Virus record (IMG/VR): IMGVR_UViG_3300021425_000035
Coordinates: 1 to 62,437 of that record
Origin: a virus
Taxonomy: Duplodnaviria; Caudoviricetes
Length of the DNA stretch: 62,437 bases
Reading direction: 5' to 3' (one strand)
How positions within the stretch are numbered: position 1 is the first letter of the stretch; each line of letters starts with the position of its first letter. The notes beneath the pieces were generated by a model that saw nothing but the letters and a program-made list of their open reading frames with translations, was not told the DNA's origin and ran no database searches. A program made the position numbers and the translations under genes. Positions 1 to 62,437 of this stretch are shown piece after piece.

Positions 1-1
1 C

Positions 2-847
2 ACCGCCGCCAGCATTTCTTCCTGCTCCGCCAGCAGCACCTCCAGCACCATTGCCACCTGCTGCAGTTGAGTTATTATTAGCACCATTTCCACCAGCACC
101 AGAATAACCGCCAGCGCCACCGCCGCCTCCGCCAAAATTTGAAGTTCCATTATTAGCATTACCACCAGAACCACCAGAACCACCAGTTCCAGTAATAACA
201 GTTCCTCCAGCACCTCCATTACCTGCTTCAGCACCACCACCACTGCCACCACCTGCAGAGCATAAGGTAGTTCCACCACGACTTAATGAACTATTTCCTC
301 CAGCACCTCCATTTGCTCTCCTTCCACCACCATTACCACCAGTGCCTACAGTGACAGTAAGAGATTCTCCAGGAGTTGTGGTGATATTATTGACATATGC
401 CAAAGCACCTCCACCTCCGCCACCACCGAGTTCGTCATCTTGGTCAGATCCGCCGCCACCGCCACCGCCACCGACACAAACTACAGAAATAGAAGTGACA
501 TCATCTGGAACAGTAAAAGTTCCATTTGAAGTAAAGAGTTGCTGACCAGTTGGTAATCCAGACGCAGTTGTAAATTGGGAATCAATACTATCTAAATGAA
601 GTTCTAAATTTGTAGTATCTATAGTACCAAAATTAAGAATTTCATTAATTTCTGTGAGGACAAAAAGATCCCCTGCTGAATCAGTACACATTCTTTGGTT
701 TCCACTCAAAGATGATGTGGTATTTTCGTCAATATCTGTTGCAAATACGATAGATTCTGATGATATATTGAAAGGTCTACTACTGTTATCATCAAACTCA
801 TATGCATATAATACCCCAGTATTGGATAAGCGAGCTACAATTGGCAT
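2..847 (-). CDS. Glycine-rich tail fibre/virion protein, truncated by window edge (not in ORF track)
   Basis: ATG at 847 reads MPIVARLSNTGVLYAYEFDD...GQQLFTSNGTFTVPDDVTSISVVCVGGGGGGGG... and stays open to the window start; 'TFTVP.GVT.I.V..VGGGGGG' is the typical phage Gly-rich domain. Confidence 0.8.
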   Translation of the reverse strand, partial: MPIVARLSNTGVLYAYEFDDNSSRPFNISSESIVFATDIDENTTSSLSGNQRMCTDSAGDLFVLTEINEILNFGTIDTTNLELHLDSIDSQFTTASGLPTGQQLFTSNGTFTVPDDVTSISVVCVGGGGGGGGSDQDDELGGGGGGGALAYVNNITTTPGESLTVTVGTGGNGGGRRANGGAGGNSSLSRGGTTLCSAGGGSGGGAEAGNGGAGGTVITGTGGSGGSGGNANNGTSNFGGGGGGAGGYSGAGGNGANNNSTAAGGNGAGGAAGGAGRNAGGG

Positions 848-852
848 AATAA

Positions 853-2592
853 TTAAGGTGCAAAATAACTAAAATCTAAACTATCAGTAGTTTCATTATA
901 TGTAATTTCAAATCTTTCTGTAGAAGCTGTACTTTCTACTCTGATTGCTGCGGGCGATCCTGTCGTTCCTTTGATAGTAGCGGTATTGACTACTCTGATA
1001 TTATTTATGTCCAGTGTTTCAGATGAAGAATTATACCTTAAACCAGAAGCATCTGTTTTTACTGATATTTCACCAGTATCTGTTGTCGCAAAAAGTGGAA
1101 AACATGTAGTATCTGTAGATTCATCTGCTGCAATGATATTAGGAACAACATCGCCCCAAATAGGAGCAGTCCCTGTACCTTGAGATGTTAGTACTTGACC
1201 CGAAGTTCCATAGTTAGCACCACCAAGACCAATTTCACCACTCTTATTAAATCTAAATCTTTCAGTTCCATTCTCAGTAATTCTGAAGTCAGTTGCGGCA
1301 GCTTCTAATTGCAACTCTAGGTAATCTCCAGTTCCATTGTAATTAAACCAAGCGTCATTAGTAGTTCCAAAATTTAGTTGAACATCATCACGCAATAGTA
1401 CTGACGTAGAGACATCAACAGAAGATACTGATAAAGTTCCATTAGAAGAATTGAATGTTAAATTAGCATTAGTTTTTAATGCTTGTTCTCCTGTAGCGTC
1501 AAGCGAAAATGTAAGAAATGTTGTTGTATCAGTAGTTTCATCTGCTAAATTAATTGAAGAAACATCAGAAGCAAAATAAGTTTTAGCATTTGCTGCTGTA
1601 ATGCTCCTATTAGTTCCATTAGCACCATCATCAATTATGAATAAATCAGCAGCGTTTAATTCTGTGGTTGCAGTACCGCCATCAATATTTAGAGAACTTA
1701 ATGCTACCTTATCTGCATTATCAATTGTTCCAATATAATCGTCATTAATTGCCGCTCCTTCCCAGGCACCAGTTGTAATTGTTCCTACTGATGTAAGTGA
1801 TGAATTAACCACATTACTACCAAGAGTATCTGCACTTAAAACTGAAGTATTGTTAATTTTATATACTTTTGTATCTGCTAAATTTAAATTTTCAGAAGAC
1901 CCTAAATTATCTCCTGTTGCTTCAAACTGGAATGTTTTGTTTCCTTCACCAGATACAATAGTAATACCACCACCATCAGCTGCAGCATCATTTGCAGCAC
2001 CTGTGCCTAATTCAAGGTTTTTATCATCCACTGTCATCGTGGTTGAATTCACAGTTGTGGTCGTTCCGTCGATTTGGAGATTACCAGCAATTACAACTGT
2101 GCCTGTATTCTCTCCAACTGCTGCTGGATCAATTGTTAATATTGCTGGACCACTAATTGTATTATTGGTAATTGTAATTCCACTATCATCAGTTGTAGTA
2201 ACTAAAGATGTAGATGCTCTAAGAGTTCCAGTTACATCCGAACCAGTTGTTGTAGTAGAAAACTTTAAAGCATTATCGTAATAAAGATCTACTGCTCCAT
2301 TCGTGGAAAATACTGCCTTATTTTGATCTCCTAATGCATTTGTAATCGAAACCGTTCCATCACTTGCAAAAACTAATCCACCAGTTCCATTATCTTTAAC
2401 AATACTATTACTTCCATCATGGGAAATCTGTAAATCATTATCGGCACCAAAATTCAATATATCACTATCACCAAGAAATACATTTCCTTGGAATGTAGAA
2501 TTACCAATAGTAGTTAATACGGTATCGTTTTCGGTATAACCTGCAATACCAATGGTTTGTGTTCTTTTGTCTGTAGAATTATACTGTGGCAT
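853..2592 (-). CDS. Tail fibre-like virion protein (579 aa)
   Basis: T/G/N/D-rich; motifs 'FGADNDLQISHDGSNS', 'GAVDLYYDNALKFSTT', 'GNLQIDGTTTTVNSTTMTVDDKN', 'GTSGQVLTSQGTGTAPIW' typical of cyanomyophage fibres. Confidence 0.75.
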   Translation of the reverse strand: MPQYNSTDKRTQTIGIAGYTENDTVLTTIGNSTFQGNVFLGDSDILNFGADNDLQISHDGSNSIVKDNGTGGLVFASDGTVSITNALGDQNKAVFSTNGAVDLYYDNALKFSTTTTGSDVTGTLRASTSLVTTTDDSGITITNNTISGPAILTIDPAAVGENTGTVVIAGNLQIDGTTTTVNSTTMTVDDKNLELGTGAANDAAADGGGITIVSGEGNKTFQFEATGDNLGSSENLNLADTKVYKINNTSVLSADTLGSNVVNSSLTSVGTITTGAWEGAAINDDYIGTIDNADKVALSSLNIDGGTATTELNAADLFIIDDGANGTNRSITAANAKTYFASDVSSINLADETTDTTTFLTFSLDATGEQALKTNANLTFNSSNGTLSVSSVDVSTSVLLRDDVQLNFGTTNDAWFNYNGTGDYLELQLEAAATDFRITENGTERFRFNKSGEIGLGGANYGTSGQVLTSQGTGTAPIWGDVVPNIIAADESTDTTCFPLFATTDTGEISVKTDASGLRYNSSSETLDINNIRVVNTATIKGTTGSPAAIRVESTASTERFEITYNETTDSLDFSYFAP

Positions 2593-2593
2593 T

Positions 2594-2938
2594 TTAGTTT
2601 AGAGTCTCCAAAATTGATACAAGATATTCTAAATTTCCAGGATTTGCTGTTATATCAGTTGATCCTTGAATAACCAAAGAATCACCAGACTGTAAAAATA
2701 ACTTACCACTAATTACGTTAGTGGCATCTTCTCCTGGAATTGGAAAATTTTCTACAATTGCAGTGTCTGTTGCCTCTCTTCTATGCCATACAGAAATTTT
2801 TTCTACTGATGCTCCAATATTTGCAATATTTCCAAGAAGAACTACTCCAGTATATCCTGTTGGTGCAGTATAAACAACTGTTGCTGTAGCTGTAGTAACT
2901 CCAGGAATAGTCCTGTAAATGTTTAATTTTAATGCCAT
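2594..2938 (-). CDS. Small conserved virion-associated protein (114 aa)
   Basis: 'VYTAPTGYTGVVLL...GKLFLQSGDSL...VSILETLN' pattern seen next to fibre genes in cyanophages; tight operon packing. Confidence 0.65.
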   Translation of the reverse strand: MALKLNIYRTIPGVTTATATVVYTAPTGYTGVVLLGNIANIGASVEKISVWHRREATDTAIVENFPIPGEDATNVISGKLFLQSGDSLVIQGSTDITANPGNLEYLVSILETLN

Positions 2939-2942
2939 GGTA

Positions 2943-5900
2943 TTATGCTCCTAATGCAAGAATGAATGGTGTTACTGTTGCAAATAAACTTTGCGAATAT
3001 GATGTTCCCGAAATCCTACCAAGTGCCTGGTTGATTTCAACACCATCCCCAATTTTGAAATTACCAGATTCATTAGTGCTGGTATAAACAACTAGACCAC
3101 CATTTTTACTAATAGTTTCTTTTTCTGGAGTTGGAATACCTCCAGTTTGTGGAAGTGCCGTATTGATATTTACACCAGATCCTATGTATTCGAATGAGTG
3201 TGATGACGCAAGCAATCTACTTTGTCTGAAGAAATATGCTGTATCACTAACTGCCAGATTAATAGGAAGTTCATTTGCAAATGTAACATCGTATACATCA
3301 GGTGTTGCGGTATTGTTAGTTGATTCTACAATAAAATAAGAAGGTATTAATTCTACAGTTGCTGTTGCTTGAGTTCCTGTAGTTGGTGGAGCAATTGTTA
3401 CTGATGGAGGAGTAGATCCATAACCTCTACCAGAAGAAACAACATCAACTGCTGTAACCACTCCAGTATTTGAAACAATTGCAACACCAGATGCATCAAT
3501 ACCCCAAGTTTCTGGAGAAGCACCTATAGTTACTGCTGGTGGATTATCTGGGACGTAACCGCTACCTCCGTTAGTAATATTAATTCTGACTACTTCATAA
3601 TATAAAGTATCAAAATAAACAACTTGACCAGCATAAGGTCTGATAATATCTAAGGTTGCATAACCACTGGCAAGAGAAGTTCCGACATTAACTGAAAACG
3701 TGTCCGCATCAATAGTTGTTACTACTAAACTAACTCCAGCTGCAGGATCTCCAGCTCTTGGATATGAGAATGTATCTGTGTAATTATCAGAACTACACTT
3801 AAAATTTAAAGATTCTGTTGCTAACAAAACCTGATCATTAGTTTGCAAACCATGTCCAGTGATTGTAAATACCGCTACTCCAGTAGCACCATCATAAGTT
3901 ACAAGTGTTGGGGTGTATGTAGTTCCTACTACAGGAGATGAATCTGCACTAACCGTAACTTCAACAGAATTTGGATTTGAAGATTGGAAAATATGATTTG
4001 CTGGTAGATACGTATGTGTTAGATTATTTGTTCCTACTGTACAAGTAAACTGATTTGCTGATGGAACATCAGTAATTTTGAAAGTATAACCATAATTTCC
4101 AGATGGGAACAATTGTGTAATTGGACCATATCCACCAACGTTAACTGTAATAGTGTTTGCAGTAACAGCATCAACAGTGATGTCTATTCCTGCATATGGA
4201 TCAGTTGCTGCAGGACGTGTTTCTTGAGTTTGATTGTTATCTTGATCGCAAGTAAATGTAAATGAATTGGTTGCTAATTGAATTGTGTCACCAGCAGATA
4301 ATCCATGATTGGCAATCGTTATAATGAAGACACCTGTAGTCGAATCATAATCTGCTGCAGTAACAGGTCCAATTACAGTAGAGCCACCACCAGTTGTATT
4401 TGTAACAGCATTTTCAGTAGCACTGATAAATGTATGATTACCAGAATTACATGACATCAAAACATTTTCAAGTTTTACATCATTACCAACGGCAAACGGA
4501 TGTGCCCCTGCTGTTGTGATAGTAGCTGTTCCAGCAGTGTTGTTATACTGAACATCCACAATAATTTGTCTAGTTGTGGAAATGTTAATTCTAACTGTAG
4601 TATCTGCTGCACTTGCTGCTTGTGCAACTGATCCAGTATACTTAAGAGGACTTACACCATCCGCAATCAATCCATTTAATCCAAATGAAGAGTTGGAGTT
4701 TGTGAGATCGCAACCACCACCATCTTCACAAAGAATTGCAGTATCGGTACAGATAGTAAACATAGACACCAATTGTGCATATGCCTCATTACTAATCGTT
4801 GCTCCAAATCCGTCAGGATTGAATTGGGTAAATGAATCAACAACCATAGATTTGATATTGCCGATACAATCATTACCATTAATTTTTAGACCAGTACTAC
4901 TTGGAATAAAATTAGTGCAGTTTTGAATATATGGCGATTGATCGATATATGGAGGATCATTAGGATTGAATGCTACAATAGCACCAGTATTCGATGATCC
5001 GACAAACGACATATCGGAAATGTAGCATCCATTATTTACATAAAACAAATCACCAGTATTTGCTGGAGTTACTGAAACTTCTCTCAAAGAACTTCCAACA
5101 ATAGAAGTCTGTTTTGGCATTATAATTGGGTTGTTCTCGGAATAAACACCAGCATATACTCTAACAACAGTTCCTGCTGAAGCATTTTCTACTGCATTTT
5201 TAATTGTTAATTTTGAAGTTCCTAGAGTTAATCCATCATTAGCATCATTGCCATCTTTACTAACATAAAGAATATTTGTCTCTGGAGCTGAAGGTGCATA
5301 TCCCCATGCAACTGTTTGAACACCACCAACGTCTTTGCTTATTAGAGCATAATCTGTGGTGCCAGCACTTCCTGTATTGTCTAAAAGGCTTCCATTAAAT
5401 CTTATACTTCCTGTAGTATCAATTGTATGATCTGCGGATATAGTTCTATCTAAAGTTGTATGAACATATTGAAGATGATCATCATCAGCAAGACCTGATA
5501 AGATTCCGTGATCAGTAATAACTGCTTCTCTACCACCTACCAGATTAATAAAATTTGTAAGTCTTTTATCGTCAAATTCTATAAGTCGTGCTTTTCTTGT
5601 GTTAGTATAACTATCACTTACCTGATAAATTAATTTATATAATAATCTCATATCAGAAGTTGGTGTCTGATCTGGATCTGGGAAATTTCCAAAATTATAT
5701 GTTGCCCAAGATACTCCTTTTGCTTCTGTTAGAGTTGCATACTCATCCTGACCCATGAAAGAAACAATAGGAATATTTGGATCTGATGTTGCAACAATAT
5801 ACATAACACCGTAATAATTATTAGTTATTTCGGTTGTTGACCAAACTCCATCAAGCGTTGATGAATTATAAACCATCCTTCCATTAGTGACATTTTTGAA

Positions 5901-6734
5901 AGGAAATGTAGTTGCGGTGTCAATAACCCAAGGACCCTCTGTTGGTGGTGTCGTCCCTGTATCTTTACCAGATCTGTAAATTACAGGAATAACTCCTGGA
6001 TTACTTGTGTTTCCAATATTTTGTTCAAAATTATTTGTTGGAGTTGAAGATGCTACGATAGTTACTTCAAGATCTTCGTTAAAAAATGTTCCTCCAGCCA
6101 TACCAATTTGAGCATGACTATCTAAAGAACCATCTTGATTTTCGGAATAATAAAGTAGATTAAAACCTTCATATACTGCTGCACCTCTTGTTTTTTGTAA
6201 ATACTCATGTGTTTGCCAATCCAGCGTAATACCGTGGCGAGTGTCATATACAAAAGGAGCAGCACCAGCAGCACCAGTTAGAGCGTTCCAAAATAATATC
6301 GCAACAGGGGTTTCATCTTTCCACGAAAACTCCGCCGTTGCTGAAGCTTTATTCTGAAGAACTCCATTTTGATCAAAATAGACATAATAAAGTCCTGTAG
6401 TATTTGGAATTTCAGTAGTTTGTGCTGAAGTAAATGCAAACCTAATTCCCTTACACCAGACATCAAATCTTGTCGTTACTGGTGCAATAGTAAATACTCT
6501 ATTCGTGTTATTAAAAGATATGGTGCTTTGAGTTCTATCTTGATGCCCGTTGGGTTCTCCAGTTTCTTGAAATGCCGTAACATCTACAATACGCTCTGTG
6601 CCGCTCTGGTCTCTTTTCAAAAAGAGTTTACCATCATGCGTATTAATAGCTACTTCGCCCAGATCTATCTGAGTAGTAGTGGGGGCGTTTCCAGATGTTG
6701 CTGAACGCCTAAGACGAATCTTTGGTGCTGCCAT
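2943..6734 (-). CDS. Tail fibre/spike-like protein with Mtd_N-like N-terminus and beta-helix region (1263 aa)
   Basis: N-term 'IRLRRSATSGNAPTTTQIDLGEVAINTHDGKLF'; 'YVSKDGNDANDG...TIKNA...GVYSENNPI' beta-helix entry; internal 'YD..TG...ITI..HGL..GD...L...S..F.C' repeats; C-term 'SHSFEYIGSG'. Confidence 0.75.
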   Translation of the reverse strand: MAAPKIRLRRSATSGNAPTTTQIDLGEVAINTHDGKLFLKRDQSGTERIVDVTAFQETGEPNGHQDRTQSTISFNNTNRVFTIAPVTTRFDVWCKGIRFAFTSAQTTEIPNTTGLYYVYFDQNGVLQNKASATAEFSWKDETPVAILFWNALTGAAGAAPFVYDTRHGITLDWQTHEYLQKTRGAAVYEGFNLLYYSENQDGSLDSHAQIGMAGGTFFNEDLEVTIVASSTPTNNFEQNIGNTSNPGVIPVIYRSGKDTGTTPPTEGPWVIDTATTFPFKNVTNGRMVYNSSTLDGVWSTTEITNNYYGVMYIVATSDPNIPIVSFMGQDEYATLTEAKGVSWATYNFGNFPDPDQTPTSDMRLLYKLIYQVSDSYTNTRKARLIEFDDKRLTNFINLVGGREAVITDHGILSGLADDDHLQYVHTTLDRTISADHTIDTTGSIRFNGSLLDNTGSAGTTDYALISKDVGGVQTVAWGYAPSAPETNILYVSKDGNDANDGLTLGTSKLTIKNAVENASAGTVVRVYAGVYSENNPIIMPKQTSIVGSSLREVSVTPANTGDLFYVNNGCYISDMSFVGSSNTGAIVAFNPNDPPYIDQSPYIQNCTNFIPSSTGLKINGNDCIGNIKSMVVDSFTQFNPDGFGATISNEAYAQLVSMFTICTDTAILCEDGGGCDLTNSNSSFGLNGLIADGVSPLKYTGSVAQAASAADTTVRINISTTRQIIVDVQYNNTAGTATITTAGAHPFAVGNDVKLENVLMSCNSGNHTFISATENAVTNTTGGGSTVIGPVTAADYDSTTGVFIITIANHGLSAGDTIQLATNSFTFTCDQDNNQTQETRPAATDPYAGIDITVDAVTANTITVNVGGYGPITQLFPSGNYGYTFKITDVPSANQFTCTVGTNNLTHTYLPANHIFQSSNPNSVEVTVSADSSPVVGTTYTPTLVTYDGATGVAVFTITGHGLQTNDQVLLATESLNFKCSSDNYTDTFSYPRAGDPAAGVSLVVTTIDADTFSVNVGTSLASGYATLDIIRPYAGQVVYFDTLYYEVVRINITNGGSGYVPDNPPAVTIGASPETWGIDASGVAIVSNTGVVTAVDVVSSGRGYGSTPPSVTIAPPTTGTQATATVELIPSYFIVESTNNTATPDVYDVTFANELPINLAVSDTAYFFRQSRLLASSHSFEYIGSGVNINTALPQTGGIPTPEKETISKNGGLVVYTSTNESGNFKIGDGVEINQALGRISGTSYSQSLFATVTPFILALGA

Positions 6735-6753
6735 TTATAGATACCTATCTAGG

Positions 6754-6975
6754 TTAAAATGATTCACTATCACTATCTGTATTTACAGATTTTTTGCGTG
6801 ATGGAGACTTTGGTTGATTTTCCAATTCGGAAACTCTTTTAAGAGTTTCTGCGAGAGTATTATCTAATACTCTCATTTGTGCTTTTAATGCCAAAATTTG
6901 ATTGAGATTATTGAAAAGTTCTTCTTTCATAACCTCAACCAAAGTTCCATAATCTACTTGTATTTCGTTTTTCAT
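6754..6975 (-). CDS. Small coiled-coil hypothetical protein (73 aa)
   Basis: ORF with heptad pattern, downstream of late-promoter variant GATAAATA (6997-7004). Confidence 0.65.
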   Translation of the reverse strand: MKNEIQVDYGTLVEVMKEELFNNLNQILALKAQMRVLDNTLAETLKRVSELENQPKSPSRKKSVNTDSDSESF

Positions 6976-7002
6976 AACAAAATAATTATCTTAATCTATT
7001 TA

Positions 7003-8802
7003 TCAGAATGATCCACCATCTATTACTACGTTATATAAATGTCTGCCTGCGGTGGCATCGGTTACACTAAATTCAGTGTTTGCTCCAGCAGCAGTTAAGT
7101 GACCGATGACAACATCATCAATAAGAGTACCTTCTGTATTAAAATTATCTCCTTCTACACGTCTTGAAGTAGAATCTGAGATTCTCAATGCGCCAACTTG
7201 AATTGGTACGAAATCAAGAGGAGTTGGAGTAGTAATGTCAGCACCAACAAATGCTGCTTGGAATGCTATGTTGGTGCTACTTCCAGTTGTTGCACTTGAA
7301 GTAAATGCAATTATAAATGGAAATGGATTATTAGTAGCTACACCTCCTTCATCAAAACCAACAAAGATATTTTCTTGACTAGTACCTCTTTGAAGCAAGA
7401 ATCCAATATCATTTAAATTATTCGCAGTACTACCAACACCATCATTAAGAGTAATTAATGTGTCAGTAATGCTGGTATTTGTCGTTTGAATGTTAGTTAT
7501 TGTTTGCTGACCAGTAACAGTTAAGTTACCGTTGATAGTAACTGTAGTTTGATTTGTTTCTGCTGCAGAACCAATATTAACAGCAGTTGTGCTGCCAGTA
7601 TCACCATTAGTAGCAATATTAACTGTTTTAGTATTTCCTGATAGAGTTGCACCAGTTGCAATATTTACTGTGGTTGCATCAGTGCCGTCATTACCAAGAT
7701 TCAGTGTTGCTGAAAGACCCGCAATATCTACAGTGCCAGTTGAAGTGTCAAAGAGTCCAACAGTATTAGTAGGAGTACCTGGGTCAGCAACAATATTTCC
7801 TCCTACAACTGAGAGATCACCACCAATTGTTGCGTTTAACGCAACACCAAGACCACCATCCATCTGGACAGCACCAGTTGCTACACTACCAAGTGTATTG
7901 TCATCTGTTCCTAGGAATACAGTTGCTCCAGATGTTGCAGAACCAATATTGATATTTGTTGTGCTATTGACAGCAGCACCAGTACCAACATTTACTGTTT
8001 TTGTATTAAGTGCTGCAGTAGGTTCTGTTGCAAAATTAGTAGTAACACTTCCAGTATCAGTAGAACCAGTGCCTGAAAAATAACCAGTGGATGCTACATA
8101 CTCACCAGTAATTTGAAGACTGGAAATAGTTCCACCACCACTTCCATCTTTGTCTGGATAAAGAACTACATTTTCCTCTGTATAAAAAATCTCAAGTGCT
8201 GGAGAACCAGTTTGATTATTATCAGCAACAAATGTTAAAAAATAATCATTAGCAGCTCCAGTATCATCAGGTACTTGTTGAGTTTCTAGTTGTATTGATG
8301 CACCTACAGGTACAAATGACAGTTGACTTGAAGTACTATTATATTCTAAGACATACTGATTATTTGCGGATCCAGTCGCTGCATCTGTTGGCCAAATTAA
8401 TTCATAACTATTATTCAAAGAATTCTGATTTGGTGCTTTAAGCGTTATTGTATTAGTTCCAGTACCACCTTCTTCCCAAATTACTTTACCACCTTGGCTG
8501 TCAATCGAGTTAGTCGGGTCTTTATCTACTAAGAAACTATCAACTCTGGCAGTATAAGAAGATCCACCGATGTGAACAAAACTAGATCCACTATCTGCGA
8601 TATAGAAGTCTCCAGTACCTGTACCTGCCTCGGTATCATTAGTTACAGGACTTAATCCAACATATGTGGGATTGGTATTTGTAAACAGAGGTTCGCCAAC
8701 TAGAGCTTCCGTAGCAGAACCACTTGCAAAAACCTCTCCAATATCAGTTAAAGTTACTGGATTATTCGTACCTCTACGTAATCTTAAGCGGGGTGCTGCC
8801 AT
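7003..8802 (-). CDS. Tail fibre-like virion protein (599 aa)
   Basis: 'MAAPRLRLRRG' start, repeated 'TKTVN(I/V)(G/A)T' beta repeats, C-term 'IDGGSF'; SD AAGGAG and late promoter upstream. Confidence 0.7.
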   Translation of the reverse strand: MAAPRLRLRRGTNNPVTLTDIGEVFASGSATEALVGEPLFTNTNPTYVGLSPVTNDTEAGTGTGDFYIADSGSSFVHIGGSSYTARVDSFLVDKDPTNSIDSQGGKVIWEEGGTGTNTITLKAPNQNSLNNSYELIWPTDAATGSANNQYVLEYNSTSSQLSFVPVGASIQLETQQVPDDTGAANDYFLTFVADNNQTGSPALEIFYTEENVVLYPDKDGSGGGTISSLQITGEYVASTGYFSGTGSTDTGSVTTNFATEPTAALNTKTVNVGTGAAVNSTTNINIGSATSGATVFLGTDDNTLGSVATGAVQMDGGLGVALNATIGGDLSVVGGNIVADPGTPTNTVGLFDTSTGTVDIAGLSATLNLGNDGTDATTVNIATGATLSGNTKTVNIATNGDTGSTTAVNIGSAAETNQTTVTINGNLTVTGQQTITNIQTTNTSITDTLITLNDGVGSTANNLNDIGFLLQRGTSQENIFVGFDEGGVATNNPFPFIIAFTSSATTGSSTNIAFQAAFVGADITTPTPLDFVPIQVGALRISDSTSRRVEGDNFNTEGTLIDDVVIGHLTAAGANTEFSVTDATAGRHLYNVVIDGGSF

Positions 8803-8827
8803 TTGCCTTTGTACTCCTTGACTAATT

Positions 8828-8835
8828 TATTTATA
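8828..8835 (-). promoter_or_regulatory. T4-type late promoter TATAAATA
   Basis: Exact consensus on minus strand, 25 nt upstream of ATG 8802. Confidence 0.8.
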
Positions 8836-8837
8836 AT

Positions 8838-9131
8838 TTAGAATGAGCCATAATCAATATAATCATCAGCAGGTGCAACTGGCTGACCTAAAGAGCTATC
8901 TGCTCTATCAACAACAACAAATGGCGGTACATATTCATGTTTACCTAATGTTTCATTCCATATCAAAACATATCCTTCTTGTCTATTAGAACTATCAATA
9001 TCATCGAGATCTGCGACAGTTCCTGTTATATCAATTTGCTGTAAGTCAACATCTACTAATCTTTGAGAAGTTGCTCTCGGCAAACCAACTTGAATATTGG
9101 AAGAATTGTGTAACGTTACTTGATATTTCAT
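8838..9131 (-). CDS. Hypothetical virion-associated protein (97 aa)
   Basis: 'DLDDIDSSNRQEGYVLIWN' motif and C-term 'IDYGSF'; 4-bp overlap with upstream gene. Confidence 0.65.
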   Translation of the reverse strand: MKYQVTLHNSSNIQVGLPRATSQRLVDVDLQQIDITGTVADLDDIDSSNRQEGYVLIWNETLGKHEYVPPFVVVDRADSSLGQPVAPADDYIDYGSF

Positions 9132-9478
9132 AGAACTGATGGTTTTACTGTTATTATACCTTCTATAACTTTTTCTGTTTTCCCTGAACCATTCTCTATA
9201 AAAACAGTATATACATATCGTCCAGGTTTAATATCTTGCGTTTTTGTTACTAAAACACCTCCAGAATTTGGCATTTGTAGTTTTATTAAACCTTCTAATG
9301 GTGTAACAATTTGTGGATTTAAACTATATTTAACTGTGGAAGTATAATTTTTTGCCATCTTAGCAGTAACTGTAATCCCAGTAAGATTCAAAAAATTTCC
9401 AAAAGCATCCCTTAGATTAAAAGAAACCTCCCAATCTTCTCCATTTTCTATAATTAAATTAATTGGTACTGCAGACAT
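9128..9478 (-). CDS. Small fibre adaptor/BppU-like Ig-fold protein (116 aa)
   Basis: 'INLIIENGEDW...LNLTG.TVTAKMAK...GRYVYTV...KVIEGIITV.PSV' pattern common in cyanomyophages. Confidence 0.6.
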   Translation of the reverse strand: MSAVPINLIIENGEDWEVSFNLRDAFGNFLNLTGITVTAKMAKNYTSTVKYSLNPQIVTPLEGLIKLQMPNSGGVLVTKTQDIKPGRYVYTVFIENGSGKTEKVIEGIITVKPSVL

Positions 9479-9489
9479 GCAAAAAGAAA

Positions 9490-9519
9490 ACCTCTTCTTA
9501 TATATTTATAAGAAGAGGT
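9490..9519. terminator. Perfect 13-bp inverted repeat (probable terminator) containing late promoter TATAAATA (9503-9510, minus)
   Basis: ACCTCTTCTTATA-TATT-TATAAGAAGAGGT, flanked by an A-rich tract on the left and a T tract on the right. Confidence 0.7.
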
Positions 9520-9524
9520 CTTTT

Positions 9525-9713
9525 TTATTCTGAAAGAATTGCTTCTTGAGAATTTTCTTCCTGATCTTCTAGCAATGATAAAGTTTCTAATCCACCTAAA
9601 AGTTTAGTTTTATATTCTTTTGCTTTGAGCAAATTTTCCTCTAGTTCTTTAATTTGTTTTTCAACTGAATCAAGTTGTTCAGTAAAATTTGTTTTTAATG
9701 ATGATGTATCCAT
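9525..9713 (-). CDS. Small coiled-coil protein (62 aa)
   Basis: 'KELEENLLKAKEYKTKLLGGLETL' heptads; late promoter at 9740-9747. Confidence 0.7.
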   Translation of the reverse strand: MDTSSLKTNFTEQLDSVEKQIKELEENLLKAKEYKTKLLGGLETLSLLEDQEENSQEAILSE

Positions 9714-9739
9714 ATTTAAATTAATAATAAAACTATAAG

Positions 9740-9747
9740 TATTTATA
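9740..9747 (-). promoter_or_regulatory. T4-type late promoter TATAAATA
   Basis: Exact consensus overlapping the stop of the 4040-aa gene. Confidence 0.75.
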
Positions 9748-12700
9748 GACCCTGATCAAACGCAAATTCACTGGATAGATGTGCAATATCACTAATGAAT
9801 ATTGTATTATTACTATCTAAGAAAACGCCATCATTATCAAAGAACATAATATAATACAAACTAGAATTTAATAAATTTTTATATAAAACAGCATATCCAT
9901 TTGTCCCAGCTTGAGCACCGTAAACACTATACTGTTTATTATACACAGTGTTTTCAAATCCAATAATTGCTCTTTCATCCAGAACACCTTCTTCATATGG
10001 AGCATTATTTAAAACTCCATTTCCATCAACACCCGTATTGTTAGGAACAATTAAACCATTTTGGAGTTCGGAAAGATTAGAATAGAATCTACCGTTATTA
10101 ATAACAGTAACATTATCAATCTCGCCATTTTCATTTGTGGAAAGGTTTATTCTGGCATCTAAACCAAACTCAGAACTTACTTGACAATTAACAAATGTAG
10201 TCAAAGGTTCGTAACCAGATCCTGGGTATATAATTCTTGGCGCAATAAGACCTTCTTCAAATAGTGATAGAGGAGCAGATGTAAAAATTGGACTTCCAAA
10301 ATTGGGATCTGCTGGATCTGTTATTGTTCCAATTTGTTCTGGGCCAGTTCTAAAGTCTGGTAAAACTAAACCATTGTATTCATAATATGTACATGGTTGA
10401 CATCCAATAACAATATAATCATTTAACTCATTTGTTTCTACTGGAGCACCAGATTCGTATTTAAAATAAACAAGTCTAGATCCATCCCACGCTAATAAGT
10501 TTCCATCCAAAACAGAAGATTTAAATCTGTAAAGTGTAGTATTACCAGCAGTCTCTAAAATTTTAAAAGTTCCGTTATTAATATCATACTGTTCTGGTGT
10601 AAGATTAATTGTACTTGGTAATGGTATATTTGATTTGATAAATCTAACAGCAAGAGTTATTTTATCTTGCACCGCAGCAATATAAGTATTAAATCCTCCA
10701 TATTCTATGGCAGTAATTTCCTCGTCTTCGGAAATTAGATTGAATGATAAATCAATTACAGTTCCATCACCAATTGGGGTAGTAACATTGGCAGTAAATT
10801 TAGTGCCCACTAAATCGGTTGAAGCTCCAATTCCAATCCAGTTTGTACTTCCAACGCTAGAAATAATATAATCCTGACCTGCTATTATTTCAGTGACTGG
10901 AATAATTTTATCCCTGTATAAATCAACATCGTACCAAACTCTAGCATTTGGAGAGTACCTAATAAATTGTCTATTGGTAACAGTATTAAAACCAGCACAC
11001 ACAAATTGACCATCATTGTAAGTTATTGATTTTACATCAAATTGGGCGGTACTATCTGGGGAAGTAATATCAGAAAAGTTTTCATATTCATAGATTTCAA
11101 TAAATGGATTTTGATATACTCCTTGGAATAATACTCTATATCCCGCTTCAACAAATTTTCCTAATCCGTAAGCTATTGATGTTGTTTTGATCGGCGTAAA
11201 GACATTATTGTAACCTTTAATTCTATCGCTAATCACATTAATGTTTATATTTGCTCCTGTAATATTTGAAAGAACATAGTTTTTATAGAAATTAGTTGAG
11301 GAAATTTGATCAAAAATTATTACATAATTATAGTCATCAAATTGAGCATCAATTACAGTATTAGTATTTCCTACTTCGATGCTATTCCACGTAATAGCAT
11401 CTGCCGATACAGAACTTGGATTTATTGCTGTGTAAAAGACACCATTATCACCTTGAATAAATGTATAAGATCCAATTCTTTTTATAAATTTTATAGTTGT
11501 TGCTAAAGGTAAAGTGTAATCTATTCCCGATCCAAGAGCAATATCAGACAATGCTATAGATTTAAATGTTCCGTTATTAAATGATATAAAAAGATTAGAT
11601 GTTTCTTTATGGAAAGAGAGATATGTTACTTGACTTGTAAATGTTCTATCTAACCAATTCTCTGCATCAAACGACCAATAAATTTTTGATCCAGAGAATG
11701 AGAAGAACACTGGTCTATCTAGATATAATCCAGAAGTAATATATTCTACTTTTCCATCAAATATTGGTTGCTGATTGGTAGGAATTTCTGACCAATAAAT
11801 TGGTCTGTTTTTCGAAATAAAGTTTCTTTGTTTGAAAACAAATCTACCAAGAGTAGTTCCAATAGACTTAGTGAACATTTCTCTGGTCGCTCTGGTCTGG
11901 ACAGTTTCAATATCAAAAATTGCTCCATCAGTTCCATCGGCTATAATACTAGTATTAACAATTTGCTGTCTTTGGTTATTTTTAAATCCACCAAGTTCAA
12001 TAGCACCAATTTCAAAATCTCGGGTGGAAAATCCATCACTACTTGCTACGTACATTGCAGTAGCATTAAAACTGCCACCAGTACTAAATAATGATAATAT
12101 TTCCAATAAAGTATTAGAAATAATATTACCAACATAATATTTTCTGGAACTTGAAACAATGTTGATTGGGTCAAAAGAACTTAGTGAAATAATAAACGAT
12201 ACTGTATCACCAACAGAAATATTTTCCGTTGTTCCCGATTCCAGAGGAACGAGATACTTAAATCTCCTCACATAAAATGTAATAACTCCAGACACAGGAC
12301 CAGTTAAAGCTTGTGTTAAATATACTACTTTATCAAAGTAGTTGATAGATTTTACTTTTGTTCCTGGTGCTATGCCAGCCCCCTCTACAAAACATTCTTC
12401 ATCATGAAGATAAGTAACATCACTTAATATAACAAAAGATAAAATATTTCCAACTTCACTAAATGATGATTTAGTCTTTAAATCTTTATTGATAGTGTAA
12501 AGATAATTATTAGACGTTATTGTACCTGGGATCAAAGATTTGTAGTTATCAAAAAGAACTGCTTTTTGTGGTCCATAAACTAGTCCTCGAACATTAGGAA
12601 CTCTTTCATATTCCGTCGTATAATCTTGTGATTTTACGATAACAGTATCTTTTAGTTTAGTTGCTAACTTTAGAGGTGTTGTTAGATTTACCTTAATATA

Positions 12701-15700
12701 TTTTTTCGCAAGATCTATTTGTGTACCAAATGTATTAGTAGCATACACCAATTGAGATTGTGCATTGGATATGATATTTGAAGCATCTGTAATACTCAAG
12801 AATGATGATGTAGTTTGAGAAGGTGTTTCATAACTAGTAGTACTTGGTTCTGTTCTACCTGATAATAAAGGAAGATTTGTAATAGAAAATACATTAGGAT
12901 TGGAATCTACAAGGCTAAAAGAAGCAATAGGACCGTATGGACCATTGATATCTGCTTCTGCTGAAGATAGATTTAGAGATCCAAATAAACCACCCCTAGT
13001 AGAATTGCCCTGATATGTAGTTCCAGTGAAATATGCTACATTGTTATAGACTTTTAGTGATTGATTTCTACTAATAGTATCTGTAAGCAAATAATCTTGT
13101 GCGGTAGATCCAAATTCTTTTGTTAGAATTATGTTTCCATCTGTATCTAACTGGAAAATAAACAAATCATTTCCAGTTTCTCCACTATAAGTTAAACCAT
13201 ATACTGTAACAGTTCCAGTTGCTTTGTCAATATCCATACCTCCAACAGGATATTCACCTGATCTATTACCATCAAAAACTTTACCCCACTGATAAACACC
13301 ACTGCTATTTAATTTGTATACTACAGTATACTCGTATCTGTAAGTATTGATGCTGCTGGTTCCGCCATATTCATAAGCAAGCACATAGATATTATCATTA
13401 TCATCTACTTGCAGAGCAGAAACATATTCGGAATTATTATATGACGTATCAAATTGAGTATATGTTTTTTGCCATATCAAACTATTACTTGAATTATACT
13501 TATAAACAGAAGAAAATTGACCGTATATGTTTATAAGAAGAATTTTGTTTCCAGCAGAATCAAATTTTATGTCTCTAATTTGCCACTGATATGAATTACT
13601 TCCAATATACTTATTATCGAGAATGGTGGTTAGATTATTATCAACTTTGAAAATTAGGCCGCCTTCATATGAACCAGTCTTACTCATTCCAGTAGAGATT
13701 CTGTCACTAATTCCATGCTGACCAGCAAGGAAATTGAAATCGTTATAGTTCCAAACTACTTGATTGTTATCAGTAAAAGTGACATTAATTTCTTTCAGAT
13801 CAACATTATCCATATAAGTTGACCAATAATAACCACCAGCAAATATACTGAAGTAGTATTCATTGGAGTCAAATGCTTGTATAGTAAATGTATGCTGTGG
13901 TGATGCTGGTTTTACATTTGTTTTGGAATAATATATTTGCATTTGAGCAGTTGATGGATTATAGTCCATCCAATAAAATACATTTTGTTTTATGCCAACA
14001 AATGGTGCAGTACCAGAAAGAATTGTTGTATTAATTGCTTGCTGTTCATGTGGATTAGACGCTGATCCGCCAGTTGTTTTATAATATCTAACAGTATTAC
14101 TAGTATCTCTCCAGACATTGCCAGTAAAAACAAATGAAGCATATTCTAAAGAACTGCTTGTATGTCTTTGCATATTGTAATAGTCGCCGTGCTTATCATT
14201 TTGCTTTGTCCAACCAATACCAAATACTCCAGATGTGGTATTATTATTTGGGTCGGACATTTCAATATTGAATGAAATGCTAAATGGTCTATTCCATGCA
14301 TACTTGTTTTCTGTGTAAAAATTATTAGTTTGATAATCACCATTATAAAAACACATTCTCAAGTCTTTACCATTGACTATATTATATCCAGTTCTATATC
14401 CGTTATGACCGTCATACAAAGTATGGAGAGCAAATCTCCATCCACTTGTATTTGGAACAGAAGGTAATTTTATACTATAATGATAATTTCCAAATAGATA
14501 TGATAAACTTGCTATTCTTTCACCTTCAAATGAGAATGCTCCTCCACCTTGCGGACTATTTCCTCCACTGCTATAAACATTATTATTTGTATCTGTTGAA
14601 ATATGTATTAAATTATTATCGTTTTCATAGAATCTAATTTCATGGAATTTATTTGGAGATCCAAGAGCACCAGTACTACTAGTACTTCCTTCGTAAACTA
14701 TATGATATACTCTATTTGGTGCTGTTCCTGTAATTCCATATCTAATTCTCTGGCACGAATAATTGGATCTAGTTCCAAAAAATACTTTGTCTTCCGCTGG
14801 ATATGTGTTTGTAAAATTGCTATTACTTGGATTATATGAACCAAATATAATTGCTCCTTTAGTACTCAAGTATGCTGTATTGTGAAGTCTTCCTTGGAAA
14901 TTTACATTCCAAGGAAGAGAAATTTCCCAATAACCATTGTAGTTATCTCCCACGGTTGGAGTGGTAGATTGACTCCAATCTGCTGGGAATAAACCAGTAA
15001 ATCTAGTTGTTCCCGTTATCCAAAGATCTCCATTTGAATCAAACTCAAATCCTCCATATGGTTCTTCTATACCACCAGATGATATTTTCTTATCTGCTAA
15101 TAAAACACCATTGGTGGTAAATTTCATAATATGAATACTAAAATCTGATCTATTTCTTAGAAGACAGAAAATCTGATCATTGTATATTTTTAGTCCTTCT
15201 GGTCTATAACTAAAATTAAAAGGGCTTTGAATTGCTTTTGACCAAATTACTTCTCCAGTAACATCATACTTAGTGACAAATGCTCTGTCTCCAGTAATGC
15301 TTGAACCATAATATTCAGTATTCAATACATAAATGTTTCCACTAGAATCTATATCTATACCGCAAGTTGCTTGCTGATAAATTCCATATTGATTAGTGTG
15401 TTGGAAATTTGTAATAAAGTTTGACAAAACTTGTTGATCCTCGCCACCATCTGGATATTCAATAGATTCAATTTCGTAATCATTACCTTCAAAAGATAAA
15501 ATATAATTGCCAGTAGTTTTATTTCCAAATTCATCATACTTTGGTGATAGTCCAGTAAGAGTTTCTGGATCTAAAATTTTATCCGAAAGGTACATAGTTT
15601 TACTATATTTTTTGGAAGCAAAAGAAATATACTTTGAGAATAAACATTTTACTGGTTTGATATCAAGACATCCTGATAGAGGAATATATTTAAATCCTTT

Positions 15701-18700
15701 CCCATTGTTAAATTTATTGGCAGCAGTAATTATACCATCGTTTAGACCCGATAAAATTTCGGAATCGACAATATACATCTTTCTAAATGGCGTTCCTTCA
15801 TTATTGGAAACAGATGTATTTGTGGTTGGTTTATTAATATAAAAACTTTTGCCATCCTTTAAAAGAGAAACTTTATATCCTGGACCTAATGCGTATGATG
15901 TTTGTATTAGAAGTTCATCACCATTTACAAGTTCTGTTATAATAGATCCTGCTTCTAATTCCAATGTAGTGTCATTAATATAAGTACATGTTTTTGTTGA
16001 ATCTATTTTTTCTGAAAATATTATGTTTTCATTAAATTGTTTTGTTGTAGCATGATTACTACTTAAAGCAATATTAATAAATGGATTATCTACTTCCAAT
16101 CCTGCCACTTTAATTTGAACTGCTGCTAAAGGATTTGGTGGATATGTATCTGTTACAACAACACGAACATTTGATAATTCATCCATACCATTATAAATAA
16201 TTGAATTTTCTTTAATGGCATTATATGGACTAAATGATACAATAGATCCAGATGAGTGTGGTTCTTTGATAATACAATCACCAAAATACTTATTAGTTCT
16301 ATAACCATAGTAAATAATTTCATTATTAATTTTAATATTTCCAAATTGTGGATATGATGGATCAATAGCTTCTGGAACCATAGGAAGAATACCAGTAGTT
16401 TCATTAATACTATTAGTAGCACTATAAGTTTCCGTCGAAACTCTTATATAATCAGTCCCATTTTCAGAAACAAACATTTCAAATTTTGATGGGAATATTC
16501 CGAGGAAAGTACCGCCCCTCCATAAACTAAATCCATCAACTAAAACTGGATCTTGGAATTCAATAATATAACTTGTTGATCCATTAGCACCATGATTAAA
16601 ATCATAAATTACTTCGGATTCAGTAATTCCATTAATTAATAAATTTAAAGTAGATTGATTAAATTCATTACTTGTTCCTGGTCCAGAGATAGTAGCGTTT
16701 GTATATGGAACTTCTACTCCATCATAATATAATTTTATTTCTGAAAAAGCTGTAAAGGTATAGAAAGGAGTCTGAGTTTCAAATATTACTAATTTATAGA
16801 ATCTTTTAGGAATGACAGGATTGGCAAGAATTTCAATTTTAGTATCTGAAGAGTTAATTGAAAGCTCAGTTGTCAATCTTGGATATTTGACAGCAATTTT
16901 TGTTTGTGGTTTAATAAAGAAAGTATTATATTGATTTACTGGAACAGTAAACGTATATGAATTATTATCAAATTGAACTTCTGTGTATGATACAAGTTCA
17001 TTTCCAATAACTACTTGCCCAGATGGAGGAACTAAAAATTCATCTAAATTTTCTGGTGCTTGGGTAAAAGTATCTTGTGTTTTAATTTTATTAAATCCCG
17101 TAATTTGGAATATTTCTGGTTGATTTCTAGGATTATTGACGTTACTATCTAATATTACTTGTACCGCTAATGAATCAACATTTCTAATAACATCAATAAT
17201 TGTCCTAAATTCTGGACTAGTTATTCCAGGTCCATATACTCTTTGTCCAAAAACAATTCCACTTGCTGGGTTTGAAAAAGATAATGTGTTTTGAGACGTG
17301 GTTGCTTCAAATTCTTGGAATAATTTCTGAGCTACTCTTGCCTTTAAATTATATCCAGAACCAGTTGGGAATGAAATGGAAGTACCATTTTTTTCTGTAG
17401 AGATAGAAAGATCCCTAGTAGAGACTGAATTTGCGGCAGTTACATAGTAAACAGTATCCGCATTTAAAATAGTAGATAATTCTGGTGGTATATTAGTAAA
17501 ATAAATACCATTTCCTACTCCAATACTTAAAGTTGGAAAAATAAGACTGTTGGTGCCACTCTGCAATAAATTAGTGCCGTTTGATTCTTGTATAGTATAA
17601 GTTTTTTGGTCCGCAGAAGCAACGTGGAAATATCTTGCTTCTTCATCTTTATCCAAATTCCAGAATACTGAAGGGTCATATTGATCTGGAACATAATAAG
17701 TATTTAATTCAACATCTCCTCGATTCCAGGCAGTAGAGAACCAAACTACTTTACCATTATCCTGAGAATATCTAGTGTTTTTATTTAAGTTTGGAATAGG
17801 GTCAATTAAATATTCGGTATTGACTGGTGGATCACTAGAAAGATCTTTAATTTTCCTGATGTTTACAATTTCCAAAACGGATGGAATGCCCTTAGCAAAA
17901 GTATCATAATTTTCTACAGTTTCTGGTTGCACCAAACTAAGGTTATTTACATAAACATAGTAATACTCTGTTTCTGTTGGGTGATTTTCAAATCCTATAA
18001 CAGGTGCAGTATAATCACTTCCATCATAGAAAACTATTGTAGTATCGTCTTCGTATGCTGGATTAAAATAATCATTAGTTATTTGAGATACATGTGAAAC
18101 ATTTGCCTGAAGATTACCAATATCAGACTTCTTGAGTTTAAATCTAGCACAGGATTGTCCACCAAATGAGGCTAAGTTATATTCATAGATAATAATATCA
18201 CGATATACTTGTCTAGGTGTTCTTACTTTTACTTTTACTGGACTGTAGTATCCAGAACCAATTGTAAATGACGCATTACTAATATATGTACTCCAAATGG
18301 GATTTGGATTTAAATACACATAAGTTCCAAAAGAGGATTGAAATACTCTAGATATAATAAACTCCTCATCTCCAAATGTTGAAATTTTAACAATACCTCC
18401 ACTCGTAATTTTATCTCTATTGGTTACAGAACTAGGCACAAAGAAATAAGCATAACTAATTCCATTTGATTGCCCCCATGTAGTAACGGTTATTTTACCA
18501 GGATCGAAAATTCTGGGATACTCTGGAGAATATTGTTCCAAAGACCAAATAACAGCACCATCTAATGGCAATCCTGGACCATAAATTGTATCACTAACAC
18601 CAATACCAGAACTATCATTTAAAACTATAGTTTCTCCATCTGTTATCGGTTCATATAGATATTTTGCCCTAGAAGAAGACACACTTTCGTTTGAGAAAAA

Positions 18701-21700
18701 TTGATCTCTTGATGCTTGAATTAAAAATGTTTCGGTTTGTGACCTTGGAGTGAAATAAGTGTTATCATCATCAGCAATCCCACTGGTGTTATTTCTAGCT
18801 GAAATAAATGCTTGATATGCTGCACCATATAAATCTTCGTATGCTCTATTGCCAATGGGATATGGTTCTAGATAATATCTTTGTACTACACTTTGTATAT
18901 TATAAGAACTATAAAATGCTGTAGTATTTTTATCATATCCACCATTTTGTTTAGAAGTTCCAAATAGAGCAATATATGGTATTCTTCCTCCTATAGTATC
19001 TACAAACGAAAATTGTGCAACTCCGCCAACCATGCTTCCTTCTGAAACATTTGGATCAAAAATATTTCCAGCAGATTCTAGATATACAATATTATCGATA
19101 AAATCTATTTTAGAAATTTTAGCACCATTTCCATCTCCATTATTATCCAGACCAAACAATCCTGTTATTCTCATAGTCGGGGATAAACCACCAACCTCAT
19201 TAAATTTAATTGAGTTGTTTACCTGATTTACTGAAATTACTTCTCTTTGATATATTTGATTTATGAAAAAGTTACAAGGACCATATAATGGTACTTGATA
19301 ACTAAACCTGTTAGATTTATCTGAAACTGGTTTACCTATAGTACAATAACCATCAATGTTAAGGTATTGTGGATCTATTTGTACACTTCCTTGTCTCCAG
19401 TAAAATCTAGAAGATGTAGATGGATTAAAAGATCCATCAGAATTAAACACGGTATTAGATTGTTCCGATATATCAAGAACTGGCCTTACAGGATTTACAA
19501 TATTGCTAGATTCAAATCCAGTATGAGCTACGGGAGTTGTTCCAAATTGTCCTCGAACAACTCCAGTCAATTCATATCTATTTTCGGAAATTTTAGTATA
19601 CCCTTGAAATTTTATAATTTCATCATCTATTCGTATATAAGGTGTTAGTGAGTATGATGTAGTTGGACCAGTTTGCCAAGTGGAGTCTGTGTTTCCATAA
19701 ATCCATACTTTTTTCCAATATTTTGTTTTTGTAGTTGTCAAAACAGGTTCCGTAGTTCCAATTCTTTCGTTCCAGGAGATAGCTTGAACATCAGTTTCTA
19801 AATTTGCTAATATAATATTCTGAGTAACTCCGCCGCTACTAATATCAGACATCAATTGTGGTAGTGTAACACCACCCAATGGATAAAAATCTGCAAGTAT
19901 GATTGGAGTTGTAGAATTTTCGCCATCTGTTCCTAAGTAAAAGTTATATGAATAAGGATTAGCTACAGTGAGGCTTTCTGCTCCATCGGCATTAGTACTA
20001 ACCCCAATACTGCTTCCTAACGAATTAGTAAATATCGAAACTGCAATTCTATCTTTATTCCTTATAGTGCTAATATCTCCACTCAATGAAGAATTATAAG
20101 AAAAAAATGAGGTCGCAATAGTAAGGTTAACTGGATATTGAGATATCGGTGATGATGGATTGTAGGTAATAGGATAAGATGCTGCAAACCATCGGTAATT
20201 CACAAATGGAATATTTAATGTTATTGATGATGGATAATTAATTTCGTTTATATCTGTATTTGTCCAAAGATATGCTGAGCTACTTCTTCCAATTGTTACA
20301 TGATCTAAATAATTTGTGCTAGTAGAATTTACATCATCAGCAGTTATATTGGATATAAAGAAATCAAATCCAATAGAAGTATAAACTGCTCTAAATCTTA
20401 CTTCTAATCCTACATTTGGTATAGTATCAAGAACAAAAGAACTACTTAACCCCTTTAATAAATTTTTATATATAATAGCATACTGTAAAGTGTTATTTTG
20501 ATCTATGGATAATCTAGATGGATATTTAAAATTTATATAATATTCATAATAAGTAGTTCCTTCTGAACTAATCTTTGTTGCAATTTTGTTATAACCAGTA
20601 ATTGGTGTAGAATCCCATCGATATTTCAAATCCCCTTCAAAATTTGGATTATAAACCTGAGTATAAAATGAATATTCCTCATTTTTTGGATTTGGAATTA
20701 ATACAGACAGATCTTGATCTGTCTGTATTTTTATTGATCTGGTATATTTTGAATAAATTGCATCCCCACTAGTTGCCGATACAACATTAACATTTATAGA
20801 ATTTCTTTCAAGCTGTTTATAATATTCAGCGTTTCTTGTACCAGTTGATGTATTTAATTTAGACCATAAAGAATTGACTCCCCTTTCAAAAGTTATCTCA
20901 TCTCCAACATTTATTTGTGTTTGTGGAGCGGCTGATAAAAAAACATTATAAAACTCAGAAGAATTTGCATTTTCTTCTATAAAATTTACTACGGAGTTTT
21001 GGAAAACCGAACTAACTATATAATCACTCAGTGTCAAACCACTATTATTTAATTCAGATCTTTCTATTGTTATATTATATCCTGTTAACTGAACGCCATT
21101 AACATACAGATCATCATCTCCATCTCTTCCTCCAAATTGAGATCCTTTTATTGTAAGATTTTCGCCTTGAGCATATCCAGAACCAGAAGTAACAATAGAT
21201 ACTGAAATTGGTGACATTGATCCAGATGGTTGTTGGTTTCCGTCTTGATCTTCTTCATAATTTAACCCTAAAACAACTCTAAATGTTGCTCCAGTTCCAC
21301 CAGAAGTGGCTGGTTCATGCTGAACAATATATTCAGTAGGATCATTTTCTCCTAAAATAATTTGAATCTGATCTTGGAGAATTGGGGCTTCACTCTGGCC
21401 AGTCTGAACCACCCCAACAACTAGATTACTAAGTACGTGTCTATATCCAGTTATTGCACCACTAACGCCGTCATCTGGCACTAGGAGAACACCGCTTACT
21501 AATACGTTAAATTTGTCAATAAAATCTTTTCTAATCCATGTTTGACTAGCATCACCATCACCACCAACAGATCCTAAGTTTCTTCCTAACCAATCTACAC
21601 TAGGAATAACTTTAGCATCTGTTAAAGTAGCAGTAGCAAATCTATTAAAGTACTGTGCTCCAAGTGAAGTGCTACCTACATTTTCTTCTTCTAAAGCATC

Positions 21701-21865
21701 ATTCAAATCAAGCAAAACAGCTGGGTCGGTAGCCCAGTTTTTAAAATCTGCCATGTTGGCAGAATCATCAGTTTGTATTAAAATATCTGCGGTTGATGGT
21801 AGTTTACCAATAGAAGATCTGGTGATCTTTTTTGAAAAAAATGATCTTGATACTACTGCTGACAT
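9743..21865 (-). CDS. Giant mosaic virion/receptor-binding protein (4040 aa)
   Basis: 12.1-kb uninterrupted ORF; discoidin/F5-8-like segment, beta-propeller repeats ('GIDIDSSGNIYVL', 'VDDNDNIYVL'), 'IDDEIIKF...RGQFGTTPVAH' cyanophage structural repeat. Confidence 0.75.
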   Translation of the reverse strand: MSAVVSRSFFSKKITRSSIGKLPSTADILIQTDDSANMADFKNWATDPAVLLDLNDALEEENVGSTSLGAQYFNRFATATLTDAKVIPSVDWLGRNLGSVGGDGDASQTWIRKDFIDKFNVLVSGVLLVPDDGVSGAITGYRHVLSNLVVGVVQTGQSEAPILQDQIQIILGENDPTEYIVQHEPATSGGTGATFRVVLGLNYEEDQDGNQQPSGSMSPISVSIVTSGSGYAQGENLTIKGSQFGGRDGDDDLYVNGVQLTGYNITIERSELNNSGLTLSDYIVSSVFQNSVVNFIEENANSSEFYNVFLSAAPQTQINVGDEITFERGVNSLWSKLNTSTGTRNAEYYKQLERNSINVNVVSATSGDAIYSKYTRSIKIQTDQDLSVLIPNPKNEEYSFYTQVYNPNFEGDLKYRWDSTPITGYNKIATKISSEGTTYYEYYINFKYPSRLSIDQNNTLQYAIIYKNLLKGLSSSFVLDTIPNVGLEVRFRAVYTSIGFDFFISNITADDVNSTSTNYLDHVTIGRSSSAYLWTNTDINEINYPSSITLNIPFVNYRWFAASYPITYNPSSPISQYPVNLTIATSFFSYNSSLSGDISTIRNKDRIAVSIFTNSLGSSIGVSTNADGAESLTVANPYSYNFYLGTDGENSTTPIILADFYPLGGVTLPQLMSDISSGGVTQNIILANLETDVQAISWNERIGTTEPVLTTTKTKYWKKVWIYGNTDSTWQTGPTTSYSLTPYIRIDDEIIKFQGYTKISENRYELTGVVRGQFGTTPVAHTGFESSNIVNPVRPVLDISEQSNTVFNSDGSFNPSTSSRFYWRQGSVQIDPQYLNIDGYCTIGKPVSDKSNRFSYQVPLYGPCNFFINQIYQREVISVNQVNNSIKFNEVGGLSPTMRITGLFGLDNNGDGNGAKISKIDFIDNIVYLESAGNIFDPNVSEGSMVGGVAQFSFVDTIGGRIPYIALFGTSKQNGGYDKNTTAFYSSYNIQSVVQRYYLEPYPIGNRAYEDLYGAAYQAFISARNNTSGIADDDNTYFTPRSQTETFLIQASRDQFFSNESVSSSRAKYLYEPITDGETIVLNDSSGIGVSDTIYGPGLPLDGAVIWSLEQYSPEYPRIFDPGKITVTTWGQSNGISYAYFFVPSSVTNRDKITSGGIVKISTFGDEEFIISRVFQSSFGTYVYLNPNPIWSTYISNASFTIGSGYYSPVKVKVRTPRQVYRDIIIYEYNLASFGGQSCARFKLKKSDIGNLQANVSHVSQITNDYFNPAYEDDTTIVFYDGSDYTAPVIGFENHPTETEYYYVYVNNLSLVQPETVENYDTFAKGIPSVLEIVNIRKIKDLSSDPPVNTEYLIDPIPNLNKNTRYSQDNGKVVWFSTAWNRGDVELNTYYVPDQYDPSVFWNLDKDEEARYFHVASADQKTYTIQESNGTNLLQSGTNSLIFPTLSIGVGNGIYFTNIPPELSTILNADTVYYVTAANSVSTRDLSISTEKNGTSISFPTGSGYNLKARVAQKLFQEFEATTSQNTLSFSNPASGIVFGQRVYGPGITSPEFRTIIDVIRNVDSLAVQVILDSNVNNPRNQPEIFQITGFNKIKTQDTFTQAPENLDEFLVPPSGQVVIGNELVSYTEVQFDNNSYTFTVPVNQYNTFFIKPQTKIAVKYPRLTTELSINSSDTKIEILANPVIPKRFYKLVIFETQTPFYTFTAFSEIKLYYDGVEVPYTNATISGPGTSNEFNQSTLNLLINGITESEVIYDFNHGANGSTSYIIEFQDPVLVDGFSLWRGGTFLGIFPSKFEMFVSENGTDYIRVSTETYSATNSINETTGILPMVPEAIDPSYPQFGNIKINNEIIYYGYRTNKYFGDCIIKEPHSSGSIVSFSPYNAIKENSIIYNGMDELSNVRVVVTDTYPPNPLAAVQIKVAGLEVDNPFINIALSSNHATTKQFNENIIFSEKIDSTKTCTYINDTTLELEAGSIITELVNGDELLIQTSYALGPGYKVSLLKDGKSFYINKPTTNTSVSNNEGTPFRKMYIVDSEILSGLNDGIITAANKFNNGKGFKYIPLSGCLDIKPVKCLFSKYISFASKKYSKTMYLSDKILDPETLTGLSPKYDEFGNKTTGNYILSFEGNDYEIESIEYPDGGEDQQVLSNFITNFQHTNQYGIYQQATCGIDIDSSGNIYVLNTEYYGSSITGDRAFVTKYDVTGEVIWSKAIQSPFNFSYRPEGLKIYNDQIFCLLRNRSDFSIHIMKFTTNGVLLADKKISSGGIEEPYGGFEFDSNGDLWITGTTRFTGLFPADWSQSTTPTVGDNYNGYWEISLPWNVNFQGRLHNTAYLSTKGAIIFGSYNPSNSNFTNTYPAEDKVFFGTRSNYSCQRIRYGITGTAPNRVYHIVYEGSTSSTGALGSPNKFHEIRFYENDNNLIHISTDTNNNVYSSGGNSPQGGGAFSFEGERIASLSYLFGNYHYSIKLPSVPNTSGWRFALHTLYDGHNGYRTGYNIVNGKDLRMCFYNGDYQTNNFYTENKYAWNRPFSISFNIEMSDPNNNTTSGVFGIGWTKQNDKHGDYYNMQRHTSSSLEYASFVFTGNVWRDTSNTVRYYKTTGGSASNPHEQQAINTTILSGTAPFVGIKQNVFYWMDYNPSTAQMQIYYSKTNVKPASPQHTFTIQAFDSNEYYFSIFAGGYYWSTYMDNVDLKEINVTFTDNNQVVWNYNDFNFLAGQHGISDRISTGMSKTGSYEGGLIFKVDNNLTTILDNKYIGSNSYQWQIRDIKFDSAGNKILLINIYGQFSSVYKYNSSNSLIWQKTYTQFDTSYNNSEYVSALQVDDNDNIYVLAYEYGGTSSINTYRYEYTVVYKLNSSGVYQWGKVFDGNRSGEYPVGGMDIDKATGTVTVYGLTYSGETGNDLFIFQLDTDGNIILTKEFGSTAQDYLLTDTISRNQSLKVYNNVAYFTGTTYQGNSTRGGLFGSLNLSSAEADINGPYGPIASFSLVDSNPNVFSITNLPLLSGRTEPSTTSYETPSQTTSSFLSITDASNIISNAQSQLVYATNTFGTQIDLAKKYIKVNLTTPLKLATKLKDTVIVKSQDYTTEYERVPNVRGLVYGPQKAVLFDNYKSLIPGTITSNNYLYTINKDLKTKSSFSEVGNILSFVILSDVTYLHDEECFVEGAGIAPGTKVKSINYFDKVVYLTQALTGPVSGVITFYVRRFKYLVPLESGTTENISVGDTVSFIISLSSFDPINIVSSSRKYYVGNIISNTLLEILSLFSTGGSFNATAMYVASSDGFSTRDFEIGAIELGGFKNNQRQQIVNTSIIADGTDGAIFDIETVQTRATREMFTKSIGTTLGRFVFKQRNFISKNRPIYWSEIPTNQQPIFDGKVEYITSGLYLDRPVFFSFSGSKIYWSFDAENWLDRTFTSQVTYLSFHKETSNLFISFNNGTFKSIALSDIALGSGIDYTLPLATTIKFIKRIGSYTFIQGDNGVFYTAINPSSVSADAITWNSIEVGNTNTVIDAQFDDYNYVIIFDQISSTNFYKNYVLSNITGANININVISDRIKGYNNVFTPIKTTSIAYGLGKFVEAGYRVLFQGVYQNPFIEIYEYENFSDITSPDSTAQFDVKSITYNDGQFVCAGFNTVTNRQFIRYSPNARVWYDVDLYRDKIIPVTEIIAGQDYIISSVGSTNWIGIGASTDLVGTKFTANVTTPIGDGTVIDLSFNLISEDEEITAIEYGGFNTYIAAVQDKITLAVRFIKSNIPLPSTINLTPEQYDINNGTFKILETAGNTTLYRFKSSVLDGNLLAWDGSRLVYFKYESGAPVETNELNDYIVIGCQPCTYYEYNGLVLPDFRTGPEQIGTITDPADPNFGSPIFTSAPLSLFEEGLIAPRIIYPGSGYEPLTTFVNCQVSSEFGLDARINLSTNENGEIDNVTVINNGRFYSNLSELQNGLIVPNNTGVDGNGVLNNAPYEEGVLDERAIIGFENTVYNKQYSVYGAQAGTNGYAVLYKNLLNSSLYYIMFFDNDGVFLDSNNTIFISDIAHLSSEFAFDQGL

Positions 21866-21871
21866 TTTTTC

Positions 21872-24800
21872 TTATACGTCAAAGGTGTTTACGTTGTAGA
21901 GAATTCTATCCGTTCCGAATATAAAGTAGTTGATGATAAAATCTCCAACTATACCATTTTCTCCTGTATCAGTATTTAGCCAAGCATTCTTAATAGAATA
22001 CCATCTATTACCACCAGAAGAACCAATTCTTTCCAGTCCTTTTATAACTGTACCTGCTGTGTTAGCAGTGGAAACATAAATGAATCCAGAAACACCCAAA
22101 TTAGCAGTTAAAACATTTTCACTAAGTCTTCCAATTCTTAGCAATCCTTGATTAGTATCTAATTCGGAAAGACTGGGGGTATAAGTAAAGTTTACTCCGT
22201 TCTCTAAATTGTAAACAAAATTTCCTCCCGATAAAGCACCAGCATCATAGTTACCAACATCATCCACATAAATCTGCCATGTTGTTGGAGCGGGAGATCC
22301 AGTTAATTTATTGGCATATGCCCATTGAAATAATGCTTGTGGCGTTACAAATACATCGTCAATAGATTGTGCTGCTGGACCCCAGTTTTGAGATGGAGAA
22401 ACTTTTTTGGAGAAACCATATTTATCCTCGGTTGCAACTGGAAATCTATACAACGTATTTGGTTGTGCCACTTGAGAATCTTTTAGTTCGAGGCTGGCAC
22501 CATCTCTTATTTTGAGAACGTTAGAAACCTCAATATCAGCAACGGTTACCTTATCGTAAGTAACTGTCTTCGAAGACGCTTCTGCTAATTGAATACGTGC
22601 AGATGACTGTAAGATAGTAGAGAATGCCTCTAGGTTTCCAACGCCACTACTAGAAGCAGCAGTAATATATAGATAATCATCTGGGTTTATTAGTCTAGTT
22701 TGAGCACTTGTTTTTAATTTAGGTGTATTAACTGTTTCTGATTGACTACCTTTGGTATCAATAATTTGGGCACCAATGAAGAAGTCTCCATTGGAGTTAG
22801 TTCCACTAGATCCGTTAAATCCACCGTCAATTTCCTGTGTCTGAGCATTGATAGTTTGCTGCTTGTTAAGAACGATAGTTTGGAATGCAGGGAAACCAGT
22901 TGAGTAGTTACCTGGGCCAAATCCAACATATTCCCAGGTATGTCCAGATGCTCTAATATTACTTGGTCTGTGTAGTTTGACTGCAATTGGTGCCAATCCA
23001 TTTTGATCTTCAAACAATAACATTCTATTACTATATGCAGATCCGTCATTTCTAGTTGTTTCATTTACGACAGTAAAATTATCAAAAAGATCATCATCAA
23101 TACCAATATCGTTTTGTATATTAGATCCACCAACTTTCTTGTAAGGTTCGTTTGATTTGAAATTAATTCTTTTTAATTTTACACCAATCAATGATCCGTC
23201 TCCAGCACTAATTATATTTCCACCTGTTAGTTTTTTAAATGTTATTTGATTAGTTGATGAAGAAGAAATTCTATAAAAAGTGTTTGTATCAATAATAGAA
23301 GAAGATCCAGCGGAGCAGAATTTTATAATATCATCAACAGCTAGATTATTAGTTCCGCTAGTTAAAGTTACTGTTGATCCAACATTACTTCCAATTGTAT
23401 AAAGAGAAACACCAGAATTGATATTAATACCAGATTGTAGATATGTAACAAAAGTTTCTATAGTTTCTGCTGTAGTAGAATATTCCGATCTTCTACTATA
23501 TCCATCCGCTTGTAAGTTAGAAGCATCTACTGTAACGGTCTTGATTGTTGGTGTGGTGTCATAAACACTGTATGATTTTTTAGGGTTCCATTCTGGTTTA
23601 TCGAGGTTTATATCTGGGTATAAGAAATATTGATTTTGAGAATATCCAATTGGAAGCTGATCTGTGGAATTTAAAATATTTTTTACATTGGCATCACCAA
23701 CTGTCAGTAAATAATAACCATCTTGCTGATTATATTGATATTCGATTTGAGTTTCTACGTCATAAATGTAATAACTATTTTCATAATAAGGAGCTTGATC
23801 AAGTTCTAATTTTATGACGTATTTTCTTTCAGGCGGTTTTGCTATTTGATTTTTTGGTATTTTGTAAAGAACTCTCCAAGTATGATCTTTTTGTAGACGA
23901 TTATCTGGTGTCCTCTTAGCATATAAACTTGGGAATGTAGAATTTCCACTAAACTCTCTGGCATCTATTGTATTCAATGCATAATCCGTATTTGAATCAT
24001 AACGCATTGTAATTCTCTTGAGAAGAGTATTTTCCGTAGTGGAATCAATTGGAGTTGCCCCTCCAAAATCAGCATTTGTTTGAGTTGCGGCAAATGATGC
24101 AGCATCTACAAATTCAAAGTAGCTTCCATCTGCAGCTTGTCCCCAATAGAATACATCAGATTCTAAAACAGAATCCATAATGTAAATAACAACATGTCCG
24201 TAATATACTGTGCCTTGCGTCTCAGAATACTCCCAACCATAATATTGTCTAGTATCATTTTCTGGAACTGTAAAGATTGTATTATCTGATGTAGTTTGAT
24301 TTACCTCAGCATCAATGCAAGTTTGACCGTCTTCATTGACAGCTCCTTTTAATCTTAGCCTTGCCTTAAATTCTTTTTGAACTGCAGATCCAATAAAAGT
24401 CGGGAATGAAGTGTATACATATTCATCAAAGTCACTTCCCGTTTCGTAAGTTTCTGTGATTGGATCAAATTTAATATTCTTTCCTTTACCTAAAAGATAA
24501 TTAATACCATCAAGTAATAACCAACGCTTTTCTTGGGGAGTTCCTTTGTTTTCAATGTATTCTGGAACTTCATCTTTACCAAACAATCCATATGGGTTAT
24601 TTGGATTCTTGACGTAGATTTTACTAATTTTAGGTCTGTTTGCTACTTCAGCATTTTGCCAAGCAGAAAATGTTCTTTGATCGATTTCGCCAATACCAAC
24701 TGGTTGTGTGTTTATATAATTGATTCCTCGTGGTGGGACTACTCCAATCAACTGTCCAGTTGAATCTTGATTAAACGCATCTCTTTTATATCCAGAACTT

Positions 24801-27800
24801 AATGTAGCAATATTACCGAAGTTTGAGTTTGAGTTTGTAATAGATACATCAGATCCTGTAGCGGAAATAAAATGATCCGCATAACCAACAGCGAAAACAG
24901 ATACAACCTGCAGGAAAGAATCGTTACTACACTTAATGTGATAATGTCTCCAACCATCAAGATATGTAGAATCTACTTTAGTATGTCTTTGATCTGCATT
25001 TGTAACTACTTTAGTTCTGTCACTATAAGTAGGTTGATTCGTGGGATTATATAGATAAGCTCTGTCATCTCTCTGTAGTGAGATACCAGTGTATTGTGCA
25101 AGAACCATTGATTTGAAACCAGTGGCATCATCACCATTTGCATGTAAACCACCCATTCCATATACGGAACGTAGTGAACAGTTAAAGATATATGGAGAAG
25201 CGGAACTTACAGTATCAATAGAGGTTGGTGATGTTGCATCACCAACGATTCTGTTTTCTTCAATTCTTCGAGTAAGTTCATCTTCACTGATATCTGGATT
25301 AATTTGAGCATTATAAATTCTAACCGACTTTAGATAATACTCATCAAGTTCTTTTGCGTTAGCATACTTGAATGCAACTAGTCTGTGGTGACTACATGGG
25401 AAGCATCCAGTATCATCAATACCATTCTGGTTGCTATATGTAACAAGATTTCCAGATGAATTTACATATTGTGGAAGATTAATCGCATCTTTAATTGTAA
25501 GTTGCCAGAAATAAGAACCACCCGTTACCCTAAAGATAGCACTTTCTTGGTCTCTATCAAATCCATAAGGAACTCTTCTGATAGTAGAAGTTACACTGTC
25601 ATTTAGAATATCAACATATAATGAATATGAGGTCCAAATTGATGAAGCAACATCATTACACTGCGGAATAGATGAATCAAAAAGATCTCCAGATGCAAAT
25701 TTAGATTCTGAGTATGGGGTTTTTATTGAATAAAAAGTTCCTGCTTTAAATGTAAAACCACCATTTGTCGTTTGATTTGTATTAACAGCACTATCTAAAG
25801 TAGCAGATGTTGCAGCTCCATTTCCATCATAAACAACATCTAAAATTTGACGACTTCCAATAATTCCTGGACCTTCAACAGTAACGCCAGGAACAATACC
25901 TAGTTGTGCAGATGCAAAAGTAATTGTAGTACCACTTGTAGTTGCTTGATCCACAAAAGAACTGTTTCTCATTGCCATGATAGCCATATGAGAAACAATT
26001 CTAAGAGTTCTTACGGTATCTAATACTTCATTTGCTCCTTCAATCATTCCTTGATTAAGAACTGCTCCATCGTAATAGAATTTGGCAGTATCATAAATGC
26101 TTGAGTTGCCACCCCTCTGGAGATCTGCAACTAATGCATCTATATAATATCCAATATCTCTCTTACACTTCGCTTTGTTATAATCAGCATTTCCAGGAGT
26201 AAAATTATCTTGCAACCATCCAAATGCTTCTGACTGAATATAGTCTCTATTGTAAATGATTAAATTCCCTGCATCTTGATATCTATGAGGTGTTGCTGGA
26301 GTTGCTGGATCTGGAACATATTTTGGTCTTAGGATCGTTTTTCTTAAATCTAGGCCAATAATAGACGTACCTCTTGGCACTATTATGCCGCCTGAAGGAG
26401 GATTTATTTTATGTAAATTTGCAACTAGTTCTTGTTCTGTGTTGTAATTTGCTGCTGTATTGAAGAAACTAGCAAAGTCTGCATCTGTTTCTTGTTTTCC
26501 TGGTCTATTATCAATATCATAATCACCAGGATAAACAATAATTGTATAGTATTCAAATGCGTCAACACCAACTTCTTCTGCGATACCAGTACCAGTAGGT
26601 GCAATTGAATTCGCAGTAAATATAGTACCAGGATTATTATTTGTAGCACCAATAGTGGTCCAATTCGTGTTACCAGCAATAATAATCTTGTACTGTTTTC
26701 CAGTTATAATTTGTTCTGCTGGAACTTCGCCTAACTGACCTTTACCAGCAACATATGATTGCTTGGCAACCTCAAATAATGCTCTTTCAATACTTCTGAA
26801 TGGTTTGTTTAGACTTCTACCAGTTTCATCGAATGCGTCTGTGGCATATAGTTCATTCTTGCTAACATAAATTGTTCTTTCGTTGTTTGTAAGTTCAATA
26901 TTTGCTGAGTTTTTTGTTGCAAGACCTTGAGCAACAATCGTGCCATCAGCTCTTAGTAGAATTTTTGTATCTGGATCTCCGCCAGTAGTAAAATTAAGTC
27001 CAAAACCATCACGATAAAATCCAGTGTTATCTGAAGTATCAGAAGTATTTCTGAAATCAACAGAAACATCATTGATCGTTCCTGCAGCTATTGATTCATA
27101 ATTTGTTTTTAAATTAGCTGTATTTAAAGTATTTGTATCTGCATTATAATTTAAATCAGGATCGTATTGGATACCAGCAGATTCTCCACTACCATCTAAA
27201 ATAGCTAGTGGTTTATCTATGGTTTGATTTGATTGAGTTAAAATTACTTTTTGCGTTTCAGTTGCTGATAGATTAATTGAAGATGACGAAAGACTTAAAA
27301 CACTAAATCTAGCGTCTAAATTTCCGCTATCTATTTGAATAATATCTCCTACTTTATAACCATCTCCAGGAGAAGAGATAACTAACTCTGTTGGTAATGC
27401 TCCCCCTACTCCTCCAGACCACGAAACAATTAGTCCACTTCCAGATCCTGTAATAAAAGTAGTTGCTACATTAGTATCGGAAGCATTATAACCACTACCG
27501 CCACTATTATAATTTAATGTTTGTACTGGACCAGACCCGATTAACGTTTCTCTAACTTCATTTATAGCAGATACTAATGTAGTTTTTGATGTTGTTGCTA
27601 AATCTGGTAAATTTCCAATTTGATTTAATGCTGAACCTGCATTTGCTAAAGCAGTGTCTGCATCTGCTTGTGCTGCAGCTGCATCTTGAATTCCTTGGTC
27701 AGCTGTAACTTTTACTTCATTTACAGCTGGAATTAATTTAGATGCTGTCGTCGATAAATTATCAATATCTTGTATTTGCGTTACTACAAATGTTGCATCA

Positions 27801-28765
27801 TTTCCGCCAGAAAGAATTGTAATAACATCATTAACTTTATAACCATTTCCACTAGAAACAATAGTAATAACTTGTGGTACAGCTCCACCAGTTCCACCAG
27901 ACCAAGAAACTGTTAATCCAGTTCCACTTCCGTTTGATGACGTTGCAATATTTACTGCAGTGCCTGGATATCCTGATCCACCATTCTGTATTGTTACTGA
28001 TGCAATCTTCCCCGTTAAAGTTATTTGGCTTTTTATTTCATTAATTGCACTTGTAATATCAGAAACATCTACTGTAACTAAGTCAGATAAATTTCCTACG
28101 ATATTGTTTATATTTGTATTATTTGATGATACAGTAGAAGCTAAACTTTGTGCGGTAGAATCTGTAGTATCAAGTCTAGTTTTTAATTCATTTATTGAAC
28201 CAACTACTGTTGATTTTTGTGTTGTTGTTAATGTATTTTTATCACCAACATAATTATTAACTCCTTTTGGTCCGATATATCTATAGCCTTTTATTCTTAT
28301 TTGACCAGTGGAGGTTGAAGTAACCAAACTCGACACATTATCAGAAATGAAATGTAGAACTCCAGTAGTGTAATCAAATATCCATTCATCATTATTTCCA
28401 GTACCATTTGGATATATTCTTTGCGTTCCATTTGATCCATATACTTCAATAGCATACTTCTGACCAAATTCTGGAGAAATCCAATCTTTTAAATTAGTTT
28501 TCCAAGTTCTTTTTGGATCTTTTGCTGAAAAATCTGCAGAACATTGTACAGCAGTTGTATAGCGGTCTTCCACAAATCCAGAAACTGCGGCTGGAGTTGA
28601 TGGTATCTTATCGGAAGCAAACCAAATTAAATCTCCTCTTGCAGAATCTACTGAAATTATAGATTCATTATACGTCGATTTATTATCCGATAAATCTGTT
28701 TTGGCTGATTTATAACCAACTTTTTTATACAGATAATCTAACTTTTCAGAATCTGGAATTGCCAT
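21872..28765 (-). CDS. Large virion structural protein with beta-helix body (2297 aa)
   Basis: 'KPFRSIERAL', 'PRGTSIIGLDLRKT', 'KCKRDIGY', 'SASPYIFNCSLRSVYGM', 'RASGHTWEYVGFGPGNYSTG' motifs of conserved cyanomyophage structural proteins; N-terminal 'L.T..K..LV.AINE' repeats. Confidence 0.8.
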   Translation of the reverse strand: MAIPDSEKLDYLYKKVGYKSAKTDLSDNKSTYNESIISVDSARGDLIWFASDKIPSTPAAVSGFVEDRYTTAVQCSADFSAKDPKRTWKTNLKDWISPEFGQKYAIEVYGSNGTQRIYPNGTGNNDEWIFDYTTGVLHFISDNVSSLVTSTSTGQIRIKGYRYIGPKGVNNYVGDKNTLTTTQKSTVVGSINELKTRLDTTDSTAQSLASTVSSNNTNINNIVGNLSDLVTVDVSDITSAINEIKSQITLTGKIASVTIQNGGSGYPGTAVNIATSSNGSGTGLTVSWSGGTGGAVPQVITIVSSGNGYKVNDVITILSGGNDATFVVTQIQDIDNLSTTASKLIPAVNEVKVTADQGIQDAAAAQADADTALANAGSALNQIGNLPDLATTSKTTLVSAINEVRETLIGSGPVQTLNYNSGGSGYNASDTNVATTFITGSGSGLIVSWSGGVGGALPTELVISSPGDGYKVGDIIQIDSGNLDARFSVLSLSSSSINLSATETQKVILTQSNQTIDKPLAILDGSGESAGIQYDPDLNYNADTNTLNTANLKTNYESIAAGTINDVSVDFRNTSDTSDNTGFYRDGFGLNFTTGGDPDTKILLRADGTIVAQGLATKNSANIELTNNERTIYVSKNELYATDAFDETGRSLNKPFRSIERALFEVAKQSYVAGKGQLGEVPAEQIITGKQYKIIIAGNTNWTTIGATNNNPGTIFTANSIAPTGTGIAEEVGVDAFEYYTIIVYPGDYDIDNRPGKQETDADFASFFNTAANYNTEQELVANLHKINPPSGGIIVPRGTSIIGLDLRKTILRPKYVPDPATPATPHRYQDAGNLIIYNRDYIQSEAFGWLQDNFTPGNADYNKAKCKRDIGYYIDALVADLQRGGNSSIYDTAKFYYDGAVLNQGMIEGANEVLDTVRTLRIVSHMAIMAMRNSSFVDQATTSGTTITFASAQLGIVPGVTVEGPGIIGSRQILDVVYDGNGAATSATLDSAVNTNQTTNGGFTFKAGTFYSIKTPYSESKFASGDLFDSSIPQCNDVASSIWTSYSLYVDILNDSVTSTIRRVPYGFDRDQESAIFRVTGGSYFWQLTIKDAINLPQYVNSSGNLVTYSNQNGIDDTGCFPCSHHRLVAFKYANAKELDEYYLKSVRIYNAQINPDISEDELTRRIEENRIVGDATSPTSIDTVSSASPYIFNCSLRSVYGMGGLHANGDDATGFKSMVLAQYTGISLQRDDRAYLYNPTNQPTYSDRTKVVTNADQRHTKVDSTYLDGWRHYHIKCSNDSFLQVVSVFAVGYADHFISATGSDVSITNSNSNFGNIATLSSGYKRDAFNQDSTGQLIGVVPPRGINYINTQPVGIGEIDQRTFSAWQNAEVANRPKISKIYVKNPNNPYGLFGKDEVPEYIENKGTPQEKRWLLLDGINYLLGKGKNIKFDPITETYETGSDFDEYVYTSFPTFIGSAVQKEFKARLRLKGAVNEDGQTCIDAEVNQTTSDNTIFTVPENDTRQYYGWEYSETQGTVYYGHVVIYIMDSVLESDVFYWGQAADGSYFEFVDAASFAATQTNADFGGATPIDSTTENTLLKRITMRYDSNTDYALNTIDAREFSGNSTFPSLYAKRTPDNRLQKDHTWRVLYKIPKNQIAKPPERKYVIKLELDQAPYYENSYYIYDVETQIEYQYNQQDGYYLLTVGDANVKNILNSTDQLPIGYSQNQYFLYPDINLDKPEWNPKKSYSVYDTTPTIKTVTVDASNLQADGYSRRSEYSTTAETIETFVTYLQSGININSGVSLYTIGSNVGSTVTLTSGTNNLAVDDIIKFCSAGSSSIIDTNTFYRISSSSTNQITFKKLTGGNIISAGDGSLIGVKLKRINFKSNEPYKKVGGSNIQNDIGIDDDLFDNFTVVNETTRNDGSAYSNRMLLFEDQNGLAPIAVKLHRPSNIRASGHTWEYVGFGPGNYSTGFPAFQTIVLNKQQTINAQTQEIDGGFNGSSGTNSNGDFFIGAQIIDTKGSQSETVNTPKLKTSAQTRLINPDDYLYITAASSSGVGNLEAFSTILQSSARIQLAEASSKTVTYDKVTVADIEVSNVLKIRDGASLELKDSQVAQPNTLYRFPVATEDKYGFSKKVSPSQNWGPAAQSIDDVFVTPQALFQWAYANKLTGSPAPTTWQIYVDDVGNYDAGALSGGNFVYNLENGVNFTYTPSLSELDTNQGLLRIGRLSENVLTANLGVSGFIYVSTANTAGTVIKGLERIGSSGGNRWYSIKNAWLNTDTGENGIVGDFIINYFIFGTDRILYNVNTFDV

Positions 28766-28780
28766 TTCTTATCGATTTAC

Positions 28781-30550
28781 TTAAGAGGAAATACTAATAA
28801 ATGATACCGTTTGAGAAGGAGATAATTTTACTCTAACAAAAATATCATTAGTTAAAGAATTTGAACTATTTTCCGACCCAAAAGTGCAGTATATAACTGT
28901 ATTATTTAGGGATGTATTCAAGATAAGTTTGTTTTCTAAAGCACATCCATTAATAGGAACTCCATAACCAGAATAAAGTTCGGTTGGAGTAATCCATCCA
29001 TTAGTGGTAGTATTATTTTGTAATAAATTACTAATATTAGAAGTAATCCATAATCCACTAATTCCTGTGCTAGAATTAATTTTTATTGGAAAATTTGATA
29101 ATGATTGTCTATTAAATTTAAATGTAAAATATTGACTTCCTGTTCTACCAGAACTTAAATTTGGTCCAGCTGGGATATAATTTAAAGAATAATTTGTTTG
29201 ATCATGTTTTAATAATCCACCAACAACAGTAGCTTCATATGTAGAAATAGTAAATGGAGTATTAAAATTTATTGTTGTAGTGTCCCAAATATTAGATGGA
29301 GTATCTAAATTCGATTTTGATGATACTCTAAGTCCATTACTAGATCCAATACCAACTTCTCCTGATATTATAATATTTTGCTCATCAACTTTTGTAGTTG
29401 AAGCTGTTCCACCTTTTATTAATATAGTTTTATTATAAGATGGTGTATTTGAAGTTACACTATAACTATTATTTAATATAAATTGTGGAAAAGTACTACT
29501 AGCTAAATGAGTATCTCTCAATGGAATAGTAACAGTATGATTTATTGTAGATGAACTTAAATAGTTTGCTGGTAAAGGTGTAACAATTCCGACATCTGTA
29601 TAGGTAATATTTGAGGAGAAATTAAAAGCAGTTGAAGATCCAACAGAAATAAATTCATTTGATGCTGGAAATGTATTTCCAGATAATTTACCCATTGTCA
29701 ATTGTACTTGGAAAGAATTTGATTGTGAGAAATGGGCAATACCGCTACTATAATTATAATTTGTAGTTACTGGTTCAATGATTGATGAAGTTAATGTTGG
29801 TGATCCTGGTGATGCTGTATCATATAACCATGTTAAAATTTGTGTAGATGTTCCAGATTGATCAAATTTTAATGTGTTCCATCCAGATAAAGAAGTTCCA
29901 AAAGCAGACAAATCATAAGAAGTCCATATATTAGCTGGTATATCAACAATTAAATTATAGTCTTGATTATTAGAAATAATTAAATCATCATAGATTCCAG
30001 AATTATCCGCTAAAGATAATGTTACTGATCCAGAAACAGAACCATTTTTTACTACTGAAATAATTCCTTCTTCTCCTGGTCCAACTGATACCAAAGGTTC
30101 CGTGGCATAAGACGAAGATCTAATTACTTTTATTGTACTTCCAGCTCCAGGTAAAGATAAATTGCCATTATTTGACACAGTTACGCCAGAACAATATCTG
30201 TATAAAGAATATGAATTTAAATCAATCGATAAATTTGAAATAGATGGGGGTTTTTCTGGTAAAAGTTTGCCCAGCAAAGTATTTATTTTATCCGTAGCAT
30301 CAGCAACAGTAGTAGTACTTTGTAAATAAACTGCATAGGTATCATTAGTATACGATCCATCTGTTGGCGTACCCAAAACTCCAGCGTCAACATTAGATAC
30401 TGCAGTATTTAAATTATTTACTGCATCTACTAAATTCGTATTACCACCTACCGACAAAGAAGCTAAATCACCTACATTTTGTGACAATAAATTTATCTTT
30501 TGCCTTTGAATTTCAAAAGTATCTGTTTTAGCTACGTTAATTTTTGGCAT
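28781..30550 (-). CDS. Virion structural/fibre-related protein (589 aa)
   Basis: N-term 'MPKINVAKTDTFEIQRQKIN' resembles cyanophage fibre N-termini; S/T/N-rich body. Confidence 0.65.
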   Translation of the reverse strand: MPKINVAKTDTFEIQRQKINLLSQNVGDLASLSVGGNTNLVDAVNNLNTAVSNVDAGVLGTPTDGSYTNDTYAVYLQSTTTVADATDKINTLLGKLLPEKPPSISNLSIDLNSYSLYRYCSGVTVSNNGNLSLPGAGSTIKVIRSSSYATEPLVSVGPGEEGIISVVKNGSVSGSVTLSLADNSGIYDDLIISNNQDYNLIVDIPANIWTSYDLSAFGTSLSGWNTLKFDQSGTSTQILTWLYDTASPGSPTLTSSIIEPVTTNYNYSSGIAHFSQSNSFQVQLTMGKLSGNTFPASNEFISVGSSTAFNFSSNITYTDVGIVTPLPANYLSSSTINHTVTIPLRDTHLASSTFPQFILNNSYSVTSNTPSYNKTILIKGGTASTTKVDEQNIIISGEVGIGSSNGLRVSSKSNLDTPSNIWDTTTINFNTPFTISTYEATVVGGLLKHDQTNYSLNYIPAGPNLSSGRTGSQYFTFKFNRQSLSNFPIKINSSTGISGLWITSNISNLLQNNTTTNGWITPTELYSGYGVPINGCALENKLILNTSLNNTVIYCTFGSENSSNSLTNDIFVRVKLSPSQTVSFISISS

Positions 30551-30731
30551 TGTTTGCGATCTCTCTAAGAAGCTGTTTTATTTCAGATAGTTCTTCCTTC
30601 AAAGTATTTATGTCATCTTTCATAATATTAAACTCAGATGTTAATCTTTTTGTGGGACGATCCTTACTTATGATCGCCCCAGTATTAACATCTCTAACTA
30701 GGTTTGGATGACCTTCAACTGGTAAGTACAT
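30537..30731 (-). CDS. Conserved small cyanophage protein (64 aa)
   Basis: 'VEGHPNLVRD..TGAII...ELSEIKQLL' family normally follows the VrlC-like gene. Confidence 0.75.
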   Translation of the reverse strand: MYLPVEGHPNLVRDVNTGAIISKDRPTKRLTSEFNIMKDDINTLKEELSEIKQLLREIANNAKN

Positions 30732-33700
30732 TAGAATGAAGCCACTGCACGAAGATCTTGAATTTTCGGAGCATATGCTGGATCATCTGACTTCATTACG
30801 ATTTTAATTGCAAATGAAGTAAATTCAGGAAGATCTGCAACGCTATATCTAAATTCTTGATATGACGATTGCTTTTCTACAATAGCCGAAATTGAATTTT
30901 CTGCTGTTGCTAAATCATCATTATCTGGAGATCCATCTAGATTAAAATACTTCCAGTTGATATCTTCAAAATTAGATTGTAAAGATGCTTCTTTAATTCG
31001 ATAAAGAACTTTTACATTTTCTCTATCTTTAACATTAGCAGTAATTCTGACATCAATAGTTGTACCAGGACTATTGATAGCAACTTCTTTTGATACATAT
31101 TTTGCTAATGACGAAGTATTTTTTGCACTAGTTTCTGGAGTAAAATCTACACCAGTAGTAAATTCCATTGAAGAAACTTCAACATATCTACCATCACCAG
31201 TTTTAACGATGTCTCCTACTCTAAAGATATCTTGCGATTGATTTGTTGATTGTCTTACAAAAACACTTCCCTTAGTAATTGGGCTAGTGTAATTATTAGA
31301 AATAGGTAAATAACTATTCTCAACAATTAATTCTTTATCTTTAGAATCCCATGAAATAATCTTTCCATTGATAGTATTAGCATAATCAGTATTTACATTT
31401 TCTGGGTAATGCGCAATAAGATCTGCATTTTCTGAGAAGTTAAACAACTGCTCAGCTACGCTAGAAACACTTAGATTTGCACTTGTTATGCGAACTCCTG
31501 ATGAAGTACTGGCAATTAATTGCTCATTGGATTTAAATACAACAGAAGTGTTTAAAATTACCAACGCAACATTATCTGCATAATTTAATATGGTGCCAGT
31601 TGCTTTACTTGTTTCGCCAGTTAAAATTGTTCCTGGTACTAATTGATTAGAAGAGCCAACAATAACTAAACCTATATTATATAAAGAAGAGAATTTTAAT
31701 TTTTGATACCTCTTTCCAAATCTATCTTCATAACCAGTAGAGTTTTCTACTCTATTAGTTGACATTTTAACAGAACATGTATTTAAATCAATTACAGGAG
31801 ATAAGTAAGAAATAGAAGATGATAAATTAACTTTGTACTCTAATGATTTATCAATTGAATTTACTGTCTCATTAATTCTTGATGCCACAATTTTTTGATT
31901 AGAGAAAAAGTGTTCTTGATTTAAGAAAGTTTTTTCGTAATCTGTTTGCGTATATGAGGGGAAATTAATTGATGTAGAATCTACTGGTGTAATGTTAGTA
32001 GTTTTTACAAAACTATCAATTGTAGTTCCTTCTAACTGCAAATAAGAAATTTGAGCATAAAGTTTCTCGTATTTTCTATTATAAGAAGCAAGAACTTTTT
32101 TGCCTCCACCAACAACACTAGATCCAGCTCTATTTGGAGAAATTATATTGTAAGAATCAATTCCAGAATTTGTAACTTCAAACAGTAAAGCATTTAAAGA
32201 TGCGGAAGAAATTCCACCAACAGTTTCTGCATTTCTGAAGAATACGTAAGATTTGCCAGTTCCCTCAAAACCATGATCTCTGTGATTTACCTTAACAATA
32301 GAATTATTATTTTTAAATAGATTTGATGTAGCATTTGTTCCAGATCTTACACTAGTTTCAAATGGATTTGAATCTAATAACTCATAACCTAAATCTTTAT
32401 TAGTTAATAAAAGTTCTGCTGGTCTTGTAATATCAAACTCGGCTCTATAAAGAGTAAATTTAATATCCTCAAATAAATCTTCTGTCCAGTTATCTGTGTT
32501 CTGTGATTTGTAAACAGAACCAAGCAGAGGTTGTGAATTTACAGTAGTGCTGGTAGAAATTTCAGTTTCTCCTAATCTTGATGCCCAGATCTCATAATTG
32601 ATCGAATCTGTTTCGACAGTTAATGCATACTCAGAATCATTCTGTAAATATACTGGATGCTTGAAATTAAATCTTGTTGGAACAATTGATTTAGTATCAC
32701 TAAATTCATCTGTAGCAATACCCATTCGTACCGCTGGGGTATCGATCTCAATTACAGATTGAATTACAGCTTCTCCTGCACCACTACCAATACCTTTGAT
32801 AACTACTGAAGGAGCTTCTGTATAACCACGACCACTTAGTGAAATCTCTGCATTGTAAATTTTGAAATCAGAAACACTAACTGTACCAGTTGCCGTACTT
32901 CCACCTGGGAGTTGAGGACTTTCGATTACAATAGTAGCACTTTCGTAATTATCTCCCACATTAGTAACTTTGAGATCAACAACCTTGCCAGAATCTTTGG
33001 CAATTGTTAAAACTGCATTTTTATTGCGTGTGTTGTTGAACTCTGTAACAGAAGGAATCTCTAAAGGTTCATTCTGCAGGAATGAACCTCCATTATTGTT
33101 GCTTAGAACCAATGTATAAACTTGTTCCTTGTTCAATTGGAATTGAACTGAATTTTCATCCCCAACTAAAATATTATTTTTATCGTATACTTTTAAAATA
33201 GGACCAGTGGCATTTGAATTTTTACCTTTAATAAACTCATTTTTTCTGATAGAAATAGTATCAGAATCTCCAGTTAAATAAACTCTCAAATATGTCTCTG
33301 GATACATTACAGATTCTGAACCAGGAATAACATATTTTCCAGGCTTTCCCGTATCAATATTAGTTAGATATACTCTAATAGGTACGGAAGAATCTTTCTT
33401 ATTGAAGAATAAATCAACTCCAGTTGTAAACATACCACCAGCAAAATTCTCAATCTTGAATGTTTGCGCCAACGGATTTGGTTTTGATTCTTGATCTGTA
33501 TTGCTGTTTACAAGTTGTACTCCTTCGTTTGCTTTAAAGTACGCAACAGAAGTTGAAATTATTGATGGAGGATTTTCTGGGGTAATACCAGAAGAATAAA
33601 ATTTAATTTCTGCGTAAGTATCTGAATTTAGTTTTTCTGAATACTCTGGAGTAGATGCAAATGTAATTGTCTTTTCTCCAGATGTAAATCTAATTTCTTC

Positions 33701-36700
33701 TGAACCTTCATCATACGAAACTGTATTTACATCCCCAGTCCACTTTGAGTTTTCAATTGGGGGATAACCTGCTGGAAATAAAATTACTCCACTTAGGTTG
33801 CCATTTGAATCTGTTACTAATGGAGAATTAAAAGTAGATAAAGAGTTGCCTGCAACGCCAGTAAAGATAGTATCGGGAACAGCCCATCTGTTGATATTTC
33901 TACCATCAACGTAAACATTAATATTAGTATTTGCTTTTAATCTTTGTACTTTAAACTTAATAGGGATAGATCTAGCAAAGAATTGTAGTGAAGATGCAAT
34001 ACTATTATTATTTACAGTTTTTGAGTTTATTCCTTTGCCAATTTCATTATTTTGAGGATTGACATTGGAAGAACTTGCAATAGATGCTTGTTGGACTGAT
34101 GCGCTAATACTCTCACTTGCTACTGAGGCAAATGAATTGATATTTAAAAACGAAGCATTTGTACCCACCCAATTAACTATGAACGAATTGCAAATACTTG
34201 AAAGAGATTCTTTTACTTCATCTTTTGCTTGGAAAATAGTAAAATGGCTTGTATTATTATTTACCGCTAATGGAGCCACAGTGATGTCGTACCACTGATC
34301 AATTATTGGAGTAATATTACAATCGCCAACATATTGAACTACTACAAATGGATTTGGATTAATAGTTTTAGTAGCATATTCATTACCCAATACTTTAATA
34401 GAGTTGAAAGGTAAGGTAACAATATTATCTGATTTTTTATATCCAGCAATAGCACGTTGATCATCTCTAGTATTAATCTCTACTAGATTGAAACTATTTT
34501 CTCTTGTTTGTGGTCTTAGAACTGATTGCTGAGTGTCAATTGAGCATCTATAATCAGGTGATTTAAGATTGCCAATTCCATGAGATTCGAAGTTATCTAC
34601 AATAAAACCACTTTTAAATCTGTCTAAACCAATTTCATCCTTAATTTGCATATTAAGAGCTTGCTGCTCAAGAATGCTGAGAGTTGTATAATACTCTAAA
34701 CGCTCAATACGCTTTTCAAGTTTTCCAATATCCCTCATTGTATATCTACGATTATCAACAGGGATAATTCTTATATCTTTACTATCTACAGTAAATGAAG
34801 GAATGTGAATGTAACAAATTGCAATAGCATCATCAACATTATCTGGTTTAGAAGGATTCATTGAAGAATTACCTTGCTTAACAATAAACTCTCCTTTTTT
34901 ATTTAAGAAAATGCCATCAATGCGATCAAGATATTGGGTTTCACTAAATGATACTGTATACTCTAAATTAATATCGGATGCTGGAGTTGCTGATATAACA
35001 CCACCATCATCAATGAAGTTTACATAACTCTTTCCTTCTGGGTTTGTAAAAATAGAGACATCTTGGAAACCAGTAATTGTAGTATTAGAATCTACTTTTG
35101 GTCTAAAATCAATAACATCTTTTAATGAAACAATTCCGTGAAGAGCTGAGTTAAATGATGGGATCTCTCCAGCTGGCACTCCTGCCTCATGTAAATACGA
35201 ATCTACCGTACAGAAATCTCCTTGAGAATGCTCAAAGTAATCAAATGCAACTACAAGTTGACCAACTGGAGCATCAAATCCTGGTTTTAAAACAATTCTG
35301 GAAACATCATACAACGTATCTCTTTGACCATCATCAAAAGTAAATTTATATGTAATGTCAGTACCACTAATTAATTGACCACTAGCGTCAACATTTGGAG
35401 GAGTAGTAGAAGTACCTTCATATACATATCTCAGTTTATATGCATCGGAATAAGAATAAACCTGAATTGTCTCCTCGTCGTAATCATTACCTCTCAATGG
35501 AATTACTCTATCTCCACTGGAAGAAACAACAATTCTCTTGTTCTTAATTGCAGTTTTTAATCTAGGCTTTCCTTTATCAATTTCTACAGTAGCAGTTAGT
35601 TTCAATTTTGGATAGTTAATTAAACCAGTTCCAAAATAACTATCTGGTAAATTAATTACTGCAGATCCAGTAGTAATCCCAGTAGAATCTGATGTTGGGT
35701 TGTTTAAAGTAACAAACTCGGGGGCAACATAAATTATGTCACCAGATTCAACAAGAGTAGAATCACCGCTATCTAAAACAGTTAGAACGAAAGAATTCTC
35801 CGAATAAGTAACGAATCTTTGGAAACCAGTTCCTAGTTGTGCAGTAAATGTTAAAGTTCCTCCACTTGAAGATAAATCTGTTGTGAAATCTTTACGGATA
35901 TAATATTTAATTTTTGTATCTGATGTATCTTTAACTAATGATGCTATTTGCTTACTTCCCGTTGGATAAATTAATGACGAAGTAACATTTTGAATATTTG
36001 GTCTAATTCTAACAACACTAGTGTTTACAATATCTTGAGGTAGTGAGTAATCTAAATAAATTCTGGATTTGTATACACCTTGTGCATCTGATGTATACTG
36101 CACGATATTTTTTACAACCTGATTAGTTACATCAGTAAATTGTACAATATCTCCTTGAATTAAATCTTTTGCTAAATTTGCTCCAAATCCATTACACTCA
36201 ATAAAACGATCGCCTTGCTTACCTGAAAAAGTGAAATTTGTTATTTGCTTATAAGCAGAGTATTCTGCTTTGTTAAAATCAATATCTGCAGTAAATTTGT
36301 AATTATTGTAGTTGGAATGTAGTGATTTTACATTTTGTGGGGTGTATGTTAATACAGAATTTTTAAATAGTACTGGTACAATAACTGCATAATTTGATGA
36401 AGAGTCAGGCTGCGGAGATGCAGTTACAACTGGAGGTGCGGCGTATTCTTTTTTTAGAGCATTTCTATCTTTAATATTAATTTTATAGATAGATCCTCCA
36501 ATTAATTCTGGAGTAACTTTACTAGAATTTATTGCATCGCCATCAATAATTAATTCAGAATCTGTAGTATAACCATTGCCACGGTTCGTTACGATAAAGT
36601 GAGAAATAGTATTGTCCCTAGCAATTTTTAAACTATTTCCATCTTCATCTGAAATAGTTTCCCCCGAGATAAATTCCCCAGAAAGTACACTAACAAATAG

Positions 36701-38785
36701 TATGTTGCCGCTGCTATAATTTTCTGTAGTGTCTGATTCGATTACACCATATGCATTACTTGTTTTGCCGACAACATACTTGCCAACACCAAATCCGATT
36801 GATGAGGATTCTTCTAAAGTAATTTTAGTGAAGAAAATGGGATTAAAATACGAGAAATTAAATATTCCACTATATGGTCTATTGTTAATACCACTTCTTC
36901 CTCTTGATACAACAATATCAGTATCTTGATTAAATCCCAGTGCTCTGTCAGAAAGAGTAAAATTCTTTGGTTTTGTGATTCCAATTACTGGGGTAATTGT
37001 AGTATTGTAATCAACAATTGTTCCGTAATAACCAGATGAACCAGCTAAAGCATCAGCTTCTGTTTCAAAAAGTAATCGTATTTTGCCTGCACCACCATCA
37101 TCATATTCTAAGAAATAAGTATCTAAAATAGATTTATCTCCTTTGATCGTAAACTCTACAAAGAATTGTCCAGATGATGTCGAAACATCATTTCTCTTGC
37201 ATATAGAACTTGATATCACATCCACATAATCTACTGAAGATGGTTCTCCACCACTTCTGGTTTTGATATACCATAATTTATCAGGATACTCATTTCTAGA
37301 ATTTGGTAAAACATTTGCTACCTGAACATAAATTGTTTTTAGACCATCAGCTAAAGTAAATGATTGTGCTCTTCTTGATTTTGTTAATTTAAAATAAGAA
37401 TCATCTTCTTGGCCATTTAATCCAATCGAACCATCATTAAATACACAATTTAAATAAACATCAGGATAAGCAGTTAAATCTCCTGCAACATTATTAAGAG
37501 GAACACTACCGTAAACATTGGAAATTTTAAAACTAGAAGAACCTTTGGATTTAATAGTTACATTATCTCTTGTTAAGGTATCTCTTGCCTTATCGATTTC
37601 TAGATACTTGGTTTCTTTATTTACAATTTCAAAACCACGAATATATGCTTTTCCTGGTCCAATATTAGCAACCATTTTTCTGGATGCTTCTACTTCACTA
37701 ATTCCATTTACTAAACCAGATTCCGCTAATTTGTACAACCCATTGTTATTATTGTTTTGATAATACTCTCTAATATCAATTGAAAAATCTTTTACTACAT
37801 AGTCTCCCGACTCATCAAAAGTTCTTCTAGCTAAAGTCTCTTCAAGTAAAGTATAATCGGCAGGCTTTACCTGTTTTTCCACAATACCATTCTTAATTTG
37901 AATCAACTGAATGAAATTTTTGTCAGTTAACTCATTATAGGTATATTTTTTTAGATCGAGAGAAATTTTTAATCTATGTGCTCCAGGAGCACTAAAGTTA
38001 GAAAATCCTCTAGCATTATCATATAAAGAAGCATCTTCTTCTGGGGTTACAATGTCCTCGATAATATTAAATCCAACCTTTGCGGATGGCTTATCATAAT
38101 ACTTATCTATGATTAAAAGTTGCTGCTCATTCCTTACAAAATAACCATTAACATAATAAATACCCTCTTCAACCTTTAGTGCAGTGGCGAATCCCATTGC
38201 TGGGCTTGTTAATGATGTAGTTTCTTCTGTATCTGGATTAAACGCAGAAATAGTTGTAGGCATTACACTTCCATCAGTGCCAACAACTAATAAAGGAGTA
38301 TTTACTCCGCCAACTACTTCTAAAGTTTCTCCTTGTCTGAATGTAGATTCATTTCCAGCATCGCCACTATTTACATAGTTAACAAAAATTGTATCCGCTT
38401 CTTCTGTAGTAGCATATTCGGTTTCTACGACAACTCCAGTTACTCCAGAATTAATACCACGAAGAGTAGATCCAACTAAATTTTTGATATCATATTTTTT
38501 GAATACAATTGATCCATTTTCATTTACAGCAACTTCAGAAACTGAAGATAGTTTGACATAATTTAATTTCGTATTCAGACCAATCTCACCAGGAATTACA
38601 AGCTGTCCCTGTTTAAATTGAAACTTAGCATAGTTCTCAATTTGATTTTGCAGGATTGATTGTAGAGAAGTTAATTCTCTGGTTTGTATAGAATACCCAG
38701 GTCTGAAGAGAACTTTATAAAAATTCTTTTGCGGATCAAAGTCGTCAAAATATGGTGATACGTTAAGATTTGTCTTCTGTGGCAT
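30731..38785 (-). CDS. VrlC-like (DUF4815) large virion structural protein (2684 aa)
   Basis: 'TNLNVSPYFDDFD..KNFYKVLFRPG', 'APGAHRLKI', 'LARRTFDESGDY', 'RYTMRDIGKLEKRIERLEYYT', 'PLAQTF', C-term 'PKIQDLRAVAS'. Confidence 0.85.
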   Translation of the reverse strand: MPQKTNLNVSPYFDDFDPQKNFYKVLFRPGYSIQTRELTSLQSILQNQIENYAKFQFKQGQLVIPGEIGLNTKLNYVKLSSVSEVAVNENGSIVFKKYDIKNLVGSTLRGINSGVTGVVVETEYATTEEADTIFVNYVNSGDAGNESTFRQGETLEVVGGVNTPLLVVGTDGSVMPTTISAFNPDTEETTSLTSPAMGFATALKVEEGIYYVNGYFVRNEQQLLIIDKYYDKPSAKVGFNIIEDIVTPEEDASLYDNARGFSNFSAPGAHRLKISLDLKKYTYNELTDKNFIQLIQIKNGIVEKQVKPADYTLLEETLARRTFDESGDYVVKDFSIDIREYYQNNNNNGLYKLAESGLVNGISEVEASRKMVANIGPGKAYIRGFEIVNKETKYLEIDKARDTLTRDNVTIKSKGSSSFKISNVYGSVPLNNVAGDLTAYPDVYLNCVFNDGSIGLNGQEDDSYFKLTKSRRAQSFTLADGLKTIYVQVANVLPNSRNEYPDKLWYIKTRSGGEPSSVDYVDVISSSICKRNDVSTSSGQFFVEFTIKGDKSILDTYFLEYDDGGAGKIRLLFETEADALAGSSGYYGTIVDYNTTITPVIGITKPKNFTLSDRALGFNQDTDIVVSRGRSGINNRPYSGIFNFSYFNPIFFTKITLEESSSIGFGVGKYVVGKTSNAYGVIESDTTENYSSGNILFVSVLSGEFISGETISDEDGNSLKIARDNTISHFIVTNRGNGYTTDSELIIDGDAINSSKVTPELIGGSIYKINIKDRNALKKEYAAPPVVTASPQPDSSSNYAVIVPVLFKNSVLTYTPQNVKSLHSNYNNYKFTADIDFNKAEYSAYKQITNFTFSGKQGDRFIECNGFGANLAKDLIQGDIVQFTDVTNQVVKNIVQYTSDAQGVYKSRIYLDYSLPQDIVNTSVVRIRPNIQNVTSSLIYPTGSKQIASLVKDTSDTKIKYYIRKDFTTDLSSSGGTLTFTAQLGTGFQRFVTYSENSFVLTVLDSGDSTLVESGDIIYVAPEFVTLNNPTSDSTGITTGSAVINLPDSYFGTGLINYPKLKLTATVEIDKGKPRLKTAIKNKRIVVSSSGDRVIPLRGNDYDEETIQVYSYSDAYKLRYVYEGTSTTPPNVDASGQLISGTDITYKFTFDDGQRDTLYDVSRIVLKPGFDAPVGQLVVAFDYFEHSQGDFCTVDSYLHEAGVPAGEIPSFNSALHGIVSLKDVIDFRPKVDSNTTITGFQDVSIFTNPEGKSYVNFIDDGGVISATPASDINLEYTVSFSETQYLDRIDGIFLNKKGEFIVKQGNSSMNPSKPDNVDDAIAICYIHIPSFTVDSKDIRIIPVDNRRYTMRDIGKLEKRIERLEYYTTLSILEQQALNMQIKDEIGLDRFKSGFIVDNFESHGIGNLKSPDYRCSIDTQQSVLRPQTRENSFNLVEINTRDDQRAIAGYKKSDNIVTLPFNSIKVLGNEYATKTINPNPFVVVQYVGDCNITPIIDQWYDITVAPLAVNNNTSHFTIFQAKDEVKESLSSICNSFIVNWVGTNASFLNINSFASVASESISASVQQASIASSSNVNPQNNEIGKGINSKTVNNNSIASSLQFFARSIPIKFKVQRLKANTNINVYVDGRNINRWAVPDTIFTGVAGNSLSTFNSPLVTDSNGNLSGVILFPAGYPPIENSKWTGDVNTVSYDEGSEEIRFTSGEKTITFASTPEYSEKLNSDTYAEIKFYSSGITPENPPSIISTSVAYFKANEGVQLVNSNTDQESKPNPLAQTFKIENFAGGMFTTGVDLFFNKKDSSVPIRVYLTNIDTGKPGKYVIPGSESVMYPETYLRVYLTGDSDTISIRKNEFIKGKNSNATGPILKVYDKNNILVGDENSVQFQLNKEQVYTLVLSNNNGGSFLQNEPLEIPSVTEFNNTRNKNAVLTIAKDSGKVVDLKVTNVGDNYESATIVIESPQLPGGSTATGTVSVSDFKIYNAEISLSGRGYTEAPSVVIKGIGSGAGEAVIQSVIEIDTPAVRMGIATDEFSDTKSIVPTRFNFKHPVYLQNDSEYALTVETDSINYEIWASRLGETEISTSTTVNSQPLLGSVYKSQNTDNWTEDLFEDIKFTLYRAEFDITRPAELLLTNKDLGYELLDSNPFETSVRSGTNATSNLFKNNNSIVKVNHRDHGFEGTGKSYVFFRNAETVGGISSASLNALLFEVTNSGIDSYNIISPNRAGSSVVGGGKKVLASYNRKYEKLYAQISYLQLEGTTIDSFVKTTNITPVDSTSINFPSYTQTDYEKTFLNQEHFFSNQKIVASRINETVNSIDKSLEYKVNLSSSISYLSPVIDLNTCSVKMSTNRVENSTGYEDRFGKRYQKLKFSSLYNIGLVIVGSSNQLVPGTILTGETSKATGTILNYADNVALVILNTSVVFKSNEQLIASTSSGVRITSANLSVSSVAEQLFNFSENADLIAHYPENVNTDYANTINGKIISWDSKDKELIVENSYLPISNNYTSPITKGSVFVRQSTNQSQDIFRVGDIVKTGDGRYVEVSSMEFTTGVDFTPETSAKNTSSLAKYVSKEVAINSPGTTIDVRITANVKDRENVKVLYRIKEASLQSNFEDINWKYFNLDGSPDNDDLATAENSISAIVEKQSSYQEFRYSVADLPEFTSFAIKIVMKSDDPAYAPKIQDLRAVASF

Positions 38786-38825
38786 CGTAAATGAATCTCT
38801 CTACTTGGAACCTATTTCCCTATCT

Positions 38826-38833
38826 TATTTATC
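38826..38833 (-). promoter_or_regulatory. Late promoter variant GATAAATA
   Basis: Intergenic, 40 nt upstream of ATG 38785. Confidence 0.55.
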
Positions 38834-38842
38834 AGTAAAGAT

Positions 38843-38872
38843 AAAAAAAAATCTCCCCGTAAGGAGAGATTT
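38843..38872 (-). terminator. Rho-independent terminator after gp8
   Basis: Minus strand ATCTCTCC-TTAC-GGGGAGAT followed by T8. Confidence 0.8.
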
Positions 38873-38888
38873 GATAAGTAATTTTAAA

Positions 38889-40724
38889 TCAGAACTCAAT
38901 TACGAGTTTGATATCTTCGATTTGGTCTGGTGCTCTGGTGATTAGTCTTCTGTTTTCAACATAAATCATTTCACCACTGTTTGAAGCAATCTCTGGATTT
39001 GCAAGACCACTTGTAAATGATAGGCCGTCAGGATTAGCTACAGTATATTGAGTATCAACATTACCACTAGTAAAAGATCCAGCACCAGTAATAGCATTGG
39101 CACCATTTGACTCAAAAGCTCTAACTACGCCAGCATCTTTGTGGAGATCTGGAGATTGGATATACTTAAGGACACCATTAGTTGTGCTACCAGAATCAAG
39201 TACCCAAGAAACTACAGTACCATAAGCAGTGCCGCCAGTTACAGTTTGTGAAATTGTTTCATCAGAATTGAAATCTGCAGATGCACCAGTAATTTTAACT
39301 GCATAAAGACCATTAACAGCGTCTGCGGTTGCGAATGTAGTAGTTCCATAAATATATGGATCTTTAAGAATACCAATTCTACGGAAATCATTATCAACTG
39401 GGAAATCTCCCGAACCTTCTGCATATGTTAGACGAATATTTGTCATAACACGCTTAGCATTTAGTTCAATTTCCATGTTTGAACCATGACCACCTTGAGG
39501 TGGAATAATTGGTTCTAATGCTCCAGTTGCGGTTGCACCAACCGCAACGGATGCAGTTAAACCAGCATCACTAAACAAACCGTAAGCAGTTGCTCCAGAA
39601 CCAGTACCAGTTACGAGAGGAACTGATGCGTAAGTGTAACCACTACCAGGAGTTGTTACTGTTGCTGAAACAAGAGCACCAGCAGTAACTACAATTTGAA
39701 CAACACCATTGCTGCCATCACCAATAATAGGAGCATAATGTGTGCCATTTGGAAGATTAGCACCAGCACTTTCTATTAATACAACATCTACTGCACCATC
39801 AACTGCAGCTGCTTCTGTTGCCTGACGAGTTGTGTCAGTAGGAGCAACAATTGGCATAAAATCAGTTGAGAAGAAACGAATTACATCATTTGTGGATAGA
39901 GTAAACAAATACTTCCAGATGTAACCAGCATTACCTGCTTCTTCAGTGAAAATGCCAGCTGCATATGAACCTTGGCCAGCTGAAGGTGTGGTTTTTGGCT
40001 CATTAGTTGCATTTTGCCCAGTTGGATTTGCTGGGTTCTCTCCATTATAGAGGCACTTAAATACCTCATACTGGGAGTTGATTACATAGAACTTAGCTTC
40101 ACCAATTGAAGTAACTCCAGTTGCTGCCTGCTTACCAACTTGACCGCCGCTAGCTGGGGTAGCAGAGTAGTCAGGCTTCCACATATCAAACTTAGGATTA
40201 GCAACTAAATCCCAGTTATAACGACGAATAACTGCACGAGCAAATTCTGGGGTAATTCTTTTTGCTGCAATAATATCGTCGTAAATATCAAACTTTTCTT
40301 TTTGGTTGTCTAGAGGCACTGGTGGAATTTCTTCCGCCGCATATCTGTAAACACCAGCAATTGCAGTAGCACCAGTATCAGCGGTGCCATTGTAACCTTT
40401 TAAGGTTGCACCTGCACCTGGAACTGAAGAAGTTGTTGGACCAACACTATTAAGAAGTAAACTATCTTCGTAAACTGCTTTAATGGTTGCCTTAAAAGTA
40501 GGTGCAGCAGTATATGAAGCACCAACATAAACTTCATTCCCAACAGCAAATGCAGTTGCTGATTTATTGTAAATTTCTACGTATGAATCCCAATCCTGTG
40601 GACGACCAACAAAAAAGTACATTCTGGTACGGTCGGAACCAGTGTCGGTAGAACCTTCCGATAGAGACTCTAGAAATTGTTTAGCATTGAAAATTCTAAA
40701 CTTATCTGAGATAATAGCAGCCAT
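38889..40724 (-). CDS. gp8: Baseplate wedge subunit gp8
   Basis: 'MAAIISDKFRIFNAKQFLESL', 'FYVINSQYEVFKCLYN', 'GYIWKYL', 'NDFRRIGIL', C-term 'QIEDIKLVIEF'; synteny gp25-gp6-gp7-gp8. Confidence 0.9.
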   Translation of the reverse strand: MAAIISDKFRIFNAKQFLESLSEGSTDTGSDRTRMYFFVGRPQDWDSYVEIYNKSATAFAVGNEVYVGASYTAAPTFKATIKAVYEDSLLLNSVGPTTSSVPGAGATLKGYNGTADTGATAIAGVYRYAAEEIPPVPLDNQKEKFDIYDDIIAAKRITPEFARAVIRRYNWDLVANPKFDMWKPDYSATPASGGQVGKQAATGVTSIGEAKFYVINSQYEVFKCLYNGENPANPTGQNATNEPKTTPSAGQGSYAAGIFTEEAGNAGYIWKYLFTLSTNDVIRFFSTDFMPIVAPTDTTRQATEAAAVDGAVDVVLIESAGANLPNGTHYAPIIGDGSNGVVQIVVTAGALVSATVTTPGSGYTYASVPLVTGTGSGATAYGLFSDAGLTASVAVGATATGALEPIIPPQGGHGSNMEIELNAKRVMTNIRLTYAEGSGDFPVDNDFRRIGILKDPYIYGTTTFATADAVNGLYAVKITGASADFNSDETISQTVTGGTAYGTVVSWVLDSGSTTNGVLKYIQSPDLHKDAGVVRAFESNGANAITGAGSFTSGNVDTQYTVANPDGLSFTSGLANPEIASNSGEMIYVENRRLITRAPDQIEDIKLVIEF

Positions 40725-40761
40725 TTAATTAATCTCTCTAGTGAAAACGTTTCTTCTGACT

Positions 40762-40775
40762 TATTTATATTTATA
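40762..40775 (-). promoter_or_regulatory. Two overlapping late promoters TATAAATA
   Basis: tatttata at 40762-40769 and 40768-40775, upstream of gp8. Confidence 0.75.
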
Positions 40776-40779
40776 AAAA

Positions 40780-43700
40780 TCAAAATGATCTTAAATATGT
40801 ATTTTGTGTGTGAGAAGCAGCTATAGTATTATCAGCTCCTCTTACCAAACCAAGTAAAGTATTCCCATTCTTCGATGTATATTCTATAATTTCTTTATCT
40901 ATAATAATTCTTCCAAATTCTGGGAATGCAAAAGAATTAGCAATAGTCATTTCTACATCTAGATCAGAAATACTATTAGTCAAAGTTGTTCCAACCTCAT
41001 TTATAGATGGGCCAGCAAAATTAACATAGTCTCCAGATAAAGCAATTGAAGAGTATTTTCTTTGTTCAAAATCAAGAATAGAAATATTTGAATATGCTGT
41101 GTCAAACTCTAGAATTGTTCCATTAACTGCAAATGCTCCAGTGTTAATAAAGGCAAGATTTTCAAAAGCAGTAATAGTATGACCAGCGTTTCCTAATGTA
41201 TAACCTTGATAGAAAGGATCTCTATCTAGACTATCATTAAGAACTGTAATAGTAGAACCATCTCTTAATGTAATTAAATTAATAGAATTATCTAAAGTGA
41301 GTACACCAGTATCTCTAGTTTGTATTTGATTTGCTAAAATAATATTTTCCGTGTAGAAATCTAAAACTCCAGTTTTATAACTAACTTCTATAGATAATGT
41401 TGTGGAATTGTGTTTTATAGAAGGATCTACTACTTCTGTTTTCAATACTTTCAGCCTTTCAGTGAAAGTATTGTGATCAGACTCTATTGATGTTATTGTC
41501 TGAACCGTGATTGTGCCAACAGGTACAACACTTACGACCTTAGGCAGATGCCTTAAATAATCACCTGCATCATGTGTTTGTGCGGTAGTTCCATCTGCTC
41601 CTCTAGTTACAGATAAAAATCTATCTGTTTTTTTCTTTTCATAATAAACAATTTCTTTACCAATCAATAATCTGCTAGAATCTGGGAATCTTCTAGTATC
41701 TGGTATGTAAACTATGTTGTCAGTTTCAGATAAAGGAGCATCCAAGAATGCGCCAATATCATTAATAGAAGCTGTATCTAGTTGAATAAATGCTTCATTA
41801 ATTTGCTTGCTAATTGTCGAAGTTATTTCTTTATCTACTGAAATAACAGTGGAAGAAGAAACGATATCAGAAGAAACATCTAAATGTCTTACAATTTCTG
41901 GAGAAGCTGTAAGAATATCACAAGAAACAATTATATCTGGCAGTAAAATATAGCACTCGCTAGTTTCTGATATTTTGTTAACCTTAGCTAATTCTTCATC
42001 TGGTTGAATTGTGCATAATAAGTCTTTTGCTACTACAGGAACGTTGCTAAAATCAATAAGAGTAAAAAGAAATGCACCAGCTGGCCCAGAAGAAATAATA
42101 CTTATGTGACTACTTGTAGTTAAAACATCAGCAACTGCTGACGGAGGTGAAATATTTAATACAGTAGTAGTATCAAATTCTCTTGATCTCCCTTTAATTA
42201 TATTGTAGCCTCTAGATACAACTACTTGAGGTGGTTCTGTATATCCATAACCACCATCAATTAAAACTATATCTACAATTTGACCACCTACAGAAATTAC
42301 TTCAGCTTTAGCTCCACCACCACTCTGGGTTCTGGGGACAAAATCAATGATAGGTGAAGTATAATATTGATATGCAGTTGGTTGCAACAATATATTATTA
42401 TTGAAAAATAGTAATAAATCTCTTCTATTCCAATTTAATTTTGTCACAGTGCCATTGACATCAACTTCTGCGGTTATACTTAGACCTTCGCCTCTAACTA
42501 TGTCATTGTAATTTGTGGCTTGTACTCGGGAGTAAATATCTTTAGGTAAGAACTCTCCAATATTATACTGCTTCGTATTTACTAGCTCAGGAATTGATAC
42601 AATTTCTCTAAATTCAGACTCACCATCAATCTTAATTAAGTCGCCAACACTTAAGTTAGAATACAGATTTGTTTTTTCTAAATAAGCATCTTTTCCAAGT
42701 TTTGATCCAAACAACCAAGATGGAACATCAACTTGTAGCTTTCTTATCCCATCATCATCTTCTACATATGAAATTGAGGATGATTTTATTCCAAATAGTA
42801 CAAAATTATCACCAGATTTTGGATTTGTGAAAGTTATATCAGAAGAATCTACTTGATAAAAAGCAGAACACAACAAGGTTAGATTTAAATCACTAGCTCC
42901 AGGAACAAATGATTTTATTTTACCAATGTTATTTCCATTTTGTGAAACTATTACATTATATCCCAAATACTTAGATAACCAAGAATATAAATCTAATAAA
43001 TTTGTAGAGCCATTTATCCTTAAATTGCCTTGTGAATAATATGCATTAGGTTCAAAATCATAAAAAGTTAAAGTTTTTGCTTTATCTCTACCATAGAATA
43101 ATAGAATAGAAACTTTTTGTAAAGTTTGCTTTCCTGACTCATCTTCATAATATTGTAAAGGAGAAGAAAATGTTATATTTGGTCCTACAATGTCGTAAGA
43201 TTTTCCAGGTATTTGCAATACGCCATCTATAAAAACTATCACATACAAAGGATCATCAATTTTAACAACAGTATTTTCTACTTCATCTAAAATTAAGAAA
43301 GGACCAGTTCTTCTATATTTTACAGTTCTGGAATCAATTGTTAATCTTCTATATGATCCAATGCTATAAATAAAACACTTTTCTCTTATTGTAATATCAT
43401 CGGTGCTATCATATAATTCGCCATGACTAATCGGAGGCTCTGTGAAAGCTATCTTATCAGCTACAGTTGGATCTTGTGATCTTATAATTGAATAAGAATT
43501 TCTAAATGGTTCATCTTCTGTGGATCTAGCATTTTGTAAAACTCCATTCAAAGCAACAATGAGTTTTTCATTTGGTAAAGTTTTTACAATAGAACCATTT
43601 TCTTCATACAAATCAAATATTCTTGTTTCGCCGTCAAATTGATCTGAAATATTTTTTATCTTTCTGATGTAAGTAGAGTTTAAAGTATTATCTTTAAACT

Positions 43701-46700
43701 TAATTGATTTGCAGTAGAATTTTTGTCCTTCTACTACTTGACCTTCAGCTATTCTTTCCCCTAGTGGAGGTTGTGCGAAGGTTATAGTATTACCTTTTAC
43801 AGTAAATGATTTTCCTGGTTCCTGTAAAACACCATCTAAAGTAATAATTAAAGAACTTTCATTGTATGGAGCATATGCAGTATTTGTCTTTTTATCCAAT
43901 AATGTAAATGTTTTTGTTCCGTAAAGAACACCACTATTTGGATCAAAATCTCCATCAAATGGGCTAGCTAAAATTAACTCTCTTGCTACGGTTTCTGACG
44001 AATCAAATGTATCAATAGCAACAGATCCAATACCTCTTTTAATATTACTATCAACAAAAGATATAATATTTTCGGTGATATATTTTCTTGTATTAACAAT
44101 AGAAATATTTTGAGGTCTTAAATTTATAAATGAGTGAGTCTCAATTTCTCTTACATCAGAAGGTATTGCAGTTTTCCCGTTGGATTCTAGAATTAACTCC
44201 CCAAATAGTTGAAATCCAGCTGGATGTGTTGTCTCTTTAATTAAATCTCTCCAAAAATCAATAGGAGTTCTAGATTTAATTACATATGAATAATCTTGAT
44301 AAAAATAAGAATCGGATAATTTTTGGGAATTTGCACTTAATTTTCCTTTTTCTGAATTAAATCTTCCAAGATTATCAAAATATGTTCTGATATCAGCCGA
44401 GAAAGAAGTTTCTAATTGTGCTACAATAGTAGCCGTTTTTGATTTAGCAAATCCTTTTATAGGAAGATTATTTCTGAATATTCCATTAATATTTTCTATC
44501 TTTAATAAGTTGCTTCCTACTCTCCAGCCATTTTTAGAAACAATAGCATCAGCAACTAATACTCCATTTTCATATTGAACTATTTTCTCCCCAGGATAAA
44601 AAGAATTATCTTCAAAATCTTTTAACACAAAAGTATTTGTTGATTTAAATATTGGTAAAGTAGAATAATCGGAATTATAACCAAAACCATTATTAATCAA
44701 TTTAATATTTTTAGGGATACCAATATTATTAGATGTGAAGAAAATCTTTACGTCAGATTCAAATATTTTTATTTCTGGATTATATGTAAATCCTTCACCT
44801 GGATTTATAATATTAACTGCTTTAATTTTGCCATTTTCGGAAATGCACTCTAACTTATAATTAAAGCCATTTCCATCTGTTATTAATGCTACTGGTTTAC
44901 TATAATTTTGACCTTGATTATTGACGACTATCGAAGACAAGTAACCAGTTGTAGTATCTATTGATGCAGTAACTGACGCTTCATATGAAGAGGTTGGCAG
45001 AATACCTTTACATACAGGAATCAAATCATAATTACTGCCAGTATTTACAATAGATAATGATTTAATTGAGCCTATTGCAAACTGAGATGTTGTATCATAT
45101 TTAATTGTTCCTGTGCCATCATATTGTGGTAAACTATTCATTGAATAAACAAATTTATTTTCAGTTGAATAAATTACAAAATTTTCTCCTGATAATGGAT
45201 CATCTATTACTTTTAATGATGATCCATCAGTATCAACATCAGCAGAAGCTTTGATGAAATAGTAATAGTTATTAAAATTCACTGGAATCTTTTGTTCATA
45301 TTCATTTGACGAAATATTTGGTCCAAATCCAAGTTTAATAGAAACAAAAGATCCTGTAGTTCCTGGTAAATTTGAACTTACATTTTTTTCTTCTGTAAAC
45401 AAATTATAATTTAAACTAGATGAAAAATCTAGGTAGGTATCGACCATTGAAAAATGGCTAGTATCAAAAGTGTACTTGTAATACTTTTGAATATCAATTA
45501 CTGGGTTAATAATAAAATCAACTTCATCCTTACTAAATTCTAGTTTATATTTTGGCTCTTCTACTGATTCAATTTTTACAAATTTACTTGCAATATTTTG
45601 ATCAAAGAAAATGCTACTTTGCAATACACGAATTGGGTTTGTTACTCCATAATCATAGGCTAAAATAAGTTCTCTTGTATTTGAATTATATGAAATAACG
45701 TATGGGGTATTTTGAGCTGTACCTAAAACACCAAAACCAGCATCAAATTTATAAGAAGTTTCGTAAAAATTAACTTTTTGACCGTTAAAGTGATCAACTG
45801 CTTTGGTATTTTTCTGCGCTCTCTCTACGGTAATTGACTTATTATCTTTATCGGCAGAAGTTACTTTAACTACTTCTTCGCCAATTTGTAAAAAGTCACC
45901 ATTTGATATATTATTTATTGAAATTAAAGAAATCTCTGTATTTTCTGCAGAAACTCCTACGTGATCTACAATGATATTTAATCTACTTGTTGATATAGAA
46001 GATGATAATCTGTTTAAATCATTGTCAGCTACAGTTAAAATATCAGATTTTCTATATCCAAAGCCTTTATTAGTTATTTCAACAAAAGAAACTCTACCAT
46101 ATCCAGCACCAAGCTCAAATACAGTTATTCTTGCTCTAGCATTACCTAAATCACCTGGCTTACCAATATTTTTTCTAGCTTTAGATGAATCTACAAATAA
46201 TAACTCAATATCATCGTATACACCTTCTCTATAGTCAGAACCACTATTTAAAAATTCAAATCTACCAATACCAGTATCTACAATTTCGCTATCGAATTTT
46301 AATTCTTGTAAGATGCACTTTTGGTAAAGCCTTTTTCTTACATAATATGTAGTTTCTGTTAAAGAATCATCTGGAAAAATATCTACATTAATTTTATCGC
46401 CTATTCCTAAATTATGAGTACCATTTGTTTCTGCGATTGCAACTTTGTCATTAAGTGTGTTTATTTGTAAGTTTTCACTTAAAGAAGTTGATTTTATAAT
46501 TTTGCTACTTGATGTATCTGAAAGAACATTACTTTTAATAATAAAGTCATTTGAAGCAAAGAAATCCCCAGAAATAAGCCTTATTTTTAGTGAGTTTTGT
46601 CTTAAAGATCCTTCTAAAACAGTTGCTGTTCCAAAAATAACTCCATCCTCTTCCCTAATAAATGATAATGTAGATCCTTTACTATAAGTTGCATTTTTGT

Positions 46701-49700
46701 CAAGTAAAATATTAACTACTTTAATCGTAGCAAACAAAGGCACATCAGTAGTGAATGTTCCATTTACATTTCTAACTACTAATCTATTATCATTAACTAC
46801 ATCGCCTATAATTTCTCCTTGAATCAAGGATGTAGTATTATCTAAAATAACTCTAAAAGAAGACGTTGGGGCAACTGCTAAATCATTTACAACTTTAACA
46901 TTCGGAGAATCTGAATCTTGCTGACCAGTAATCTCTAAGTTATCGACAATAATTTGATTCAGTAATAATCCTTCTGATTGAAATACTATATCTCCAGCAA
47001 ACAAATATGCATTTTGCTTTAGATCAATTAAGATTGCTTTATTTTGTACTGATTCTAGAGAAACAATCTCTTTTCCATTTACAGATGAAACAACAGATTT
47101 TGCGCCAAATCCTCCAGTATTATTACTATCAATAAAAACTTGAGATCCAACAGAAAAAACTTCTGTCGAATAATCGGAATATCCACCAGAAACATTTCCT
47201 TTGGTAGTATCACCAATTAAAGCTAAAGAATTAGCTCCATTAGAATCTATTGCATCATCTCTATATCTAACAACATTTTTTGGAATATCATCTTGTGATA
47301 TATTTGAATTATAGTTAGAATCTACTGGCAAAGAATAGAAATTTTTACCTATGATATATGGAAATGTTGGATTTCCTAGACCATCGATACTAATAAAATA
47401 AGCATAAGTTCCATTTGGATATTCTGGGGTAACACAAAATCTTCCGTTATTTTCATCAAGTTCTGTTTTGTTGCTATTTACAGTAGGTATCCATTCATAG
47501 TCATTCACAAAAGTACCTAATGGGTAATCTACTAGTGAAGGACCATTTTGACGGTTATTTTTTAATTGATAACCACTGCTCATTCTAACAATAGTAGAAT
47601 TGCTATTTCCTGGATCCGAAAATCCATAAGGACCATAAATTGGATTCCCGTCATAGGCAAACCCTAGAATGGGGGAGTGAGTTTTGTCTCCAGTAGATTC
47701 ATTTAAAACACTATTGATATTGTCCCCAGATCTAAATCTAAGATTTGCTGGATTAGCTACTACTCCATAGCCATCGGCAAATTTCGGATTGAAATTAGGA
47801 AATACATAAGAATTATTTGAATCTAATAATAATTTATTCTTTTTGAACCTATCTTTAACCCATTCTCCAACTTTTGCTGTGGCAAAGGCACCTGATCCAG
47901 CTGGGATAACTTCTATAATTAAGCTATTTCTAGTATAAAATCTACCACCATTTATTTTTTGACATTTTGTGATTTTTCCTTCTGGGGAAACAATTGCTTC
48001 ATACTCAGCAAAAGCTCCTTTACCTAAAGCATCAAAAATTCTAATTGTTGGTGGGGAAGAATAATATTCACCTGGATCTTCAATTTTAATACTAGTAATT
48101 TCGCCATTTGTTACTACTGGTTTTAGCTTAGCATTTCTACCAGAAGTAATTGTTATAGTTGGATTTTCTGTGTAAATATCGTCTGAAAGTAATTCTATTC
48201 TATCAACTACTTCACCTGCAAGAAAACATCTTGCTTTATTTGGTTCATTATTAACTAATACAAAAGGCGAATTTTTATAACCAACTCCTTTGGTTTCAAT
48301 ATTAAATGATAAAATAGTACCATATTTTACACAATCAAAATCTTTGTTACTGTAAGCTACAGAACCATCAATTAAAATACCAATATCTCTATTTGAAGTT
48401 TCATAAACTTCAGTAGTATTAATTGGATACTTTCTAACAAGTTTTAAAAATTTTTGATCTCCTAAATTAATTGGAGAATGTTGATTTAAAATTGAATGAT
48501 ATGGGTATCCACTTGAACAAATATAAAAATACTGATCATCTTCGTAAATTGCTGAAACATCAGCATTTAAATCTTTAATCGCATTCGAAATATCTTGACT
48601 AAGAGATGAAAATGCTTTTCTGAAATTTGTATTTAAAAACCAATCTACTCCATTAATTAGTGGATGATTACTAATGAAGCCTGATTTAGATATTTGTACT
48701 TTATCACCAGAACTAGAATAAGGACTTGGATTTGATACATTTAAATTGTATAATACACCAAGTGCAAGTAGATTTACTATACCTCCATCATACTTGCATG
48801 TAATAATATTATCAGTGTAAACATCAGTTCCTATAATATGGGTAGTATTTGGGTTTGATCTACCATTAATGATAAATTGATTTACATTCTTTTCATTAAA
48901 AGCAATAGTTTCTGAATTAACAATAATGTTACCTTTAGGTTGCCACCCTAAAGTCGAATAAACATCAATTCTATCACCAATTGTATCATTTACTGAAATA
49001 TCAGTTTTTAATTTTGTTTGTGCCGCAATATCAAAAGAACCATTAACCGATCCTGGAGATAATACCAATTCAAAAATTCCACCATTCCCCCCATAATTTA
49101 CCGCATCAACTATCGCAGATGCATATGAAGTTTCTGTTTTTTGAACAAGTTTGTTTCCAATTAATTTTTTAGGATCTCCCGATAATATTTTTACTTTAAT
49201 TGAATAATTACTTATCCAGTCAGAAGTAGAAGCTTTTAAAGTAAAGTCCTTTGGATTGTATGTTTCTGGAGTATCTTCAGCACTCTTTGAAACAATTGAG
49301 TTAAAAATAAACTTAATAGATCTATCAGTACCTTTTGCCTTATAGAAGTCACTGATATTTTTGATGAGTACTCGCTTATCTACATCACCTTTTAAATATG
49401 CTTCTGGAAAGCCTCCTAGATACTGCTGCTCAAAGCTCTTAACAAAAGCATATAAAAATAGATTGCTTACATTATATACAGTATCATTTACATAATGTGG
49501 TTCTGCTTGTGTCGTTACAAACTTAGAACTTTCATACAAATCTCCAAGTGTAGTATTTCCACTAACACCTCTAGAAACTTCTAAAAATTCTGTATCTGTT
49601 CTTTCTTTGTAAAAACAAATTTCATTTCCGATTTTAATGTATCCATTCTTCTCTGGAAATGAACTAGCATCTTCTACTATAATGCTAGTGTCAGTTTCGG

Positions 49701-49926
49701 TAATACTAGATGATAATTCAGTAAACTGATTGAGTAAATTTTTCTCGTAATAATTGATGTCACGATATTTCGTAACATTAGAAATGATATCAAGTGGTTG
49801 TCCTTGAATTTCTAATTGCTCGTAGTATTTCTCTACAAACTTGGAAAAGTTTTCGTATTCAGAAACTATAAACCCAGGTAGTTGAGATTCAATTAAGGTA
49901 GAGATATTTCTTGTCTTTGCAGCCAT
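40780..49926 (-). CDS. gp7: Baseplate wedge initiator gp7-like (3048 aa)
   Basis: 'ISTLIESQLPGFI', 'IKNISDFYKAKGT', YHYH-like 'HSPILGFAYDGNPIYGPYG', 'DSYFYQDYSYVIKS', 'HPAGFQLFG'; position between gp6 and gp8. Confidence 0.85.
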   Translation of the reverse strand: MAAKTRNISTLIESQLPGFIVSEYENFSKFVEKYYEQLEIQGQPLDIISNVTKYRDINYYEKNLLNQFTELSSSITETDTSIIVEDASSFPEKNGYIKIGNEICFYKERTDTEFLEVSRGVSGNTTLGDLYESSKFVTTQAEPHYVNDTVYNVSNLFLYAFVKSFEQQYLGGFPEAYLKGDVDKRVLIKNISDFYKAKGTDRSIKFIFNSIVSKSAEDTPETYNPKDFTLKASTSDWISNYSIKVKILSGDPKKLIGNKLVQKTETSYASAIVDAVNYGGNGGIFELVLSPGSVNGSFDIAAQTKLKTDISVNDTIGDRIDVYSTLGWQPKGNIIVNSETIAFNEKNVNQFIINGRSNPNTTHIIGTDVYTDNIITCKYDGGIVNLLALGVLYNLNVSNPSPYSSSGDKVQISKSGFISNHPLINGVDWFLNTNFRKAFSSLSQDISNAIKDLNADVSAIYEDDQYFYICSSGYPYHSILNQHSPINLGDQKFLKLVRKYPINTTEVYETSNRDIGILIDGSVAYSNKDFDCVKYGTILSFNIETKGVGYKNSPFVLVNNEPNKARCFLAGEVVDRIELLSDDIYTENPTITITSGRNAKLKPVVTNGEITSIKIEDPGEYYSSPPTIRIFDALGKGAFAEYEAIVSPEGKITKCQKINGGRFYTRNSLIIEVIPAGSGAFATAKVGEWVKDRFKKNKLLLDSNNSYVFPNFNPKFADGYGVVANPANLRFRSGDNINSVLNESTGDKTHSPILGFAYDGNPIYGPYGFSDPGNSNSTIVRMSSGYQLKNNRQNGPSLVDYPLGTFVNDYEWIPTVNSNKTELDENNGRFCVTPEYPNGTYAYFISIDGLGNPTFPYIIGKNFYSLPVDSNYNSNISQDDIPKNVVRYRDDAIDSNGANSLALIGDTTKGNVSGGYSDYSTEVFSVGSQVFIDSNNTGGFGAKSVVSSVNGKEIVSLESVQNKAILIDLKQNAYLFAGDIVFQSEGLLLNQIIVDNLEITGQQDSDSPNVKVVNDLAVAPTSSFRVILDNTTSLIQGEIIGDVVNDNRLVVRNVNGTFTTDVPLFATIKVVNILLDKNATYSKGSTLSFIREEDGVIFGTATVLEGSLRQNSLKIRLISGDFFASNDFIIKSNVLSDTSSSKIIKSTSLSENLQINTLNDKVAIAETNGTHNLGIGDKINVDIFPDDSLTETTYYVRKRLYQKCILQELKFDSEIVDTGIGRFEFLNSGSDYREGVYDDIELLFVDSSKARKNIGKPGDLGNARARITVFELGAGYGRVSFVEITNKGFGYRKSDILTVADNDLNRLSSSISTSRLNIIVDHVGVSAENTEISLISINNISNGDFLQIGEEVVKVTSADKDNKSITVERAQKNTKAVDHFNGQKVNFYETSYKFDAGFGVLGTAQNTPYVISYNSNTRELILAYDYGVTNPIRVLQSSIFFDQNIASKFVKIESVEEPKYKLEFSKDEVDFIINPVIDIQKYYKYTFDTSHFSMVDTYLDFSSSLNYNLFTEEKNVSSNLPGTTGSFVSIKLGFGPNISSNEYEQKIPVNFNNYYYFIKASADVDTDGSSLKVIDDPLSGENFVIYSTENKFVYSMNSLPQYDGTGTIKYDTTSQFAIGSIKSLSIVNTGSNYDLIPVCKGILPTSSYEASVTASIDTTTGYLSSIVVNNQGQNYSKPVALITDGNGFNYKLECISENGKIKAVNIINPGEGFTYNPEIKIFESDVKIFFTSNNIGIPKNIKLINNGFGYNSDYSTLPIFKSTNTFVLKDFEDNSFYPGEKIVQYENGVLVADAIVSKNGWRVGSNLLKIENINGIFRNNLPIKGFAKSKTATIVAQLETSFSADIRTYFDNLGRFNSEKGKLSANSQKLSDSYFYQDYSYVIKSRTPIDFWRDLIKETTHPAGFQLFGELILESNGKTAIPSDVREIETHSFINLRPQNISIVNTRKYITENIISFVDSNIKRGIGSVAIDTFDSSETVARELILASPFDGDFDPNSGVLYGTKTFTLLDKKTNTAYAPYNESSLIITLDGVLQEPGKSFTVKGNTITFAQPPLGERIAEGQVVEGQKFYCKSIKFKDNTLNSTYIRKIKNISDQFDGETRIFDLYEENGSIVKTLPNEKLIVALNGVLQNARSTEDEPFRNSYSIIRSQDPTVADKIAFTEPPISHGELYDSTDDITIREKCFIYSIGSYRRLTIDSRTVKYRRTGPFLILDEVENTVVKIDDPLYVIVFIDGVLQIPGKSYDIVGPNITFSSPLQYYEDESGKQTLQKVSILLFYGRDKAKTLTFYDFEPNAYYSQGNLRINGSTNLLDLYSWLSKYLGYNVIVSQNGNNIGKIKSFVPGASDLNLTLLCSAFYQVDSSDITFTNPKSGDNFVLFGIKSSSISYVEDDDGIRKLQVDVPSWLFGSKLGKDAYLEKTNLYSNLSVGDLIKIDGESEFREIVSIPELVNTKQYNIGEFLPKDIYSRVQATNYNDIVRGEGLSITAEVDVNGTVTKLNWNRRDLLLFFNNNILLQPTAYQYYTSPIIDFVPRTQSGGGAKAEVISVGGQIVDIVLIDGGYGYTEPPQVVVSRGYNIIKGRSREFDTTTVLNISPPSAVADVLTTSSHISIISSGPAGAFLFTLIDFSNVPVVAKDLLCTIQPDEELAKVNKISETSECYILLPDIIVSCDILTASPEIVRHLDVSSDIVSSSTVISVDKEITSTISKQINEAFIQLDTASINDIGAFLDAPLSETDNIVYIPDTRRFPDSSRLLIGKEIVYYEKKKTDRFLSVTRGADGTTAQTHDAGDYLRHLPKVVSVVPVGTITVQTITSIESDHNTFTERLKVLKTEVVDPSIKHNSTTLSIEVSYKTGVLDFYTENIILANQIQTRDTGVLTLDNSINLITLRDGSTITVLNDSLDRDPFYQGYTLGNAGHTITAFENLAFINTGAFAVNGTILEFDTAYSNISILDFEQRKYSSIALSGDYVNFAGPSINEVGTTLTNSISDLDVEMTIANSFAFPEFGRIIIDKEIIEYTSKNGNTLLGLVRGADNTIAASHTQNTYLRSF

Positions 49927-49931
49927 TTAAT

Positions 49932-51725
49932 CTACTCGGGATAAGCAGTGAACTTACTAGTGGTCATATCAACATCTAGGAAAACCTCTCGTAGAGCATT
50001 GATATCATTGCTCAATGGCTTTACTCTTAATTCAATTCGGTTGTCTTCAAAAGAACCACGAATGATCGTTAAATCATTCAACATTATTTCACCTTTTGTA
50101 TAATTTATTTCTCCAAGGGAGTCATTTAGAACTATTTTTAGTCCAGTTAAATCATCTATTCTATATAGGACGATTATACCATCCCTATCTTCCAAATACA
50201 CGGTATATTCAGGAAATTCAGTAACTGTAAACCCAGTTGATTGTAGTGTTGGACCATTGCATTCTTTATCAAAAGCATTTTGGAAACAAACCTCATAGTA
50301 AAAGCTTGAATTGATGGCAGGATAAAAATCTTTCCTCAACATTACTGTAGTTTGATTAGAATTGATTGATCTGTCTGCATCATCAATCACACCAATAAAT
50401 TTACTATATCTAAATTTACCAGTAAACTTTTCAGTATCTGATTGATCAATATATTGTTGAATTCCTGTTCTTACTTTCTTTACAATCTCAGCTGGAGGTA
50501 AATTTGTCTTGGTCCTATCATAATAAATTTTACTTGTCAATTCTACAAATAAAATTGATGGATCAATGATATCAACAGTAACTGATCCAACCATATATGG
50601 TTGTAATCTTCTTACAATGTCTTGTTTAGTGAATGAAGAAAGTAGGTTTGTATTAGATGGTTTAATTACTACCTTAACTTTGCCATATTCTGGTGGATCT
50701 GCGTCTTGACCACCAAAGGTAATAATATCAGCAACCGCTGGATAAACGTTCCTAACGATGGCTGCATAGTCCTGTGCGGTCACTGCACGATCTTGTGTGC
50801 CGAAATACCTAGGCGCATTGTATTTAATTTTATCGATGCTTTCAATGTTCTCTCCACCAGATGCTGGAGTTACTGAATTGACAACAACATTTAATGGATA
50901 AACCGCATTGTTTCTATCATCAACAATACCATTGAATACAAATGTCTTGGCACCATTAGTATCAGGACCATTGGTTACTAGATAAGTAACCTCAATAAAC
51001 TGACCACTCTCTAGTTTCTTACCTAATACACCATCACCAAAGAAAAGCTCGTAGTTCTCGTCTTCAACTTCATTTAAAAAATATGTCTTAGTTTCTGAAT
51101 TTACATCAAGAATATTATCTGCTCTTTCGTAAAATTCAAAAGCAGATGAATTTTGGGATGGATATACTTTTACTCTAATACTACTCGTATCAACGCCTTG
51201 ATTCTGAATCAAAAAACGTTGAGATTTGAGTGCTGTATTAACAGTATAAGAATTTTTAATTAATGATCCTTCATAAATCGGAACATCAACAAAAGATGCT
51301 GTTCCATTCTCTACTGCAGCAGAAACATCATCTAATGTGGTATATTGATATAGTTCTGAATCAAAAATCGTAGTAAATGCAGATCCAGTTCTTAAAATAG
51401 CAACATCAGGAGTTGTATTAATAAAATTAACGTCAAAATTAATGTAAGCAACAGGTGAAGTAACTGACTTCGGTGTATATCCTAATTGCTTGGCAATTGC
51501 AACAACATTATCTCTCAGGGTTGCTGAATCTAAAAATAACTCGTTGACAACTAGATTGGTGTTGAATGCCGTATAATACGTATTATACGCCAATACATCA
51601 AGTAATGTGCTCCATACAGAACCTTCAAAATCATAATCAGTAAAATCTGACTGTGATCTTAAATATTCCTTCAGTGCAATCTTAATATCATTATAATCTA
51701 AATTTGATACTTGTGTGTATGGCAT
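49932..51725 (-). CDS. gp6: Baseplate wedge subunit gp6
   Basis: 'FTDYDFEGS..S.LLDVLAYNT', 'FLDSATLRDNVV..AK.LGY.P', 'FFGDGVLGK', 'RAVTAQDY'. Confidence 0.92.
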   Translation of the reverse strand: MPYTQVSNLDYNDIKIALKEYLRSQSDFTDYDFEGSVWSTLLDVLAYNTYYTAFNTNLVVNELFLDSATLRDNVVAIAKQLGYTPKSVTSPVAYINFDVNFINTTPDVAILRTGSAFTTIFDSELYQYTTLDDVSAAVENGTASFVDVPIYEGSLIKNSYTVNTALKSQRFLIQNQGVDTSSIRVKVYPSQNSSAFEFYERADNILDVNSETKTYFLNEVEDENYELFFGDGVLGKKLESGQFIEVTYLVTNGPDTNGAKTFVFNGIVDDRNNAVYPLNVVVNSVTPASGGENIESIDKIKYNAPRYFGTQDRAVTAQDYAAIVRNVYPAVADIITFGGQDADPPEYGKVKVVIKPSNTNLLSSFTKQDIVRRLQPYMVGSVTVDIIDPSILFVELTSKIYYDRTKTNLPPAEIVKKVRTGIQQYIDQSDTEKFTGKFRYSKFIGVIDDADRSINSNQTTVMLRKDFYPAINSSFYYEVCFQNAFDKECNGPTLQSTGFTVTEFPEYTVYLEDRDGIIVLYRIDDLTGLKIVLNDSLGEINYTKGEIMLNDLTIIRGSFEDNRIELRVKPLSNDINALREVFLDVDMTTSKFTAYPE

Positions 51726-52118
51726 TTATCGAGTTCTCTCTAAAAAGAATTCTACGTTGAGTGGAATATCGTCTCTACCTATAATCTCAAATTCCAATCC
51801 AACATCAAATCCATTATCATCAAAATTTGGTATAACTTCTAACGATATAATATTAATTCTAGGTTCGTAATCTGTTAATACGTTTTTAATCTCAGATTGG
51901 ACCAAGGCTGCTACACCATAATCTAATTGTTCAAATAGTAATCTAGGAATGTCAGACCCAATCTGAGAATTGAATAAACGTTCACCTTTGTTTGTTAACA
52001 AAAGATTAACGATAGCCTGTTTGACAGCAGCCTCATCCTTACTAGTAATTAAATCACCAGTAATTGGATGAGGCTTGAATGTAACATTTAAATCTTTAAA
52101 TGTTTGAAACTGTGGCAC
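51726..52118 (-). CDS. gp25: Baseplate wedge subunit gp25 (probable GTG start at 52118)
   Basis: 'FKDLNVTFKPHP', 'NLLLTNKGERLFNSQIGS', 'YEPRI' GPW/gp25 motifs. Confidence 0.9.
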   Translation of the reverse strand: MPQFQTFKDLNVTFKPHPITGDLITSKDEAAVKQAIVNLLLTNKGERLFNSQIGSDIPRLLFEQLDYGVAALVQSEIKNVLTDYEPRINIISLEVIPNFDDNGFDVGLEFEIIGRDDIPLNVEFFLERTR

Positions 52119-52140
52119 AGTAGACAAAAACGTTTGTTAT

Positions 52141-52148
52141 TATTTATA
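52141..52148 (-). promoter_or_regulatory. T4-type late promoter TATAAATA
   Basis: Exact consensus upstream of gp25. Confidence 0.8.
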
Positions 52149-52149
52149 G

Positions 52150-52326
52150 TCACTCATGCCACCTCTCCACAAAATCATCAAATCCACCAGCACCGCCACA
52201 TGGTCTGCTATAACGATTTTCGGGAACTTTGTATTGGGCTTTTTTTAACAGGCGATCACTCGCCTGTTCTGAGATCAGAGTCATCCCCGACTCCATAAAC
52301 TCTTTACTCTTATCAACATTAGCCAT
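52150..52326 (-). CDS. Small conserved cyanophage protein (58 aa, not in ORF track)
   Basis: MANVDKSKEFMESGMTLISEQASDRLLKKAQYKVPENRYSRPCGGAGGFDDFVERWHE*, with GGAG SD upstream. Confidence 0.75.
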   Translation of the reverse strand: MANVDKSKEFMESGMTLISEQASDRLLKKAQYKVPENRYSRPCGGAGGFDDFVERWHE

Positions 52327-52414
52327 CTGTTTTCTCCATAAGGTTTAAACAGAACTTTTAAAGGGGTTGCTATCCCTCCTCAGTGGATTCAGAGATCCAA
52401 TTCTATTTACCCAT

Positions 52415-52444
52415 AAAAAAAACGACCCCCATACACAGGAGTCG
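52415..52444 (-). terminator. Rho-independent terminator
   Basis: Minus strand CGACTCCT-GTGTAT-GGGGGTCG followed by T8. Confidence 0.7.
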
Positions 52445-52452
52445 CCAATATA

Positions 52453-52599
52453 TCAGCCTTTACCTTGCCCACGATAACGCTTACGAGCACCATTACGACT
52501 CGTAGCGGCATACTTCGTGTGTTGCCCATTTCCCTGACGGGACTTCTTCGGCTTAGATTCGATCTGATTGCCACCAGTAAATGAAGGACGACGTGACAT
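52453..52599 (-). CDS. Small Arg/Lys-rich protein (48 aa, not in ORF track)
   Basis: MSRRPSFTGGNQIESKPKKSRQGNGQHTKYAATSRNGARKRYRGQGKG*; GAGG SD; own promoter and terminator. Confidence 0.8.
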   Translation of the reverse strand: MSRRPSFTGGNQIESKPKKSRQGNGQHTKYAATSRNGARKRYRGQGKG

Positions 52600-52624
52600 A
52601 AAAACCTCAGTTGATTACCCACCT

Positions 52625-52653
52625 ATTGTAGCACACTCAGCCCACTTAGACAA
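52625..52653 (-). promoter_or_regulatory. Sigma70-type promoter TTGTCT-N17-TACAAT with extended -10
   Basis: Minus strand TTGTCT aagtgggctgagtgtgc TACAAT. Confidence 0.6.
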
Positions 52654-53017
52654 CCCCCGTACCAATGTGAACATCCTCATAATAGAACGGTCCTACTAAT
52701 GGTCTGTCTGTCCCTAATAACTGTGCCTTATCACCTTGGACTGCAGGAAGCTGCCCATTGAAAAACACAGAGGTGTTCACATTAGCTACGATAATCCTGT
52801 TACCTGGCTGGCAAGGTAGAGGAATCACGTTAGTGGGCAGTGGAACCCCCTGTACGGGCTCTGGAATCGTCGTTGTGGTGTAAAACTCCACTGCCTCTCC
52901 ATTTATGAAAATATTCGGTGATACCACTGGACTACCACCTAATGGCTCAGCAGGATACGAGCACAGTACATCTGTACTTACAGTGTCTACAGTATCTGGT
53001 CCTACTAAAAATGCCAT
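52646..53017 (-). CDS. PAAR-like spike-tip protein (gp5.4-like)
   Basis: Repeated 'SPNIFING' / 'TSVFFNGQLPAVQGD' units; location upstream of gp25. Confidence 0.65.
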   Translation of the reverse strand: MAFLVGPDTVDTVSTDVLCSYPAEPLGGSPVVSPNIFINGEAVEFYTTTTIPEPVQGVPLPTNVIPLPCQPGNRIIVANVNTSVFFNGQLPAVQGDKAQLLGTDRPLVGPFYYEDVHIGTGVV

Positions 53018-53022
53018 AACTC

Positions 53023-53187
53023 TTAGTTTTCTAATTTTTTTATTCTATTCTCTACTTCATCTAAGTATTCAGTTATACTTACATGTTCCTCCCTCTCGGG
53101 GGGTCTGTACATTAATCTGAGATTATAGAGGGACGCCTCTAATCTCTCAATCCTCTCAATCAAGGAATTCAGGTCTTGGTTCGTCAA
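53023..53187 (-). CDS. Small coiled-coil protein (54 aa, TTG start, not in ORF track)
   Basis: MTNQDLNSLIERIERLEASLYNLRLMYRPPEREEHVSITEYLDEVENRIKKLEN*; GGAG SD upstream. Confidence 0.65.
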   Translation of the reverse strand: MTNQDLNSLIERIERLEASLYNLRLMYRPPEREEHVSITEYLDEVENRIKKLEN

Positions 53188-53371
53188 TTGATGTAGTCTC
53201 CTTCTTTACATTACCATTGGCTGAAATAGTCTCTACATTAATCTCTGGTTTGATACCAGCATAATAATCTCCAGCAATATTCTCAATCATATCAGCAAAT
53301 TCATTGAAGTCATCAAAGACTTGCTCCTTTAATTGACCATCTGTGGTCTTATAAGTTACTCGTTGTTTCAT
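53156..53371 (-). CDS. Hypothetical protein (71 aa)
   Basis: ORF track; first gene downstream of late-promoter variant GATAAATA at 53448-53455. Confidence 0.7.
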   Translation of the reverse strand: MKQRVTYKTTDGQLKEQVFDDFNEFADMIENIAGDYYAGIKPEINVETISANGNVKKETTSIDEPRPEFLD

Positions 53372-53509
53372 GGCGACTTTTTTGGGTAAAAATTTTCTGG
53401 GAAATTTTTTTGGAATTGAAGGATTTCACTTTGGAAATTCCTTTTAATATTTATCGGGCTCTGGGAAACGTTTATAGCTTAGAAAGAAGGTACTTTTTTG
53501 GGGGACGCT

Positions 53510-53880
53510 TATCGTTAATTATAATTAACGAACGATTACGATTAACTGTTAATTATAATACCTTTGCAATCGTAATTACTGTGTTATTCTAATTACTTTA
53601 CAATCGTATTTAATTGTTGTTAATAATAACAAATACATTTATTTACTGTTAATTAGAATTAACAACTAATTGTAATTACAAAGTATTTGTATTATTGTGT
53701 AATTTTATTTGTATAGTATTACTAATACACTGGTAATTATCAAAGTATTAGTAATATTGAATAATTGTGATTAGTTGCTAATTTTAATTACTGTGTAATC
53801 TATGTGTATTTGTATTTGTATACTTTCCTACATTTATTTGATTGTATAAAGAATAGCTAACTGTAAAAAAAGAGAAATAA
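53510..53880. other. Non-coding, extremely AT-rich block with 20-bp palindrome
   Basis: 11 of 60 G+C in line 53581; TCGTTAATTATAATTAACGA (53512-53531) is a perfect palindrome. Confidence 0.75.
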
Positions 53881-53904
53881 AAAAGGGGGCAGGATTTGCC
53901 CCCT
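53879..53904 (-). terminator. Rho-independent terminator closing the early region
   Basis: Minus strand AGGGGGCA-AATCC-TGCCCCCT followed by a T run. Confidence 0.8.
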
Positions 53905-53924
53905 GTGAGTATAGCTAACTGTGC

Positions 53925-54206
53925 TCAATATCCGCCCTCTTCGATATACTTTAGGTCTCCTACTTTCCTGCCCTTTGCTATCACCGAACCGAGGGAGAAT
54001 CCAAGGAGATCGGGAGATTTAATAATTTCAGTAAGATATACTTTATAGCGATTTGTGGCTTCGAAAAGATATGCTTTCTCGTGGTTCGATTGGAATATGA
54101 TTTCGACGAAATTACCGTCGATCTCGATGTTGTGAATTGCGCTAGATTCGTCTACAGTGAACGTCCGATAGATGGGGGCGTTTGTGATTTCGAAGGAAAC
54201 AGACAT
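53925..54206 (-). CDS. KTSC-like small protein (93 aa)
   Basis: 'ESSAIHNIEID...VEIIFQSN..KAYLF...SLGSVIAKGR' follows the KTSC pattern. Confidence 0.5.
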   Translation of the reverse strand: MSVSFEITNAPIYRTFTVDESSAIHNIEIDGNFVEIIFQSNHEKAYLFEATNRYKVYLTEIIKSPDLLGFSLGSVIAKGRKVGDLKYIEEGGY

Positions 54207-54272
54207 TTCGAGAAAAGTGTAGAGAATGGGTGGGGGGCTGTGGTGCCCCCCGTTGCTCGCTATCCTAGCAGA

Positions 54273-54569
54273 TCACAGGGCGCTGTTGCGATTCTGTGCC
54301 CACATGGCGAGGCGCTTGGTGCTAGCCTTGCTGAACACCCGATCGGTCTGGGTGATCGTGCCATCGGCATGGGTGACACGGTGACGGTTGGCAGCCTTGG
54401 CACACGCCTGCAGGGCACGGCGACCCTGGCGATCGGTCTGGGCAAGGTTCAGCAGGAGGGTGGCACGGTGCCCACCGATCACACGGGGGCGCTCGATCAG
54501 CAGACGGGCAGCGGTTTCGGCGTCACCGATCAGGGCAGCGAAACGGCTGGAGGGGATGATGGGGAGCAT
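54273..54569 (-). CDS. Early hypothetical Arg/Ala-rich protein (98 aa)
   Basis: ATG downstream of promoter TCGACA-N16-TAGGAT (54618-54645); followed by G6C/GC6 hairpin at about 54232-54251. Confidence 0.6.
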   Translation of the reverse strand: MLPIIPSSRFAALIGDAETAARLLIERPRVIGGHRATLLLNLAQTDRQGRRALQACAKAANRHRVTHADGTITQTDRVFSKASTKRLAMWAQNRNSAL

Positions 54570-54874
54570 CGGTCTGGGGCGGGGGGTGGTGGAGGTCTGT
54601 CCCCCTCGCTTGAACGTATCCTATCAGATCGGTGGGGGGTGTCGAGGGTCTGGGGTCGAAATCGGGACAGTGCCCCAGGTGGCACACGGGGTCGGGGTCG
54701 CTGGCAGTGGGGGGCGCTCGCCGTGCTAGATTGGAGGTAGACCCTATGGTTGTTGCCTATGGGTTGGCAGGGGCGGTGGCGACGGTTGGCGTCTGCAGAG
54801 CTACCCCGCTCCTCGATCGGTTGTCTCTGGAATCCTAGCACAGAAAAGGGGGGCGGTGTGCCCCCCTGGTGGGG

Positions 54875-55060
54875 TCAGATCAGGTGATCTGCCAGATCCC
54901 AGCGGTGGATCGTGAAGCCAGGGTGGCGACGCTGGCAGGTGGCGAGAGCCTCAGCAGCGGTTGCTGCCCGAACGGAGATCACCTCGGGGAAGGGGTGGCA
55001 GTTGCCTTCCTGAACGCCGATGAACAGGAAGTGGCAGGAGCGGTCGGTAGCGATGTCCAT
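54875..55060 (-). CDS. Cassette mini-protein (61 aa)
   Basis: Fills the space between two cassette elements exactly. Confidence 0.7.
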   Translation of the reverse strand: MDIATDRSCHFLFIGVQEGNCHPFPEVISVRAATAAEALATCQRRHPGFTIHRWDLADHLI

Positions 55061-55134
55061 GGTCGGGTGTCTGTGGTTGACTCTGGAATTCTATCATGGG
55101 AGGGGGGCTCTTGTGAACCCCCCCCCAGGTGGGG

Positions 55135-55383
55135 TCAGGGGCTGGGGTCGTACCCGTCCAGGATAGCCTCTACGATCTGCTCGTGAGTTTGCTGGCAGAG
55201 AATGCCTGCGATTGCGATCTCTTCAGCCCATTCCCAGGTGCCACCAGTGAGGAAGTCCAAGGGGAGAATGTAGGGGTACATCTTGTTAAACAGATCCTCG
55301 ATCTTACCCAGTTCATTGTAGAGATCCAAGGGGATCTCCCAGGCTTCGTCGATCTGCACGGTGTCGGTGAAGGCGTAGGTCAT
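55135..55383 (-). CDS. Cassette acidic mini-protein (82 aa)
   Basis: Fills the space between two cassette elements; D/E-rich. Confidence 0.72.
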   Translation of the reverse strand: MTYAFTDTVQIDEAWEIPLDLYNELGKIEDLFNKMYPYILPLDFLTGGTWEWAEEIAIAGILCQQTHEQIVEAILDGYDPSP

Positions 55384-55452
55384 GGGTGCCTGTGTGGTTG
55401 ACTCTGGAATTCTACAGGGTGGTGGGGGGTCTTGGCAACCCCCCTGGCTGGA

Positions 55453-55623
55453 TCAGTGCCGATCGCTCACGTTCCAGGTGGTGGTGGGGGCATTGGCAGG
55501 GAAGGGGAAGGGGCGACCCTCCTGGAATGCCTTACGGTTGGCAGCGGATCGTGCCTGCATTTGATCGTAGCGGGCGGTGTAGTCTGCCATGATGGCTGCG
55601 AGGTCGATCTTGGGGTTGGTCAT
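55453..55623 (-). CDS. Cassette mini-protein (56 aa, not in ORF track)
   Basis: MTNPKIDLAAIMADYTARYDQMQARSAANRKAFQEGRPFPFPANAPTTTWNVSDRH*; fills the space between two elements. Confidence 0.72.
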   Translation of the reverse strand: MTNPKIDLAAIMADYTARYDQMQARSAANRKAFQEGRPFPFPANAPTTTWNVSDRH

Positions 55624-55691
55624 GGTGCCTGTGTGGTTGACTCTGGAATTCTACAGGATGGGGGGCTGGTTGGCAACCCCCCCAGGTTGGG

Positions 55692-55937
55692 TCAGACGGC
55701 GACCCAGTAGGTGTTCACGCACACATTAGGAACTGCCTTACCGATCTCTCGCATCTCCGCCATGATCCACTGATCCTGTGGGCGAGCAGATCGCCAACCC
55801 ATCACCTGGAAGTAGCAGTCCTCCAGGGTGGCGGGGTAGGCAACGGTGCTGACGATCCTACCGTTCCGAACCATCGCCACAGCGAACGGGTAGCGTGTGG
55901 GGGACAGGATGGTCTTGAGTGGGGTGGGGTCGGTCAT
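55692..55937 (-). CDS. Cassette mini-protein (81 aa)
   Basis: Fills the space between two cassette elements. Confidence 0.7.
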   Translation of the reverse strand: MTDPTPLKTILSPTRYPFAVAMVRNGRIVSTVAYPATLEDCYFQVMGWRSARPQDQWIMAEMREIGKAVPNVCVNTYWVAV

Positions 55938-56014
55938 CTGTCGGGTGTCTGTGGTTGACTCTGGAATTCTACAGCCAGTGGGGGGCTGTTGCCAACCCCC
56001 CTGGTGTGCAGTGC

Positions 56015-56767
56015 TCAGACCGTCACAGCTTGGCTGGTGGTCGCCTTGCGATAGCCTCCGAACTGCCCAGCCTGGCGACGCTGGCGAATCGCCTTGCCCC
56101 AGTCGCTACCCTTGGGCTGGGTGCCATGCACTAGCAGGGCGAAGGGACGATCACCAAAGCAGTGGCTGTCGTCGTGATCAACCTCTAGCCCCAGGGCGTT
56201 AGCATCATCATCCGTCATCACCACTTTACTATAACGGGGGAACATTCCATCGTCGATCATGTAATCGAACTTACCACCATAGCTTGCCGTCATGTAGAAG
56301 TTAGAGGGCAATTCTTGAGTGATAAAGAATTCGAGAGATTTGCTGTAGCAGTAGAACTTAAGGTTAGGGTTCATCTGTGCAACTTTAACCCACGCTTGCA
56401 GATAGGCGAGGCTGAAGAAGTCGCCCGACTCGTGTATACGAACCAGCTTGGTATTGCGTGTCTTAAAGTGGTTCAACGCAACGCTAATCTGTTCAGCAGC
56501 GTGATCAATACCCACCTGCAGGTATTCCACAACAGTAGCCAGGTTGTTGGCTCGGTTGTAGAATGCTCCATCGTATTGCACCTCAGACGATGCAGCAAAG
56601 CATCGGAATTGCGTGTGCTCGGTGTCTTGAATAGAACGCTTGCCGTTAGCATCAACAACAGCGAAAGACTTACAGAAAAGGGCACCAGGGCAGGTCTTGC
56701 CTGCAGGCAGGTTGAAAATCAGGGTGCTGGTGCCCAGCTTGGCGTTGCCTTTGGAGAAGGTGAGCAT
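56015..56767 (-). CDS. GP88-family Cys-motif protein (250 aa from MLTFSKGNAKL)
   Basis: 'GNAKL', 'LPAGKTCPGA..C', 'CFAAS', 'RIHESGDFF', 'FYCYSKS' motifs of gene product 88 family; start placed at the ATG after the cassette core. Confidence 0.7.
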   Translation of the reverse strand: MLTFSKGNAKLGTSTLIFNLPAGKTCPGALFCKSFAVVDANGKRSIQDTEHTQFRCFAASSEVQYDGAFYNRANNLATVVEYLQVGIDHAAEQISVALNHFKTRNTKLVRIHESGDFFSLAYLQAWVKVAQMNPNLKFYCYSKSLEFFITQELPSNFYMTASYGGKFDYMIDDGMFPRYSKVVMTDDDANALGLEVDHDDSHCFGDRPFALLVHGTQPKGSDWGKAIRQRRQAGQFGGYRKATTSQAVTV

Positions 56768-56855
56768 GGCTCTGTCTGTGGTTGACTCTGGAATTCTACA
56801 GGATAGGTTGGCGGGTTGCAAGGGGCAGGATGGACACTGCCCCGATTGGCACACC

Positions 56856-57047
56856 CTATAGTTCTACATTCCAGTGGCGATCGTTTGGTATAGTAACCCA
56901 AAAGAAGTTGCGACCATTGAGTGAACCAAGGTGAACACTATTGCCTTCGATTTTATCCACAATACATTCAGGATTGTGGTCCATAAGATTAGCAAACCTA
57001 TTCTTGGCTTTGCTAGATTTAGGTGCGACAAATGCTTTGGGTTTCAT
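56856..57047 (-). CDS. Hypothetical protein (63 aa)
   Basis: MKPKAFVAPKSSKAKNRFANLMD...SLNGRNFFWV...DRHWNVEL; TATACT -10 upstream. Confidence 0.7.
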   Translation of the reverse strand: MKPKAFVAPKSSKAKNRFANLMDHNPECIVDKIEGNSVHLGSLNGRNFFWVTIPNDRHWNVEL

Positions 57048-57136
57048 GATACAATTGTGTTGACCTTTACAGTATAGCAACACCAAATCTACACTGCGAG
57101 TGATACTGTGCCACTAAAAGAAGTGGCACACACTAA

Positions 57137-57316
57137 CTAGAATGCAATCTCTTCTAGTGTAGGATGAACACCAGCACTGATTGTGTCACCAACTGCCACA
57201 ACAGTTTGCATCACTGATTCCACAGGATTGTCAGTGATAGCATCAAGAATTCTAAGGATTTCAGATCCTGTTTTACCCTGACGAAGGGTGCTAATCATCA
57301 ATTTGGTGTCAATCAT
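57137..57316 (-). CDS. Hypothetical protein (59 aa, not in ORF track)
   Basis: MIDTKLMISTLRQGKTGSEILRILDAITDNPVESVMQTVVAVGDTISAGVHPTLEEIAF*. Confidence 0.65.
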   Translation of the reverse strand: MIDTKLMISTLRQGKTGSEILRILDAITDNPVESVMQTVVAVGDTISAGVHPTLEEIAF

Positions 57317-57346
57317 GTTGGTAATTAGAATAAAGAACTGAGTTTG

Positions 57347-57459
57347 TATAAAGAATAAAACAACACTGTTTTATTCTTTATATCTTGGACTGTATATAAA
57401 GAATAGAACAACAGTTTCTATTCTTTATATTCTATACTACACTATTCTTGTGTAGTATA
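57347..57459. repeat. Three tandem perfect inverted repeats (16, 15 and 10 bp arms)
   Basis: 57347-57382, 57394-57430, 57433-57459. Confidence 0.85.
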
Positions 57460-57567
57460 CTCTATACTCTCTCCTATACTATAATCATCATAGTCATACT
57501 CTTCATTGTATTCTTTATAGTATTGTAGTTCTTGATTTACATACTCAAGAAATAGTTGATCTTCCAT
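57442..57567 (-). CDS. Acidic Tyr-rich micro-protein (41 aa, not in ORF track)
   Basis: MEDQLFLEYVNQELQYYKEYNEEYDYDDYSIGESIEYTTQE*. Confidence 0.5.
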   Translation of the reverse strand: MEDQLFLEYVNQELQYYKEYNEEYDYDDYSIGESIEYTTQE

Positions 57568-57606
57568 AAAGAATTTAATGGTTAAAGGTTAATAATAATT
57601 TATTTG

Positions 57607-57673
57607 AAAAAACTGAAAAAGTCAAGATTTGAAATAATTAAGTTTTTTGATTTCCTGACTTTTTCAGTTTTTT
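57607..57673. repeat. Perfect 18-bp inverted repeat; one arm recurs at 59031-59048
   Basis: AAAAAACTGAAAAAGTCA-N31-TGACTTTTTCAGTTTTTT. Confidence 0.85.
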
Positions 57674-57678
57674 AGATT

Positions 57679-57900
57679 TTACGAAATTCCAAACTCTTCC
57701 AAAATCTCAGAATCTGTGCCATAGTGTTCTTTGATCTCACTCACAAGTTCATCTGCTGTGTATTTGGTATAACAATCAACCAATGAATCAAAACAAAATT
57801 GTTCCATGGTCTTCATGTCCATACTATCAAGCACCCATGCAGAATACTTCTCAACAAGTTCAGCAAAATCTTCGTTAGTCATTTTCTCAGTGTCAGTCAT
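57679..57900 (-). CDS. Acidic hypothetical protein (73 aa from ATG 57900)
   Basis: 'LVEKYSAWVLDSMDMKTMEQF..D.L...Y..YTADELVSEIKEHY' recurrent cyanophage early family. Confidence 0.7.
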   Translation of the reverse strand: MTDTEKMTNEDFAELVEKYSAWVLDSMDMKTMEQFCFDSLVDCYTKYTADELVSEIKEHYGTDSEILEEFGIS

Positions 57901-58054
57901 TGGTGGGGTGGTTGACAATTTGATCTTCAATTTGATTGGCAAGTTCTTCCATGAACTCACGATCTTCATCTTGTTCATACTGAGCATTGTTACGAACAAT
58001 ACTCAACAAGAAATCAATCTGTTCGTCAGTGAAGTGATACTCTTTGAGTGTCAT
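57893..58054 (-). CDS. Acidic hypothetical protein (53 aa, not in ORF track)
   Basis: MTLKEYHFTDEQIDFLLSIVRNNAQYEQDEDREFMEELANQIEDQIVNHPTND*; overlaps both neighbours. Confidence 0.65.
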   Translation of the reverse strand: MTLKEYHFTDEQIDFLLSIVRNNAQYEQDEDREFMEELANQIEDQIVNHPTND

Positions 58055-58179
58055 TTCCGAAGTGGTGAATTGTTGTAAGATTTGAAAATTGTAACCAGGA
58101 TAAAGAGGGTGGCAACCACCCCCACAAATCCTAGCATGGTGGTGGCATCACCACCGAAGCCTAAAGTGTCAACTGTCAT
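58051..58179 (-). CDS. Single-pass membrane micro-protein (42 aa, not in ORF track)
   Basis: MTVDTLGFGGDATTMLGFVGVVATLFILVTIFKSYNNSPLRK*; ATGA overlaps on both sides. Confidence 0.65.
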   Translation of the reverse strand: MTVDTLGFGGDATTMLGFVGVVATLFILVTIFKSYNNSPLRK

Positions 58180-58346
58180 ACATCGTAACAAATGTTGGAT
58201 TTCTTCATCTCATCATACCACACCTTGTCAGATTCTGACAGTATGCAGGTGAGAGACATCATGAAGCTGGCAAACTCAGCCATCTCATTCAGCAGCGTGA
58301 GACGGTGCTCGTGGTTGCTGACGATGTTCTGGTTGAAGTAGTTCAA
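58176..58346 (-). CDS. Hypothetical protein (56 aa, TTG start, not in ORF track)
   Basis: MNYFNQNIVSNHEHRLTLLNEMAEFASFMMSLTCILSESDKVWYDEMKKSNICYDV*; AGGGGA SD; TATTCT -10 upstream. Confidence 0.55.
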   Translation of the reverse strand: MNYFNQNIVSNHEHRLTLLNEMAEFASFMMSLTCILSESDKVWYDEMKKSNICYDV

Positions 58347-58474
58347 GGTTAATCCCCTGACGACTCCCTAAGAATAACACCACCAGACCCCTCTGGAAGC
58401 CCCTCTGTGCCACCTCTAGAACTGTCTAGGTGTCATACCACTGGACACAGATTAATATACAATCGAAAGTGAAT

Positions 58475-58498
58475 AAAAAAGGGAGCATTTCTGCTCCC
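58475..58498 (-). terminator. Rho-independent terminator
   Basis: Minus strand GGGAGCA-GAAA-TGCTCCC followed by T6. Confidence 0.8.
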
Positions 58499-58507
58499 AA
58501 ATATTAT

Positions 58508-58672
58508 TCAATCCCAATCAACGTGTTCATCGTAATCCTTGAATTTGGATTGACGTTTGTTCCTTGTGGAATAACGTTTCTGATTCTGGACTTCATATCC
58601 GAAGTCTTCATAATCATCCTCAAGGTGCAGATCTTTGAAAGATTCTGTGTACTTACGAGTGGTTTTTGCCAT
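58508..58672 (-). CDS. Charged hypothetical protein (54 aa, not in ORF track)
   Basis: MAKTTRKYTESFKDLHLEDDYEDFGYEVQNQKRYSTRNKRQSKFKDYDEHVDWD*; ends just before the terminator. Confidence 0.65.
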   Translation of the reverse strand: MAKTTRKYTESFKDLHLEDDYEDFGYEVQNQKRYSTRNKRQSKFKDYDEHVDWD

Positions 58673-58721
58673 TTTTGTCTAGTTTTTGTTCCTTTTTGTT
58701 ACAGTTTTGTAATATTTAGGA

Positions 58722-58961
58722 TCAAACTGCCATAATTTGCAGTGTTTGATCTTCACGAATAGCTTTGTTAACAAATCGACCCACACTTTGGTCGTTTTCA
58801 ATAACATTGTTCACAGTATTTACAAAATCTTGTGCAGTAATGCCATTAAGAGTATAACTATACTCTTTACCACTGTTCCAGGTAATACCTACAATACCAG
58901 TAGTATCATATACTACGATATCATTAACAGCAGATGAATCAATGTTCGTAATCTTAGTCAT
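58722..58961 (-). CDS. KTSC-like small protein (79 aa)
   Basis: 'DSSAVNDIVVYD..GIVGITWNSGKEYSY...QSVGRFVNKAIR' follows the KTSC pattern. Confidence 0.6.
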   Translation of the reverse strand: MTKITNIDSSAVNDIVVYDTTGIVGITWNSGKEYSYTLNGITAQDFVNTVNNVIENDQSVGRFVNKAIREDQTLQIMAV

Positions 58962-59099
58962 TTCAGTTAATAGTTAAAGGTTAAGATTTGACTTTCTCAA
59001 AAATCTCAAAATCTTAAAAATCTTAAATTTTGACTTTTTCAGTTTTTTCAATTTTTGAGTTTTTTGGAAATCTTGGAATTCCTTGATTTCCATGTACAC

Positions 59100-59128
59100 A
59101 TGATAGCAGCAATCTCGATAATTGTCAA
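59100..59128 (-). promoter_or_regulatory. Strong sigma70 early promoter TTGACA-N17-TATCAT
   Basis: Near-consensus; palindromic box starts 6 bp upstream. Confidence 0.8.
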
Positions 59129-59221
59129 GTCCTCTGTGACACTTGGTGAACTGGTACAAGAGTGGTTGACATCGAGTTGTCAAGGGGTTCTGTGCCACTT
59201 TGAGAACTGGCATACATCGGC

Positions 59222-59250
59222 TTGACTTTTGATAGGTGGCGGGCTAAGAC
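59222..59250 (+). promoter_or_regulatory. Divergent plus-strand promoter TTGACT-N17-TAAGAC
   Basis: Canonical spacing; palindromic box 59191-59214 just upstream; no downstream ORF. Confidence 0.5.
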
Positions 59251-59367
59251 CACTACACCCCCGTACATTTCAGAACATTTCCACTGATAAACTCGGATAA
59301 CAGTATCATTATATGTGTTTAATACAACACATAACTATATTTTTTTAAACATTTATTAATATGATAG

Positions 59368-59411
59368 TTTTTCACAGGTTTTTCCACAATTTTTCCGTAA
59401 GTTGTGGAAAA
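59368..59411. promoter_or_regulatory. Cluster of cyanobacterial-type DnaA boxes (TTTTCCACA)
   Basis: Perfect at 59380-59388 (+) and 59403-59411 (-); near matches at 59368-59376 and 59391-59399. Confidence 0.55.
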
Positions 59412-59508
59412 CGTTACGGAGTAGTAACTAATTGTTTAGAAATAACGTTATTATACAGTTCAATTAGATCATAAGAAAACCAACTAGGACAGTTAGGATA
59501 GTGTCACA

Positions 59509-60135
59509 TTATTTCCAACGTGGACCAAGAACCCAACCTACGAGAGATTTTCTTGTACCTGATTTAACTTTAGTTACTCTATGAGGTAGAGTAGAATCAA
59601 AGATGATCAAGCTACCAAGATGTTGTTCAACAGACCAGGAGGAGTTATGGTTATGGAATTGTAGTTCTCCTCCTGTGAAATCATCTGATAGGAGAAGAGA
59701 GAAAGATAATTTACGAACTAGGTTAGATGATTGGATTTCTTCTCTTGTTGGTATATGATGATTAGAACTATAAGCACGATCAATAGTAACTACGAAGGGG
59801 GATTGCAGTTCAGAATCTACATGCCAACCATAGAAATCATTTTGATTATAGATGGTATATTGGAGATTATCTTCATCAAAGTCAACAAGATCATACATGA
59901 AGTTATGTCTATTAATTTTTTGAATGTATGTCATAATGAAGGAAGAGATCCATGAATCACATTTAATCCATTTATGAGTAGATGATCTAATGTCAGCATC
60001 TTTAGTTAAGACACCAGATTGATCATTAATTTGTGATAGGATGATGGATGATACGTAGGATTCACAGGTGGAGATAATTTCTTCTGTGATTAACTTAGGA
60101 AGTTCTGTGTGGTAATAGTAGGAGGAATAAGCCAT
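59509..60135 (-). CDS. 2OG-Fe(II) oxygenase (prolyl-4-hydroxylase-like)
   Basis: 'QYTIY...FYGWHVD', 'RKLSFSLLL', 'GGELQF', 'HRVTKVKSGTRKSLVGW' (HxD...H...R). Confidence 0.88.
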   Translation of the reverse strand: MAYSSYYYHTELPKLITEEIISTCESYVSSIILSQINDQSGVLTKDADIRSSTHKWIKCDSWISSFIMTYIQKINRHNFMYDLVDFDEDNLQYTIYNQNDFYGWHVDSELQSPFVVTIDRAYSSNHHIPTREEIQSSNLVRKLSFSLLLSDDFTGGELQFHNHNSSWSVEQHLGSLIIFDSTLPHRVTKVKSGTRKSLVGWVLGPRWK

Positions 60136-60347
60136 TAGAGTAATTCGTTTAGTTCATATTCGTTATAGTATAGGAAGATTTCATCTTCATCACCTTTCAT
60201 CCATTCAAGGAATTCATCACCAATAGCGATAGCATCTTCCATTCTATCTTCTTGTACTAGATGATAGAATCTATCTTGCATGTAGGATAGTATATTATCT
60301 GACTGATCAGATACAGATTCTTGTTCTTTTAATTCTTTATCAGACAT
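60135..60347 (-). CDS. Acidic hypothetical protein (70 aa from ATG 60347)
   Basis: MSDKELKEQESVSDQ...DAIAIGDEFLEWM; GGAGG SD upstream. Confidence 0.65.
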   Translation of the reverse strand: MSDKELKEQESVSDQSDNILSYMQDRFYHLVQEDRMEDAIAIGDEFLEWMKGDEDEIFLYYNEYELNELL

Positions 60348-60579
60348 GAGGACAAACCTCCAGTGTATTAGTGAGATGGTTATAGGAAACGAAATCATAA
60401 TCTGGAGGAAGGGAATCAATGATAGCTTGAGTAAACTCTTGTGGGAAGTGACCATGATATTTCCAGAAGAGTTGTTGTTCTCTATCTGAAAGATTTTCTT
60501 TTGGTTTTACTTTAAGATCCTCTGTAATAGTGAGAAGATCTTTAGCGTGAGTTACTACAACAGAGGATAATTTAGTCAT
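60340..60579 (-). CDS. Hypothetical protein (79 aa)
   Basis: ORF track; overlaps both neighbours. Confidence 0.65.
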   Translation of the reverse strand: MTKLSSVVVTHAKDLLTITEDLKVKPKENLSDREQQLFWKYHGHFPQEFTQAIIDSLPPDYDFVSYNHLTNTLEVCPHV

Positions 60580-60818
60580 TTTACGAAGATGTTTTGTTGA
60601 GTGTGAGTATGGAGGAAATCAACAGTATTTTTGAATAGTTGATATTGATCTGGTGTAAGATCAAGCCAGTCAATAGGATCAGCAGAATCCCAATCAACGT
60701 ATTCAATATCATCTTTTTGAATAATGTCACAGACGATGGGAGTGCCATTAAAATCAATAGCGATAGCTTTGTTATCAATGACAACGTACATCAAATCAGT
60801 GTTCATGTTATCCTCCAA
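60576..60818 (-). CDS. Acidic hypothetical protein (76-80 aa)
   Basis: ORF track; GGAGG SD favours the ATG at 60806. Confidence 0.65.
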   Translation of the reverse strand: MEDNMNTDLMYVVIDNKAIAIDFNGTPIVCDIIQKDDIEYVDWDSADPIDWLDLTPDQYQLFKNTVDFLHTHTQQNIFVK

Positions 60819-60833
60819 TGGGTTGTTGTAGTA

Positions 60834-60862
60834 AGTTTAGCAGATTATTGAGGGAGTGTCAA
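60834..60862 (-). promoter_or_regulatory. Sigma70 promoter TTGACA-N17-TAAACT
   Basis: Near-consensus, overlapping the 3' end of the upstream mini-gene. Confidence 0.7.
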
Positions 60863-61018
60863 GAGTGCTTTCAGGATAGTATTCATCTCTTGTGCTTGGG
60901 CATGGAGATAACCATAAGAGAAAGCGTAACCATGTTCAGGATCAGTGGTCATTTCTTTTGTATAATGAAGAGCACTATCCATATTTTCAACAAGGGTTTG
61001 GAGATGTGCTTTATTCAT
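60845..61018 (-). CDS. Hypothetical protein (57 aa, not in ORF track)
   Basis: MNKAHLQTLVENMDSALHYTKEMTTDPEHGYAFSYGYLHAQAQEMNTILKALLTLPQ*; ATGA overlap. Confidence 0.65.
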   Translation of the reverse strand: MNKAHLQTLVENMDSALHYTKEMTTDPEHGYAFSYGYLHAQAQEMNTILKALLTLPQ

Positions 61019-61218
61019 GAGATGGGTTCTGCTGTGAGCCAGGAGTTGTTATATACCTCTATAAAATAAGGCAAATCCAAGTCATCGAAGAGGTCATCTG
61101 GGACAGTTTCCAAACTGGGTTCCAGATAAATGTCTTCTGCTTGTGAGAGGATAGATTTCCTCAAGTTTTCATCATTGTAATAGTATTCAGTTGAGTCAAA
61201 ATCAGAAAAGTAAGTCAT
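61015..61218 (-). CDS. Acidic hypothetical protein (67 aa)
   Basis: ORF track; ATGA overlaps. Confidence 0.65.
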   Translation of the reverse strand: MTYFSDFDSTEYYYNDENLRKSILSQAEDIYLEPSLETVPDDLFDDLDLPYFIEVYNNSWLTAEPIS

Positions 61219-61406
61219 GATTCGTGGGAATGATTACCGTATACGAGGTCAAGTTTATCAAGTTGATTGGGGTAGACAAGGATACATACATCACGTTGCG
61301 GATCATCAGGAAATTTATTGACACACACGGTCATGTATTGTTCGCAGGTGAAACGTACTACACCATACATGCCATTATAATATACCTCTGTTCCTTCTGG
61401 CAGCAT
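61215..61406 (-). CDS. Small SH3-like beta protein (63 aa from MLPEGTEV)
   Basis: 'GTEVYYNGMYGVVRFTCEQYMTVCV...DVCILVYP' recurrent cyanophage family. Confidence 0.6.
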   Translation of the reverse strand: MLPEGTEVYYNGMYGVVRFTCEQYMTVCVNKFPDDPQRDVCILVYPNQLDKLDLVYGNHSHES

Positions 61407-61638
61407 ATGCGTATTCTGTGACTGGATCTTCGTGGACATGAATACTCAATACTTCAGGGTACATACTATTAGCAATATATTGTGCCATGTAATAACTGTT
61501 GGCTACCATATACATATCAATCGTGATTGTAGATGGTGCATCATCAGGTGCATCTTGGTATTCTACTTCTATTTCTACAAGATACACCCTACCATGTTTT
61601 AAATGATTATCAAAATCAATAACTAAATCAGACATCAT
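61375..61638 (-). CDS. Hypothetical protein (87 aa)
   Basis: ORF track. Confidence 0.6.
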   Translation of the reverse strand: MMSDLVIDFDNHLKHGRVYLVEIEVEYQDAPDDAPSTITIDMYMVANSYYMAQYIANSMYPEVLSIHVHEDPVTEYAYAARRNRGIL

Positions 61639-61780
61639 AAAATCTATCGTGGTGTAGGTCTAACTCTTCAGTGAGAGTATCAATTTGTTGTTCGAGGTTA
61701 ATATTTTGTTGTTGCAAATGCTTGATAGTTTCTTTAAGTTCATCAATGAGAGCATTTGCTTGATCGATGTTTGCTGCCAT
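61628..61780 (-). CDS. Coiled-coil micro-protein (50 aa, not in ORF track)
   Basis: MAANIDQANALIDELKETIKHLQQQNINLEQQIDTLTEELDLHHDRFYDV*; CTAAATA late-like motif upstream. Confidence 0.6.
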   Translation of the reverse strand: MAANIDQANALIDELKETIKHLQQQNINLEQQIDTLTEELDLHHDRFYDV

Positions 61781-61811
61781 GTGAGAATAATAGGGACAAC
61801 TAGTATTTAGA

Positions 61812-61925
61812 TTACAAGAATTCTTCCATATAATAATCTACCGTGACTTCAAGTTCTGCGGCATGTTCTTCAATTGCCATCATGAATAGATCATCAATGG
61901 TAGGTTCTTGTGGTTCAGTGTGCAT
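61812..61925 (-). CDS. Acidic micro-protein (37 aa, not in ORF track)
   Basis: MHTEPQEPTIDDLFMMAIEEHAAELEVTVDYYMEEFL*; 'AA.LEVTVDYY..EF' recurrent cyanophage motif. Confidence 0.65.
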   Translation of the reverse strand: MHTEPQEPTIDDLFMMAIEEHAAELEVTVDYYMEEFL

Positions 61926-62079
61926 CTTGAAGTTCCAAAGTTTCCCAAGCATCAAATAGTTTAGCATACAGTTGCCTCGAATCACATTGACATTGTTGTT
62001 GAAAGAATGCCTCTTGTTTTGTACTCATGTTCTGCATAGCAGACATGATAAAATTAATTTCTTCTGGTGTGAAATTCAT
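61915..62079 (-). CDS. Hypothetical protein (54 aa, not in ORF track)
   Basis: MNFTPEEINFIMSAMQNMSTKQEAFFQQQCQCDSRQLYAKLFDAWETLELQDAH*. Confidence 0.6.
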   Translation of the reverse strand: MNFTPEEINFIMSAMQNMSTKQEAFFQQQCQCDSRQLYAKLFDAWETLELQDAH

Positions 62080-62219
62080 TTGAATACAGCAGTAACACCT
62101 ACAACTTTAGCATTAGGATTACGAGCAAGAGCAGTTTGTTTTGCATCTTGATAATCTCGTGCCTCTACGATCTCATCAAATACTTTGCCTGCGACGTAGA
62201 GTTGTACTTTACACCTCAT
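62076..62219 (-). CDS. Conserved cyanophage micro-protein (47 aa, not in ORF track)
   Basis: MRCKVQLYVAGKVFDEIVEARDYQDAKQTALARNPNAKVVGVTAVFK*. Confidence 0.75.
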   Translation of the reverse strand: MRCKVQLYVAGKVFDEIVEARDYQDAKQTALARNPNAKVVGVTAVFK

Positions 62220-62409
62220 AACCTTCCCTCATCAGTTGGAAACGACGTGCTTCATATGCACATTCCTCATTAGGATAGATGCCGATGCGGAAACTGGTCC
62301 GTCGATCAATCAATTCTACCCGATTTGAGTTTACAATGTTCCGCACGATGTACGGCATTGCGGAACCTTGCGGAAATGGTTTCTTCTTTACGAAGATTGG
62401 CTGGGTCAT
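62209..62409 (-). CDS. Hypothetical protein (66 aa)
   Basis: ORF track; GGAGG SD upstream. Confidence 0.65.
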   Translation of the reverse strand: MTQPIFVKKKPFPQGSAMPYIVRNIVNSNRVELIDRRTSFRIGIYPNEECAYEARRFQLMREGYEV

Positions 62410-62437
62410 AAGGGGTTCCTCCCTTGACTACCCCCAT

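Follow-up and report, generated by a model that had tools for sequence, protein, structure and literature searches.

A GC-rich gene array of a T4-like cyanomyovirus is written in host codon usage, with abundant GATC and no GGCC, CCGG or CGCG

Results

A GC-rich gene array beside the baseplate genes

The DNA analysed here (the window; 62,437 nt) is part of the genome of a T4-like cyanomyovirus with S-PM2 and Sf-FR1 as its kin. Its completeness was estimated at 32% by CheckV, and its best DNA and protein matches are the Synechococcus myoviruses S-PM2, Sf-FR1 and S-SRM01. Just beyond the gp6/gp25 baseplate genes, in a synteny kept in both annotated relatives, lies an array of small genes, most of which fall within a GC-rich island that contains six minus-strand open reading frames (ORFs), each behind a G/C hairpin and a sigma-70-like promoter.

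54210..56860, no strand: GC-rich island; 59% GC versus 34% elsewhere in the window, host-like codon usage, zero GGCC, CCGG and CGCG
56015..56767, minus strand: GP88-family ORF (250 aa; Pfam PF17338); 52% GC, 4 GATC
55692..55937, minus strand: g2, ORFan of 81 aa; 5 GATC, orthologue found in none of 11 related loci
55453..55623, minus strand: g3, ORF of 56 aa; 4 GATC, S-PM2 homologue 64% identical
55135..55383, minus strand: g4, ORF of 82 aa; 7 GATC (28 per kb), orthologues in L003, L004 and L007 73–79% identical
54875..55060, minus strand: g5, ORFan of 61 aa; 5 GATC, 4 of them in the last 12 codons, no orthologue in related loci
54570..54818, minus strand: ORF-free segment behind a TAGGAT cassette, its DNA sequence conserved upstream of g6 orthologues
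54273..54569, minus strand: g6, ORF of 98 aa; 66% GC, 6 GATC, member of a widespread uncultured-phage family
53925..54206, minus strand: g7, ORF of 93 aa (phrog_4357); last array gene, lower GC (43%)

The GP88 assignment rests on a profile match to PF17338 at E 2.4e-40 (139 bits versus a curated cut-off of 24.4); a sequence search of the PDB with this protein gave 0 matches, Foldseek found no structural match at E ≤ 0.001, and Z in VIA-align was 7.9 at most. The g6 family comprises 125 clusters, none bearing a host name except one 4.6-kb MAG contig, and among phage isolates it was found in Sf-FR1 only; for the predicted g6 structure (pLDDT 88), no PDB match was found at E ≤ 0.001. In PHROGs, the seven island proteins matched either families of unknown function or nothing. 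The ORF-free segment is 92% alike over 300 nt in one related locus (L011) and 80% alike over 172 nt in the closest relative (L003), with no RNA fold signal over 54570–54825 (z −0.2); an Rfam scan of 53500–57500 returned two sub-threshold matches only (E 0.15 and 0.28). The gene content between GP88 and g6 varies between relatives, g2 and g5 being present only in the window. The segment is a hyperplastic array of genes in the genome of a T4-like cyanomyovirus.

Repeated promoter-hairpin cassettes

The genes of the array are separated by cassettes in which a G/C hairpin carrying or adjoining the −35 box is followed by a TAGAAT or TAGGAT −10 box and then by a conserved leader.

56768..56850, minus strand: cassette upstream of GP88; hairpin, −35 TTGCAA, 17-nt spacer, −10 TAGAAT, conserved leader
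55938..56014, minus strand: cassette upstream of g2; G6-loop-C6 hairpin whose loop holds TTGGCA, 18-nt spacer, −10 TAGAAT, leader
55624..55691, minus strand: cassette upstream of g3; TTGCCA, 17 nt, TAGAAT
55384..55452, minus strand: cassette upstream of g4; TTGCCA, 18 nt, TAGAAT
55061..55134, minus strand: cassette upstream of g5; TTCACA, 18 nt, TAGAAT
54819..54874, minus strand: variant cassette; hairpin with T-run, then TAGGAT −10 box
54207..54272, minus strand: variant cassette upstream of g7; TAGGAT precedes the hairpin
53884..53904, minus strand: terminator-like hairpin and T-run closing the array; fold z −2.5

A G/C hairpin was predicted in all eight intergenic stretches, with the −35 box within the loop in four of them, and its foot is formed at five cassettes by a CCWGG site (54865, 55125, 55443, 55682 and 56000), as originally predicted. 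The sigma-70-like boxes of five cassettes, with spacers of 17–18 nt, score 9–10 out of 12 (the TAGGAT variant, 9 out of 12). A scan for promoter-like sites returned 14, versus 4.5 ± 1.8 in shuffled sequences, and its five best minus-strand sites are those at cassettes. Moreover, a 22-nt cassette core is present in five exact copies, all of them in the island, and arose 0 times in 100 shuffles. L003 and S-PM2 carry cassette versions of their own, and metagenome contigs contain joints that end in cassettes (one linking 55096 to 55948, the other leading from 55654 back to 55061; one contig each, the shorter side being 33–36 nt at 88% likeness). Of the 24 sequencing runs found to contain the stretch, none is of RNA. 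Because the cassettes share the design of the promoter-early stem-loops (PeSLs) of T4-type phages, the cassette ORFs would be read early by host RNA polymerase, a timing to which the promoter consensus points, and each hairpin would stop read-through.

The array ORFs are written in host codon usage

For comparison with hosts, picocyanobacterial DNA was reached through a phage psbD protein, giving 11 Synechococcus loci (814 windows of 2,651 nt) and 3 Cyanobium loci. The relative codon usage (RSCU) of the island correlates with that of marine Synechococcus genes at 0.87 and with that of the late genes of the window at −0.47. Likewise, GC3 in the island (0.73) is close to that of host genes (0.72) and far from that of late genes (0.17), and the relative use of ATC is 2.29, 2.19 and 0.36 in the same order. 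The array ORFs are therefore written in marine Synechococcus codon usage, in a comparison of sampled hosts with an uncultured phage. This usage may be kept so that host tRNAs alone can translate the array genes. The tetramer CTAG departs from the host, with an observed/expected ratio of 0.7 in the island versus 0.05–0.35 in hosts.

The same host-like codon usage and GATC context would be found if the island had been acquired fairly recently from a GC-rich, host-like source, be it the host itself, a GC-rich phage or a plasmid; its composition would then be an unselected, ameliorating fossil. GP88 relatives do exist in GC-rich actinophages, and GC is lower in more distant orthologues, as amelioration predicts (only 44–53% in the island orthologues of Sf-FR1, L005 and L006). 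However, array synteny extends to relatives with only 60–88% protein identity, in several of which the array keeps 57–60% GC. Moreover, no host homologue was found, either by GP88 pattern searches of genome contigs, which returned no relative, or among the 125 g6 clusters, with the one MAG contig excepted. Finally, the island lacks GGCC, CCGG and CGCG, which are present in every one of the 814 host windows (minimum 9). An import is thus unlikely, and the array is better read as phage genes kept in host coding.

GATC richness is mainly that of host-like DNA

The enrichment of GATC noted in the original prediction was confirmed by exact counting: 37 sites lie in 54008–56850, 33 of them up to 55.9 kb, and CGATCG is at 54340, 54430, 54814 and 55460 as listed. 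The expected number is 10.2 from base composition, 13.4 under a first-order and 29.3 under a second-order Markov model. Two codon-aware nulls were then applied to the six island ORFs (synonymous shuffle and codon permutation; 2,000 shuffles each), and the enrichment withstood both, with 31 sites versus 17.9 ± 2.6 and 12.1 ± 2.9, respectively; 31 was never reached.

Host DNA is itself rich in GATC, with observed/expected ratios of 1.4–2.3 in the 11 Synechococcus loci and 2.7–3.6 in the 3 Cyanobium loci. Relative to the synonymous shuffle, the ratio is 1.25–1.51 in nine of nine host loci, 1.07 in the late genes and 1.73 in the island, and the 814 host windows hold 19.7 ± 5.6 GATC (maximum 37), with 0.4% of them reaching the 35 of the island. 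GATC richness is thus largely the level of host-like DNA, mainly because the coding is of host type (ATC is the main Ile codon and GAT makes up half of Asp) and because the bias at NNG/ATC and GAT/CNN codon junctions equals that of host genes.

The five small ORFs g2–g6 exceed this level, with 27 GATC in 1,149 nt versus an expectation of 13.8–15.3, a number that no shuffle reached. When their proteins are recoded in host codon usage, 13.8 ± 2.7 sites result, or ∼18 once the host junction bias is added, while host coding windows of equal length hold 7.7 ± 3.2 (maximum 18; 171 windows), so that the density in the five ORFs is about three times that of the host. Their proteins contain 9.1 GATC-capable dipeptides per 100 codons, versus 4.7 in host proteins. 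The closest relative, L003, is likewise over-rich (19 versus 11.6 expected; P 0.001), whereas in four of five other relatives the ratio is 1.0–1.3, host-like or lower. The extra GATC in the small ORFs is therefore real and limited to the lineage of the window.

It might be explained by selection for GATC in the small ORFs, the dense array being marked by the phage's own Dam methylase so as to time early transcription or to tell replicated from incoming DNA. Besides the excess in g2–g6 and in L003, a Dam-family methylase gene in all four complete cyanomyovirus genomes examined and two cassettes in which GATC abuts the TAGGAT box are consistent with this. Yet neither promoter-adjacent GATC is kept in L003, 31 of the 35 island sites lie inside ORFs in codon-bound frames, and site spacing is indistinguishable from random placement (P 0.09–0.12). 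Furthermore, 33 of 80 orthologue site-pairs are conserved versus 27.8 expected from average 4-mer conservation, which is not above background; the excess is missing from most other relatives; and no methylase gene was found in the window, itself 32% complete. Such marking is improbable. About equally improbable is a broader version, in which the island would be an immediate-early module ready for translation, where selection holds host codons together with freedom from palindromes and the extra GATC is the target of the phage's own Dam; if true, the GATC mark would separate incoming from replicated genomes or shut the cassettes off. Host-type coding thus stays the main source of GATC, and the coding position, random-like spacing and background conservation of the sites likewise speak against the proposed methylation-gated pac site, switch or decoy.

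A methylation-patterned segment is not supported

The proposal of a methylation-patterned segment had drawn on the methylation of GATC and CGATCG by cyanobacteria, which does not hold for the host group. DmtA and HIP1 are reported from cyanobacteria except picocyanobacteria (Elhai 2015, PMC4390886). In a sample of 41 genomes from the host genus, to which Synechococcus MIT S9451 belongs, a D12 Dam-family gene was found in 1 genome, a C5 methylase (PF00145) in 0 and an N4/N6 methylase (PF01555) in 5; in the host-family sample (151 genomes), the C5 family was found in 15. A HIP1-type pattern was rejected, as GCGATCGC has a count of 0 in the window. The share of CGATCG among GATC (4 of 35, or 11%) is near that of host DNA (8.5%).

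A Dcm-type pattern was rejected as well. The predicted count of 19 CCWGG is exact, but the enrichment vanishes under the codon-aware nulls (13 sites versus 12.1 and 9.5), and at least 19 CCWGG occur in 15% of the 814 host windows; searches for PF00145 found it neither in 5 related phages nor in the 41 genus genomes nor in the window itself. With Dam- and Dcm-type enzymes mostly missing from the host genus, GCGATCGC at zero and a host-like CGATCG share, a methylation-patterned segment in the sense proposed is not supported.

Palindromes are purged throughout the phage lineage

The reported absence of GGCC, CCGG and CGCG from 54008–56850 was confirmed (0 each). Expected are 18.7 of each from composition, 19.6, 15.8 and 9.2 under the first-order and 16.8, 6.4 and 6.7 under the second-order Markov model, and in the six ORFs 11.7 GGCC, 5.5–6.9 CCGG and 6.8–9.2 CGCG under the codon-aware nulls. 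GGCC does occur in the late genes, as had been stated, with 12 sites elsewhere in the window, all of them there (8390–42083). However, the absence of CCGG and CGCG is not specific to the island, since both are at 0 in all 62,437 bases; for example, ten large late ORFs hold 0 CCGG versus 37.4 expected.

The purge extends to relatives. Among seven cyanomyovirus genomes or contigs, CCGG numbers 0–1 in every one (first-order Markov expectation 38–190), CGCG is 0 in five, and GGCC is at 9–49 versus 67–258. Each phage avoids many 4- and 6-mers, the set varying from phage to phage, and the island mirrors the spectrum of its own phage: CGCG is tolerated in the genome and island of S-PM2 alike, and GCGC is missing from both in two others (G001 and G002). 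The three palindromes are therefore missing from the island because the whole phage lineage purged them. In a segment of 60% GC, the purge is held by under-use of the codons CCG, GCG and CGG (0.13, 0.38 and 0.60 in the island versus 1.07, 0.83 and 1.11 in the host). That the segment evades restriction was thus supported insofar as sites expected from composition and codons are missing, but the avoidance is genome-wide. We infer that the purge reflects restriction avoidance, although matching methylase families are scarce in the sampled hosts. In a literature search covering few subscription journals, no paper on CCGG or CGCG avoidance, or on a host-coded GC island, in cyanomyoviruses was found.

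Alternatively, the missing palindromes would be a self-mark, with hypothetical phage nucleases shredding host DNA at sites that the phage lacks. Host DNA does carry ∼4–9 sites per kb of each palindrome while the phages carry none or few, and few matching methylases occur in the sampled host genomes. But the many avoided 4- and 6-mers, differing by phage, are better fitted by exposure to many host restriction systems, and C5 methylases do exist in 15 of the 151 host-family genomes. A self-mark is accordingly very doubtful beside restriction avoidance.

Discussion

The island is probably a host-coded, PeSL-type cassette array in which GATC comes mainly from host coding and palindromes have been purged lineage-wide. 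The original observation was thus right in its counts and partly so in its interpretation: avoidance of restriction is supported, while the methylation roles are not. That the island is a packaging start or terminal redundancy is barely credible, as the 2–3-fold read density just past the S-PM2 ORFanage, read as terminal redundancy (Puxty 2015, PMC4503421), and the S-PM2 GC islands fairly near that ORFanage (16.0–16.6 and 21.3–25.0 kb) stand against a GC bias that alone could raise the read depth where a stretch of 57% GC lies in a genome of 38% GC, and against a sequence with nothing like a spaced non-coding GATC cluster.

Motif enrichment measured against base composition can mislead within compositional islands; here, most of the motif signal is the host genome's own signature. 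An AT-rich phage holds one block in the codon dialect of its host, behind host-type promoters, which suggests that the genes expressed first have to be translatable before any tRNAs of the phage are made. The purge is strong, with CCGG at 0–1 in genomes up to 196 kb, though the host genus is largely without the matching methylase families.

Avoidance of restriction sites, in the form of short palindromes, is a general phenomenon of phage genomes. The cyanomyoviruses are alike in that palindromes lie far below codon-aware expectation genome-wide and the avoided set is phage-specific; they differ in that avoidance is here upheld by codon choice in a segment of 60% GC, with matching host methylases scarce in the sample. 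Clusters of GATC are contained in E. coli oriC and P1 pac. The island shares their local density, and related phages carry a Dam-family methylase, but its sites are coding, codon-bound and irregularly spaced, with conservation at background.

The closest likeness of the cassettes is to the PeSLs known from the T4-type phages RB49/phi1, nt-1/KVP40 and PST/T4 (Arbiol 2010, PMC2839356; Comeau 2014, PMC4122927). In those reports, PeSLs combine a sigma-70-like promoter with a polyG-loop-polyC hairpin that may extend over the −35 box; they recur upstream of ORFans in hyperplastic regions, and the gene content between copies varies among close relatives, all as in the island. In contrast, the cassettes here belong to a phage of a cyanobacterium, their −10 box reads TAGAAT or TAGGAT, the AT-rich upstream part and the Shine-Dalgarno sequence are absent, and the flanked ORFs, GC-rich and host-coded, stand in an AT-rich genome; the promoter, terminator and mini-circle activities of these cassettes are putative. 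In Puxty 2015 (PMC4503421), a PeSL search of the neighbouring S-PM2 ORFanage found few. The GATC-core hexamer TGATCA is over-represented in picocyanobacteria of high GC and ranks first among hexamers in many picocyanobacteria (Elhai 2015, PMC4390886), where, as in the island, host-type DNA is GATC-rich with neither HIP1 nor DmtA; the island differs in lying in a phage, in having TGATCA at 2 of its 35 GATC and in five ORFs at about three times host density. Finally, the leading regions of conjugative plasmids (bioRxiv 10.1101/2025.04.03.647016) share with this reading of the array, although there in plasmids and here in a phage, the idea that the genes which an incoming element expresses first are adapted to translation in the recipient.

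Genomic setting and anatomy of the cassette array

DNA and protein searches with the window pointed to the T4-like Synechococcus myoviruses S-PM2, Sf-FR1, S-SRM01 and S-RIM32. The genome record is this single contig, with a completeness of 32% (CheckV), and all of its large ORFs are located on the minus strand, among them four giant ones:

9743-21865, minus strand, giant ORF of 4040 aa, structural region
21872-28765, minus strand, giant ORF of 2297 aa, structural region
30731-38785, minus strand, giant ORF of 2684 aa, structural region
40780-49926, minus strand, giant ORF of 3048 aa, structural region

The GC-rich island (54210-56860) has a GC content of 59% vs 34% in the remaining window, and its matching stretch in both Sf-FR1 and S-PM2 comes directly after gp6 and gp25, which encode baseplate wedge proteins. 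A second short stretch with at least 50% GC was seen at the contig start (1-525). Among public sequencing runs, the top match to the window was a seawater metagenome. Of the words sampled from 52500-58500, several freshwater and estuary metagenomes (including X6, X8 and X11) contain 15-31%; for X6, the only one of these runs to be aligned, contigs covered chiefly the AT-rich flanks.

Each of the six island ORFs is preceded by a cassette of a G/C hairpin and a sigma-70-like promoter. The minus-strand order per ORF is stop codon, CCWGGGGGG, loop, CCCCCC, short spacer, TAGAAT and finally the ATG-terminated leader TCCAGAGTCAACCACAG, with TTGGCA, TTGCCA or TTCACA in the hairpin loop, 17-18 nt upstream of TAGAAT. 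The 22-nt cassette core is present in five exact copies and nowhere else in the window, while three additional cassettes use TAGGAT. A G/C hairpin was predicted in all eight intergenic stretches, and the array ends with:

53884-53904, minus strand, array-closing hairpin plus T-run

GATC and CCWGG frequencies in the island

The original prediction held that GATC and CCWGG are strongly enriched in 54008-56850, that GGCC, CCGG and CGCG are absent there, and that the segment may act as a methylation-gated pac site, switch or decoy. Its counts all proved correct: the interval contains 37 GATC, including 33 that lie before 55.9 kb, 19 CCWGG, CGATCG at 54340, 54430, 54814 and 55460, and zero GGCC, CCGG and CGCG. 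Given base composition alone, GATC occurs 3.6 times as often as expected (37 vs 10.2), and GGCC, CCGG and CGCG were each expected ~19 times in this interval, vs 0 observed. Two codon-aware nulls were then applied to the six island ORFs, with 2000 shuffles each: a synonymous shuffle, which keeps the proteins and the island codon usage, and a permutation of codon order. The GATC excess persisted (31 vs 17.9 ± 2.6 and 12.1 ± 2.9, respectively, a count reached by none of the 2000 shuffles in either null), but the CCWGG excess vanished (13 vs 12.1 and 9.5). Five of the 19 CCWGG constitute the conserved hairpin base of the cassettes, thus these copies are not independent. The absences also withstood both nulls, with 0 GGCC vs 11.7, 0 CCGG vs 5.5-6.9 and 0 CGCG vs 6.8-9.2.

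Host DNA was found via a phage psbD protein, and 19 of the 80 returned loci were used. Relative to composition, GATC is over-represented 1.4-2.3 fold in 11 Synechococcus loci and 2.7-3.6 fold in three Cyanobium loci, and CCWGG 1.3-2.2 fold in host loci; host windows of island length harbour 19.7 ± 5.6 GATC and 13.1 ± 5.7 CCWGG. Codon usage (RSCU) of the island correlates with that of host genes (r 0.87) and inversely with that of the phage late genes (r -0.47), and relative ATC use is 2.29 in the island, 2.19 in host genes and 0.36 in late genes. Relative to a synonymous shuffle of the same genes, GATC is over-represented 1.25-1.51 fold in host genes of 9/9 loci but not in phage late genes (1.07). 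Elhai 2015 (PMC4390886) describes TGATCA as over-represented in many picocyanobacteria, and picocyanobacteria as being without HIP1 and without DmtA. The enrichment originally noted is therefore correct in its counts, yet most of the GATC excess is the host's own signature, borne by host-type coding, and CCWGG shows no excess beyond codons.

A surplus of GATC is left in part of the island. Density is 5.3 per kb in GP88 (the ORF at 56015-56767) and 20-28 per kb in g2-g6, the five small ORFs, which together contain 27 GATC in 1149 nt, vs 15.3 ± 2.0 under their own-codon shuffle, 13.8 ± 2.7 when their proteins are recoded with host usage, and 7.7 ± 3.2 (maximum 18 among 171 windows) in host coding windows. 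GATC-capable dipeptides are twice as many in the g2-g6 proteins as in host proteins. The closest relative, phage locus L003, is likewise over (19 vs 11.6; P 0.001), with ratios of only 1.0-1.3 in the related loci L007, L011 and L006 and in S-PM2 and S-RIM32. GATC turns over like other 4-mers (33 of 80 site-pairs kept vs 27.8 expected), its spacing in the island is random-like, and the share of CGATCG among GATC equals that of host DNA. The surplus of g2-g6 is therefore real but lineage-limited, with no sign of site-specific function; the random-like spacing and the background-level site turnover do not support a methylation-gated pac site, switch or decoy.

Palindrome avoidance is genome-wide

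Palindromes were counted in the window and in six further cyanomyoviruses (S-PM2, Sf-FR1, S-RIM32, P-RSM6 and the contigs G001 and G002). CCGG and CGCG are each absent from all 62437 bases of the window, and in its ten large late ORFs a synonymous shuffle predicted 37.4 CCGG plus 7.9 CGCG, vs 0 of both observed. Across the set, CCGG occurs 0-1 times in 7/7 (Markov-1 expectation 38-190), CGCG is 0 in 5/7, and GGCC reaches 9-49 vs 67-258 expected. A 6-mer survey of the six other than G001 found GCATGC, GTCGAC and GACGTC missing from 6/6, and CTCGAG and CACGTG from 5/6.

The avoided set varies among phages, and each island matches the set of its own genome: S-PM2 permits CGCG (53 across the genome, 12 in its island), and G001 and G002 contain no GCGC in genome or island. 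Since the absences are genome-wide and each island follows its own genome's set, the constraint on the remaining genome has also shaped the island. The absence of GGCC, CCGG and CGCG is thus a strong signal, but one that belongs to the whole phage and not to the island. Compared with host genes, the island makes less use of the codons able to form avoided sites (CCG 0.13 vs 1.07, GCG 0.38 vs 0.83, CGG 0.60 vs 1.11). As further observations, GTGCAC is absent in most of the genomes examined, GCGC is 0 in G001, G002 and P-RSM6, TTCGAA and AGTACT are both 0 in Sf-FR1, and CTAG stands at 32 vs 587 in S-RIM32.

Methylases in phages and hosts

A Dam-family methylase is encoded in 4/4 complete cyanomyovirus genomes examined, so phage DNA may carry m6A at GATC; judging from family membership, such a mark would be genome-wide and not island-specific. 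Searches of the window, itself 32% complete by CheckV, and of three partial contigs gave no Dam-family methylase, and those of five related phages no C5 or N4/N6 methylase. In 41 genomes of the host genus, the Dam family was found in one, C5 in none and N4/N6 in five, which agrees with Elhai 2015 (PMC4390886). The host genus sampled is nearly without classical DNA methylase families, yet its phages fully avoid many palindromes. S-PM2 harbours a second Dam-family match at 94131-94831 that is split between frames, one covering profile positions 1-59 and the other 57-242, and may represent a frameshifted or two-part gene.

Island proteins and origin

GP88 (minus strand) belongs to PF17338, and its AlphaFold model has a pLDDT of 84. 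The best 21 VIA-align rows all appear to be radical-SAM enzymes, among them spore photoproduct lyase, QueE and viperin, at Z of only 5.3-7.9. Cys 26, 32 and 56 are invariant across 20 sequences, a pattern that differs from the usual radical-SAM motif CX3CX2C. The remaining island proteins matched no family, or just PHROGs of unknown function; the predicted fold of g6 is confident (pLDDT 88) and had no match among solved structures.

Fresh import from the host was rejected: the genes returned no named host relatives in searches, the array is syntenic in phages of merely 60-88% protein identity, and GGCC, CCGG and CGCG, together at least nine in every host window of island length, are missing from the island. 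At the matching place, one GC island (at least 800 nt, at least 52% GC) is present in each of the window, G001, G002 and S-RIM32, and two adjacent ones in S-PM2; P-RSM6, which infects low-GC Prochlorococcus, has none there, and the matching genes of Sf-FR1 are at only 44-53% GC. Limor-Waisberg 2011 (PMC3152331) argues that cyanomyoviruses retain their AT-richness and deal with GC-rich hosts through the tRNAs they carry, and that unmodified host machinery serves early expression. From these arguments we infer that selection might maintain the host coding of the first-expressed genes.

A PeSL-type array with host codon usage

The segment is an array of promoter-early stem-loop (PeSL)-type cassettes with host codon usage, a combination for which no description was found in the literature searched, where few subscription journals were covered. 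Gene content from GP88 to g6 differs among relatives, and orthologues of g2 and g5 were not found in the 11 related loci searched. Metagenome contigs end at cassettes, and a few link one cassette to another, a hint only, as these are single contigs of 88% likeness.

Behind a TAGGAT cassette lies an ORF-free, C-rich segment (54570-54818, minus strand), which is more conserved than the gene beside it, matching L011 at 92% along 300 nt and L003 at 80% along 172 nt, with counterparts in both loci immediately upstream of the g6 orthologue; it gave no Rfam match, and folding showed no signal (z -0.2). Across three phages, the 45-nt g6 leader is almost identical.

Cassette versions differ among relatives: that of L003 has TATACT and a leader with GTCAACCACAG in common with the island's, and that of S-PM2 has TAGGAT or TATAAT and a different leader. 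The PeSL cassettes of RB49 and phi1, as described in PMC2839356, combine strong sigma-70-like promoters with polyG-polyC stem-loops, which can overlap the -35 box, and are located upstream of ORFans in hyperplastic regions. The island cassettes share this design.
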